The translations under genes and the position numbers were made by a program. DNA of 64,000 nt, taken from NCBI GenBank assembly GCA_002269645.1, contig NIVC01001709.1, positions 124,001 to 188,000 on the forward strand, given 5' to 3'. Below, in pieces: positions 1 to 64,000 of this stretch (the first letter of the stretch is position 1; the number at the start of each line of letters is the position of its first letter). The DNA is from Macrostomum lignano. Taxonomy: Eukaryota. The notes beneath the pieces were generated by a model. The model saw only the letters and a list, made by a program, of their open reading frames with translations, had not been told where the DNA came from and made no database searches.

Positions 1-383
1 GAGCTGTACAAGTGTTGCAAATGGGCATACATGTTATACACTGTGCGCATATACAATGCATTATAAATACGAGCACCTTTAAAACTCTTGCCATTCCGCT
101 TTGCGTGGTCTGATGGACTTGAAGTTTCACAGAGGTGTTTGTTTTGTGTGTAATAATTTTTCTGTAAATTTTCATGCAAATCCGAGCTGTACAAGTGTTG
201 CAAATGGGCATACATGTTATACACTGTGCGCATATAGCTACAATGCATTATAAATACGAGCACCTTTAAAACTCTTGCCATTCCGCTTTGCGTGGTCTGA
301 TGGACTTGAAGTTTCACAGAGGTTTTTGTTTTGTGTGTAATAATTTTTCTGTAAATTTTCATGCAAATCCGAGCTGTACAAGT
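1..383. repeat. Tandem repeat, 183-187 bp unit (2 full copies plus a partial; may continue upstream of the window)
   Basis: GAGCTGTACAAGT restarts at 1, 184 and 371; the copies are near-identical apart from a 4-bp insertion and rare substitutions. Confidence 0.9.
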
Positions 384-696
384 AGGTTTATTTTGTTGCA
401 TTTGTTAGAAATTGAATATCAATACGAATATCTATGGGGAAACAGATACGTGTCCCTGTCGGTTGGATAACTGCTTGAGTAAAAATTAAGTAGCCTATTC
501 ATTAATAGTACTAGATCCATGTGTTTATCGAAGTTTTAGTATTTAGGTATACAGTAAATAAAATTAATAGTGTCGCTTTTATTTCCACCGAAAACAACTA
601 ATTCATAAAAGTATCATAAAGTTTTTCCTGTAAATAATATTTTTGCTTGACATTAGATTTTGTTCCCCTTTTATAAACAATATTATCAGCAAAATC

Positions 697-3684
697 ATGG
701 TCAACTATGTTAAAGGAACTCTAGTAAAATGGTAAGCAAGATAGATTCCTGACAGTAAGCCAAATGTCAATAAATATCAATTAACAAGATTAAAAAATGT
801 GCTATTTATGAGCTGTAAATTTTAATGTAAATTTGAGCTACACTGGAATGAATTGAGTCACATTATAATATATGGTATATAGTCTTATTAAAATATTGCA
901 AATCTGAAAAAATATAGTGCTACTAGTTATTAGTATTAGTAACTAGAAAATATTATTGGGATTAATATTTATTCCCATATTCCCATTTACTAATTGGGAA
1001 CTTATTGGCTACCATAGTCCGGATCATGTCGTTTTTGCCGGAGATCTCTGGCGTAAATCTGGTTTGGGATCGGAGGCTGGCGTAAGTGCTTGGCGTAAGT
1101 ATAGGCCAAAATGTGCCTTGGCGTAAGTGCTTGGCGTAAGTACATGGCATAAATCAAGTGGCGTAAATGTTGGCACAAATGAGATCATTCACAATCAAAT
1201 GTATATTGCAGTTCGTATAAATGAGATAGCAGAATATCTATTGTAGGATAGCAAAATTTTTTTAGCTTCAATATGCTTATTTTGATTCTTGATTCAGAAT
1301 TTGCAACTTGTGAGATTTTTAAACAGTTGCAACTTCTGAATTTAATTAATCACCGATTAATTGTAAATCATCTATTCTATTCTATTCTATCTATTCACAA
1401 GAATTGTGAGGGACCTTTTTTGGGTGGCGTAAGTCAGAGGGACCTTTTTTTGGTTGGCGTAAGTCTGGCATAAGTGCCAAAAAATGTTGGATTTTTCCTC
1501 TGGCGTAAGTCTAGCATGATCTGGACTATGGATTGGCTATCCTACAGAATGGTTCATTAAATTTACTGTACACATATTTTTTTATCTATTGACATAAAAC
1601 TTTCCAAAAATAAATATTTTCATTATGCCAACATTTTAGAAGTGTTTTGGCATTAAAATTTCATTTGTGGAGGGTTGCAACTTAACTTTTATTGTAATTT
1701 CTAGGTTTTTCCCAGTTTTTTTCAAATTTCAACCACTATTATGCAATTTTGAATTTTGTATGCTGATGTCACTGGAAAAAAATGTGTCTATGGCCAAAAT
1801 TAGCTATAAACTCTAGGGATATTATTGAGATAGAAGTATATATTGTACTTAATATTTTTATATAAAAATTACCATAGTTTTTTCCATTTAAAGCATGGAA
1901 AGGTATTCTAAGACAATCAAGTTGAAGCTATATCCTTATTTTGTTAATTCTATTTATTTAGCAATTTGTTGAAATGATCAATCTTTTCTTGTTTATTGCT
2001 AATGCCTTTTATCCAAGTGACTAATAGCTAACCTAAATACCAAGTTGCGGATGGTATGCATATACGCCGGAACTTTTCTGGCATACAAAATGGCCACAAT
2101 TGGTGTACACAACCCCTGGCAAACTTTGTTGGCATACACTATTGGCGTACACAAGTAACATAGCCACACATACTTTTTCGGCGTACAAATTTTGATGAAT
2201 AAATTCATGCTATGCATGAAAATTGTAATGTAAATTACATTTTTATGTAAAGTAACAGATTCATATCATTATTGATAAAATTTTGCTTCTTTTGAAATTA
2301 ACAATAAATAAAATTAGTGTGAATTTTTGCTAAGAGTATCAATTTTGCATCATATTTTTGTAGGTATAATTTAAGTTTGTTTAAATTTAAAATATTTATA
2401 ATATTTTAAAAACACTTTTCATACAAAAGCCTTTCTTAGAAAACTCTAGTCATGAACACTGAAAACTGTATTACCTTTTTAGGAATTTTTGGCGTACATT
2501 TTAGTGCAACATTTTGTTTTTGGCATACATTGGTATACAAAGTCCTTGACACCTAAATTTGGTCTGGCATACACGGATACATGATCCTCACACTGGCCTA
2601 AATATGTAAAAAATGAAAGTATCATTTTATATACATAATGATATACAAAAATAATACTATAAAAATGGTGAACAGATAAATGTTTGCACTTTTTTATTAT
2701 TTTTTATTCTACCATTTTTGTAGAAATGAGCTTCTTTAAAGGATCATAAAAATTGTACATGTATCAAGGTTCCTCAACCAAAAAGTTACATATTGGAGAT
2801 ATCCAACTTTCTATTTGGATACTAATTTTGCTGCTCAGGTTTAGATTTAGCAAGTATATCTAATTATTGAAGAGTATAAATAAAATTAAAGTTATATTAT
2901 TATATTGTATTAATTTTCTATATTTATATATAATAGTATTATAAATAAAAATGTTAATTATTGACCACATAGGTTAAAAAATGCAAAAATACAATAAAAT
3001 GGCAACATTTCTACCCTTGAATTTACTTTGTTAAGTCTCTCTTACCCATATAAATCATCAACTATAGACTTCATATTTATAGAGTGCTCAAAAATAACAA
3101 ATTATATAGAAGTCCTAAAGTTGCAAGAATCCTAATAATTATCTATCTTTTATACTTTATATGAAATATAAAATAAAATAAAATATGGAAATTAAGTTAA
3201 TGGCATTTAGCTTAGAAAAAACTAAGTGCACAAAATCAGAATGTCAGAAATAGCTTAAATACCATTGTTATAATACAAAAATCATAGCATGTTTTGTTGA
3301 CTAAGATTAGGCCTGTCATTTAACAACTTGTTTGTCCAATTGTTATTATATAATAAAATTATTGTCTTATAGATTAAAAAATTGATCCTAATTAGATAGT
3401 CAGTACTTTTTTAAATTTATGCTATGTAGCAAGTAAAAGTATGGTAATTTCCTATACCAAATTTGACCAGTCACTATCAAATTTCTCACTGTTTTAGTGA
3501 CCCAGCAATGAAGCAACTCCTGTTGCACTTGTCTGAGTCTCACGCGCTTGGCAAAGCCTTTGTTGTTGCCGACCTGGATGAGGAGCACCTGTTTGTTGAG
3601 ACGGCTATGGTTGATAAGATCAAAGAGAAGCTGGCATCCGAGATGGACCGGATTTCTTACACTCCATCGAGTGTTTATGAATGA
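697..3684 (+). CDS. GTF2H5: TFIIH p8 subunit (TFB5/TTDA), join(697..731,3498..3684), 73 aa
   Basis: Spliced product [45 protein letters not shown] matches the p8 family (MVNxxKGxLxxCDPAMKQxLLxL). Donor TG|GTAAG at 731/732 and acceptor TTTTAG|T at 3497/3498 rebuild the Cys codon in frame. Confidence 0.93.
1012..1531. mobile_element. MITE / non-autonomous TIR DNA transposon, 520 bp, 8-bp TSD
   Basis: 17-bp TIRs CCATAGTCCGGATCATG (1012-1028) and CATGATCTGGACTATGG (1515-1531), 1 mismatch. TSD ATTGGCTA at 1004-1011 and 1532-1539. Subterminal clusters of TGGCGTAA. Confidence 0.88.
2040..2596. mobile_element. Second, related MITE, 557 bp, 8-bp TSD
   Basis: TSD CCTAAATA at 2032-2039 and 2597-2604; CC...GG termini. 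Right end CATGATCCTCACACTGG resembles the first MITE TIR (13/17). Subterminal TGGCATAC/GGCGTAC motifs. Left TIR is degenerate. Confidence 0.72.
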
Positions 3685-4026
3685 ATGACTTTGTTATTGA
3701 TGAAAAAACTGTTGTAAAGTGATTTCATTCTGTACTCATATTTGCTTCTAATGTTGAATTTGCATTTTGGTGTGTGTAAAAAATATGATGGGGAGATCAA
3801 ATATGCCTTTGCCATTGGACTCTGCTTATTTCTTATACACCTAGATATATGCCTAGAAAGAATAATAACAGGGACAGAGGCGCCTAGTCTGTATAGGGGG
3901 CTCCGGACACACCTGATGCAGAGGCATTGCCACTTGTTATGGCGGGAGAGGGAGGCTGAAAAGTTACACAAGTTTTAGCGCGAACAGCAACCCTTTTAGC
4001 TCTTGCTCTGGCCCTCTTTTTGACGC

Positions 4027-4700
4027 CCCTTGGCACTCATTTGAAACCCCTGGCATTCCGTTTTGGCGCCCCTTTGGCACTCATTTGAAACCCCTGGCAT
4101 TCCGTTTTGGCGCCCCTTGGCTCTCATTTGAAACCCCTGGCATTCCGTTTTGGCGCCCCTTTGGCACTCATTATTTGAAACCCCTGGCATTCCGTTTTGG
4201 CGCCCCCTTGGCACTCATTTAAAACCCCTGGCATTCCGTTTTGGCGCCCCTTTGGTACTCATTTGAAACCCCTAGCATTCCGTTTTGGCGCCCCTTTGGC
4301 ACTCATTTGAAACCCCTGGCATTCCGTTTTGGCGCCCCTTTGGCACTCATTTGAAACCCCTGGCATTCCGTTTTGGCGCCCCTTGGCTCTCATTTGAAAC
4401 CCCTAGCATTCCGTTTTGGCGCCCCTTTGGCACTCATTATTTGAAACCCCTGGCATTCCGTTTTGGCGCCCCCTTGGCACTCATTTAAAACCCCTGGCAT
4501 TCCGTTTTGGCGCCCCTTTGGCACTCATTTGAAACCCCTAGCATTCCGTTTTGGCGCCCCTTTGGCACTCATTTAAAACCCCTGGCATTCCGTTTTGGCG
4601 CCCCTTGGCTCTCATTTTGGCGCCCCCCTTGGCACTCATTTTGGAGCCCCTTGGCACTCATTTGGCGCCCCCTTGGCACTCATTTGGCGCCCCTTGGCCT
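4027..4700. repeat. Minisatellite, ~43-44 bp unit (TTGGCACTCATTTGAAACCCCTGGCATTCCGTTTTGGCGCCCC)
   Basis: Directly visible tandem copies between GTF2H5 and NTAN1. Confidence 0.95.
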
Positions 4701-4875
4701 TCTTGGCGTCTCCGAGAGGAAGACGGTCAATTTTTTCTGTGTTACATTGCTTGATAAACTTCATGAACACGTGGCGCAAAAATGAAAAATAAAAATAGAA
4801 TCCCAAATATTGCAATAACAGAATCTCTAATCTTTCAAAAACATCTTCAAAATCTTCAGCAGCAGCAGCAGCTAA

Positions 4876-6438
4876 ATGGTTGTCTACCTGGACTCGAACA
4901 GCCGTCCACTGTCCAGCACGGATCTGTCCAGTCCTAAGTCGGCCCTGTCCACCGTCCTGTCCTGTCCGGCGCTTGCCCAATCGGCGCTCCGCTTGGTGTC
5001 GACGCCGCCGATTCAGGCTGGGCCGGCCGGCCTGCTCTACCTGCACCAGCGCGAGTGCGCCTTCGTCCGCCGGACAGATCCGGCCGTCCAGCTGCTGGCC
5101 TCGGACGATGCCACCACCTGTCATTTAGTTGCCGTGCGAAATCCGGCCACGGGCGACACCCTGCTGTGCCACTTTGATGGCGCCGGCGCCACTAGTCTTG
5201 TCTTCATTGTCGATGAGCGCTTCTGCGGCTCCGGCTTCCCCGACTCCCGTGGCGAGTCCGCTTCGCTCACCCAAGAACTGCTGCAGGCTTTTCGTCGCTC
5301 CCGGCTTCACTTCCGGTTGCGCACCGCCTGCTTGGCGCCGAGTAATGGCGCCAGGCGCGGCGCGGACAACCTCGTGTATCCGGTGATCACCGGCCTGGTG
5401 ATGTCCGTTGCCGATGGCTCGCTGACGCCCGCCAAGGTGCCGCTGCCTGTCCGAGGGCCCTGGCAGGCGTTGCGCGGACTGCGGTTTCTGAGCCGCGAGG
5501 ACGTCGTGTTTGAGGTCTGTCGGCAGAGTGGAACTCATGTTGGGGCTTGGCTTCGTCTGTTTGTTAGAGTTTGTCATGAGAGCAGCTATTCTGAAATCCT
5601 TGAATAGTTGCTTCTTGAATGTACGAGGATATCCATTTTCAGTTCGTTTAAAAAATCGTCTCAGAATTCCTCTGAAATTCGCTTCAGAATTCATTTGAAA
5701 TTCGCCTTGGAACTCTTCTGAAAATCGCCTTGGAATCTATCTGAAATTAACCTCGGAATTCATCTGAAATTCACCTCGGAATTCTTCTGAAATTCACCTC
5801 GGAATTCATCTGAAATTCACCTCGGAATTCTTCTGAAATTCACCTCGGAATTCTTCTGAAATTCACCGCAGAATTCATCTGAGATTCGCCTCAGAATTCA
5901 TCTGAGATTCGCCTCAGAATTCATCTGAGATTCGCCTCAGAATTCATCTGAGATTCACCTCAGAATTCATCTGAGATTCGCCTCATAATTCATCTGAAAT
6001 TTGCCTCAGAATTCATCTGAAATTCACCTCAGAATTCATCTGAAATTTGCCTCAGAATTCATCTGAAATTCGCTTCTAACTTTTAACTGCCAGTGAATGT
6101 GCTGAGAAGCCTAATTGCTAACTTATTGCACAATGCCTCAGGTGTACGATCCAGACAGTCACTGCCTGGTGCTGCGACCCTTCGACTACAGCGGCAGCCA
6201 GATTTTCGACGCTTATGCGGACGCGCCCGATTCGGCCTTGGCAAAATTGTCAACTTCGCCGCGTCAAGAGCCGCCGCACTTTGTTGCCAACCTGCGCCAG
6301 GCGCTGCGATTCGGCCGAGCTAACAAGCGGCCGGCTCGGCAGGTGTTTCATCTGGGAAACATTGTTGAACGGCCGCTGCCTGGCGGCCTGTGGCAGCACG
6401 GAGCTGGGGCTGCGGAGTCCGACTTGAAGACTGCATGA
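4876..6438 (+). CDS. NTAN1: Protein N-terminal asparagine amidohydrolase, join(4876..5514,6142..6438), ~311 aa
   Basis: Family motifs GLLYLHQRE, ASDDATTCHLV (catalytic Cys), CHFDG, YPVITG, VYDP and STSPRQEPPHFV. Phase-0 GT-AG intron 5515-6141. Confidence 0.93.
5690..6075. repeat. Minisatellite, 23 bp unit (GAATTCATCTGAAATTCACCTCG), in NTAN1 intron
   Basis: Tandem copies visible. Confidence 0.93.
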
Positions 6439-6454
6439 TCAAGGACTGCCGACC

Positions 6455-6960
6455 GTCTGTGCTGAGGGTCCTGAGGGGGGAGTAGCGGCAGTGTGCTGAG
6501 GGTCCTGAGGGGGAGTAGCGACAGTGTGCTGAGGGTCCTGAGGGGGAGTAGCGGCAGTGAGCTGAGGGTCCTGAGGGGGAGTAGCGACAGTGTGCTGAGG
6601 GTCCTGAGGGGGAGTAGCGGCAGTCACAGTGTGCTGAGGGTCCTGAGGAGGGGTAGCGGCAGTTTGCTGAGGGTCCTGAGGAGGAGTAGCGGCAGTGTGC
6701 TGAGGGTCCTGAGGGTGAGTAGCGGCAGTGTGCTGAGGGTCCTGAGGGTGAGTAGCGACAGTGTACTGAGGTTCCTGAGGGGGGGAGTAGCGTCAGTGTG
6801 CTGAGGGTCCTGAGGGGGAGTAGCGGCAGTGTGCTGAGGGTCCTGAGGGTGAGTAGCGGCAGTGTGCTGAGGGTCCTGAGGAGGGGTAGCGGCAGTTTGC
6901 TGAGGGTCCTGAGGAGGAGTAGCGGCAGTGTGCTGAGGGTCCTGAGGGGGTAGCTGCAGT
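6455..6960. repeat. Minisatellite, 33-34 bp unit (GTGTGCTGAGGGTCCTGAGGGGGAGTAGCGGCA)
   Basis: Starts about 17 bp after the NTAN1 stop and fills the NTAN1-THOC7 spacer. Confidence 0.95.
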
Positions 6961-7266
6961 GTGTTTTTATTTATACTATGCAAGTAAATTTATTTATTTA
7001 CTTTATATCTTGCTTCGCTCAGCTGATTACTCTTCGTACGAACAACAGGCGACAATTTCGTTTGCGTTTTGCGCGTAATTTTAGCAGCTTGGGTGTTTTT
7101 GCTTAGCCTTGAAGAAGTTTGTTATTCCTGTAAGCGGCACTTCTACGGTATTGTCTTTCATTTTCAGTAATAATAGATTCTCTATATATTAATAAAACTT
7201 TTGATAAGTTACTTGATTTTGCATTTACTTTTTCTGTTTTGATTGTTTTGATTGTTATCACACTTC

Positions 7267-7276
7267 GCGCATGCGC
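7267..7276. promoter_or_regulatory. Perfect NRF1-type palindrome GCGCATGCGC upstream of the first THOC7 conserved exon
   Basis: Exact match to the NRF1/EWG consensus in otherwise AT-rich DNA. Function is inferred only. Confidence 0.35.
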
Positions 7277-7310
7277 TCGCTAGCTCACTTGTTCTTGTTA
7301 CCCTTTAGTG

Positions 7311-7700
7311 ATGCAGTCACCCTCAGCCTCTAGAGATGTAGTCACACCCAGCCTCCAGTGATGCAGTCACCCCCAGCCTCTAGAGATGTAGTCACACCCA
7401 GCCTCCAGTGATGCAGTCACCCCAGACTCTGGTGATGCAGTCACCCCCAGCCTCCAGTGGTGCAGTCACCCCAGACTCCAGAGATGAAGTCACCCCCAGC
7501 CTCTAGAGATGTAGTCACACCCAGCCTCCAGAGATGAAGTCATCCCCAGCCTCTAGAGATGTAGTCACACCCAGCCTCCAGTGATGCAGTCACCCCAGAC
7601 TCTGGTGATGCAGTCACCCCAGACTCCAGAGATGCAGTCACCCCCAGCCTCCAGTGGTGCAGTCACCCCAGACTCCAGAGATGAAGTCACCCCAGCCTCC
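7311..7700. repeat. Minisatellite, ~24-25 bp units (ATGCAGTCACCCCCAGCCTC... variants)
   Basis: Tandem copies directly upstream of the THOC7 exon. Confidence 0.9.
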
Positions 7701-7724
7701 AACACTGCACCACCACCACCGCAG

Positions 7725-9970
7725 GCTGTCACAGAGGAGGAGGTGATCAAGCGCCGGCTATTGGTGGAAGGCGACTCCGGCCGCGAGGACAAGAAGCTGC
7801 AGTACGCTACGCGGCAGCTGGCAGCCTGGCTGGAGGCCGCCCCCGCCCCGGCCAAAGACGGCCAGACCCTGCAGCAGCTGCTGGTTCACGTGGCCCAACT
7901 GGAGGCTGCGATGGGCCGCGCGGCCAGAGCAGAGGAAGTGAACAGGACCGAGCAGCAGCACTATCGGGCTCTGGGCGACCAGGTTGCCGAGGAGATTCAG
8001 GCTGCGGAAGCACGGATTGTGCAGTTGCAGGTGTGCTTGGGTCTCGTCTGAAAGATATTTATTCGTGTCTTTCCTTTATTTTTACCACTATCGGAAGACT
8101 GCCCTTAAACACCCCCAATTGACCCTGTATTTAAACACCCTCAATAGACCCTGTCCCTAAACACCCTAAATATACCCTGTCCTTAAACACCATCCACAGA
8201 CCCTGTCCTTAAACACCATCCATAGACCCTGTCCTTAAACACCATCCACAGACCCTGTCCTTAAACACCATCCATAGACCCTGTCCTTAAACACCCTCAA
8301 TAGACCCTGTCCTTAAACACCCTAAATATACTCTGTCCTTAAACACCCTAAATATACCCTGTCCTTAAACACCCTCAATAGACCCTGTCCTTAAACACCA
8401 TCCACATACCCTGTCCTTAAACACCATCCACAGACCCTGTTTTTAAACACCATCCACAGACCCTGTCCTTAAACACCCTAAATATACTCTGTCCTTAAAC
8501 ACCCTAAATATACCCTGTCCTTAAACACCCTCAATAGACCCTGTCATTAAACACCATCCACAGACCCTGTCCTTAAACACCCTAAATATACTCTGTCCTT
8601 AAACACCCTCAATAGACCCTGTCCTTAAACACCCTAAATATACCCTGTCCTTAAACACCCTCAATAGACCCTGTCCTTAAACACCATCCATAGACCCTGT
8701 CATTAAACACCATCCATAGACCCTGTCCTTAAACACCATCCATAGACCCTGTCATTAAACACCATCCATAGACCCTGTCATTAAACACCATCCACAGACC
8801 CTGTCCTTAAACACCCTAAATATACCCTGTCCTTAAACACCCTCAATAGACCCTGTCCTTAAACACCCTAAATATACCCTGTCCTTAAACACCATCCATA
8901 TACCCTGTCCTTAAACACCATCCATAGACCCTGTCATTAACACCATCCACAGACCCTGTCATTAAACACCACCCATAGACCCTGTCATTAAACACCATCC
9001 ACAGACCCTGTCCTTAAACACCACCCATAGACCCTGTCATTAAACACCATCCACAGACCCTGTCCTTAAACACTACCCATAGACCCTGTCATTAAACACC
9101 ATCCACAGACCCTGTCATTAAACACCACCCATAGACCCTGTCATTAAACACCATCCACAGACCCTGTCATTAAACACCACCCATAGACCCTGTCATTAAA
9201 CAACACCCATAGACCCTGTCATTAAACAACACCCATAGACCCTGTCATTAAACACCATCCACAGACCCTGTCATTAAACACCATCCACAGACCCTGTCCT
9301 TAAACACCACCCATAGACCCTGTCATTAAACACCATCCACAGACCCTGTCATTAAACACCATCCACAGACCCTGTCATTAAACACCACCCATAGACCCTG
9401 TCATTAAACACCATCCATAGACCCTGTCATTAAACACCATCCACAGACCCTGTCCTTAAACACCATCCTCAGACCCTGTCCTCAATCTCACTGAGTAGTA
9501 ATTAGCTGACGAGGCTTCACACATTTGAATCTGTGAATAGCTACTCACGCCGTTTACCTCGCACTAAAATTTGCACCTCTCAGTCGGAGCTCGAGACGGC
9601 CATGCAGTGCCGCCGCAACCGTCAGGAATACGACACCCAGGCCGGCGTGATTCTCGGCCACCCCGACCGCGCCTCAAGTGAAGCTCGCCTAGCCGAAATG
9701 GGCGCCAGACTAGCCAGTTTGCGCCAGACTGACCGGCGCCTCGGCGCCAGGCTGGAAGCGCGCCGGCGCCAGTGCCGCCTGTTGGCAGCTGCTCTGCGCG
9801 ATTTCTCGTCAGCCGCCGCGTTTGAAGAAGACGAAGGCGGCGAATCCGGCGACGCGACCGATTTGGAAGTCGAGCCGCCGGACGCGTCAGTCGAACCCGA
9901 GGAGGCTGCAGCGAATGATGAAGATAAAGATGTTGTGATGCTGACTAAGCCTTCGGCGTCTAGCAGCTAG
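7725..9970 (+). CDS. THOC7: THO complex subunit 7, join(7725..8030,9584..9970), start codon unresolved
   Basis: AVTEEEVIKRRLLVEGDSGREDKKL and RRNRQEYDTQAGVILGHPDR match THOC7 motifs (AVTDDEVIRKRLLIDGDG, RKNRQEYDALAKVIQHHPDR). Phase-0 GT-AG intron 8031-9583. Confidence 0.9.
8100..9480. repeat. Minisatellite, 26 bp unit (CCCTGTCCTTAAACACCATCCACAGA), in THOC7 intron
   Basis: Tandem copies visible. Confidence 0.95.
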
Positions 9971-10614
9971 CTGTCTTTGGTTTTGAGGCAAACAGCGAAA
10001 CTTGCAAGACTGAGAAATCATGTCCCTCTCAACTACTTACTTATCCTAGTAGTATAAATGCCCATGTTTTCTCTTCTAACCACAATTATTATGACTTACT
10101 AGTTTAAACTAACTGCATTTTGGCGCGTTTCATTAACACGTGGCTTGTTATCAATGTTATCAATAAACATTTGAACAATAATAATAGTCCTGCTCTGTTG
10201 CCATCTTCGGGGTCTCTGTTTTGCTAATTTGCAATATTTAAGTGTCATCATACATATATGATTGTCCAGATGGGGACTCTGTAGCTCTGTAGCATCAGAG
10301 GAGACGAGAATTATTGATATTCATAAAGCTTTTTGTTTCGACAATTAGGATTTTGTGTTAATTTTTTTATTCTACGTACTGTACAGTTGCATATGTCTTG
10401 CCTAAAAACACCATTAAAATGGCACGGCTCAGCTCATTGGTTTTATGAATCCAGTTTTAAACGAAAAGCTTTTTTTGGATATCAATAGAGCTATAAGAAC
10501 GACACAACGTATTAAAAGATGAGCATTGGGTCTGCCTCCTATCGAAAGCAATAACATTTTTTGTGCTGAAAATTTCCATCTCCCTAGTGTAGTGCGAAAA
10601 CCAGCCTCAAACAT

Positions 10615-11432
10615 TCCCCGTCCTTCTGCTTGAGTAGTCCTTGATCAAAAGATTAACATTAGGTCTGCCTTCCTTCTGCTTGAGTAGTCCTTGTTCAAAA
10701 GATTAACATTGGGTCTTCCTTCTGCTTGAGTAGTCCTTGATCAAAAGATTAACATTAAGTCTGCCTTCCTTCTTAGGTCTTCCTTCTGCTTGAGTAGTCC
10801 TTGGTCAAAAGATTAACATTAAGTCTGCCTTCCTTCTTAGGTCTTCCTTCTGCTTGAGTAGTCCTTGGTCAAAAGATTAACATTAGGTCTTCCTTCTGCT
10901 TGAGTAGTCCTTGGTCAAAAGATTAACATTAGGTCTTCCTTCTGCTTGAGTAGTCCTTGATCAAAAGATTAACATTAGGTCTGCCTTCCTTCTGCTTGAG
11001 TAGTCCTTGGTCAAAAGATTAATATTGGGTCTTCCTTCTGCTTGAGTAGTCCTTGATCAAAAGATTAACATTGGGTCTTCCTTCTGCTTGAGTAGTCCTT
11101 GATCAAAAGATTAACATTGGGTCTTCCTTCTGCTTGAGTAGTCCTTGATCAAAAGATTAACATTAGGTCTTCCTTCTGCTTGAGTAGTCCTTGATCGAAA
11201 GATTAACATCAGGTCTGCCTTCTTTCTTAGGTTTTCCTTCTGCTTGAGTAGTCCTTGATCGAAAGATTAACATCAGGTCTGCCTTCTTTCTTAGGTTTTC
11301 CTTCTGCTTGAGTAGTCCTTGATCGAAAGATTAACATTAGGTCTGCCTTCTGCTTGAGTAGTCCTTGGTCAAAAGATTAACATCAGGTCTGCCTTCCTTC
11401 TTAGGTCTTCCTTCTGCTTGAGTAGTCCTTGG
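10615..11432. repeat. Minisatellite, ~46-62 bp unit (TCCTTCTGCTTGAGTAGTCCTTGATCAAAAGATTAACATTGGGTCT)
   Basis: Tandem copies with small length variants and no unique spacers. Confidence 0.95.
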
Positions 11433-11571
11433 TCCGCGTGCGTGCGGCCTGGCCTCGATTTACGTCAGCGCCGCCGCCCCCTTACAAAAAATTATCCAGA
11501 AATGTCCCACTACTCTACTGCAAGTAGGCTAGAAACGATTTTGACAAGCTAAACTTATTGCAAAATTGCAG

Positions 11572-14500
11572 GCCGCAAGCTTGCACAGCCAGCAGGCTGC
11601 CTCGAGCGGTGGCGCTGCTGCAGCCGCCGCCTCAGCTGCCGGTTCAACATCTGGCGGCTGCGGCTCCGCGTCGCGACTCCGCGTTGTTTGTGTTGTCGAC
11701 CAGACCGCGCCTCTGGGAACCGCCGCCCCGGCGTCGCCGTCATTGACGTCAACGGCTCCCCGTCAGAAGGCGTTCGCCGATGTTGAGCGAGCCTGCAAGC
11801 GGTGAGACAACTGAAAAAATTGTCTTGGACTATAGGCTTAGTGTGTGCGAGTCTTGACAGAGGAGGGCGTACTCTAGCCCACAAAGCCTCTCTGTCCGGC
11901 TCTCGGGTTCTTTGAAACTCCACAATAGCTACTCGGCCCGCTCAGGGTCTTTTCTCAGCTCTCCCCTCCTCTCCTCTCCTCTCCTCTCTTTCTCCTCTTT
12001 TCTCCTAGCATTTATCTCTCATCTATTCTCCATTCTCGCCTCTCCTCTCCTTTCTTTTTTCATCTCTCTCCTCTATTTCTTCTCCCTTCCTCTCTAATCT
12101 GGCCCGCAGACGCGAGCTGGATTCTTTATCTGGCCCTGGGGTAAAAAAAGTTTGCCGACCTCTGATCTAAGAGAATTCTGAGATCTGTAAACTTAATTTT
12201 GTTTAAACTTTTAATTCGACAGCTGCTGACAGCTAAATTCTGCAGTCATGGATAAAAAAGCACTGCTAAAATAAACGATGGAACCGCATAATTTAATAGT
12301 TCTATGCTTATTTTATGCTATACTTAGTCAATGGTAATAATTATCGCAGCCATTTCAATTAGAGCCTATTTTAATTTGCCCAGCTGGTCAAATTTCAAGC
12401 CAAATTTGTCGAATTGAAAGTTTCAAAAGTTGAATTGTGCATTTTAAACTGTATAGAATAATATTTAGCACTAAGAAAGCATTTCTATTTATGAAGTAAA
12501 CAAGGCATAGACAAAAGCAGTAGGTGAAATCTGTTAAAATGTAGCTCGATTTTTATTTCTGTAATAAAAGGCCTGATTTCGCTTTTAAAACGCATTTTTG
12601 TCTGAAAATTGTTTGTAGCAAAAATAAAACCTTAGCACCAATTTAGTGCCAATTTAGTGTCCTAGACAAGAGTTTAGCTCCAATTTAGTGTCCTAGACAA
12701 GAGTTTAGCTCCAATTTAGTGTCCTAGACAAGAGTTTAGCTCCAATTTAGTGTCCTAGACAAGAGTTTAGCACCAATTTAGTGTCCTAGACAAGAGTTTA
12801 GCACCAATTTAGTGTCCTAGACAATAGTTTAGCACCAATTTAGTGTCCTAGACAAGAGTTTAGCTCCAATTTAGTGTCCTAGACAAGAGTTTAGCTCCAA
12901 TTTAGTGTCCTAGACAAGAGTTTAGCTCCAATTTAGTGTCCTAGACAAGAGTTTAGCACCAATTTAGTGTCCTAGACAAGAGTTTAGCACCAATTTAGTG
13001 TCCTAGACAAGAGTTTCGCTCCAATTTAGTGTCCTAGACAAGAGTTTGGCTCCAATTTAGTGTCCTAGACAAGAGTTTAGCACCAATTTAGTGTCCTAGA
13101 CAAGAGTTTAGCTCCAATTTAGTGTCCTAGACAAGAGTTTAGCACCAATATAGTGTCCTAGACAAGAGTTTAGCACCAATTTAGTGTCCTAGACAAGAGT
13201 TTAGCACCAATATAGTGTCCTAGACAAGAGTTTAGCACCAATTTAGTGTCCTAGACAAGAGTTTAGCACCAATTTAGTGTCCTAGACAAGAGTTTAGCTC
13301 CAATTTAGTGTCCTAGACAAGAGTTTAGCTCCAATTTAGTGTCCTAGACAAGAGTTTAGCTCCAATTTAGTGTCCTAGACAAGAGTTTAGCTCCAATTTA
13401 GTGTCCTAGACAAGAGTTTAGCTCCAATTTAGTGTCCTAGACAAGAGTTTAGCACCAATATAGTGTCCTAGACAAGAGTTTAGCACCAATTTAGTGTCCT
13501 AGACAAGAGTTTAGCACCAATTTAGTGTCCTAGACAAGAGTTTAGCACCAATTTAGTGTCCTAGACAAGAGTTTCGCTCCAATTTAGTGTCCTAGACAAG
13601 AGTTTGGCTCCAATTTAGTGTCCTAGACAAGAGTTTGGCTCCAATTTAGTGTCCTAGACAAGAGTTTAGCACCAATTTAGTGTCCTAGACAAGAGTTTAG
13701 CACCAATTTAGTGTCCTAGACAAGAGTTTGGCTCCAATTTAGCATCCTACTTTAGAGTTTTGCGGCGCAAGCAGGCCTTCAAATGAATTCCCAGAAATTT
13801 CAACTTTTTTTCCTACATAGATAAGGTTTCAGGCCAGCGCTTTGAGGTCTGATATTATAGTTAAGTTAACATTTGGCTGCAATGAACTGTAAATAAATAA
13901 AAACTACTCTTTAAAGCCAAGGATTGCACTGGACTCATGACACTACTGTTGTACAGTCGTATTCAGTAGTCACAGCTGGTTTTTGTGTTCTAAATTATAG
14001 ACATCTGTTGTTGTTTTTTTCAGTCGCCATTTACGCATTGTTTTGTTTGTTTTCGCTTGTCCAACGCAAATTTGAGTCCTAATATGAGTAAATGCTAGTT
14101 TAACAGCTGGGTTGTTTATCGTTGGTTTTGTCAGTACATGCCGATTACGTAATAATTGTCGTTTATTTAACTACGGCTTAGCAAATTTGCTCAGTCCTAA
14201 CATCCGATTGTACTAAGCGCAATCATATGGCTTATAGTTGTTACATTGCGCATCTAACCGTTGCACAGGAGCAAAAACATATGCAAATTATTAATCATTA
14301 TCCGCTTTGTTTCCAGTGTTGGCTTAACCTGCATCAGCTTTGGCCACATCATCAACGATGTGGACACTGCAGCTGAGCTGTTCTACAGTGCTCACGCCGT
14401 TATCGTCATGCTCACCGACTTGGTAATGCAGCTTTAGGGACAGGCTTTGGTGTCTGCTGTGGTGTGCGACCCTGCGATCATGGGAACTTGGGAGCTTTGA

Positions 14501-17500
14501 CCTTCACTTGTCCTTGCGGGACCTCTGCTAACGTGTTAGTCTTACATTTCGATGATGAGATTCTAATTGGGTCTAGATGATGAGATTCTAATTGGGTCTA
14601 GATGATGATATTCTAATTGGGTCTAGATGATGAGATTCTAATTGGGTCTAGATGATGAGATTCTTATTGGGTCTAGATGATGATATTCTAATTGGGTCTA
14701 GATGATGATATTCTAATTGGGTCTAGATGATGAGATTCTAATTGGGTCTAGATGATGAGATTCTAATTGGGTCTAGATGATGAGATTCTAATTGGGTCTA
14801 GATGATGAGATTCTTATTGGGTCTAGATGATGAGATTCTTATTGGGTCTAGATGATGAGATTCTATTGGGTCTAGATGATGAGATTCTAATTGGGTCTAG
14901 ATGATGAGATTCTTATTGGGTCTAGATGATGAGATTCTTATTGGGTCTAGATGATGAGATTCTTATTGGGTCTAGATGATGAGATTCTTATTGGGTCTAG
15001 ATGATGAGAGTCTATTGGGTCTAGATGATGAGATTCTAATTGGGTCTAGATGATGAGATTCTAATTGGGTCTAGATGATGAGATTCTAATTGGGTCTAGA
15101 TGATGGGATTGTAATTGGGTCTAGATGATGAGATTCTAATTGGGTCTAGATGATGAGATTCTAATTGGGTCTAGATAATGAGATTCTTATTGGGTCTAGA
15201 TGATGAGATTCTAATTGGGTCTAGATGATGAGATTCTAATTGGGTCTAGATGATGAGATTCTAATTGGGTCTAGATGATGAGATTCTAATTGGGTCTAGA
15301 TGATGAGATTCTAATTGGGTCTAGATGATGAGATTCTAATTGGGTCTAGATGATGAGATTCTAATTGGGTCTAGATGATGAGATTCTAATTGGGTCTAGA
15401 TGATGGGATTCTAATTGGGCCTAGATGATGAGATTCTAATTGGGTCTAGATAATGAGATTCTTATTGGGTCTAGATGATGAGATTCTAATTGGGCCTAGA
15501 TGATGAGATTCTAATTGGGTCTAGATGATGAGATTCTAATTGGGTCTAGATGATGGGATTCTAATTGGGCCTAGATGATGAGATTCTAATTGGGTCTAGA
15601 TAATGAGATTCTTATTGGGTCTAGATAATGAGATTCTAATTGGGCCTAGATGATGAGATTCTAATTGGGTCTAGATGATGAGATTCTAATTGGGTCTAGA
15701 TGATGAGATTCTTATTGGGTCTAGATAATGAGCAAGGCTGATCGCACTGCTGCATGTCTTGAAGTCTAATACAAAATGTGTTTATTATTAAAGTTTCTTG
15801 TGAGAATAGAGGTTTATCTGTTTGTTTCCAGCTTTTTTGTTGTTTTAATTTTTTATTGAAGGCGCAGCGCAAATGATAAATAGAATTTTTTGTTATTGCG
15901 TTTCAACCGTTATGACCAGACGGGTACTTTTAGTTTTTTATGGGTTTGTGTAAAATAAATATTAAGTATTAGTCCAGTTAAAGTACTCGCTTGTCTCACA
16001 CTAACTCTTCCAAGTCTTGGCAGTTTGTGTCAGTTTTATTCCTTACTAATCTGGTTACTGGTTAGCTATTACTCGCTATGATCTGCGAGTGAGCTGGCGT
16101 TTTTGATAGCTTTATGAAATCCTAACTCACCTCTAATCCACTCTAACCCACCTCTAATAGTCCCTAATCCACTGCTAGAATAGTCCCTAATCCACTGCAA
16201 GAATAGTCCCTAATCCACTGCAAGAATAGTCCCTAATCCACTGCAAGAATAGTCCTTAATCCACTGCTAGAATAGTCCCTAATCCACTGCTAGAATAGTC
16301 CCTAATCCACTGCTAGAATAGTCCCTAATCCACTGCTAGAATAGTCCCTAATCCACTGCTAGAATAGTCCCTAATCCACTGCAAGAATAGTCCCTAATCC
16401 ACTGCTAGAATAGTCCCTAATCCACTGCTAGAATAGTCCCTAATCCACTGCAAGAATAGTCCCTAATCCACTGCTAGAATAGTCCCTAATCCACTGCAAG
16501 AATAGTCCTTAATCCACTGCAAGAATAGTCCCTAATCCACTGCTAGAATGGTCCCTAATCCACTGCAAGAATAGTCCTTAATCCACTGCAAGAATAGTCC
16601 CTAATCCACTGCTAGAATGGTCCCTAATCCACTGCTAGAATGGTCCCTAATCCACTGCTAGAATGGTCCCTAATCCACTGCTAGAATGGTCCTTAATCCA
16701 CTGCTAGAATAGTCCCTAATCCACTGCTAGAATAGTCCCTAATCCACTGCTAGAATAGTCCCTAATCCACTGCTAGAATAGTCCCTAATCCACTGCAAGA
16801 ATAGTCCCTAATCCACTACTAAAATAGTCCCTAATCCACTGCTAGAATAGTCCCTAATCCACTGCAAGAATAGTTCCTAATCCACTGCAAGAATAGTCCC
16901 TAATCCACTGCAAGAATAGTCCCTAATCCACTGCAAGAATAGTCCCTAATCCACTGCAAGAATAGTCCCTAATCCACTGCAAGAATAGTCCCTAATCCAC
17001 TGCAAGAATAGTCCCTAATCCACTGCAAGAATAGTCCCTAATCCACTGCAAGAATGGTCCCTAATCCACTGCAAGAATAGTCCTTAATCCACTGCAAGAA
17101 TAGTCCCTAATCCACTGCTAGAACAGTCCCTAATCCACTGCTAGAATGGTCCTTAATCCACTGCTAGAATAGTCCCTAATCCACTGCAAGAATAGTCCTT
17201 AATCCACTGCAAGAATAGTCCCTAATCCACTGCTAGAATGGTCCCTAATCCACTGCAAGAATAGTCCTTAATCCACTGCAAGAATAGTCCTTAATCCACT
17301 GCTAGAATGGTCCCTAATCCACTGCTAGAATGGTCCCTAATCCACTGCTAGAATGGTCCCTAATCCACTGCAAGAATAGTCCTTAATCCACTGCAAGAAT
17401 AGTCCCTAATCCACTGCTAGAATAGTCCCTAATCCACTGCTAGAATAGTCCCTAATCCACTGCTAGAATAGTCCCTAATCCACTGCTAGAATAGTCCTTA

Positions 17501-20500
17501 ATCCACTGCAAGAATAGTCCCTAATCCACTGCTAGAATAGTCCCTAATCCACTGCTAGAATAGTCCCTAATCCACTGCTAGAATGGTCCCTAATCCACTG
17601 CTAGAATAGTCCCTAATCCACTGCTAGAATGGTCCCTAATCCACTGCTAGAATAGTCCCTAATCCACTGCAAGAATAGTCCCTAATCCACTGCAAGAATA
17701 GTCCTTAATCCACTGCAAGAATAGTCCCTAATCCACTGCTAGAATAGTCCCTAATCCACTGCAAGAATAGTCCCTAATCCACTGCTAGAATAGTCCCTAA
17801 TCCACTGCTAGAATAGTCCCTAATCCACTGCTAGAATAGGCCCTAATCCACTGCAAGAATAGTCCTTAATCCACTGCAAGAATAGTCCCTAATCCACTGC
17901 AAGAATAGTCCTTAATCCACTGCAAGAATAGTCCCTAATCCACTGCAAGAATAGTCCTTAATCCACTGCAAGAATAGTCCCTAATCCACTGCAAGAATAG
18001 TCCTTAATCCACTGCAAGAATAGTCCCTAATCCACTGCAAGAATAGTCCTTAATCCACTGCAAGAATAGTCCCTAATCCACTGCTAGAATGGTCCCTAAT
18101 CCACTGCAAGAATAGTCCCTAATCCACTGCAAGAATAGTCCTTAATCCACTGCAAGAATAGTCCCTAATCCATTGCTAGAATAGTCCCTAATCCACTGCA
18201 AGAATAGTCCCTAATCCACTGCTAGAATAGTCCCTAATCCACTGCTAGAATGGTCCCTAATCCACTGCAAGAATAGTCCCTAATCCACTGCAAGAATAGT
18301 CCTTAATCCACTGCAAGAATAGTCCTTAATCCACTGCTAGAATACGCTCGTAGTTACATATCTACACACATTAGAACAATATGTGTGTAGGTGCCTGCAG
18401 TTATTTTATTTGTTTGTTGTGAATCAATGATTTTCTGTTTGGTGTTGGTGGCCCCCCAGCAGCAGTTTTATGAGGCTGGTACAAGTTCTGTACTAGTGCA
18501 ATCCTGGCGTCAGTAAATTATATATGTTTATTAATTATGCAATCCATATTTTTGCACAGCTCTATTTATCAGAATTTCAATACGATCTCGCTCAAAATTG
18601 ACACTTCATTAGCAGCCAAATTTTGCGGAAACCCGGAATCATAAAAAAATTATTAATTCATATTTTCTTTGCACGGCTAATTCCATTGGTATCTGTTGCT
18701 ACTGACTAGTTCTCAGGCTTGCAACTTGCTCTATGCCTTGGCTTTTACCAATTGCTATTGTACTTATCAGTAGTGAGGCCTAGATTATCTCTGCTAGCAA
18801 TTTAATTGGAATTTTGATTTTTTATTTATTGCACTAAATTTGCTAACAACAATACAGGTTAGATGTTGAGCTGCATAAGGTCCAGTTCACCCACCTGGAC
18901 TATGGCACCACTACCGCTCTGCACGAGTTTTACAATTCAGAGGTGGCCATAACGGAAATGTCCGCCAAGGTTTGTCTTACTGGCGACAGCTGTGAGCAGT
19001 CCGCGCGCTGTTCCCCCTTTTTTATCTGCTCTTGAGACAACCTGTGAACTGGTTCGTTCGTCTTTTGCTTTCTGGGCCAACTGGCACACGCGGATGGCCC
19101 GTTGAAAACGCTACCCGTGACAAGGATCGTTTTAAAAGAGTCATTGCAAACAACTCACTGGTGACTCAAGCGAGTTTTAGAACCGTTAAAAAAGTCACAC
19201 GAAAAAAATCCTCTAAGAGTCGTTGTGTTGGCGCTTAACTTTCTACTAACTCAAGTAGACTAAATAGAGTCGTGATAAATGTGAAATTGTACCGCGAAGT
19301 CTTGTCGTTTTTGAGTCGTCTAGAGTCTGGGGCGACGCAAGTGACTCTTGGGACGTTTCTTGGCCTTTGGTACCGTTTTCATCGGGCACAACAGGATAAG
19401 GTTGAGGCCTCGGGTTGCTGTCTCCATGCTTTGTGCTGTGTGTGTGGTGTGTGTTTTTTGTGTTGCGGAAGCAGCAGGGCCTGGAGATGAAGATGAACGA
19501 GAGGGATTGCCGCTATATAACAGCGAGTGTAGCGCCATGCAAATTCATGCAAATCTCAGACCGAGGACTTGCCTTACCAACCCCCACCCCATCGCCATCG
19601 CCATTCTCCACTTCCTCCTTCGCTCCGTTCCTGAGCAATGCGAGGCTGTGTGTGCGCCTACCAGCCCAGATGATGAGGGGTTTGGCGTCTGACACTCTCA
19701 GTTGGCTTAGCAGCGATAATATAGACAGCGGGCCTATAGCGCATTCTTATCCCTGCCGAGTTATGGGAGTCTGGGCCGCATCGCCCGTCCTAATGGGCGA
19801 AATTGGCTGCATCGTTGCTTTTTCCCATTTCTCTCTCTCTCTTGCTTCCCCCTGTCCTGCTCAAAGCTCCCCCCCCCCAAGGCCAATATTAGTTTTAGTA
19901 AATATATGCTGTTACTTACACAGCCTGCCTACGAATACTTCTATTCAATGGCAACTATACACTGACAGTTCTGACTGATGCACTTGTCATTCGCTAATTT
20001 TTTTCATTCTAAATTATCTGATAATTTTTTTACTTTTAGAAGAAATCCGCTGCTTTTGTCCTGTTTTTCTTGTCATCTTTTTTTAGGCCTCAGTTAAACC
20101 TGTTGCTGCTTGAGCTGGCTTTATTTGTTTTTCCTGTTTAATTGTTCCTAATTTTTATCAACGCGTCCGCAGGTCCAGCAGTACTCAATCCTGTATCACC
20201 TGGGCGTTAGGGAGAGTCTGGGCATGCGGGACAACATTATTCTGGTGCACGACCTGAATAAGGATGAGACCGACTCGCTGCGGGTGAGTGCGGCTTTTGG
20301 CCTGAGGATTTGGGAGGCTGGCCCAGCAACTGAGGATCTGGGAGGCTGGCCCAGCAACTGGGGATCCGGGAGGCTGGCCCAGCAACTGAGGATCTGGGAG
20401 GCTGGCCCAGCAACTGAGGATCTGGGAGGCTGGCCCAGCAACTGAGGATCTGGGAAGCTGGCCCAGCAACTGAGGATCCGGGAGGCTGGCTCAGCAACTG

Positions 20501-23500
20501 AGGATCCGGGAGGCTGGCCCAGCAACTGAGGATCTGGGAGGCTGGCCCAGCGACTGAGGATCCGGGAGGCTGGCCCAGCAACTGAGAATTTGGGAGGCTG
20601 GCCCAGCAACTGAGGATCCGGGAGGCTGGCCCAGCAACTGAGGGTCTGAGAGGCTGGCCCAGCAACTGAGGATCCGGGAGGCTGGCCCAGCAACTGAGGA
20701 TCTGGGAGGCTGGCCCAGCAACTGAGGATCCGGGAGGCTGGCTCAGCAACTGAGGATCCGGGAGGCTGGCTCAGCAACTGAGGATCCGGGAGGCTGGCCC
20801 AGCAACTGAGGGTCTGTGAGCAGTCTTCTAAAAGCAGCAACCCAGCAGTCAGCCGCATCCGCAGCCGCTGCCCCTACCCCGCAGAACTCGCTGTCCGCCT
20901 CCTACCGGCTGTTCCCCTACCTGGTGGACGACAGCACGGGCCGATGCGTGGTGCCGGACTCGGCCTGCCACAAGCTGCTGCTGACCAACTGCCACACCGG
21001 CCACGACCACGGCACAGACTCGCTGCTGCTCACCAAGCTCAAGCGAGCACTTCGGGAAGTTGAGTCCACCTCGAAGGCGCAGCTGAAGGAGAAATTTCTA
21101 GACGATCTTCAGAAGGCCCGACTGGAGTACAAGGGCGACTGCTTGAAAGAGTTCCTGCGCAGAATGCGATCCAGACTGGACGATCCGGACCTTATCTCGC
21201 CGGACATCATACTCAACATGCTGCTCAGCTACCGCAAGGCCCAGGACTACTCGGCCATGGTTGGCCTAGTTGAGGAGCTCAAGACTCTGCCGCACGCTAA
21301 GCACCTTGTCGACATCGTCAGCATCCAGAACCTGTACGCCTTCGCGCTCAATCGGCGGAACCGGCCAGGCGATCGCAAGGAAGCTCTCGAGGTGATCCTG
21401 CGGGCTGTACAGCGCTGCGACAAGCCGGTGCCGGATATGCTCAGCCTTGTTGGCCGCATCTATAAGGACATGTTCACCGACTCCGACTACACCGACACTG
21501 AGAGCCTGGCGCACGCCACTGAATGGTACCGCAAGGGATTCGAAGTGAGCATCCTTGAATTGAATTAAGTTTTGCTCGAATTAAGATTTGAAGTCCTCTC
21601 ATTTTCTCGCTTCCCTTTTCCCTCCTTTCTTCCCCTTTCCCCTCCTTTCTTCCCCTATCCCCTCCTTTCTTCCCCTTTCCCCTCCTTTCTTCCCCTATCC
21701 CCTCCTTTCTTCCCCTTCCCCTCCTTTCTTCCCTCTTTCCCCTCCTTTCTTCCTCTATCCCCTCCTTTCTTTTCCTATCCCCTCCTTTCTTCCCCTTTCC
21801 CCTCCTTTCTTCCCTCTTTCCCCTCCTTTCTTCCCCTATCCCCTCCTTTCTTCCCCCTTCCCCTCCTTTCTTCCCCTATCCCCTCCTTTCTTCCCCTTTC
21901 CCCTCCTTTCTTCCCCTATCCCCTCCTTTCTTCCCCTTTCCCCTCCTTTCTTCCCCTTTCCCCTCTTTTCTTCCCCTTTCCCCTCCTTTCTTCCCCTTCC
22001 CCTCCTTTCTTCCCCTTTCCCCTCCTTTCTTCCCCTTTCCCCTCCTTTCTTCCCCTTTCCCCTCCTTTCTTCCCTCTTTCCCCTCCTTTCTTCCCCTTTC
22101 CCCTCCTTTCTTCCCCTTTCCCCTCCTTTCTTCCCTCTTTCCCCTCCTTTCTTCCCCTTTCCCCTCCTTCCTTCCCCTTGCTCATCCTTTCTTCCTTTTT
22201 CTTATTCCCTCCTCTGTTATATGCCTTTCTCTCACCGACTGAGCTAGTTGCTAGCTACATGGATTAACCACAATCGCCGCTCTCTCCGCAAACAGGTGCA
22301 ACCGAACGAATACTCGGGCATAAACCTGGCCACCCTGCTAGTAGTCTCGGGCCAGGAGCTGAGCTCGAACTCGGAGCTCCAACGCGTGGCTCTGGTGCTC
22401 AACAACCTGATTGGCAAGAAGGGCTCCCTCCGCGACCTCAAAGACTACTGGGACGTGGCCACGTTCTTCGAGATCAGCGTGCTGGCTGAGAACTATAACA
22501 AAGCCTGCGTCGCGGCGGAGTGCATGTTCAAGCTGGACCCGCCCGCCTGGCACATCAAGTCCACCATCAACAACATCCAGCTCATCAATCGGTTCCGGCA
22601 GAAGAAGGAGATCGAGCGCAGGGAGCCGCAGCCGGCCGTAACGGAGGACCGGCACAAGGAGGCGTTTCACTTCTGGGTGGACTTTTTCAACGCGGCAACC
22701 ACCAGCCAGCCGGGCGGGCCGGCCGCCGGCGGCAAAGACGCTGCCGGGGCGTCGGTGTCGGCCGAAGGCGGAGGCGACAGCAGCCCTCCAGCGGGCCCGG
22801 CCCTCTACCACGTGCTGGTGCAGGAGTCCGACCAGGTGTTCAAACCGAGCTACCTGCAGCTAAACCTTGACGCTGAGCCCCGCTCGCTGGCCCTGTGGTA
22901 TATCACCGGCACTGCCGGCAGTGGCGTCGGCGGGCACGCCGAAGATTCCAAAACCGGCGTCGGCGGCGGCGGCGGCGGCGTCGCCAGCTCGGGCAGCGGC
23001 GATTGGTTCTTTCCCGAGCACCAGATTCGTCGAATTAGTCTGGCTAAGAAAGATCCCCGCGGAGTCTACCTGTTTGTGCTGTCCGCCGCGGACGACTTCC
23101 ACCTGCTGTTCCCCTCGGAGCACATGCGGAAATTGTTCTACAACTCAGCCACCATCACACTGCTGTCTGTGGCGCAGGGAGACGAAGATCTCGAGGAGGC
23201 CTTTGATCAGGTGGGTTTGCGGCGTGTCTGTAATTTGGGGATGTGTCACTGCAATCTGTGATGTGTCACTGAGTGCAATCTGTGATGTGTCACTGTGTGC
23301 AATCTGTGATGTGTCACTGAGTGCAATCTGTGATGTGTCACTGTGTGCAATCTGTGATGTGTCACTGTGTGCAATCTGTGATGTGTCACTGTGTGCAATC
23401 TGTGATGTGTCACTGTGTGCAATCTGTGATGTGTCACTGTGTGCAATCTGTGATGTGTCACTGTGTGCAATCTGTGATGTGTCACTGTGTGCAATCTGTG

Positions 23501-26500
23501 ATGTGTCACTGTGCAATCTATGATGTGTCACTGTGTGCAATCTGTGATGTGTCACTGTGTGCAATCTGTGATGTGTCACTGTGTGCAATCTGTGATGTGT
23601 CACTGTGCAATCTATGATGTGTCACTGTGTGCAATCTGTGATGTGTTACTGTGTGCAATCTGTGATGTGTCACTGTGTGCAATATGTGATGTGTCACTGT
23701 GTGCAATCTGTGATGTGTCACTGTGTGCAATCTGTGATGTGTCACTGTGTGCAATCTGTGATGTGTCACTGTGTGCAATCTGTGATGTGTCACTGTGTGC
23801 AATCTGTGATGTGTCACTGTGTGCAATATGTGATGTGTCACTGTGTGCAATCTGTGATGTGTCACTGTGTGCAATCTGTGATATGTCACTGTGTGCAATC
23901 TGTGATGTGTCACTGCAATCTGTGATGTGTCACTGTGTGCAATCTGTGATGTGTCACTGCAATCTGTGATGTGTCACTGTGTGCAATCTGTGATGTGTCA
24001 CTGCAATCTGTGATGTGTCACTGTGTGCAATCTGTGATGTGTCACTGTGTGCAATCTGTGATGTGTCACTGTGTGCAATCTGTGATGTGTCACTGTGTGC
24101 AATCTGTGATGTGTCACTGTGTGCAATCTGTGATGTGTCACTGTGGGCAATCTGGGATGTGTCACTGTAGGCAATCTGTGATGTGTCACTGTGTGCAATC
24201 TGTGATGTGTCACTCAATCTGGGATGTGTCACTGTGTGCAATCTGTGATGTGTCACTGCAATCTGTGATGTGTCACTGTGTGCAATCTGTGATGTGTCAC
24301 TGCAATCTGTGATGTGTCACTGCAATCTGTGATGTGTCACTACAATCTGTGATGTGTCACTGCAATCTGTGATGTGTCACTGTGTGCAATCTGTGATGTG
24401 TCACTGTGTGCAATCTGTGATATGTCACTGTGTGCAATCTGTGATATGTCACTGCAATCTGTGATGTGTCACTGCAATCTGTGATGTGTCACTGTGTGCA
24501 ATCTGTGATGTGTCACTGCAATCTGTGATGTGTCACTGTGTGCAATCTGTGATGTGTCACTGTGTGCAATCTGTGATGTGTCACTGTGTGCAATCTGTGA
24601 TGTGTCACTGTGTGCAATCTGTGATGTGTCACTGTGTGCAATCTGTGATGTGTCACTGTGTGCAATCTGTGATGTGTCACTGTGTGCAATCTGTGATGTG
24701 TCACTGTGTGCAATCTGTGATGTGTCACTGTGTGCAATCTGTGATGCGTCACTGTGTGCAATCTGTGATGTGTCACTGTGTGCAATCTGTGATGTGTCAC
24801 TGTGTGCAATATGTGATGTGTCACTGTGTGCAATCTGTGATGTGTCACTGTGTACAATCTGTGATGTGTCACTGTGTGCAATCTGTGATGTGTCACTGTG
24901 TGCAATCTGTGATGTGTCACTGTGTGCAATCTGTGATGTGTCACTGTGTGCAATCTGTGATGCGTCCCTAAAATATGAAAATGTGCTTTTTGTATTCTAG
25001 GAACATCCGCATAGCAACATCTGACACCTGACTAACGCTCGGTCTCCCCCCCCCAGGTCGTAGAATTCGACTACGAACTGGACGACCGAGGCGGCGGCGG
25101 TCGCAAGCTGCTGGGCCGGGGCACCTTCGGCACGGTGTACGCTGGCATTGAGAAGCGGCGCCAGATGAAGATCGCAATTAAGGAGATCAATGAGGATCAG
25201 GTGAAAGAGGTTCAGGCGCTGCACGAAGAGATTCGCCTGCACTCCCGGCTGAACCATCGGAATATTGTGCGCTACCTGGGGTCCATGTCCGAGGCCGGGA
25301 TTATCAAGATCTTCATGGAGCAGGTGCGACCGGTTTGCTGCATAAGTGTATCTGGGGCTAATTGTCTAATAGCCTCAAACATTGGGGCTAATTGTCTAAT
25401 AGCCTCAAACATTGGGGCTACTTGTCTAATAGCCTCAAACATTGGGGCTAATTGTCTAATAGCCTCAAACATTGGAGATAATAGCCTCTAGACATTGCAG
25501 CTAATAGCCTCTAGACATTGCAGCTAATAGCCTCTAGACATTGCAGCTAATAGCCTCTAGACATTGCAGCTAATAGCCTCTAGACATTGCAGCTAATAGC
25601 CTCTAGACATTGGAGCTAATGGCCTCTAGATACTGCAGCTAATAGCCTCTAGACATTGGAGCTAATGGCCTCTAGATACTGCAGCTAATAGCCTCTAGAC
25701 ATTGGAGCTAATGGCCTCTAGATACTGCAGCTAATAGCCTCTAGACATTGGAGCTAATGGCCTCTAGATACTGCAGCTAATAGCCTCTAGACATTGGAGC
25801 TAATGGCCTCTAGATACTGCAGCTAATAGCCTCTAGACATTGGAGCTAATGGCCTATAGATACTGCAGCTAATAGCCTCTAGACATTGGAGCTAATGGCC
25901 TCTAGATACTGCAGCTAATAGCCTCTAGATGCTATAACTTTACCCCGCCACATGCCCGCAGGTGCCCGGCGGCTCTCTGAGCTCCCTGCTCAAGAAGAAC
26001 GGCCCCCTGTCGGAGCAGATCACTGCCTATTATTCCTACCAGATTCTGGAAGGCCTGCAGTATCTGCACGACAATAAAATTGTCCACCGCGACATCAAAG
26101 GCGACAACATTCTGGTGAACACGTACAGCGGCGTGTTGAAGATCTCGGACTTCGGCACCAGCCGCCGCCTGGTTGGCATGGCCCCGGCCGCCACCTTCAC
26201 CGGCACAATCCAGTACATGAGCCCTGAAGTCATCGACCTCGGCATCAAAGGCTACGGCCTGCCGGCTGACGTCTGGTCCTTCGGCTGCACAGTGATCGAG
26301 ATGCTGACTGGCCAGCCGCCCTTCATTGAGCTGGGCTCCGTGCAGGCCACCATGTTCAAAGTGGGGTTCTATAAGGTGAGCATTTGGGATAACTCAGGGC
26401 AAAAGTTCACATTCCTCAGGTCAAAGCTTCAGCTACCTCAGGTCACAGCTTCAGCTACCTCAGGTCACAGTTTCAGCTACCTCAGGTCACAGTTTCAGTT

Positions 26501-29218
26501 ACCTCAGGTCACAGTTTCAGCTACCTCAGGTCACAGCTTCAGCTACCTCAGGTCACAGCTTCAGCTACCTCAGGTCACAGTTTCAGCTACCTCAGGTCAC
26601 AGTTTCAGCTACCTCAGGTCACAGTTTCAGCTACCTCAGGTCACAGTTTCAGCTACCTCAGGTCACAGTTTCAGCTACCTCAGGTCAAAGCTTCAGATAG
26701 TAATCATTATTCCCCATTCGCGCAGGTGCACCCGGACATCCCGGAGGCCAGCAGCAAGACCTGCTCAGACTTCTGCCTGCAGTCCTTCGCCATCGACCCC
26801 AACCAGCGGGCCACCTGCGCCCAGCTTTTGGCCCACGATTTCCTGGCCGAGGCCGCCCGCCTGCTGCACCGGAAGCGGGGCACCAACCGAGGCATCAGCC
26901 GCACCGACCAGGCCGGCAGCGGCGGCGGCGGCGGAGGCAGCGGAGGCAGGCGGCACCCGCACCACCTGGCCTCCATCGATGTCGCTGCCGCCCACGCAGC
27001 GAATGTCGCGTCGGCCTCAGCAACGGTGACCCCGACTTCCGCCTGCGCTCACAACGCCGCTGTGGCCGCCGCCGCCGTAGCTGGCAGCGCATCGACGGCG
27101 AACACGCCGAGCCCGCCGTCGTCCAGCGCCGCCGACCATCTGCTCAGCCCGTTCATCAGCGACGTTCCCAGCAGCATCGGCAGCGGCAGCAGCAACACCA
27201 GCAACAAGTTCTTCTTGCTCCGCAAAGACTCCGAGCGTCGGGAGACTCTGCACGGCATCATGCTGCAGGATGGGGCCGAGATTGTGCAGCGGTGGATCCA
27301 GCTTCTCGGCTATCAGCACTGCGACTGCGGCGCCGCCTCTTCCTCCGCCGCCACCGCCACTGCCGACGAAGCTGGCGCCGCTGCTGCTGCAGCCGCAGCC
27401 TCAGCCGCCGCCTCCGCCTCCGCGACCATCAACGTGCCCGACTCTGACCTGCTCGCCCAGGTGCTGCGCGCGTTCGCCGCCTACATCAAAGAGCGCCAGG
27501 CTCGATTCGCCGAACTGGAGGACGCCATACGCCGCCTGGTGGCCGCCTCGGGCTACCGGACCGCCAGCCTGGCCGTCTACTCGCTCGGCGAGGCCGTCAC
27601 CGCCACCCTGCGCCGCCGGCACATCCAGCCGCACTGGGTGTTCGCCCTGGACAGCATCCTCAGGGATGCCATCGAAGCGGCCGCCCGCTGCCTGCCAGCC
27701 TCCAATCCGGCCGCCGCTGCCGATGCTGCCGCCGGCGATGGCGCAGCAGCTGCTGACAACGGCGCCGAGGACGAGGACGCGCTGACGTCCGGTGTGTCGA
27801 CTTACGACAGCCGCGACGCCGGCGGCACAGCGGGGGCCAGACCGCAGCAGCAGCCGCAGCTGCAGCGTCGGCAGTCGCAACAGCAGCAGCAGTCGCCTCC
27901 GGCGCCTTCCATGGCGATCTCCGCCGCTGTCAACTCCGAAGCCTCGTCAGAACACCTCGACAGGCTTCGCCGACGCTACAGTGAAGCGACGTCCGAGTAC
28001 GCCCGCCTGCTGGAGCGGGCCTGCGCCGGCCGGCTGGCCGAGTGCCAGCAGCTCCGCCTTAGGCTGCAATCGTCGTCGGCCGAGTCAGAAACTGCGGCGG
28101 CCGCCGCTGCCGCCGACGCCTCGGACGCGGACACGGTGAGGATCGACCCGGACATGGCGGCCTGGGCGGAGCGCGAGGCCCGAGTGTCCAGCGTCGATGT
28201 CGCCGTGCTGGCCCTGCAGGATTTCGATTTGGAGACGCTGCTGCTGTGCGACAAAGAGGATCTGAGCCGGGCGCCGATCCGGTGAGCGCGGGACCGGGCT
28301 GGGATCATTCAGATCTGTCTCCCCGATCCCTACAGCCTTCCAGTGCCAATCAACATGAGGTGGCTCAATGGTTAACTCAAATCTCAACCTCAGATCCATC
28401 AGTTTCGGACTTCGTAGATCCCTTAATCTTATTCTACTAGGTCTCACCCTAGATCCCTAAATCCCTACATCTCACACTAGATCCCTAAGTCCCTAAATCT
28501 CACCCTAGATCCCTAAATCCCTAAATCTCACCCTATATCAAATCCCTAAATCTCACCCTAGATCCCTAAATCTCATTCTATATCAAATCCCTAAATCTCA
28601 CTCTAGATCCCTAAATCTCATTCCATATCAAATCCCTAAATCTCATTCTATATCAAATCCCTAAATCTCACTCTAGATCCCTAAATCTCACCCTAGATCC
28701 CTAAAATATCGCCATAAATTTCCAATCTCAACCTCAGATCCATCAGTTCGGACTTCGTAGATCCCTTAATCTTATTCTACTAGATCTCACCCTAGATCCC
28801 TAAATCTCACCCTAGATCCCTAAATCTCACCATAAATCACCGAATCTCGCCCTAGTAGATCCCTAAATCTTACCCTAGGTACCTAAATCTCAGCCTTCCT
28901 AAATTCTTAAGTCCCACTTTTCTAAATCACTGAAACTCGCCTTCTAGATCTCTAACTTCCACTTCTAAGCCCCTAAATCTCATTCTCTAATCCAGATTTC
29001 TAACTCTAGAGAAGCCCTTTAGGCAAATTCCCTAGATTCTATACTTAGATTTTTATTCCACTATTCTGCAGCAAATTATATAGGTCCCTGTTTTATTCCT
29101 ATCACGCAGAGGCGGCGCAGTTGTCAGACTCTGGCAGGCGATTCTCAGGCACCGAGCCAGCCAGCAGCAATCTTCATGTGAAGCACCTGGCAACTCAGGT
29201 ACCGAAGCCCAGCACTAA
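11572..29218 (+). CDS. MAP3K5: ASK-family MAP kinase kinase kinase (MAP3K5/MAP3K15-like). Exons: 11572-11801, [14317-14422 or 18858-18969], 20173-20283, ~20846-21544, 22296-23210, 25057-25323, 25962-26375, 26726-28281, 29110-29218
   Basis: ASK hallmarks: [68 protein letters not shown]; kinase motifs [29 protein letters not shown]; [14 protein letters not shown]; C-terminal SAM-like [16 protein letters not shown] phases are consistent. The start codon and the acceptor near 20846 are uncertain. Confidence 0.92.
12640..13742. repeat. Minisatellite, 31 bp unit (AGTGTCCTAGACAAGAGTTTAGCTCCAATTT)
   Basis: About 35 tandem copies in a MAP3K intron. Confidence 0.95.
14317..14422 (+). CDS. Candidate alternative (mutually exclusive) MAP3K exon 2a: (R)[35 protein letters not shown]
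   Basis: Acceptor CTTTGTTTCCAG|T and donor TTG|GTAATG. Same phases (2 in, 0 out) as exon 18858-18969, with ungapped peptide homology to it. Confidence 0.72.
14560..15732. repeat. Minisatellite, 25 bp unit (CTAATTGGGTCTAGATGATGAGATT)
   Basis: Tandem copies in a MAP3K intron. Confidence 0.95.
16150..18345. repeat. Minisatellite, 23 bp unit (GAATAGTCCCTAATCCACTGCTA), ~2.2 kb
   Basis: Tandem copies in a MAP3K intron. Confidence 0.95.
18858..18969 (+). CDS. MAP3K exon 2b (canonical): (R)[37 protein letters not shown]
   Basis: Matches the ASK consensus F.KLDFGET..L..FYNADVA...MS. Branch TGCTAAC, acceptor ATACAG|G, donor AAG|GTTTGT. Confidence 0.88.
20300..20815 (+). repeat. Minisatellite, 28 bp unit (GGAGGCTGGCCCAGCAACTGAGGATCTG)
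   Basis: Fills a MAP3K intron; the same family occurs inverted at 29575-30113. Confidence 0.95.
21595..22190. repeat. Polypyrimidine minisatellite, 20 bp unit (TTCCCCTTTCCCCTCCTTTC)
   Basis: Tandem copies in a MAP3K intron. Confidence 0.93.
23235..24965. repeat. Minisatellite, 24 bp unit (TGTGATGTGTCACTGTGTGCAATC)
   Basis: About 70 copies in a MAP3K intron; source of many spurious ORFs. Confidence 0.97.
25350..25930. repeat. Compound minisatellite: 30 bp unit, then 23 bp unit (GCTAATAGCCTCTAGACATTGCA) with 46-bp dimer structure
   Basis: Visible in the intron that splits the kinase domain. Confidence 0.93.
26410..26700. repeat. Minisatellite, 22 bp unit (TCAGCTACCTCAGGTCACAGCT)
   Basis: Fills MAP3K intron 26376-26725. 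Confidence 0.93.
28380..28880. repeat. Degenerate 20 bp repeat (CTAGATCCCTAAATCTCACC) with a ~60-bp segment duplicated at ~28380-28440 and ~28724-28783
   Basis: Visible in the last MAP3K intron. Confidence 0.85.
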
Positions 29219-29574
29219 TTGGCAATAGCATATGCAATAGAGAGTTCAAACTTCATTAATTATCAGTAATTAATAGTGATAGTTATTCAGTTATTCAGTT
29301 GAATTGTCTTGTTTATATTTTTATGTACCCTCCTTGCGTGTAGACTGCAACAGATATTTGCCTGTCATATTTTCTGTGACCAATAACTGATCAATTGTCT
29401 CAGTTGTCAAACTGAAAGTCTAGCAGAGCCCAACCTTTGCATGATGAACAAGTGTAAGCACTTTTTTCTTCCTTCTTCTTTTTTATTTCCCTCTGCAGTG
29501 CTGCATGATTTTGTCGTATTTTTCAAATTGAAGCGCTTGTTAGCAACTGCTAGGAGTTTTCCCCATCAAGTTGA

Positions 29575-30113
29575 CTTCATCAGTTGCTGGGCTGGCCTCC
29601 CAGATCCTCAGTTGCTGGGCCAGCTTCTCAGATCCTCAGTTGTGGGCCACCGCCAGACTCCCAGATCCTCAGTTGCTAGGCCAGCCTCCCAGATCCTCAG
29701 TTGCTGGGCCAGCCTCCAAGATCCTCAGTTGCTGGGCCAGCCTCTCAGATCCTCAGTTGCTGGGCCAGCCTCCCAAATCCTCAGCTGCTGGGCCAGCCTC
29801 TCAGATCCTCAGTTGCTGGGCCAGCCTCTCAGATCCTCAGTTGTGGGCCACCGCCAGACTCCCAGATCCTCAGTTGTGGGCCACCGCCAGACTCCCAGAT
29901 CCTCAGTTGCTGGGCCAGCCTCTCAGATCCTCAGTTGCTGGGCCAGCCTCTCAGATTCTCAGTTGTATGCCACCGCCAGACTCCCAGATCCTCAGTTGCT
30001 GGGCCAGCTTCTCAGATCCTCAGTTGCTGGGCCAGCCTCTTAGATCCTCAGTTGCTGGGCCAGCCTCTCAGATCCTCAGTTGTGGGCCACCGCCAGACTC
30101 CCAGATCCTCAGA
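29575..30113 (-). repeat. Inverted copy of the 28-bp minisatellite at 20300-20815
   Basis: CAGATCCTCAGTTGCTGGGCCAGCCTCC is the reverse complement of the intronic unit. Confidence 0.93.
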
Positions 30114-30764
30114 CTAAATCTATTTCAATGCAGTGTCTCCCCTCCCAGAGCCTCAAGAAATGTATTTTGAAGACTCGATCAGCTTAACCAGATTACAGTA
30201 TTACATATTCCAGTTTTAGCATAGAATGGACGCATGCCGTATACGAGCCACTGATGTTTTGTGAAGTCAAATTTCGTCATTTTCCACTCCGTTTGTCGCG
30301 TGTCCATTCTGCAGGAATCCATTTCAGTCTTTATGATCTTTTATACCCTTCCCTAAGTTGAGCTTGATTGCAAATGAAAAAGTAAAATTAAATTATGAAA
30401 AATACACTTTTTAAGCCTCAACTGGATCTCAACAGCACGCATGAGTAGGCTTACCAGGTCACGAGATGAGTTGTGTGTTAGAAGTCAGTACAAATGTAGA
30501 ACCAGTGTGTGCAATTAATTAAATTAGCCCGTTCTCTGTCCACTACACTCTTACTATGCTTTGATCTGTTTGCCGCACTTATAATTGCATGTATACATAG
30601 ATTCATGTTTGTAACTATTGAATATATATTAATCATTAACTGCTCTGGATCTTCTCCTTCTGTTGGAAACCACTGATTTACTGGCCCAAGTTTATAAGCC
30701 TGTGTGATTACTTCGGTTACTTTGGCTAATTTTATGCATTATTGGGTCAGGTGTAAAGATTTAT

Positions 30765-31945
30765 GGGTCAGGTGTGTAGATTGATGGGTCAGGTGCCTGT
30801 GTAGATTGATGGGTCAGGTGTGCAGATTGATGGGTCAGGTGCCTGTGTAGATTGATGGGTCAGGTGTGCAGATTGATGGGTCAGGTGTGCAGATTGATGG
30901 GTCGGGTGTGTAGATTGATGGGTCAGGTGCCTGTGTAGATTGATGGGTCAGGTGTGTAGATTGATGGGTCAGGTGCCTGTGTAGATTGATGGGTCAGGTG
31001 TGCAGATTGATGGGTCAGGTGTGCAGATTGATGGGTCAGGTGTGCAGATTGATGGGTCGGGTGTGTAGATTGATGGGTCAGGTGCCTGTGTAGATTGATG
31101 GGTCAGGTGTGTAGATTGATGGGTCAGGTGCCTGTGTAGATTGATGGGTCAGGTGTGTAGATTGATGGGTCAGGTGCCTGTGTAGATTGATGGGTCAGGT
31201 GTGCAGATTGATGGGTCGGGTGTGTAGATTGATGGGTCAGGTGTGCAGATTGATGGGTCGGGTGTGTAGATTGATGGGTCAGGTGCCTGTGTAGATTGAT
31301 GGGTCAGGTGTGTAGATTGATGGGTCAGGTGCCTGTGTAGATTGATGGGTCAGGTGTGTAGATTGATGGGTCAGGTGCCTGTGTAGATTGATGGGTCAGG
31401 TGTGCAGATTGATGGGTCAGGTGTGCAGATTGATGGGTCGGGTGTGTAGATTGATGGGTCAGGTGCCTGTGTAGATTGATGGGTCAGGTGTGTAGATTGA
31501 TGGGTCAGGTGCCTGTGTAGATTGATGGGTCAGGTGTGCAGATTGATGGGTCAGGTGTGCAGATTGATGGGTCAGGTGTGCAGATTGATGGGTCAGGTGT
31601 GCAGATTGATGGGTCGGGTGTGTAGATTGATGGGTCAGGTGCCTGTGTAGATTGATGGGTCAGGTGTGTAGATTGATGGGTCAGGTGTGCAGATTAATGG
31701 GTCAGGTGTGCAGATTGATGGGTCGGGTGTGTAGATTGATGGGTCAGGTGTGTAGATTGATGGGTCAGGTGTGCAGATTGATGGGTCAGGTGTGCAGATT
31801 GATGGGTCAGGTGTGCAGATTGATGGGTCAGGTGTGCAGATTGATGGGTCGGGTGTGTAGATTGATGGGTCAGGTGCCTGTGTAGATTGATGGGTCAGGT
31901 GTGTAGATTGATGGGTCAGGTGCCTGTGTAGATTGATGGGTCATG
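30765..31945. repeat. Minisatellite, 21/25 bp units (GTGTGTAGATTGATGGGTCAG)
   Basis: Tandem copies visible. Confidence 0.95.
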
Positions 31946-32519
31946 TATGTAGATAAAGGATTCCTGTAGTGCAGAATTTCACTTCGGGATGCTTGTGTAC
32001 TTTATTTTTTTTTGCCAGGGACTCCAGAGCTCGGAGCGTCGTTTTGCTTGCAGACTCAGAAGTAGGAGTTCTCTGCTTTGTAGAAGCATTTCTGAGTCAA
32101 AGCAAATTGGCCAGGAATTCGTGAATATCCGTGTCTAAGCAAGCTTCAAATCTCAGCTCGCATACTCCAGTTGCCCATATTTGTCTATGGCCATCAGTCA
32201 GTGCACAAAAGACAGGAGCCTCGTGCATTTGCATAGCGAATGCCTTCAAATTTCCAAGTCAGGAAATTGACTCATTTTCCATTCCAGCATTTTGAGTTCT
32301 TTGAATCATCGAGCTCATTAGCCTGGGGAAGTTCGAGCGGCCGAGCTTTGTGCGAGCTCGCATTTGAAACTCGAATTGAATAGAAAATGATACCAGAAAA
32401 AGTTTGGGATTTGGGATTAACATTTACCGACTTTAAATGCACTGTCAATGTCCCTTATTGGCAGTGTCCCATTCTTCATTTCGCTGCACGTCATCACAAT
32501 AAGTCAGGAACAGATGATG

Positions 32520-34213
32520 GACTCACACTGTACATGCTGATGCATGACCATACTCACACTGTACATGCTGATGCATGACCATACTCACACTGTACATGCT
32601 GATGCGTGACCATACTGACACTGTACATGCTGATGCATGACCATACTGACACTGTACATGCTGATGCGTGACCATACTGACACTGTACATGCTGATGCAT
32701 GACCATACTGACACTGTACATGCTGATACATGACCATACTGACACTGTACATGCTGATGCATGACCATACTCACACTGTACATGCTGATGCATGACCATA
32801 CTGACACTGTACATGCTGATGCATGACCATACTGACACTGTACATGCTGATGCATGACCATACTGACACTGTACATGCTGATACATGACCATACTGACAC
32901 TGTACATGCTGATGCATGACCATACTGACACTGTACATGCTGATGCGTGACCATACTGACACTGTACATGCTGATACATGACCATACTGACACTCTACAT
33001 GCTGATGCATGACCATACTGACACTGTACATGCTGATACATGACCATACTGACACTGTACATGCTGATACATGACCATACTGACACTCTACATGCTGATG
33101 CATGACCATACTGACACTGTACATGCTGATACATGACCATACTGACACTGTACATGCTGATGCATGACCATACTGACACTGTACATGCTGATGCATGACC
33201 ATACTGACACTGTACATGCTGATACATGACCATACTGACACTGTACATGCTGATGCATGACCATACTGACACTGTACATGCTGATACATGACCATACTGA
33301 CACTGTACATGCTGATGCATGACCATACTCACACTGTACATGCTGATGCATGACCATACTCACACTGTACATGCTGATGCGTGACCATACTGACACTGTA
33401 CATGCTGATACATGACCATACTGACACTCTACATGCTGATGCATGACCATACTGACACTGTACATGCTGATGCATGACCATACTGACACTGTACATGCTG
33501 ATGCATGACCATACTGACACTGTACATGCTGATACATGACCATACTGACACTGTACATGCTGATGCATGACCATACTGACACTGTACATGCTGATGCATG
33601 ACCATACTGACACTGTACATGCTGATACATGACCATACTGACACTGTACATGCTGATGCATGACCATACTGACACTGTACATGCTGATGCATGACCATAC
33701 TGACACTGTACATGCTGATGCATGACCATACTGACACTGTACATGCTGATGCATGACCATACTGACACTGTACATGCTGATGCATGACCATACTGACACT
33801 GTACATGCTGATACATGACCATACTGACACTGTACATGCTGATGCATGACCATACTGACACTGTACATGCTGATACATGACCATACTGACACTGTACATG
33901 CTGATACATGACCATACTGACACTGTACATGCTGATGCGTGACCATACTGACACTGTACATGCTGATACATGACCATACTGACACTGTACATGCTGATGC
34001 ATGACCATACTGACACTGTACATGCTGATACATGACCATACTGACACTGTACATGCTGATGCATGACCATACTGACACTGTACATGCTGATACATGACCA
34101 TACTGACACTGTACATGCTGATACATGACCATACTGACACTGTACATGCTGATACATGACCATACTGACACTGTAAATGCTGATGCGTGACCATACTGAC
34201 ACTGTACATGCTG
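32520..34213. repeat. Minisatellite, 31 bp unit (ATGCTGATGCATGACCATACTGACACTGTAC)
   Basis: About 55 tandem copies. Confidence 0.97.
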
Positions 34214-34604
34214 GGTCATAGACGCCTTGCCGCCTAGGTCGATCTCGTGCGGGCCTGGGAAACAATTTTTTGAGTCGCTGAGCCACCCGCGCTGCTCACC
34301 CACATCGTCGGGTCAATATCGGCCTCGGCAACACCCTGACCCTGGGGGCAATCTGCAGCCCGGACCTTCGTGGCCATTATTGGATGTGATTGAAAGATAA
34401 TTGGATGCAACTGCCTGGGAGCCTTGGGGGCCCGCGCTTGCTGTCCTTGGCCTTCTGTTGCCTGAAATCTTTTGGCACCGAAGTTGCTAACATTGTTGCC
34501 GTGAAAGTTCGAGCATTCCTTCGCGGAGGGAAAGTGCAGTTCGACACACTTTGACCAACGATCCTGTGTATAAATGAGCTCTAGTAGGCCTCTGGGGTAT
34601 CGCT

Positions 34605-35530
34605 TTTACTGCATTTCGGCGCCGTTCTTACTGCATTTCGGCGCCGTTCTTACTGCATTTCGGCGCCGTTCTTACTGCATTTCGGCGCCATTCTTACTGC
34701 ATTTCGGCGCCATTCTTACTGCATTTCAGCGCCATTCTTACTGCATTTCGGCGCCATTCTTACTGCATTTCGGCGCCGTTCTTACTGCATTTCGGCGCCA
34801 TTCTTACTGCATTTCGGCGCCATTCTTACTGCATTTTGGCGCCGTTCTTACTGCATTTCGGCGCCATTCTTACTGCATTTCGGCGCCATTCTTACTCCAT
34901 TTCGGCGCCATTCTTACTGCATTTCGGCGCCATTCTTACTGCATTTCGGCGCCATTCTTACTGCATTTCGGCGCCATTCTTACTGCATTTCGGCGCCATT
35001 CTTACTGCATTTCGGCGCCATTCTTACTGCATTTCGGCGCCATTCTTACTGCATTTTGGCGCCGTTCTTACTGCATTTCGGCGCCATTCTTACTGCATTT
35101 CGGCGCCATTCTTACTGCATTTCGGCGCCATTCTTACTCCATTTCGGCGCCATTCTTACTGCATTTCGGCGCCGTTCTTACTGCATTTCGGCGCCATTCT
35201 TACTGCATTTCGGCGCCATTCTTACTGCATTTTGGCGCCGTTCTTACTGCATTTCGGCGCCATTCTTACTGCATTTCGGCGCCATTCTTACTGCATTTCG
35301 GCGCCATTCTTACTGCATTTTGGCGCCGTTCTTACTGCATTTCGGCGCCATTCTTACTGCATTTCGGCGCCATTCTTACTCCATTTCGGCGCCATTCTTA
35401 CTGCATTTCGGCGCCATTTCTAATCCATTTTGGCGCCATCTCTACTGCATTTCGGCGCCATTTCTAATCCATTTTGGCGCCATCTCTACTCCATTTTAGC
35501 GCCATTTTTTCCATTACGGCGCCACTCTTA
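34605..35530. repeat. Minisatellite, 22 bp unit (CTGCATTTCGGCGCCATTCTTA)
   Basis: About 40 tandem copies, degenerating at the right edge. Confidence 0.95.
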
Positions 35531-36687
35531 CACTGTACTTCATTATGGTGTCACCTCGGCGCCATTGAAAGTACATTGTAAAGTACATTGTACTGCTGAA
35601 AAAGTACATTGTCTACTTTATCAGAAATCAGAAATCCATAAACCTCCCAGGCCGTTCCTCCCGGGTGCTCTTCTACATTTCTAATGTTAAAAAAGTTTTA
35701 AAGAGTTTTGCATTAGCCGAATAAAAATGATAATTCAAGCGTGCAAGTCTTTTGCTTGGAAAAAATCTTTAACTTTTAATCCCACAAAATCCTGGTCTCT
35801 ATTGACAACTCTGGGAGGGGCTGAGCAGAGTGGGGATTTTCCGGCAGCGCGGGATTATGCTTCCCTGCGGAAAGCTGCCAGCCAAAATGCATTTATTTTG
35901 GTGCCGGACGAAAGTCCCCGTATTAATTAATAATTTATCCCAAGTCCCGCAATCGAGTCGGCAAAGTTTTAAAACAGCCGCTCCCCCACCTGCCTCTACC
36001 ATCCTCCAGGGCCCTCCTATTCATTTCAATCAATCTTCGCTCTCCTTCACACTTCACACACTTTCTCTGCGGCACTCGACTGCGCCTCAAGTAGTTTCAC
36101 AGGGCTGGCCTCGGCTCCCCAGAGGCTGGCGGCAGCGCGGCCTTTTAATTAGGCGTTTTGAGATGAGACGAGATAGGGAGCCAGGAATATCCGGCTTTGT
36201 AGAGTCTCTGATTGATGGGTCCCGGACATTGTTCACCTGATTTTATTTGGGGAAATTTAAAACAAACAGCCAGCTAAACATTTGAAGCTTGCTGAGTTGA
36301 TGAGGCTTGGAGGCTGCGGTTTTAGATACCCCATCTAGAGTTCGCCTCCCCCGACCGGGCCTGAGCCTCGCCAATCTGTTCCGCTCAGCTAGTTCCGCCT
36401 CCTGGGGGAAGCTGGATCCTTTCCTTCATCGTAGCCTAACAGTCTTCAAGCAAAAACTTTCGCTTGTCCGTCCGAAATCTGCAGGCTTGAGAATTTTTCT
36501 TTAATGAATTTTACGTGAACTGCCCAGCCTCCGGGGCTGACTGGCTGGCTAGCTGGTTTCCCAGCCGCCGGTGCGGGGCTCATGGACAAGGATGGAGAGG
36601 CTGTGTGTTGCTGGCTCCGCCGACCCCCTGAGCACGCAGACACGCGCTCACACCGGGTGTACAAGCAGTCCTGGCTTTCTCATCTTC

Positions 36688-36984
36688 ATAATAATAACAG
36701 CAATAGTTGATTACACCTGCCCTAATTGGGTCAGATGTGCAACCGACAGCTCAGCCGCAGCTATTGCGCGGCGCATCTGAAGGCTGCGTACGGCTGTTCA
36801 GTCCAAGGACTTGGGGGGTCGCCACGCACACCCTCAGTTACCCCAGCTAATGCTGGCACCCATTTGACAGCTGGGTGAACTGAAGCAATGCAGAGTTGAG
36901 TGTCTTGCTCAAAGACACTAATTGTTCTGAGTGGGTCGAGAATCGAACCCCCGACTTTCCAGTCTAACCACCAGGCTGCAACCC
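36688..36984 (-). mobile_element. tRNA-derived SINE (V/Meta-SINE-like central domain), ~295 bp
   Basis: Minus strand shows A-box-like AGCCTGGTGG, B box GGGTTCGATTCTC (36950-36938), GTGTCTTTGAGCAAGACACTCAACT and CAGTTCACCCAGCTGTCAAATGGGTGCC (segments typical of widespread metazoan SINEs), and a (TTA)n tail at 36697-36688. Confidence 0.75.
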
Positions 36985-37199
36985 ATGTAGAACCCATGTA
37001 TGTGCAACCCATGTTCATCTTCATCTACAAGTACAGTCTGTACCCTGGGTCCGGCTTTGGCTTATGCTCAACACCCCAGCTCACTAAGGCGCAATTTTTT
37101 AGTAAATGCTTGACGTTTAGCCTGTGTTGAATCGAATCTCCAAGGATTTTAAATATTGACCAGTACAGGGAATGGGAATTGGAATCCCAATAGACAGGT

Positions 37200-37540
37200 A
37201 CATGTAGGGGAACCTAGTGAACAGGTAGGGGAATCTGGTGAACAGGTAGGGGAATCTGGTGAACAGGTAGGCGGATCTGGTGAACAGGTAGGGGAATCTG
37301 GTGAACAGGTAGGGGAATCTAGTGAACAGGTAGGGGTATGTAGTGAACAGGTCGGGGAATCTGGTGAACAGGTAGGGGATCTGGTGAACAGGTAGGGGAA
37401 TCTGGTGAACAGGTAGGAGAATCTGGTGAACAGGTAGGGGAATCTGGTGAACAGGTAGGGGGATCTGGAGAACAGGTAGGGGGATCTGGTGAACAGGTAG
37501 GGGGATCTGGAGAACAGGTAGGGGGATCTGGTGAACAGGT
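37200..37540. repeat. Minisatellite, 21 bp unit (GGTGAACAGGTAGGGGAATCT)
   Basis: Tandem copies visible. Confidence 0.92.
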
Positions 37541-37621
37541 ATTGCAGTCCAATGGAGAGGCAGGACAATCCAATGTACAGCAGAAGAAGGGCATTCCAAG
37601 AATCAGTCCGTGTAAAGTCGC

Positions 37622-37656
37622 GGTTGCAGTAGCCAGAGGCATCGGCTACTGCAACC
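37622..37656. other. Perfect 13-bp stem / 9-nt loop inverted repeat GGTTGCAGTAGCC-N9-GGCTACTGCAACC
   Basis: Exact reverse-complement arms at 37622-37634 and 37644-37656. Confidence 0.85.
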
Positions 37657-37889
37657 AGAAGTCATCGGCAAAATTTTCGTCGCAACAAAAGCTCTGAGAT
37701 GGAATTAGCGAGCGTTGGAAATCTTCAATAGAAAATTTATTTATCTTCTAAAGTTTTCGTAGAAAACGACTCTTTATCGGATTTAGAGATCACGAAAGAG
37801 ACTTGAAAATTAATTTTTGACTACAAAAAATAAGTTCCGAGATGCTGGAATTTCTTCTCACTGAAAAATAGATGCAGCGGACATGTCTG

Positions 37890-38530
37890 GGAAAGGGAGG
37901 GGACAGGTTGGTTACTCAAAGCGGACAGGTTCAACAATCATTTGGACAGGTAGCTGGGACACTCCAGTAGAAATTTAGGACAATCATCACGAGGACAGGT
38001 AAAAGCAATCAAGCGGACAGGTTAAGGGGGAGACAACCGGACAGATAGAACAATCAATTAGACAGGTAAGACAATCAGGTGGAAAGGTAGAACAATCAAG
38101 TGGACAGGTAAGACAATCAAGTGGACAGGTAAGACAATCAAGTGGACAGGTAGGACAATCAGGTGGACAGGTAGGACAATCAAGTGGACAGGTAAGACAA
38201 TCAAGTGGACAGGTAGGACAATCAGGTGGACAGGTAGGACAATCAGGTGGACAGGTAAGACAATCAAGTGGACAGGTAAGACAATCAAGTGGACAGGTAG
38301 GACAATCAGGTGGACAGGTAGGACAATCAGGTGGACAGGTAAGACAATCAGGTGAACAGGTAAAACAATTAAGGTGGACAGATAGAAAAATCATGTGGAC
38401 AGGTAGGACAATCAGGCGGTCAGGTAGGACAATCAGGTGGACAGGTAGGACAATCAGGTTGACAGGTAGGACGCTTCAATGGATAGCATAAGGAAAATCA
38501 CACGGACAGGTAATACAATGGACAGGTAAG
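37890..38530. repeat. Minisatellite, 21 bp unit (GGTGGACAGGTAGGACAATCA), related to the 37200 array
   Basis: Tandem copies visible; consensus 17/21 identical to the neighbouring array. Confidence 0.9.
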
Positions 38531-38601
38531 GGCAAGACGAGCGGACAGGCCAGGAATGGACTGAGGTAGCGAGCAGGCTGTGCACCAGGCGGACCCCTCA
38601 G

Positions 38602-41569
38602 CTAGAGGTCGCTGGTGTCCACGCTGTCCATGTCGAACTGCAGGCCGTGTCGCTCCATGAACTGGTGGAATGTGCGCATCTTGTGCTCTTCGTCCTCCAG
38701 CGACTTCATGCCGCCGACAGACATGCTCTCTAGCGACACTAGCGATCGACGACCATCGACGCCGCCGGAAACGCCGAGGTTTCCGCCCTCGTCGAGGCAA
38801 TCGCTGCTCTCGCTGGATGTCAGGCTGCAGCGAGCGACAGCCCCTGACGGCTGCGGCTGCTGCGTCGGTGGCAGCGGTGGCGAAGGCGGCAAAACCTCGG
38901 CGTGCACGCAGACGGCCGCGCTAGTGGCCGAGGCGATGGCCGCCGACACCACGGCAGCGGCGGCGCGCCCCCCGGCCCGGCAACCCGGCTCCACGTGGTT
39001 GGGCGCCGCCGATTCGTCATCGTTGTCTCCTTCGTCGTCCTCCGCGGTGGCATCGGAGGCTCCTACGAGGTCGCCGGAGCCCGCGAGCTGCCGTCCGCAG
39101 GCGGGACAGCGGCCACCGCCGCCGCGCCAACGAAGGCCGCCGCCGCCGCTGTCGCCTGTCTGGACGAACTTTGAGCTGTACGATCGGCGAACCGACGCAA
39201 CGTCGGGGTCGTCGCCGACGCAATCGCGGTGATCGACTGGGGTAGCGGACCCGTGGCAGCCGCCGCCAGCGCGACGGCACAGCGCCACCTCGGAGTCGTC
39301 GCGATGCGAGCTGGTTGGGTTTTAGTTGGGGAATTAAGACTTCTTTTGTTTGTTTGGGGGAGGGGCTTGGATGCCTACGCAGATACTCGCTCACACGGGG
39401 TGTACAGCAGCATGACAGCACACTCGCTGCACTTTAAGGAGTTGGTTGGCCATGAATGGTGACAAACCCCAGGGTCTCGGGCTTGTAAAACACCCCCTGA
39501 GCTCCCTTCTCCCAGAATCCCATTGTCACAGCCGCTACTCACTCGTGCAGGGCATTGTGCTTGTGCGAGCTCTTGGAACTGTTGTAGTTGTTGGAGTGGC
39601 CGATGTGGCAGCGGACCTCCTTGGTGGTGGAGAACGCGCTTCTGCTGTTCTTCTCCGGCTTCACCAGGATGATGTACAGCTTCGGGGTGAATAGCAGCAC
39701 CAGAGCCACGGTGGCGCTGAGGCTCACGGACAGGCAGGTGGCCGTCACCTTGTTCTCGCTGCCGAAGTAGATTGGCACGAAGCTCAGCCAGATGACGCAC
39801 GTGGTGTACATTGTGAACCCGATGAACTTGGCCTCGTTGAAGTTCTCCGGCAGGTTCCTGGTGCGGATGGCGTAGAGGGTGCACAGCACGATCAGGAAGC
39901 CGTCGAAGCCCAGGGGGGCCATGACGCCGGTCGGGGTGGTGTTGCAGACCAGCCGGACACGGAATTTCTGCCGATAGTCCAGAACGGCGTCCGGCCTCTC
40001 CCAGACGAGCATCCCGACGATGATGCTGAGCTCGACGCTGATGAGGAAGCAGGTGATCACGATCTGGGAGCCGGTGTTGAGGAAGCGCGGCTTCCTGGTC
40101 ATGATCTTCTTCTTGCTGCCAGCCAGAATCCTGGCGATGCGGTTGGTCTTGGTGACCAGGGCACCGTAGATGAAGGAGAGGCTGAGGCCGGGCAGGGCGC
40201 GGGACAGGTAGCAGGAGACTACAGTGGGCCGGTGAACCAGGCCGAAGGTGGTGAGGTACGACAGCAGAATGCCGAACAGGATGAACAGCATGAGCTCTCG
40301 GGTGGACGCCTTCACCACCGGGGTGTTGTAGTACTTGAAGATGATGAACACCACCCACAGGGTGACCAGCGAGCCCAGGCAGCTGAAGGCCACCGCCACA
40401 ATTGCTTCGGTGTCGCGCCAGCGCAGATAGTCAATTGGGATCTGCTCACAGGCTGGAGATGCGGTGGGAGATGGGATAAGTGTGACGGGGAGATGGGATA
40501 GAAATGACTGGGAGATGGGATAGAAATGACTGGGAGATGGGATAGAAATGACTGGGAGATGGGATAGAAATGACTGGGAGATGGGATAGAAATGACTGGG
40601 AGATGGGATAAGTATGACTGGGAGATGGGATAAGTATGACTGGGAGATGGGACATTTACAAACATGGCGGCTCACCTGTCTGGTTCCAGTTGGGCCGGGT
40701 CCCGTTCTCACACTTCGTGCACTGCTCCTCGCCGAACTCCTTCGTCACCACCGACATGTCGTCGCAGGATTTGCACCTCCAGCAGCACTTTTTTCGTTTG
40801 GTGGCCACAACCTGGTGGATGGTTAGGATTAGGGGCTACATTTTCATGTGGCCGATATGTATCGAAATATATTCTAATGCCGATATGTATCGAAATATAT
40901 TCTATTGCCGATATGTATCGAAATATATTCTATTGCCGATATGTATCGAAATATATTCTAGCTCGTAATGCCGATATGTATCGAAATATATTCTAGAGCC
41001 GATATGTATCGAAATATATTCTAATGCCGGGTTGATATATTTTTCGCCGATATGTATCGAACTGCTCTTGCTCGTAAGCACTATAGTGCCATCTAAGAAG
41101 AAGAAGAAGAAGCCCTATCCGTGCCGAACCGCTGCTTGAACTAAAATTAGCTCAATATAATACATTTAGCTCTCTGGACATGTCTGGGAGCAGAGCGGCA
41201 ATTAAGGCTAAGCAGCTCAATCCGTATCGGATGTCAGATTACCTGCGGCTCAGTCTGTACTTACCCACCTGGCAGGGAGGGGGCACAAAGAGAGAATGAA
41301 AGCATACCGGTATTAGACAAAGCCGAGACACGCGGGGAATTAAAGGGTTGATTTTTCCTTGTTAGTTCAAGCTATTGCTCGCTTAACTGACATCGTTTCA
41401 TGGGAAGTTTTCGAAACCAGCGTATGAAAGAGAGGATTGAGATGTCTTGATTTGCAAGTCCTTGAAAAAGACGAAAAAATATCAGCGATCATTAGTTTGA
41501 TTTATTGATTGACTGATTGATTGATTGATCGATTTATTGATTGATTGATTGATTGACTGATTGATTGAC

Positions 41570-41608
<39 letters not shown>

Positions 41609-41821
41609 CTGATTGATTGATTGATTGACTGATTGACTGATTGATTGATTTGATTGATTGATTGATTGATTAATTAATTGATTGAGTAATTGAGTGATTG
41701 AGTAATTGGGTGATTGAGTAATTGGGTTATTGAGTAATTGAATGATTGATTGATTGATTGATTAATTGATTGATTAATTGATTGATTGATTGAGTAATTG
41801 GGTGATTGATTGATTGATTGA

Positions 41822-41870
<49 letters not shown>

Positions 41871-41887
41871 CTGATCGATCGATCGAT

Positions 41888-41962
<75 letters not shown>

Positions 41963-42038
41963 GTAATTGATTGATTGAGTAATTGGGTGATTGATTGAGT
42001 AATTGGGTGATTGATTGATTGATTAGTTGATTGGTTGG

Positions 42039-42117
<79 letters not shown>

Positions 42118-42231
42118 ATTGATTGACTGAGTGATTGATTGATTGATTGATTGACTGAGTGATTGATTGATTGATTGATTGGTTGATTCATTGATTGATT
42201 GACTGATTGATTGATTGATTGATTGACTGAG

Positions 42232-42300
<69 letters not shown>

Positions 42301-42346
42301 AATTGAGTAATTGGGTGATTGATTGATTGATTGATTGATTGGTCGG

Positions 42347-42401
<55 letters not shown>

Positions 42402-45400
42402 GTTGATTGATTGATTGATTGACTGATTGGTTGAGTTTGATCAACAGATTGATTTATTGCTGGTTCAATAAGAGATTGATTTCTCTCATGCCCTAGCTGT
42501 CACCACTATAATAATTAGGGCTTCAAAATCCTAAGTTCCTAAGCCTTCGATTATCGATATGTTGTGAAAATAACTTTATATGCTGCAGAAGCGAAGCAAC
42601 AGACATGTTGAGGGCGAGCCAAACTACACAGGAATCCGTTAGATAAAAATGCATTTGATCTGAGGCGAGAACGGATGGAGGCAAAATAATGTTTATATTA
42701 CCGCCGGGGAACAGAAGGAGGCGGATCCCGCCGAAGCGGGAAGACTTTAATTAGCAGGGGATAAAAAGGTGCACTGCGGCGGGTCAGTCTTGCAGATGCC
42801 GAAATTCTCCCACTCCACGAAATCCCCTAAGAAGCGATAAGAGCCCGAATAGCCGCGGCCGGGGGCAGGGAGAGGAGAAATGGGAAAATGGGAGAAATAT
42901 CCCTCCCATGATGATGGCTGGGGCACTCGTGGCTGCTAATTCACTCACCGGGTATCCCTGTCAGCTCCAATGTGCCAAAAGTCGGGGGCGCCCATTAGGC
43001 GGGATCCCATTTTCTCGGACTCTCCCGGCCGGCTGTCCGACTGGCTGCTCTTTCGCATTTCTCCGGGATCGGGAGCCGCCGGAGAGAACTCCCCCACCCA
43101 ACTCTCAGCCACTTGATCCCAGCGCCAGGGACTGAGGCGGCTTCCGAGAGCCATCTGTAGGTGCTCAGCTGGTCTGAACCGAAATATTCAAATCCCAATA
43201 GGATCTCATGCGCCAAACCCCCTCACACTCAGATCCCAATCTAAATCCATACACTAAGATCCCATTCTAAATCCCCACGCACTCAGATCCCATTCTAAAT
43301 CCCACACACTCAGATCCCATTCTAAATCCTCACACACTCAGATACCATTCTACGAGATTCGTAAATATCGTAAATCTCACACACTAAGATCCAAATCAAA
43401 ATCCTCCACACTCAGATCCCAATCTAAATCCCCTGCACTCAGATCCCCATCTTTCAATTCCTAGCAGTTAAATCCCTGCTCTAAATCCTCAAGACAAGGC
43501 CTTACGCTCAAAATTCCAATATTCAAATTCCATAATCGAAATCCAAAATCCCAGTCAGATCCCGAATCTCAGTCAGATCCCGAATCCCATTCGATCCCGA
43601 ATCCCAGTCAGATCCCGAATCCCAGTCAGATCCCGAATCCCAGTCAGATCCCGAATCCCATTCGATCCCGAATCCCATTCGATCCCGAATCCCATTCGAT
43701 CCCGAATCCCATTCGATCCCGAATCCCAGTCGGATCCCGAAACCCAGTCGGATCCCAAATCCCATTCGATCCCGAATCCCAGTCAGATCCCGAATCCCAG
43801 TCAGATCCCGAATCCCAGTCAGATCCCAAATCTCAGTCAGATCCCGAATCCCAGTCAGATCGCGAATCCCAGTCAGATCCCGAATCCCAGTCAGATCCCG
43901 AATCCCAGTCAGATCCCGAATCCCAGTCGGATCCCGAATCCCAGTCAGATCCCGAATCCCAGTCAGATCCCGAATCCCAGTCAGATCCCGAATCCCAGTC
44001 AGATCCCGAATCCTAGTCAGATCCCGAATCCCAGTCAGATCCCGAATCCCAGTCAGATCCCGAATCCCAGTCAGATCCCGAATCCCAGTCAGATCCCGAA
44101 TCCCAGTCGGATCCCGAATCCCATTCGATCCCGAATCCCAGTCGGATCCCAAATCTCAGTCAGATCCCGAATCCCATTCGATCCCGAATCCCATTCGATC
44201 CCGAATCCCATTCGATCCCGAATCCCAGTCGGATCCCGAATCCCAGTCAGATCCCGAATACCATTCGATCCCGAATCCCAGTCGGTCGAACTCACCCTGA
44301 TCTCTCCGACTTTGCACGGCGCCCGGCAGTAGGACTGGATGCTGGGCCGGCCCTTTGGCCACCTGATGAGGGACTGGTCTATTTGAATTTGGCTGCTGTT
44401 GGCCGTCTGGCCCGCCCAGTTGCCGACCTGCATGTACTCGTAGTAGTAGCCGGAGCTGTTGCCCTTCTTCACCTTCTGGTAGTTGAGGATCTCGTATCTG
44501 TGGGGTGGCGGATTTTATGGCAGACTCGGTTGCCAGAATCTGCGGCTGGGTCGGTGATGAGGTTGCTGGGAAGCAGGGACTCGCGGTGGCGCCAAGTTTA
44601 TTAAGTTAATCAGTTAGTAATGAAAAAAGTTAAGCAGAGTTGGTCGCGGTTAGTGCGCAGCGTAACGTCAAAATTTATTCGAGCTTGTGGATTTCAAGCT
44701 TGTGAAGTTTCGAGTTTGTGAAGGTTCTTCGAGTTTGTTAAGGTTCGAGTTTGTGAACGTTCGAGCTTGTGAGGATTCGAGTTTGTGAAGTTTTGAGTTT
44801 TTGAAGGTTCGAGTTTGCGAAGTTTCGAGTTTGTGAACTTTCGAGTTTGTGAACGTTCGAGTTTGTGAAGGTTCGAGTTTGTGAAGGTTCGAGTTTGTGA
44901 ACTTTCGAGCTTGTGAACTTTCGAGTCTGTGAAGTTTCGAGCTTGATCTTCAACATGCACCGCAGGTCATTAAGCAAAGCCGCGTTCACCTGCCGGGTGG
45001 GTCGCCTTTCTCATCGAAGGCCAGCCTCTCATTGGTGTACGTGAGGAAGTTAGTCCGCATCAGCTTCTCAAGCAGCAGGGTGCCGTTGACCGGCAGGAAA
45101 CCCTGACACGGCCCGGGCGCTCCCGAGCAGATATTCAGGTGAAGGTCGTGCAGCGCGTGCGCCACCGTCCAAGCAGCATTGACCACCAAGCCGAGCTTCG
45201 TGTCCTGCCTGAAGCCCTTGCTGAGGTCCTCGGAGCCTGGGGTGAAGGGTTGGAGCTGGGATATGCAAGTGCTTTCCTGGTAATTCCAATTCTGTAGATG
45301 CTTATCTAATTTTGTAGATGCTTATCTTATTCTGTAGATGCTTATCTAATTCTGTAGATGCCCATCTAATTCTGTAGATGCCCATCTAATTCTGTAGATG

Positions 45401-48400
45401 CCCATCTAATTCTGTAGATGCTTATCTTATTCTGTAGATGCTTATCTTATTCTGTAGATGCTTATCTAACTCTGTAGATGCTTATCTAATTCTGTAGATG
45501 CTTATCTAATTCTGTAGATGCCCATCTAATTCTGTAGATGCCCATCTAATTCTGTAGATGCTTATCTAATTCTGTAGATGCTTATCTATTTCTGTAGATG
45601 CTTATCTAATTTTGTAGATGCTTATCTAATTCTGTAGATGCTTATCTAATTCTGTAGATGCTTATCTAATTCTGTAGATGCTTATCTAATTCTGTAGATG
45701 CCCATCTAATTCTGTAGATGCTTATCTAATTCTGTAGATGCCCATCTAATTCTGTAGATGCTTATCTAATTCTGTAGATGCTTATCTAATTCTGTAGATG
45801 CTTATCTAATTCTGTAGATGCTTATCTATTTCTGTAGATGCTTATCTAATTCTGTAGATGCTTATCTAATTCTGTAGATGCTTATCTAATTCTGTAGATG
45901 CTTATCTAATTCTGTAGATGCTTATCTAATTCTGTAGATGCCCATCTAATTCTGTAGATGCTTATCTAATTCTGTAGATGCTTATCTAATTCTTTAGATG
46001 CTTATCTAATTCTTTAGATGCTTATCTAATTCTGTAGATTCTTATCTGTTTCTGTAGATGCTTATCTAACTCTGTAGATGCTTATCTAATTCTTTAGATG
46101 CTTATCTAATTCTGTAGATGCTTATCTAATTCTGTAGATTCTTATCTGTTTCTGTAGATGCTTATCTAACTCTGTAGATGCTTATCTAATTCTTTAGATG
46201 CTTATCTAATTCTTTAGATGCTTATCTAATTCTGTAGATGCTTATCTAATTCTTTAGATGCTTATCTAATTCTGTAGATGCTTATCTAATTCTGTAGATG
46301 CTTATCTAATTCTTTAGATGCTTATCTAATTCTTTAGATGCTTATCTAATTCTGTAGATTCTTATCTGTTTCTGTAGATGCTTATCTAACTCTGTAGATG
46401 CTTATCTAATTCTTTAGATGCTTATCTAATTCTTTAGATGCTTATCTAATTCTGTAGATGCTTATCTAATTCTGTAGATGCTTATCTAATTCTGTAGATG
46501 CTTATCTAATTCTGTAGATGCTTATCTAATTCTGTAGATGCTTATCTAATTCTGTAGATGCTTATCTAATTCTGTAGATGCTTATCTAATTCTGTAGATG
46601 CTTATCTAATTCTGTAGATGCTTATCTAATTCTGTAGATGCTTATCTAATTCTGTAGATGCCCATCTAATTCTGTAGATGCTTATCTAATTCTGTAGATG
46701 CTTATCTATGTAGATTTGTTTTAGGGTAAGAAAAGGCTTGGCCACTGCGCGGCCTTGAGCGCCAATATATATATTTAGAAATCGATATTTGCGTGGGGTG
46801 GAGTTGCGCCTGATAAAAAGGAAGCGTGCAAGCTAATTGGCTGCAGAGCGACCGGGGCAGGCATTGTACACTTGAGGGTCAGAGAGTTAGGCGGGTGTAC
46901 GGCCAACATCCTTCCCCAAGCGGATAAAAGTTAGGAGATAAGAGCAAATGGGAAGCTAAGTAATATTTCGAAGTGGGAATCAGAGGGGAATGGATGTGAG
47001 TGAATAGTATGAAAATATACGGATTTGAGAACGAATATTCATTAGGGCATAAACACAAATATGAGCATGGATAAGAGTTTTAGGCATTAGTTTCGATCAA
47101 ATGAGCATTACCTTTGAAAATAGACACGAGCATTAGTTTCGAATATAAATACGACATTAGTTTCGAATATAAATACGAGCATTGGTTTCGAATATAAATA
47201 CGACATTAGTTTCGAATATAAATACGAGCATTGGTTTCGAATATAAATACGACATTCGTTTCGAATATAAATACGACATTCGTTTCGAATATAAATACGA
47301 CATGAGTTTCGAATATAAATACGACATTAGTTTCGAATATAAATACGAGCATTGGTTTCGAATATAAATACGAGCATTAGTTTCGAATATTTGGACTTTG
47401 AAGCAAAAGCTAAAAGCTATGCTGCTGAAGATTAAAAAATAAAACGAGACCGGCAGGGACACCCCTTTACCAAAAATGAGGAGCGCTCAGTTTGCTTGTA
47501 AAATTTAAAAGATCAGTCAGTTTTTTTGCAAAGTCAGTCAATTAGCTCAGTGGTTCAAACTCATTGGTCGGCTTTTACACGCACGTGGGTGAGCCCGCAG
47601 CGCGATGGACTCGGGTGACTTCGGCCTGCCTTCGGTCGGTGGCGGCGTGGGCGGCGGTGGCGGGAAGTCGGCCGTCGGCAGGCGCTTGAGGTCCGTGATG
47701 TGGCGCATGCAGGACTCGTGCGCTCTGCGCAGGATGAGGGAGTCGCCTTTAACCTCCTCGACGACCCACGGCTCTGGCTCGAAGGGTGTCTGCATTTTGG
47801 AGGCAGGGCGCCGCCTGCGCAGCACCGAGTCGCCTGTCATGATGTTGTGGCTGGCGGCTCTTCGGCGCTTATCTGCATGGCGCGCCATCCGTTGTTTGGC
47901 GGCGCTGTCGCGAGCCCTGACCGCCGCCAAAGTGCTGGGCACTCGGCTGCGCTGCCGCATGCTGGGAATGCAGTCTTGCACCTGTCGCTGGAACATCAGC
48001 TCCGCAGGGGTGGCTCCAGTGCTGCTGTGCGGCGTGTTGCGGTAGGCCTCCAGCCAGTCTTCGAGTGCGGCCCGCCAGTCGGATTTCTCGATGCTTGCGA
48101 TGCGGATGATCTTGTTAATCGAGCGGTTGATGCGTTCGGTGACTCCATTTGCTGCCGGGTGGTACGGAGTGATGGAGCGGTGCTGCACGCCGTTGCTGCG
48201 GAGGAAGTCGTGGAAGGCTTGCGAGCTGAACGGGGGCCCGTTGTCTGAGACGAGCTGCGCTGGTCTGCCGAACGTGGAGAATAGCTTCCGGAGCTGCTTG
48301 GTGACCGCCTCGGCTGTCATGGACGACATGCTGATGACTATCGGATAGCGGGAGAAATGGTCAACTATGACGAGCAGATGCTTGTTTTGCACTGGCCCGG

Positions 48401-51400
48401 TGAAGTCGATGCCCAGGGTGTGCCAGGCATGCGGTGGCAGTGGTGTGGCTTGCAACGGCGCTGCTGGAACTTCGGCCTGATGACTCGCAGCTTGACACGG
48501 GAGGCAGACGTTGCACATCCGCTGCGCCTGTCCTGCCATACCGGGCCACCAGACCTTCGCCGATAACCTCGCCTGCGTCTTCTTTGCTCCCTGGTGTCCT
48601 TGATGAGCGAGCCGCAGCACCGTCAGCTGCAGCGCTTCGGGGACGACGATGCGCTGGCCTCTCAGTAGGATTCCGTCTGCTGCGGAGAGCTCCTGCTTGA
48701 CTGCGTGCAGCGACCGCAGGGTAGCATCTCGGAGATCCCACTTGCCGCCTCGGAGTGCCGAGATGGCTGCTTGGAGGGCTCCGTCTCTCGCTGTTGCATC
48801 CTTAAGCTGTTGCAGCGCCAGTCCCTTGGGGGTCGAGTCCTCGGCAATGCTGTTGATGTAGTGGTTGTCCCTGGTTGCTCCTGCGCTGGAGACCGCTGAT
48901 GCTGGGAAGATTTGCCGGCTTAGGACGTCACTTGGATTGGTCGAGCCTGGCCTGTACATTGTCTCGAACACCAGGTCCTGGATGCTCAGTGCCATCCTCT
49001 CGATTCTTGGTGGCGGATGCGATCCTGGCTTAAATAGATGCACCAGCGGCTTGTGGTCAGTGACGACCCGGAAACCGGACGAACCACTGAGGTAATGGTG
49101 GAAGCGCAGGCAACCGAATTTGACGGCGAGGGCTTCTCTTTCCGTCTGAGAATAGCGCGTCTCCACCGCTGACAGTGCGCGGCTTGCGTAAGCGATCGGT
49201 CGCAGGCTGCCGTCTGGCTGCTGTTGGCTGAGGATCGCTCCGAGTCCCGTCGGGCTGGCATCCACGATCACCTCTGTGGGTCTGCGCTTGTCAAAGAATG
49301 CCAGTGTGCTGCTCGCGGAGATCGAGTCCTTGATGGCGCTGAAAGCAGTCTCCTCAGCCGCTCCCCAGGACCACGGCGCATCCTTTCTGGTCAGATCTCG
49401 CAGGGGCTTGGCTATGTCTGACAGGGCTGGGATAAAGCGACTGACAAAAGCCACAAGGCCGAGAAAGGACCTCACTTCGGACGCGTTTTTCGGTGCTCTG
49501 AATGCTTTCACAGCGCTCACCTTCTCGTCTGTCGGTTGGATGCCCTTCTCGGACAGGCGCATAGCGAGAAACTTGGCCTCCTTGACGGCGAACTTGCACT
49601 TTGCCGGATTTAAGGTGATGTTGTGCTTTTCTAGCCTTTGCAAGGTTGCCGCTAGCCGCTGGTTGTGCTCAATGATGGAGCTTGCATAGATGATAATGTC
49701 GTCATGTACCCAGCGGACTCCTGGAAGTCCGCCGAGCACGCTGGTCATGACTCGTTGTAGAATCTCAGACGCTGACGTAAAGCCCATGCACAGGCGCGTC
49801 AGTCTCATGAGACCCTTCGGCGTCGAAAATGTCAGCAGATGGCGGGAGTCTTCTCGGACGCGGATCTGGTGAAACGCCTTGTTGATGTCCAACTCGGTGA
49901 AGTAGCGCGCACCAGCCATTTCATCAGTGACCTCTTCAAAAGTCGGTATAGGCTGTTTCTCGGGCACTACGAACTTGTTCACATCTCGCAGATCTTGGGT
50001 AATGCGCACTGGCCAGGCTGCGACTTCGGGACAACAACTATTCGTGCCACCCATTCGGATGGTCCGGTCACTTTCTCGATTATTCCAGCCTGCAGTTGAT
50101 CGTCGAGCTCGCGCTGCGCAGCCTCCCGCAGATGCACGGGGATGCGACTTGGCGGATGGCAGACAGGCACGGCTCCGTCTTGCAGGTGGATGCCGACTTC
50201 AACGTCCTTGACGCACCCAATTCCGACAAATCGCTGCCTGAAGGTCTTGATAATGTTGCTGAGACGCTCGTGCTGTGGCATTGCCTGATCGTCTGCCTCC
50301 GCCGCTGCGGCCGCCAATGCAGCGCTGAGTGGCTCATGGAGCTCACCAGAGTCTTTCAGATGACAGACGCTGGGATTGCTTGGTCCGATGCGTAGGATTC
50401 CCAGCTTCTCGCTGGTTTCGCGGCCCACGATCGTCGTGCCCGTCTCCTTGACGATGATGTAGCTAATGCTGGCGCTGACGTCATAAACGGCGGTCCGGAG
50501 GGTCGCTTTGCCAAGGGTGGTGAGGGGTTCACCGGAGCCGAACGGGAAGACCCGCTGCTTTGACTCGCGAAGGTCGTCTGCCGTGCCTCCGATGGCCTTG
50601 AATGTTTTTGAGTCCATTAGATTGCAGCTGGCGCCGCTGTCGATTAGCAGGTCTGTGGCGTGGCCGTTGATGTCCGCTTTAACGAGCGGCAGTCGCTTAC
50701 GCTGTGGCGTCAGGCAGAACACCTCGCAGCTGCTGTCGCTGTCTCGCTGCTGCTGATCACTCGGCTGCTCCTCGGCAATGGCGTGCACCTTTCTGGAGCT
50801 CGCGGGTTTGGACAAGCACGCTTTTGCCAGGTGGCCGACCTTGTTGCAGTTCCGACACGTCTTTCCTCTGGCCGCCTCGCACGTTCGGTGGCCTGACTCT
50901 CCACAGCGGATGCACTTTGTTCTGGTTCGCTCCGGTCGGTCTGGCTTCTCGATGCGCCGCATTGCGTTCACAGACTCGCTCTTCCGCGCTTCGATGACTG
51001 CAGATTGAAGGTCGGCCGCCTCGAATGCCCTGGCTTGCTGCAGCGCTTCTTTGAGCTGGATATTGGGTGTCTGCAGCAACCTGCGCCGGAGCTGGTCTGA
51101 CTGGCAGCCGGCGACAATTTGGTCTCGGATGATGAGATCCCGCTGAGTCTCGAATTCACATCCTTCTGCAGCCTTGAACAGCCGTTGCACCCAGGCGTTG
51201 ATGGCTTCGCCGGGCTGCTGCGTGCAGTGCCGGAATTCATATCGCACGAATACCGGGTTGTGCCTGCTCTTGAAGTGCTCTCTGAGGGCGTCCAGGAGCT
51301 CTTCGAGGGTCTTGCCTGGCCCTGTGAGTTCTGCGTACGCTTCAGCCACCCGTTTGCCGCCGACGTAAAGTAGAATCTCTCGTTGTTGACTTGCATCTGT

Positions 51401-53061
51401 TATGCCGCTTGCAGTCACAAAGCACTTGAATCGGTTGGCCCATTCTGCCCACCGTGCTGAGAGGTTGTGTGGCTCTTTCTGAGTATCGAAAGGCTCAGGC
51501 GGGGGCAGTTGTAGAGGCACAGACATTCCTGCTAGCGATGCCAATGTAGATTTGTTTTAGGGTAAGAAAAGGCTTGGCCACTGCGCGGCCTTGAGCGCCA
51601 ATATATATATTTAGAAATCGATATTTGCGTGGGGTGGAGTTGCGCCTGATAAAAAGGAAGCGTGCAAGCTAATTGGCTGCAGAGCGACCGGGGCAGGCAT
51701 TGTACACTTGAGGGTCAGAGAGTTAGGCGGGTGTACGGCCAACAATCTAATTCTGTAGATGCTTATCTAATTCTGTAGATGCTTATCTAATTCTGTAGAT
51801 GCTTATCTAATTCTGTAGATGCCCATCTAATTCTGTAGATGCTTATCTAATTCTGTAGATGCTTATCTAATTCTGTAGATGCTTATCTAACTCTGTAGAT
51901 GCTTATCTAATTCTGTAGATGCTTATCTAATTCTGTAGATGCTTATCTGTTTCTGTAGATGCTTACCTGGTAATTTCGATAGTTTAAATTGTTTACCTAG
52001 CATAGGTAGATATTTTCTAAAAATTCAATATTTTAGATTTTCTAGAGAAAAAACTGTTAAAAACTTTCACTGCAAACGTGAAGATTTTACGTTCTTGCGA
52101 GCTTCGAAGTTCGAATTCGAGCACCCAAATTTCTCTCTCTGGAAGCTGACAGCAAACCTCAGAAACTTATCAAGCTCTTTGATTCTTAAAATTTCGACCG
52201 CGAGCCGCAGTCTGACTCCCACGCAGTCTCGGCCTCATCATCCAGCCTCAAAATAGAGTTTGCTTGGAGGCGGCAAACAGCCGCCCGGCCGAGCAAATCA
52301 GGGCTGGCAATTGGGGTCGGGCATAAATTAATTACACCGAAGCGGGAGTTCGAGGGGGGGGCGGCGCTACTCAAGCTGAGACGAATTTCTGAGAGCCTAA
52401 GGGGCTCCAACTGCTCTCGCATTTTTTGAGAATTCCTTCGCCCCATCTCTGGACGCCTGACCCCGGGAGAAGACGAGAGGAGTTTAGATGAGTTCACTGC
52501 GGCAAAATCGTAATAGTAATAGTATTCTGCCGAGCGGCGGAGCCTTAAGTGCGGGCAGAGATCAATTCATGCTTGCTGACTGAATTCACTCTGGATCATC
52601 CCAGTCCCAGTCCCAGTTCTCAGTCCCAGTTCTCAGTCCCAGTCCCAGTCCCAGTCCCAGTCCCAGTTCTCAGTCCCAGTCCCAGTCCCAGTCCCAGTTC
52701 TCAGTCCCAGTCCCAGTCCCAGTCCCAGTCCCAGTCCCAGTCCCAGTCCCAGTCCCAGTCCCAGTCCCAGTCCCAGTCCCAGTCCCAGTCCCAGTCCCAG
52801 TCCCAGTCCCAGTCCCAGTCCCAGTCCCAGTCCCAGTCCCAGTCCCAGTCCCAGTCCCAGTCCCAGTCCCAGTCCCAGTCCCAGTCCCAGTCCCAGTCCC
52901 AGTCCCAGTCCCAGTCCCAGTCCCAGTCCCAGTCCCAGTTCTCAGTCCCAGTCCCAGTCCCAGTCCCAGTTTCAGTTCTCAGTCCCAGTCCCAGTCCTAG
53001 TCCCAGTCCCAGTCCCAGTCCCATCCCAGTCCCAGTCCCAGACCCAGTCCCAGTTCTCAGT

Positions 53062-53092
<31 letters not shown>

Positions 53093-53413
53093 TCAGTCCC
53101 AGTCCCAGTCCCAGTCCCAGTCCCAGTCCCAGTCCCAGTCCCAGTCCCATCCCCAGCCTCACCGGTGCAGCGCCGCCTGCCAGGCGCGCCAGACAGAGAA
53201 CAGTTGAATTTCTCTTCCCAGAATTCGCGGAACCAGGGATTCTCCGAGTTGCTTTCCGGGCGAAGGCCGAACCAAAACTCGTTGAAGTGCGGCACCGGCG
53301 GCGAGGTCAGCCGAATCGACAGCGAGCCGACCGCCGCTTCGCTAAAGGCCCGCTGGCCGCTGGCCTGGTCCACCGCGTCGCCAAGGACGTCCAGGCGGTC
53401 GGCCCAGCCATCG
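38602..53413 (-). CDS. GRM1/GRM5: Group I metabotropic glutamate receptor (GRM1/GRM5-like), 3' part. Exons: 53413-53163, 45236-44990, 44497-44296, 40811-40676, 40452-39543, 39310-38602; 5' exons not found in window
   Basis: VFT motifs [48 protein letters not shown]; Cys-rich [14 protein letters not shown]; 7TM with [11 protein letters not shown], group I-type loop [23 protein letters not shown] and [28 protein letters not shown]. All GT-AG phases are consistent. Ends ...VDTSDL. Confidence 0.93.
40460..40650. repeat. Minisatellite, 22 bp unit (GGGAGATGGGATAGAAATGACT), in mGluR intron
   Basis: Tandem copies visible. Confidence 0.9.
40850..41060. repeat. Minisatellite, 28 bp unit (GCCGATATGTATCGAAATATATTCTATT)
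   Basis: About 7 copies. Confidence 0.9.
41495..42450. repeat. (GATT)n microsatellite, ~950 bp
   Basis: Directly visible. Confidence 0.97.
43225..44285. repeat. Adjacent AGATCCC-containing repeats: ~26 bp unit (43225-43450) and 17-18 bp unit CCCAGTCAGATCCCGAAT (43545-44285)
   Basis: Tandem copies visible in an mGluR intron. Confidence 0.9.
44690..44945. repeat. Minisatellite, 16 bp unit (TTCGAGTTTGTGAAGG)
   Basis: Tandem copies visible in an mGluR intron. Confidence 0.9.
45286..46708. repeat. Minisatellite, 20 bp unit (TTCTGTAGATGCTTATCTAA), left of the gypsy insertion
   Basis: About 70 copies; the array resumes at 51745. Confidence 0.97.
46709..46908 (-). repeat. 3' LTR, 200 bp
   Basis: Identical to 51545-51744; adjacent to the PPT. 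Confidence 0.95.
47130..47390. repeat. 24-25 bp minisatellite (TTAGTTTCGAATATAAATACGAGCA) inside the gypsy 3' untranslated region
   Basis: About 10 copies between the pol stop and the 3' LTR. Confidence 0.92.
47547..50009 (-). CDS. pol: Gypsy pol: reverse transcriptase, RNase H, integrase (separated from gag-PR by a 1-nt frameshift)
   Basis: [55 protein letters not shown]; HHCC zinc finger (AHQGHQG...CLPC); DDE motifs GIDF, SDNGPPF, ERINR. Confidence 0.93.
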   Translation of the reverse strand: MRITQDLRDVNKFVVPEKQPIPTFEEVTDEMAGARYFTELDINKAFHQIRVREDSRHLLTFSTPKGLMRLTRLCMGFTSASEILQRVMTSVLGGLPGVRWVHDDIIIYASSIIEHNQRLAATLQRLEKHNITLNPAKCKFAVKEAKFLAMRLSEKGIQPTDEKVSAVKAFRAPKNASEVRSFLGLVAFVSRFIPALSDIAKPLRDLTRKDAPWSWGAAEETAFSAIKDSISASSTLAFFDKRRPTEVIVDASPTGLGAILSQQQPDGSLRPIAYASRALSAVETRYSQTEREALAVKFGCLRFHHYLSGSSGFRVVTDHKPLVHLFKPGSHPPPRIERMALSIQDLVFETMYRPGSTNPSDVLSRQIFPASAVSSAGATRDNHYINSIAEDSTPKGLALQQLKDATARDGALQAAISALRGGKWDLRDATLRSLHAVKQELSAADGILLRGQRIVVPEALQLTVLRLAHQGHQGAKKTQARLSAKVWWPGMAGQAQRMCNVCLPCQAASHQAEVPAAPLQATPLPPHAWHTLGIDFTGPVQNKHLLVIVDHFSRYPIVISMSSMTAEAVTKQLRKLFSTFGRPAQLVSDNGPPFSSQAFHDFLRSNGVQHRSITPYHPAANGVTERINRSINKIIRIASIEKSDWRAALEDWLEAYRNTPHSSTGATPAELMFQRQVQDCIPSMRQRSRVPSTLAAVRARDSAAKQRMARHADKRRRAASHNIMTGDSVLRRRRPASKMQTPFEPEPWVVEEVKGDSLILRRAHESCMRHITDLKRLPTADFPPPPPTPPPTEGRPKSPESIALRAHPRACKSRPMSLNH
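49979..51526 (-). CDS. gag: Gypsy gag (two CCHC knuckles), aspartic protease and start of RT
   Basis: [34 protein letters not shown], protease LIDSGAS. The reading frame runs into RT ([10 protein letters not shown]) before the frameshift. Confidence 0.92.
   Translation of the reverse strand: MSVPLQLPPPEPFDTQKEPHNLSARWAEWANRFKCFVTASGITDASQQREILLYVGGKRVAEAYAELTGPGKTLEELLDALREHFKSRHNPVFVRYEFRHCTQQPGEAINAWVQRLFKAAEGCEFETQRDLIIRDQIVAGCQSDQLRRRLLQTPNIQLKEALQQARAFEAADLQSAVIEARKSESVNAMRRIEKPDRPERTRTKCIRCGESGHRTCEAARGKTCRNCNKVGHLAKACLSKPASSRKVHAIAEEQPSDQQQRDSDSSCEVFCLTPQRKRLPLVKADINGHATDLLIDSGASCNLMDSKTFKAIGGTADDLRESKQRVFPFGSGEPLTTLGKATLRTAVYDVSASISYIIVKETGTTIVGRETSEKLGILRIGPSNPSVCHLKDSGELHEPLSAALAAAAAEADDQAMPQHERLSNIIKTFRQRFVGIGCVKDVEVGIHLQDGAVPVCHPPSRIPVHLREAAQRELDDQLQAGIIEKVTGPSEWVARIVVVPKSQPGQCALPKICEM
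51545..51744 (-). repeat. 5' LTR, 200 bp
   Basis: Adjacent to the PBS; identical to 46709-46908. Confidence 0.95.
51745..51965. repeat. Right remainder of the 20-bp TTCTGTAGATGCTTATCTAA array
   Basis: Same unit as 45286-46708. Confidence 0.95.
52600..53155. repeat. (CCCAGT)n / (ACTGGG)n hexamer microsatellite, ~90 copies
   Basis: Directly visible; begins about 8 nt after the mGluR donor at 53162. Confidence 0.97.
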
Positions 53414-53446
53414 CTGTAACGGAGTGAGGGGCTTGTGGTTTGGCTG

Positions 53447-53486
<40 letters not shown>

Positions 53487-54669
53487 CACAGACAGACAGA
53501 CAAACAGACAGACATGTGAGCATATCTGACAGACAGGTGGGCATCATCAGGCAACGCCTTTCCCCAGTAAGCCGTGCTGACCCCCAGCAACCGGGGCTGT
53601 CAGAAGCTCCGCAGGCCAGGCAGAATCGATGTGCCGCCCTTTCCGTATCGCCCGTGGGGGAGGCGATCTCGGGGCAAAGAAAGCGAGACAAGCGGCAGCA
53701 GCGGCAGTCCTTCAGTATCCTCTGGCAGACCAGCAGGCACTGACAAGATTACAGGGCTCGCCCGTATTAAGCATCGGGTTCTCGCTGCGCCATGCAATTT
53801 CTATCTTGTCAAACCGGACCCCCTCCCCGTCTCCTTTCCCTCCCGAAGCTCCGCCTACTCCTCGTCCTGCTTCCAGTAGCAGAAGACCAAGAGCCCTCAG
53901 CGCTCGATTTGCTTTCGCTCAGAGCAGGCGGCGGCGGCGAGTCTGAGTGGCGCTTCTCTCGCTCAAAAGTTTGTCCCCTCATCATAACTTTCTGCTCGAC
54001 TCTTCTCAAACGCTAGGAGGGAGGGGTTGCTGCACTTTCCCCACTCCCAAAGCCGGCCGATTCTCATGGGAACCCCCTCCCTCTTGTTGTTTCTTCCAGC
54101 TGCGCAGACAGAAGTCCACACCCAATCCCATTTATACGCTTTGCGCTTGTCTTTGGGGCTTTTGATTCCAACCCTTGCCCTACGAGTTATCTCTCTCACT
54201 CTCTCTCTCTCATTTACACACCAGGGTACGGCGGTAAGTCCTTTTTATTCTTGCCAGCAGGTTTCAATACGATAGTCTCTCAGGAGTTCGCGTTGCCCGC
54301 TCCCACAGGGTGCTATCAATCACCCAATGAGCCGCCATTCCATAGCTACCTTGACCGCTGTGTCCCCCATTAAACCCGGTATTTGATGGGTAATATTGCT
54401 TCAGGCTCCGGTGCCAGTCTGCCCGGGCGGTCTCTCCATTCCATTGATAAGAAGGATAATTTGTAGCCCCCCCGGCTGCTTTTGGGAAACTTTTCCTACG
54501 GTACCTGTTAACGCGAACTGGTTGCCGGCATGTCTTGTATTCTTCTGCAGCCCGGGCCTGCACCGGGTTCGCCAGCTTCACCGCTTTCTTCATCTACTCT
54601 GGCTTGTTGTCTCCACTCTTGCTCGCTTCTCCTCTCCCATTCTCCCCTCTTCTTACTCTCTCCCTCTCG

Positions 54670-55550
54670 CTCACTCTCCCCATCTATCTACCTCTCACTC
54701 TCCCATCTATCTACCTCTCACTCTCCCAGCTATCTACCTCTCACTCTCCCATCTATCTATCTCTCACTCTCATATCTATCTACCTCTCACTCTCCCAGCT
54801 AGCTACCTCTCACTCTCCCAGCTAGCTACCTCTCACTCTCCCATCTATCTATCTCTCACTCTCCTATCTATCTACCTCTCACTCTCCCAGCTAGCTACCT
54901 CTCACTCTCCTAGCTAGCTACCTCTCACTCTCCCAGCTAGCTACCTCTCACTCTCCCATCTATCTATCTCTCACTCTCCTATCTATCTACCTCTCACTCT
55001 CCCAGCTAGCTACCTCTCACTCTCCTAGCTAGCTACCTCTCACTCTCCCAGATAGCTACCTCTCACTCTCCCATCTATCTATTTCCCACTCTCCTATCTA
55101 TCTACCTCTCACTCTCCCAGCTAGCTACCTCTCACTCTCCCAGATAGCTACCTCTTTCACTCTCCCATCTATCTATCTCTCACTCTTCCAGCAAGCTACC
55201 TCTTTTGCACTCCCCTCTATTTTCCTCTCTCACTCTCCCATCTCCCCGATCTATCTTTCTCTCACTCTCCCTACCTATCTACTTCCCACTCTCCCATCTA
55301 TCTACCTCTCATTCTCCTAGCTAGCTACCTCTTTCACTCTCCCAGCTATCTACCTCTCACTCTCCCAGCTATCTACCTCTCACTCTCCCATCTATCTACT
55401 TCTCTCTTTCCTAGCTAGCTACCCCTCTCACTACCCTTCTATCTTCCCTTCTCACTCTCTCATCTATCTACCTCTTACTCCCCCGGCTATCTACGATCTA
55501 CCTTTCTGGCTCTCCCCCTTTATCTCCATCTCTCACTCTCCTATCTTTCT
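54670..55550. repeat. Pyrimidine-rich minisatellite, ~23 bp unit (CTACCTCTCACTCTCCCAGCTAG)
   Basis: Degenerate tandem copies. Confidence 0.9.
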
Positions 55551-56039
55551 CATCTATCTCCCTCTCACTCTCCCAATGCATCTACCTCTCTCATCCCACA
55601 CAGCAGCCTCTCGTGCTGAATCTGTATTTATAAAATCAGTGAATGTAAAAGCAGACCGGCGCGCACCCTGCAGAGCCCACGCAGCTCGGAGAGGCCATCG
55701 CTGACAGCAGGAACTCCGCCTCTCACTATTTTTGGACCGCCATCGGTTTGAAAAAATCGCAACCATCGGTTTCCTCTTTCGCTGTAATAAATCTTTGAAC
55801 AGATATTTTTTGGGGATTTCTAAACCTGGCAAGTGCCGACAGATGGGAGGGAGGGAGGCAGCTGATGGGGGTAATAATCCCTCAGAGGAAGCCTGGCAGG
55901 CGGCAGCAACGAGGGAACCAGATGCCCGGCCGCCAATCAGCCTGGATAATCGCTGCCGGAGCGACAGGCTATTTTTGCAAAGAAAAATTTTGATGAATTC
56001 CGATGCGCGCACCTGTTTAACTGCGCCTTGCATTGGCGC

Positions 56040-56680
56040 GCACTGGCGTGAGCGCGCACTGTCCGATAAACGTGCACTATCCTAAGCGCGTACTGTCCTA
56101 AGCGCGCACTGCCCTAAGCGCGTACTGTCCTAAGCGCGTACTGTCCTAAGCGCGCACTGCCCTAAGCGCGTACTGTCCTAAGCGCGCACTATCCTAAGCG
56201 CGCACTATCCTAAGCGCGCACTATCCCATGAGCGCGCACTATCTTAAGCGCGCCCTATCCTATGAGTGCGCACTATCCCATGAGCGCGCACTATCCCATG
56301 AGCGCGCACTATCCCATGAGCGCGCCCTATCCCATGAGCGCGCACTATCCCATGAGCGCGCACTATCCTAAGTGCGCACTATCCCATGAGCGCGCCCTAT
56401 CCTATGAGCGTGCACTATCCTAAGCGCGCACTATCCCATGAGCGCGCACTATCCCATGAGCGCGCACTATCTTAAGCGCGCCCTATCCTATGAGTGCGCA
56501 CTATCCCATGAGCGCGCACTATCCCATGAGCGCGCACTATCCCATAAGCGCGCCCTATCCCATGAGCGCGCACTATCCCATGAGCGCGCCCTATCCTATG
56601 AGTGCGCACTATCCCATGAGCGCGCACTATCCTATGAGCGCGCACTATCCCATGAGCGTGCACTATCCTAAGCGCGTAGT
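56040..56680. repeat. Minisatellite, 16-18 bp unit (ATGAGCGCGCACTATCCC)
   Basis: Tandem copies visible. Confidence 0.93.
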
Positions 56681-57325
56681 ATTATTTTTTTTAATGTGGC
56701 ACAAGAGAGTCTCGAGATGTTGCACAGTTTTAATTGAGTTGAGGTTAAGGGACAAGTGCGCCATTGCGCCAAAGCGCCAACGCCAATGCTCGCACGGGCG
56801 TATTCAGCATGCCAGTGAAGTATGAGACAGACCAGGCCTATGGGCTAAGGTCTGCGATGCTTCACGTCTGCCCCTATTTTCAGCAGGTAAAGGCCGGGGG
56901 GAGGTCTGCACCCTCTATTTGCCGCTGGCAGCCGCAGACCCCCCCCCCACGCTGTTTCGCAAGCCGACCCAGGGGTACCCGTCCCCGCGAGTGTTCAAGG
57001 CAGACCCTAGGGCTGCCGGACAGACTGGGCTCCGGCGCTGGTGACCCATCCAGTGGCTTTTGCCGAACTTGGGTATGCGGGCTTCGCTTGCCAGTCCGCA
57101 GGCCGTGGTACTGCTCAACGTACCCTCTAATGCCTAAGGTGTTCGACCGTGCCGATGGGCTGGAAGGCCGGGGAGTAGTCCGGTTGCAAGCGGTCCCCCT
57201 CCTGGTGTCGGGCCAGCCTTGAGGGTTCTTTTGGCCTACTGCCCTGTCAGTTGGAGCGGCCCGGGTGGGTACCGCACCCCTTCGAGGGTAGCCCACCAAC
57301 CTTTATCGTGGCTTTCGAGCCCACT

Positions 57326-58810
57326 ATGGATAAACAAGCTATTTCTAGGGACGGGGACCCTTCTAAACCCCAACCTCAGTCCGAAGGACCGGCCGGCCCT
57401 GCTGGCAGATCCCAACTGACTGATTCAACTGTGGCAAAGGGAGGACCGGCTGGCTCTGCTGGCAGATCCGACCAGAGCTACCAAACTCAAAGTACCCAAA
57501 GACCTGCCAGTTCTGCTGGTGGATCTAAGGGAACCGCGAGCTCTGAGCCCAAAGGACCGGCCAAATCTGGCAGATCCGACGAAGCTCAGCGGGCTCGGCT
57601 TGAGCGCAAACGCGCTAAGCAACGCGCCAAAAGGCAGGCCAAGAAGGGAGCTGCGGGGCCAATGCGGTGGCGTCCACCATGGATGCTGAAGCGACTGGCG
57701 TCCCAAGGCAACCAGGCGGGCCGGCCGGTGGAAGCTCCGGTAGTTCAGCGGCGGCGCTCCCTGGAGATGCTGCTGCGGCTGCTGAGGCCGAAACCACGGC
57801 GCAACAAATGACCACTGCCAACAAGGAGGTTTCTTCGGGAGCTACCTTTGCCGCCAAGGCCAAGGCCAAAATCCCGGGTGATCATTTAAGGTCGCGACCA
57901 GGACTGGACCACTGATCAGCTTCAAAAAGTGTGGAGTGCTGTTGACTCCTATCTGATTGAGCTGACTGTCGAGGAGGGAATCTCCATCGGCATTGAGCGG
58001 ATGGTGCTGCGAAGCACATTCGTTCTTATTGCTCCCAGCAGTGAGGAGGACGCTCAGCAGCTGCTCCAGCGGCTGCCGACGGTCTCCTTGGATGCTGACC
58101 TTGGCGGAGCTCTTTTTCTTCGCGAAGGCCAGCGTCCAAAGACAATACCCTATGTGGTGTTTGTCCCTGCTAAAAGCACCGCAGCTGGACCAGACGTTAT
58201 CTGCCGGGTCCTACTGCGTCTGAACCCCGACCTCCCTGCTAGTGGACTGGTGTATCACCGCAAAGTCCGCAGGGGGGAGACGGGCAACTCAATTGTCCTC
58301 GGCCTTTCGAACGCTTGGGCGAGTCGGTACCCTAATGGATCCTCTTTCCAGCTGGGTGCCCTCAAGCTCAAGATGCGCCGAGGAAAGTCTGCCAAAGGGA
58401 AGGCTTCTGCCAACCCCGGCATCTCCGGCAAGAGCGGGGCGCAGTCTAAGGCCCAAGGAAAGGCTCAAGCCGATCCCAAAGCCGGAGCTGCGTCTGGCCC
58501 CTCTGCTAGCAGCAATTCGGCGACCGCGGTGACGGCTCCGGCCAAGCCCCGGGAACCGAACCTGCCAGCCGGAGAAGGAGTTGAGGACGAGGCCGGGTCT
58601 TCGGAATCCGAGCTCTCCTCGGTCACCCTGGTGGGGTCTGAAGGCAAAGATGCAGATGAGGAAGCTTCCTCCATCCTGTCATCGGAGCCCGAGGACTCTG
58701 CTGGGGGGGCTGGTGGGGGTGAGGAGGCCATGGACATCGACCAACTCCCATCTCCCAGTCAAGCCCCAGCGGCCTGGGACGAGGACGATCTGTTGTCCAA
58801 GTCTCCTTGA
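57326..58810 (+). pseudogene. LINE ORF1, broken by at least two frameshifts (~57660 and ~57890)
   Basis: Three consecutive ORF fragments in different frames: MDKQAIS..., ...TFAAKAKAK..., ...KVWSAVDSYLIEL... Confidence 0.75.
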
Positions 58811-58849
58811 TGGCCCTGGGCTCTAGCCAGATATTGCATTTAATACAGT

Positions 58850-61800
58850 ATGACTAAGCTCCACGCTGCCAAAGGAGCGACATTCTGTCTGCAAATAAAT
58901 TTACAGCATTGCGTATCTGCGTCAGTAAATCTGATGAAGATTGCTGAGCTGTACAGGCCAGGCCTCATCCTGATCCAGGAACCCTGGATGCGCAACGGTA
59001 AGTTGCCCAACATTCCCTCTGGCTACTCTGATTTTTATGTGTGTGGCCCGGGGAACAGCCGCCCTAGAGCGGCTATCCTCGCTGCTAGCCATCTCCAGGC
59101 TTGGCTGAGGACTGATCTCTCTGATGGAGACCTCTGTGTCATCCAATCTAATCATCTCTCTCCGCGTACGCGTCTCGTTGCTTCGATTTATATCCCAGGC
59201 GACAGAGACCCTGCACCTGAGAGTTTACTGCGCCTCGCGCAGTACTGCGAGTCCCAGAACGCTGAGCTGTGCTTAGGGGGCGACCTCAACGCGCACCACA
59301 AGCACTGGGGCAGCACAGACACCAATACTAGAGGGGAGGAGCTTCTGGCCCTCATCTCTAACACAAACCTCATGCTCTGCAACCGCGGCAGCACTCCTAC
59401 CTTTAACAATGGCAGATGGACTGAGGTCCTCGACGCCACACTCGTTACCCCAAGACTCTTCGACAGAGTTGAGGAGTGGAGAGTCTGGTCTGAGGAGCCC
59501 TCCCTGTCTGACTACTGCTTTATCGCCTTTAACATCGCGGACACTAAACCCCAGTCCTCGATCAGTTGGAGGCGTAACATCCGCAACACTGATTGGGCAG
59601 CCTATAAGGCTACCCTTGATCTGCACCTCCAGGAACTCACGGACTTACGTCTTATTGAGACCTGCGAGGATGTGTACCATGCAGCTGAGACGCTGACAGG
59701 TTGCATTATCGCAGCCTATAATGCGGCCTGCCCTGTCCGTGCCTACAAAGGCAAGACCTCGGCGCCGTGGTGGAACCCGGAGCTGGGGAAACTCAGGCGG
59801 AAGGCCAAAAGCCTTCATCGCCGTGCCATGAAGACCGGAAACCCGGAGGACATGGAGCTTTTCCAGCAAGCCTCCCGCAACTTCAAATCTGAAGTGCGCA
59901 AGGCCAAGGAATGTAAATGGCGCCAATTCTGCAATGAGTTGAATCAAGACAGACCTACTTCTAGGCTTGTCAAGGCCCTTACAATGGACAAAATGTCCAA
60001 ATTAGCCATGATCAGAAAAGATTATGGCTCTCTTACTAAAGACCCTGAAGTGCTTCAGCATATGCTCAGCACATTCTTCCCGAGGGTACCCACTGCTGGA
60101 TCGGAACCCAACCATTCGATGGATGGAGCTACCCTAGCGGCGGGCATAATCACTGAAGACTTAATCGTTCGTGCGGTCAGAACCTTCAAGCCCTTCAAAT
60201 CTCCTGGACCTGATGGTATCTACCCTGTTCTTCTTCGTGAAGCAGCCAAGATACCCTCGTTCTTGAGACTCACCCGCAATCTTATGCGGGCCTCTATCCA
60301 GCTGGGATACGTTCCCAAATGCTGGACTGAAGCTCGGGTAGTCTTCATTCCCAAACCTGAGAAGGGCGACTATCAGAGCGTCAAGGCCTTTAGGCCAATT
60401 AGCTTAACATCAGCAATGCTTAAGCTCACTGAGAGGCTTATTCTCTGGCGGCTGCTTTCTAGCGAGCTGACAGCAATGCCTCTCAGCAATCATCAGCACG
60501 CCTTCCGTACCGGGAGGTCGACTGACAGCGCCCTGCATGCGATAGTCGAGAAGATCGAACGGGCGGTACTGGGTGACGGTTACGCCGTGGCTCTTTTTCT
60601 CGACATTGTTAGCGCCTTCGACAACGTTATCTTTGAAGCGTTTCAGAGGGCCCTTCAAAACCGCAAAGCTCACGCTACCCTCATACGGTGGATCATGTAC
60701 ATGATCTCCAACCGTACGGTCACTGCCCAACTTCTTGGGCAAACTGCCTCCGCCAGAGTCTGTAAGGGTGGACCCCAAGGCGGAGTCCTCACCCCGACGC
60801 TCTGGAACCTGGTCATGGACGCTCTTCTGAGTGACTCCCGACCTGATCCCGTCTTCAAAGTCGGGTATGCTGACGACGTCACTGCCAATGTGGCTGGGCC
60901 GTCCCCCAGCACGCTCAGGGATCTGATGCAGAGCTTTATCCGCAAAGCAGAATCCTGGACCAGTGACAACGGTCTGGAACTCTCTGAGCCAAAAACTGTT
61001 GCCATTATGTTCACCAGCAGGATGCGCTGGAACATACGACCTCTGCAGCTCTACGGCAGAGATATTGCCTTCGCGCACCAGACCAGATGTCTCGGGGTCA
61101 CACTTGACCACCGGCTCAACTGGTCCTTCCACGTGAAAGCAAAAGCCAGGCGTGCCTCAGCCATCCTTGCCTAGCTCCGTCGAGCACTTGGCACTTCTTG
61201 GGGTCTATTCCCAAAGCGGCTTTGGTGGATCTACACTTCCGTAGTTAGACCAGCCATTACGTACGCCTCGGTTGTCTGGGTTAGCGCTACCCAGGTCAAA
61301 AGCCATGCAGACCTGCTCAACACGATCTAGGGCAGAGCGTGTAGGCTTATCTGCAACGCCACCAGGTCCACGCCCTTTGCCAGCATGGGGCCTTCCTTAA
61401 TCTACCGCCTCTCGATCTCGACCTCTTCATCAGGGGTGAGGCGGCTAGAACGACGCGGCGTTTACTTGATGTCGGTGTCAAATTCCTTTACATGAGGGCA
61501 CCTGCTAAGCGGAACCTCGTCCCGCATAGCGACCTGTGCCTCAACAGTCTCAACGAGTGTCAGGCCAATCGCGTCTTCACCAATGGCATTGCCTCAACGC
61601 TCAAACTGAGACAACGCTACCCTGTAGCTATCGACTCGCGCGATACCATCAATGACCACTGGAACCCTGGTGAGCTTCACTGCTACACCGACAGTTCTAA
61701 GCAGTCAGCCAACACCGGTTTTGGTGTTGGAATCTTCCTGAACGGGAGGGTCATCGCTACCCACGCTCAATACACTGGGGTCAACTCCAGTGTCTTCCAA

Positions 61801-62568
61801 AATGAAGTTCTGGCCATCAGCTCCTGCACTGCAGAGCTTCTCGCCACTGGCGTTACTGGTAAGAACATCATTTTCCATTCGGACAGCCAAGCTGCCTTGC
61901 ACGCCATCAGTGGCTGCAGCACCAACTCTGCTACAGTCCTCGACTGTATCAAACTCCTCAACATGTTGGGTTCCACCAACAAAATCACCCTTAAGTGGGT
62001 TCCGGGGCATGTGGGGATCCGAGGAAATGAGTTGGCTGACACCCTTGCAAAAGTTGGTGCCTCCGGCTCCTCTCTCGGCCCCGAACCTCTTGTCCCGATT
62101 CCTGGCTGTGTCATCGACTCGCGCATCAAAGCGTGGATCAGGACTCAGCACCACTCGACTTGGGCGAACCGCACGAACTGCAGGCAATCCAGAGGCGCTG
62201 TCCCTCAGCCCTCTCACCAGCTCCGGAAGCTCCTCTTGCGCCTCTCGCGCAGAGACATCAGGGGTGCCACCATGACCCTCTCAGGTCACGGCTGCTTCTC
62301 CAGGCACCAGTACCTGCAGGGCAACGCCACCAACGCCACCTGTAGTTTCTGCAACTCAGGTGACGAAACCGCTGAGCATTTCGTCAGCATCTGTCCCGCC
62401 TTCACGCGGGCCAGACTCACTTACCTCGGGCCACACACATCTATTACTGAAGCGTGCAAACCCGAAAACTTTAACCAGCTCATGCGCTACCTCCGGGCCA
62501 CCCGCAGGGCTGAACTCTCCTTTCCAGAGAGCACTATAGCTGCTGGCGACACTGGGGGACCTCCCTGA
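58850..62568 (+). pseudogene. LINE ORF2 (endonuclease, RT, RNase H, C-terminal zinc finger) with premature stops and frameshifts
   Basis: LQINLQH, IQEPW, GDLNAHH, KSPGPDG, FRPISLT, GGPQGGVLTPTLW, YADD; in-frame TAG at 61172 and 61328; RNase H YTDSSK, SDSQAAL, WVPGHVGIRGNELAD; CSFC..ETAEHFVSIC. Confidence 0.9.
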
Positions 62569-63329
62569 GCGGCGCCAACCCTTCTGTCCATAGCGACGCG
62601 TCGGCCGTTCAGGGATTAGTGGAATGGGCGTTCGCGCCTTCCCGCTGTGTCCCTACTGGGACAGCCCTGCAGCTCAGTCAAGTAAGTAAGTCAAGGGCCA
62701 TTGCGCCTGCACTATATGAAAACTCGCATTGGTTTGTGCGGTTACCAGCTAACATGAAATGTACTGACCTGAATCACCAGCTAGACATCAAACAGACCCA
62801 TGCACTGGAGTTCTTCAAGTTAAGAATTTATTTCATCGCATTTGCGCGCTTATGCAGTTCATGCCAAGTGTCTGCACGAGAAAGCCACACCGTTGGACAT
62901 TTCAAATTGGCAAAATATTAATATTTTATCCTACAGACAGAAGAATCGCCTGACATTGGATTGGATTAAATTGGATTAAAATTTGCCAAGTGGCTGCTGA
63001 ATCATCGCTGGAGTCGAGTCAGTTATCAGTGTCAGCCCCGCCTGACAGATCGGCAATTATAATCCTTGGCTGGCGTGTCGTCAGGATGAGGATGAGGCGG
63101 ACCGCCTGGCTCACACCCACTCCTTCTCAGTCCAAAAGATGCCCCAAGTACGCTCGGACAGTCGGGTGGGCGAGGGGGGGGGAGGGCGCTAAGCCTCTTG
63201 CTGGGAAGTTCGTTGAAGTTTTGCCCTGAGTGGGAGTTTTTCCAGTTTCATTGCTGCTTGACCTGTCGATTTCAATTTGAAAAAAGATATTCTTGCGTGA
63301 TGGAACTGATTGGTAGCCTTATAAGGCTC

Positions 63330-63865
63330 TGAGTCTCTTTGTGAATATTCTGTGAATCACTGTTTGTATCTGTGAATCTATATAAATCTCTTTGAACCAT
63401 TGTGAGCCACTGTGAATATTTGTGAATAATTGTGAACCACTGTGAACCATTGTGAACCATTTTGAACCACTGTGAACCACTGTGAACACTGTGAATCTCT
63501 GTGAACCATTGTGAGCCATTTTAAATCTCTGTGAACCACTATGAACCACTGTGAATCTCATCTCCGTGAACCATTGTGAGCGACTGTAAATCTCTGCGAA
63601 CCATTCTGAACCACTGTGAATCGCTGTGAACCATTGTGAGCCACTATAAATCTGTGAGCCGCTGTGGACCATCGTGAATCTATGTGACCCGTTGGGAGAC
63701 CTGTGAATCTCTGTGAACCATTGTGAGCTACTATGAACCACTGTGAACCACTGTGAATCTCTGTGAACAATGGTGAACCATTGTGAATCTCTGTGAACCA
63801 TTGTGAGTGACTGTGAATCTCATCTCCGTGAACCATTGTGAGCCACTGTAAATCTCTGTGAACCT
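63330..63865. repeat. Degenerate 10/20 bp repeat (CTGTGAACCATTGTGAGCCA)
   Basis: Tandem copies visible. Confidence 0.88.
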
Positions 63866-64000
63866 CTGTTTTTGAAAATAAAAAGCCAGTTTCGCTTCGC
63901 CAACGCCTGTCATTGAGAAATGAGAGAGCGGCGAAGCACCCTGAGACAGGGGGTTTCCCAGACTTCCTGGCTTGGCCACACAAGCTCTCCTTTGTTATGC

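Follow-up and report, generated by a model that had tools for sequence, protein, structure and literature searches.

Two versions of a single coding exon, here termed exons 2a and 2b, were identified in an ASK-family MAP3K gene of Macrostomum lignano (assembly Mlig_3_7, contig NIVC01001709.1), all positions being given relative to the 64,000-nucleotide stretch of DNA that was analysed (the window). The odds are judged to lie slightly in favour of exon 2 having undergone an ancient tandem duplication, with 2b as the canonical, used product and 2a as a coding exon that remains functional and replaces 2b. The swap would exchange a strand-helix-strand unit of the N-terminal thioredoxin-binding (DRHyd-ASK) domain, at approximately ASK1 residues 123-159, with the 2a version keeping the hydrophobic core but losing two conserved acidic residues along with the near-invariant LDxG loop. 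At the level of sequence, the duplication, the phase compatibility of the two exons, and the coding signature and recent constraint on 2a are well demonstrated. We infer from these that 2a is spliced into mRNA and is exclusive of 2b, and would speculate that the 2a isoform differs in its response to thioredoxin or to another ligand of the N-terminal domain.

The assignment of the gene to the ASK family in the original prediction was borne out by the Pfam domain set of the spliced model and the GenBank product, which comprises MAP3K_TRAF_bd, TPR-S, ASK_PH, Pkinase, HisK-N-like and DRHyd-ASK; additionally, the ASK1 structure 8qgy is the best PDB match of the gene product by sequence and by fold. 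The GenBank coding sequence, PAA64856.1 (P0378), is 5'-partial and begins at exon 1 (Table 1), and the AG at 11570-71 that precedes this exon is probably a spliced-leader acceptor. Exon 2b is covered by a Pfam DRHyd-ASK match of 34 bits and matches human ASK1 by tblastn. The coordinates, AG and GT sites and phases (2 in, 0 out) originally assigned to 2a and 2b were reproduced, as was their location among minisatellites, three arrays of which fill the interval.

Table 1. Features of the M. lignano ASK-family gene within the window (a slash marks an exon boundary)
Feature	Position	Strand	Description
Exon 1	11572..11801	+	Last 2 bases belong to a split codon; donor CAAGCG/gtgaga; start of GenBank CDS PAA64856.1
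Minisatellite	12642..13749	.	31-nt units, 36 copies; intron upstream of 2a
Exon 2a	14317..14422	+	Candidate alternative exon, 106 nt; encodes (R) + 35 residues; ttccag/TGTTGG...GACTTG/gtaatg; predicted from homology, splice sites and phase
Minisatellite	14551..15732	.	25-nt units, 47 copies; between 2a and 2b
Minisatellite	16156..18344	.	23-nt units, 95 copies; between 2a and 2b
Exon 2b	18858..18969	+	Canonical exon, 112 nt; encodes (R) + 37 residues; atacag/GTTAGA...GCCAAG/gtttgt; used in RNA-derived GenBank model
2b'	18880..18969	+	90-nt form of 2b after internal AG 18878-79; in frame with 2a; seen in P0001 and P0002
Exon 3	20173..20283	+	Phase 0 in, phase 0 out
Exon 4	20885..21544	+	End of N-terminal domain and start of TPR / MAP3K_TRAF_bd region
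Exon 5	22296..23210	+	TPR and PH region
Exons 6 and 7	25057..26375	+	Kinase domain; 25057-25323 and 25962-26375, minisatellite intron between
Exons 8 and 9	26726..29218	+	C-terminal region; 26726-28281 and 29110-29218 (including stop codon)

Both exons take two bases from exon 1 and are in phase 0 before exon 3, and splicing in the order 1-2a-3 or 1-2b-3 results in open frames. Joining of 2a to full-length 2b creates a stop three codons into 2b, and skipping of both creates a stop inside exon 3, since the exon lengths, 106 and 112 nt, each leave a remainder of 1 on division by 3; these stops confirm the expectation that double inclusion or double skipping shifts the frame. The associated claim that only one of the two is usable holds for the full-length exons, but not for 2b', which maintains the frame after 2a. 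Mutual exclusivity of 2a and 2b is a prediction, in which the reading frame would impose the choice and mis-spliced mRNA would be expected to go to nonsense-mediated decay. When compared with the definition of mutually exclusive exon clusters used by Pillmann et al. 2011 (PMC3228551), 2a and 2b are neighbouring internal exons on the + strand, flanked by exons 1 and 3, and are of similar length (6 nt, or 2 codons, apart). They also have the same type of splice site, the same phase and no in-frame stop in all three genomic copies that were compared, namely the window (L004) and loci L002 and L003. No dedicated RNA pairing mechanism was seen in the intron flanks: the inverted repeats there are of 14-21 nt with 76-90% complementarity, none being placed as a docking/selector set, and RNAduplex pairing of 300-nt intron flanks was no better than that of shuffled sequences (absolute z at most 1.1 in all cases).

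The two exons have diverged extensively. The ungapped identity reported previously, 9/35 residues, was obtained again, and overall amino-acid identity is 20-26%; at the nucleotide level 38% of positions are identical, falling to 29% at third codon positions, which are in effect saturated. The BLOSUM62 global score of 2a against 2b is 21/191, or 11% of the self score, and that of 2a against the equivalent exon of a paralogue is 20%, compared with a default cut-off of 15% of self score in the WebScipio predictor (PMC3228551). The paralogue, BOX15_Mlig014523g2 (P0029, locus L001), has a single exon 2 of 112 nt with the same phases as 2b, which has its GLTC start in common with 2a and is 2b-like in the remainder.

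Aligned with human ASK1, the exon-2 segment corresponds to residues 123-159 or thereabouts, placing it inside the thioredoxin-binding domain (88-267), as had been proposed; residue numbers follow our own count, anchored on the Cys225 and Cys250 named in PMC10972558. It overlaps residues 128-143, which are protected by TRX1 binding in HDX-MS (PMC10972558). Exon 2b carries VQFTHLDYG, and with it the near-invariant F..LD(F/Y)G of the family, together with E at both acidic positions. Exon 2a has no LDxG loop, in line with the original observation that it lacks the LD(F/Y)G motif, and has H and M at the two conserved acidic positions. The loss of near-invariant residues in 2a is also compatible with relaxed selection. 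The cysteine that 2a was said to add is indeed absent from 2b, but it is not new, since exon 2 of the paralogue has the same GLTC. Of the 15 columns with hydrophobic residues in human ASK1, 2b and the paralogue, 14 remain hydrophobic in 2a, and AlphaFold2 predicted a common strand-helix-strand arrangement for the two isoforms, with pLDDT means for ten-residue blocks of 86-95 over the 2a segment and 93-97 over the 2b segment, although this confidence is biased because the homologue alignment imposes the fold. The best PDB match of the 2a-isoform model is again ASK1 (8qgy).

An ORF and splice sites that arose by chance might conceivably account for the likeness between 2a and exon 2, and its local HMM score is weak alone (7.9 bits, fourth of 1723 six-frame fragments) and Pfam DRHyd-ASK does not match isoform a. 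However, shuffling with the register locked gave z values for 2a of 4.35 against a profile of non-Macrostomum ASK exon-2 sequences, 6.1 against exon 2 of the paralogue and 3.7 against 2b, a score as high as that of 2a being attained by 0 to 3 of 5000 shuffles. Of the 1648 frame-compatible AG..GT candidates that the whole window contains on its two strands, only 2b ranks above 2a, and 2a alone scores positively against the ASK profile among the 4 open candidates of the right phase and size in intron 1. It also has the phases of 2b, sits in the same intron and shares its GLTC start with the paralogue exon. Chance is therefore considered an extremely improbable origin; the comparisons identify 2a as a genuine, though very old, homologue of exon 2, and the shuffle scores and candidate ranking, with the identical phases, uphold the tandem duplication first suggested. 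A dead relic of the duplication, never spliced and intact in appearance by luck, would be in keeping with the loss of the LDxG motif and the two acidic residues, with the absence of 2a from RNA-derived annotation and with its being lineage-specific as far as seen. Against this, a relic should by now be near random sequence because synonymous sites are saturated, and, at the 2a-2b divergence, an open run of 35 codons together with AG and GT would survive in sequence of intron composition with a probability of only ~4e-4. Moreover, the codon-usage log-likelihood of 2a is +8.0 in frame versus -24 and -41 out of frame (2b, +8.3), and its GC3 is 0.71 versus a GC of 0.37 in the flanking intron. Within the 7-kb intron, the top 15 coding windows are without exception located on 2a and in its frame, placing its codon bias at the 99.96th percentile of the intron. 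Among the three genomic copies, 2a varies at one of its 106 positions, by a synonymous change (CAC>CAT), compared with 130 of 2640 (4.9%) in unique intron sequence, a rate that is exon-like rather than intron-like (Poisson P(<=1) 0.03-0.04; likelihood ratio of 12 favouring the exon rate over that of the intron), albeit from one change among three related copies. The splice sites and polypyrimidine tract of 2a are intact in all three. These data support the view that 2a resembles living coding sequence, and an inert relic is considered improbable.

The manner in which a living 2a would be used was considered in relation to the available transcript and protein models. The only RNA-derived GenBank model that spans the region, PAA64856.1, uses 2b and takes the first AG, at 18856-57; a transcript with a 1-2a-3 junction was not found, GenBank holds no 2a-only model, and the protein databases contain no M. 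lignano transcript fragments of this region. The description of 2a as hidden was accurate in that its ORF, at 58 aa, falls under the 60-aa default, but the exon is already present in the UniRef models A0A1I8IXP1 and A0A1I8JIM8 (P0001 and P0002), which we take to derive from the genome paper of Wasik et al. 2015, having been placed in a CDS by an annotation pipeline. In both, 2a is joined in frame to truncated 2b with the junction ...MLTDL/VQFTHLDYG..., raising the alternative that 2a and 2b' are included together, giving a tandem-repeated strand-helix-strand unit as opposed to an exclusive choice. The best branch-point-like ctaac lies just ~11 nt before the normal 2b acceptor, making use of a downstream AG conceivable. 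Yet both UniRef models are faulty elsewhere, part of exon 5 being out of frame in one and pieces of exon 4 being skipped in both, the internal site is only the fourth of the downstream AGs and is preceded by a purine-rich context, the RNA-derived model takes the first AG, and a doubled unit would seem unlikely to suit the fold; joint inclusion is accordingly regarded as very improbable. Two further GenBank models, P0260 and P0379, which start at a Met inside exon 3, were examined as a possible sign of transcripts containing both 2a and 2b and rejected, because the ORF of such a transcript would begin MSAK in 2b and not MRDNIIL; the 5' parts of these models are uninformative. A different possibility is that no 2a protein matters today, with 2a being either a recently disused coding exon or a conserved unproductive cassette that, when included with 2b, causes a frameshift and nonsense-mediated decay and so tunes ASK levels. 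The premature stop that arises on joining 2a to full 2b, and only in that combination, the donors of 2a (gtaatg) and 2b (gtttgt), which are weaker than the gtg[agc]g of the other exons, the disappearance of near-invariant family residues and the want of a 2a-only model in GenBank all accord with this. However, protein homology, a hydrophobic core and the codon bias of true exons, none of which is needed by a cassette, are all evident in 2a, while the sole change among the three copies is synonymous. A cassette or disused exon is thus deemed unlikely, and replacement of 2b by a functional 2a remains the preferred reading.

The introns of the paralogue are short (about 600 and 420 nt) and contain no 2a-like exon or relic, nor were extra copies of 2a present in the three loci. 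Protein searches found no 2a-like exon outside M. lignano: when 1.84 billion representatives were scanned by HMMER using the 1-2a-3 peptide, P0002 was the sole strong match, and the other 142 matches were far weaker, of 2b type or spurious. One of these, P0123, which matched over five stretches, was dismissed as a false positive, being a bacterial LRR/BNR surface protein. A protein search with the 115-aa isoform-a peptide returned nothing, a result that means little because short queries are only sparsely covered by the word index; even P0001, with 78 identical residues, was missed. No match to 2a emerged when JGI metagenome contigs were scanned with a degenerate pattern, and in the molluscs, insects and crustaceans sampled, annotated ASK isoforms are identical within species at the exon-2 segment, with no alternative version. 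None was described in the literature searched, and we know of no other alternative exon pair of this kind in the ASK kinase family.

Mutually exclusive exons that arose by tandem duplication and are enforced by reading frame and nonsense-mediated decay are exemplified by FGFR2 IIIb/IIIc. Predicted clusters of this type have been catalogued by WebScipio and Kassiopeia (PMC3228551, PMC3923563), and, like them, 2a and 2b are neighbouring internal exons whose lengths differ by a multiple of three and are not themselves divisible by three, so that double inclusion or skipping breaks the frame, with the same splice-site type and phase and with homologous peptides that replace the same structural element. 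Unlike the usual clusters, the pair is far more diverged, scoring below the predictor default, use of 2a is predicted only, 4.4 kb of minisatellites separate the exons, and one member is without the most conserved motif of the family. The choice between duplicated exons within one intron interval recalls Dscam-type splicing, but here the cluster consists of two exons only and no docking/selector pairing rises above shuffles. In its full domain set the gene resembles human ASK1/MAP3K5, MAP3K6 and MAP3K15 (structure 8QGY), and 2b aligns with human ASK1 through an F-x-x-LD(F/Y)G...FYN..(V/I)A core, whereas the 2a version departs from other ASK proteins in the loop and the two acidic residues. The pair is a plausible but unconfirmed single-species candidate of a well-known type of event.

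If 2a is not used, it would represent a duplicated exon in an unusually good state of preservation, and the two public models of the gene's protein would be mis-spliced. If it is used, it would constitute a natural domain swap in the portion of ASK kinases that is least understood, the fold being kept and the most conserved loop of the N-terminal domain replaced. An ancient, lineage-specific switch between a normal ASK and an ASK that is unresponsive to thioredoxin or a pocket ligand, perhaps regulated by stress or regeneration, is a tentative and rather doubtful extension of this. M. lignano is a regeneration model in which transgenesis is possible. Comparison of the isoforms could reveal whether the role of the loop lies in thioredoxin binding, in contact with the TPR region or in a ligand pocket, such as is implied by the deoxyribohydrolase-like fold of the N-terminal domain.

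The window forms part of contig NIVC01001709.1 in assembly Mlig_3_7 (GCA_002269645.1), with all tested pieces being 100% identical to the window's own locus in the assembly (L004, in which position 9999 corresponds to window 11570), and carries an ASK-family MAP3K gene on the plus strand. Exons were placed by tblastn with a human ASK1 query, which was used as a lead only. Pfam detected MAP3K_TRAF_bd and TPR-S on the spliced model, and DRHyd-ASK only when the model included exon 2b, while GenBank products of the gene are listed with ASK_PH, Pkinase and HisK-N-like. The exon model with 2b agrees at every residue with PAA64856.1 (our P0378; BOX15_Mlig001449g2, 1457 aa, 5'-partial). Since this protein matches the 2b model, and since the M. 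lignano annotation is RNA-derived (StringTie plus a de novo transcriptome, TACO, TBONE and TransDecoder; PMC5730564), the 1-2b-3 isoform has transcript support. The GenBank models from two further genomic copies of the gene, PAA59436.1 and PAA74527.1, have their first Met inside exon 3, with the whole N-terminal part missing, and are uninformative on exon 2; exons 1, 2a and 2b are intact upstream of their starts.

Candidate alternative versions of exon 2 in the ASK-family MAP3K gene (window positions; / marks exon boundaries)
Exon	Position	Length	Strand	Splice sites
2a	14317-14422	106 nt	+	ttccag/T...TTG/gtaatg
2b	18858-18969	112 nt	+	atacag/G...AAG/gtttgt

The coordinates, splice sites and phases of both exons were reproduced exactly as in the original prediction, as was their ungapped identity of 9/35. 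Exon 1 ends two bases into a codon that either exon completes; both exit in phase 0, and the frames of exon 1-2a-3 and exon 1-2b-3 are both open. Conversely, 2a and 2b together lead to a stop three codons into 2b, and use of neither leads to a stop in exon 3. Elsewhere in the gene donors read gtg[agc]g, and those of 2a and 2b are weaker, which is typical of regulated exons, without being a test.

The prediction that only one of the two exons is usable was upheld in as far as inclusion of both or neither breaks the frame, but did not extend to a 90-nt short version of 2b (2b', 18880-18969), which starts past an internal AG (18878-79) and keeps the frame after 2a. Indeed, UniRef entries A0A1I8IXP1 (P0001) and A0A1I8JIM8 (P0002) contain 2a exactly, joined to 2b'. 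However, both models look mis-annotated: parts of exon 4 are skipped in each, and in one a piece of exon 5 is read in the wrong frame. Because of these faults, and because the RNA-derived model takes the first AG of 2b, tandem inclusion of 2a and 2b' is considered unlikely, despite the intact frame across the junction. Beyond the GenBank and UniRef models, protein databases yielded no further transcript-derived M. lignano fragment of the 5' region of the gene.

Bare identity between 2a and 2b would not convince alone, and a local HMM derived from the exon-2 segments of other animals gave the 2a ORF only 7.9 bits, placing it fourth of 1723 six-frame fragments. Locking the register to the splice sites gives a different result. 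Intron 1 holds only four open AG..GT candidates of fitting size and phase, 2a alone scoring positive against the profile, and among 1648 frame-compatible candidates on both strands of the entire window it was second, after 2b. Compared with shuffled versions of itself, 2a reached a z of 4.35 with the non-Macrostomum profile, of 6.1 with exon 2 of the M. lignano paralogue P0029 and of 3.7 with 2b. Exon 2 of the paralogue has the length and phases of 2b (112 nt), and its segment starts with LGLTC, compared with VGLTC in 2a and VGATLE at the equivalent place in human ASK1. Together, the candidate rank, the register-locked shuffle z values and the paralogue likeness show 2a to be a genuine duplicate of exon 2, and a likeness arisen by chance is very improbable. 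Nucleotide identity between 2a and 2b is 38%, with 29% at third codon positions indicating saturation, and the duplication is old.

A neutral copy of such age would be near-random sequence, and the reading of 2a as a dead relic is unlikely when set against its coding character. At local intron composition, an open frame of 35 codons with AG and GT in place would be expected with a probability of ∼4e-4. Codon-usage log-likelihood for 2a is +8.0 in frame and -24 or -41 out of frame (2b, +8.3), its GC3 is 0.71 compared with a GC of 0.37 in the adjoining intron, and the 15 top coding-potential windows of the 7-kb intron all fall on 2a, in its frame. Comparison was extended to the two extra gene copies, L002 (NIVC01002262.1) and L003 (NIVC01000942.1), whose GenBank protein models are ∼97% identical to the C-terminal region encoded by the window; introns of the three copies are a few percent substitutions, plus indels, apart. 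Exon 2a shows one variable site in 106 (CAC>CAT, synonymous), compared with 0/232 in exon 1, 0/111 in exon 3, three in 112 for 2b, two of which are amino-acid changes, and 130/2640 (4.9%) in unique intron. Relative to the intron rate this gives a Poisson P(≤1) of 0.03-0.04, and the exon rate is favoured over the intron rate by a likelihood ratio of 12, lending modest support to recent constraint on 2a, in the same direction as the other signs. The three copies do not differ in the splice sites or pyrimidine tract of 2a, whereas neighbouring minisatellites have changed in length, the 2a-2b spacing being 4.4 kb in the window and ∼2.1 kb in L002 and L003.

Exon 2 corresponds to approximately residues 123-159 of human ASK1, by our own count from an alignment, taking Cys225 and Cys250 (numbered in PMC10972558) as anchor points, and falls, as originally predicted, inside the N-terminal thioredoxin-binding domain (residues 88-267), which Pfam covers partly as DRHyd-ASK. 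Residues 128-143 of human ASK1 form one of three segments shielded from deuterium exchange on TRX1 binding (PMC10972558). The stretch is extremely conserved across animals (FEKLDFGE..VLD.FYNADVA.VD.S). Human ASK1, 2b and the paralogue have 15 hydrophobic positions in common, of which 14 stay hydrophobic in 2a, but the LD(F/Y)G motif is indeed absent, with IIND in place of LDxG, and two conserved acidic residues are replaced by His and Met. AlphaFold2 gave both isoforms the same strand-helix-strand arrangement, with mean pLDDT of 87.9 (isoform a) and 89.9 (isoform b), and ten-residue block means of 86-95 over the 2a segment and 93-97 over the 2b segment. The isoform-a model best matched ASK1 (8qgy), with weaker matches to flavodoxin-like, TIR and DNPH1 folds. 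Since such models lean on the homologue alignment, they show compatibility with the fold as opposed to proof. The retained core and swapped polar site have the look of a functionally altered variant, although partial decay is an alternative reading of them. On balance, the somewhat favoured interpretation of 2a is that of a functional coding exon taking the place of 2b, whereas an unproductive cassette or a recently silenced exon is a distinctly less probable one.

Exon 1 is without an ATG, and the GenBank CDS is 5'-partial; at window 11570-11575 its first base (11572) lies directly after an AG. The M. lignano spliced leader has an ATG at its end (PMC8629364) and, joined at 11572, gives ATG GCC GCA AGC. 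Because the leader ends in ATG and the join to exon 1 is in frame, the start codon is probably supplied by the leader. A THOC7 gene lies ∼1.6 kb upstream of exon 1 on the same strand (window ∼7725-9970).

Three minisatellites take up most of the interval that contains 2a and 2b. Nearly all introns (window 10621-26696) have their own minisatellite, with a distinct 20-46-nt unit in arrays of 0.3-2.2 kb; the three genomic copies differ in array lengths, with the exon islands holding position. A 28-nt unit (CTGAGGATCTGGGAGGCTGGCCCAGCAA) is present as 18 units in intron 3 (window 20302-20805), and a second array, with 13 units in reverse complement, lies ∼360 nt beyond the stop codon (window 29584-30079). 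These two inverted arrays of ∼500 nt enclose exons 4-9, and they could pair with each other in the pre-mRNA, given a transcript reaching so far. The frame-compatible candidates also included long repetitive open frames (DTSQIAHS repeats) on the minus strand at window 38900-40800, which are probably another tandem repeat and not a gene.

Exclusive use of 2a and 2b would be enforced by a frame rule, both lengths being 1 modulo 3 and the early stops being expected to lead to nonsense-mediated decay; no other mechanism is apparent from the sequence. Steric exclusion was ruled out because the intron between the exons is long, and competing docking/selector pairings, raised with the original prediction, found no counterpart, the search having revealed no complementarity of this type. 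By comparison with mutually exclusive exons as predicted by WebScipio (PMC3228551), the pair is a predicted candidate whose similarity score of 11% is under the default cut-off of that tool. Annotated ASK isoforms of other animals showed no variation at the exon-2 segment, and no 2a-like exon was found in the paralogue or, in the databases searched, in any other species. A literature search found no description of such an exon switch in ASK kinases, in keeping with the original prediction. If confirmed, the 2a/2b pair would represent a further case of a known type of event, in a single lineage.
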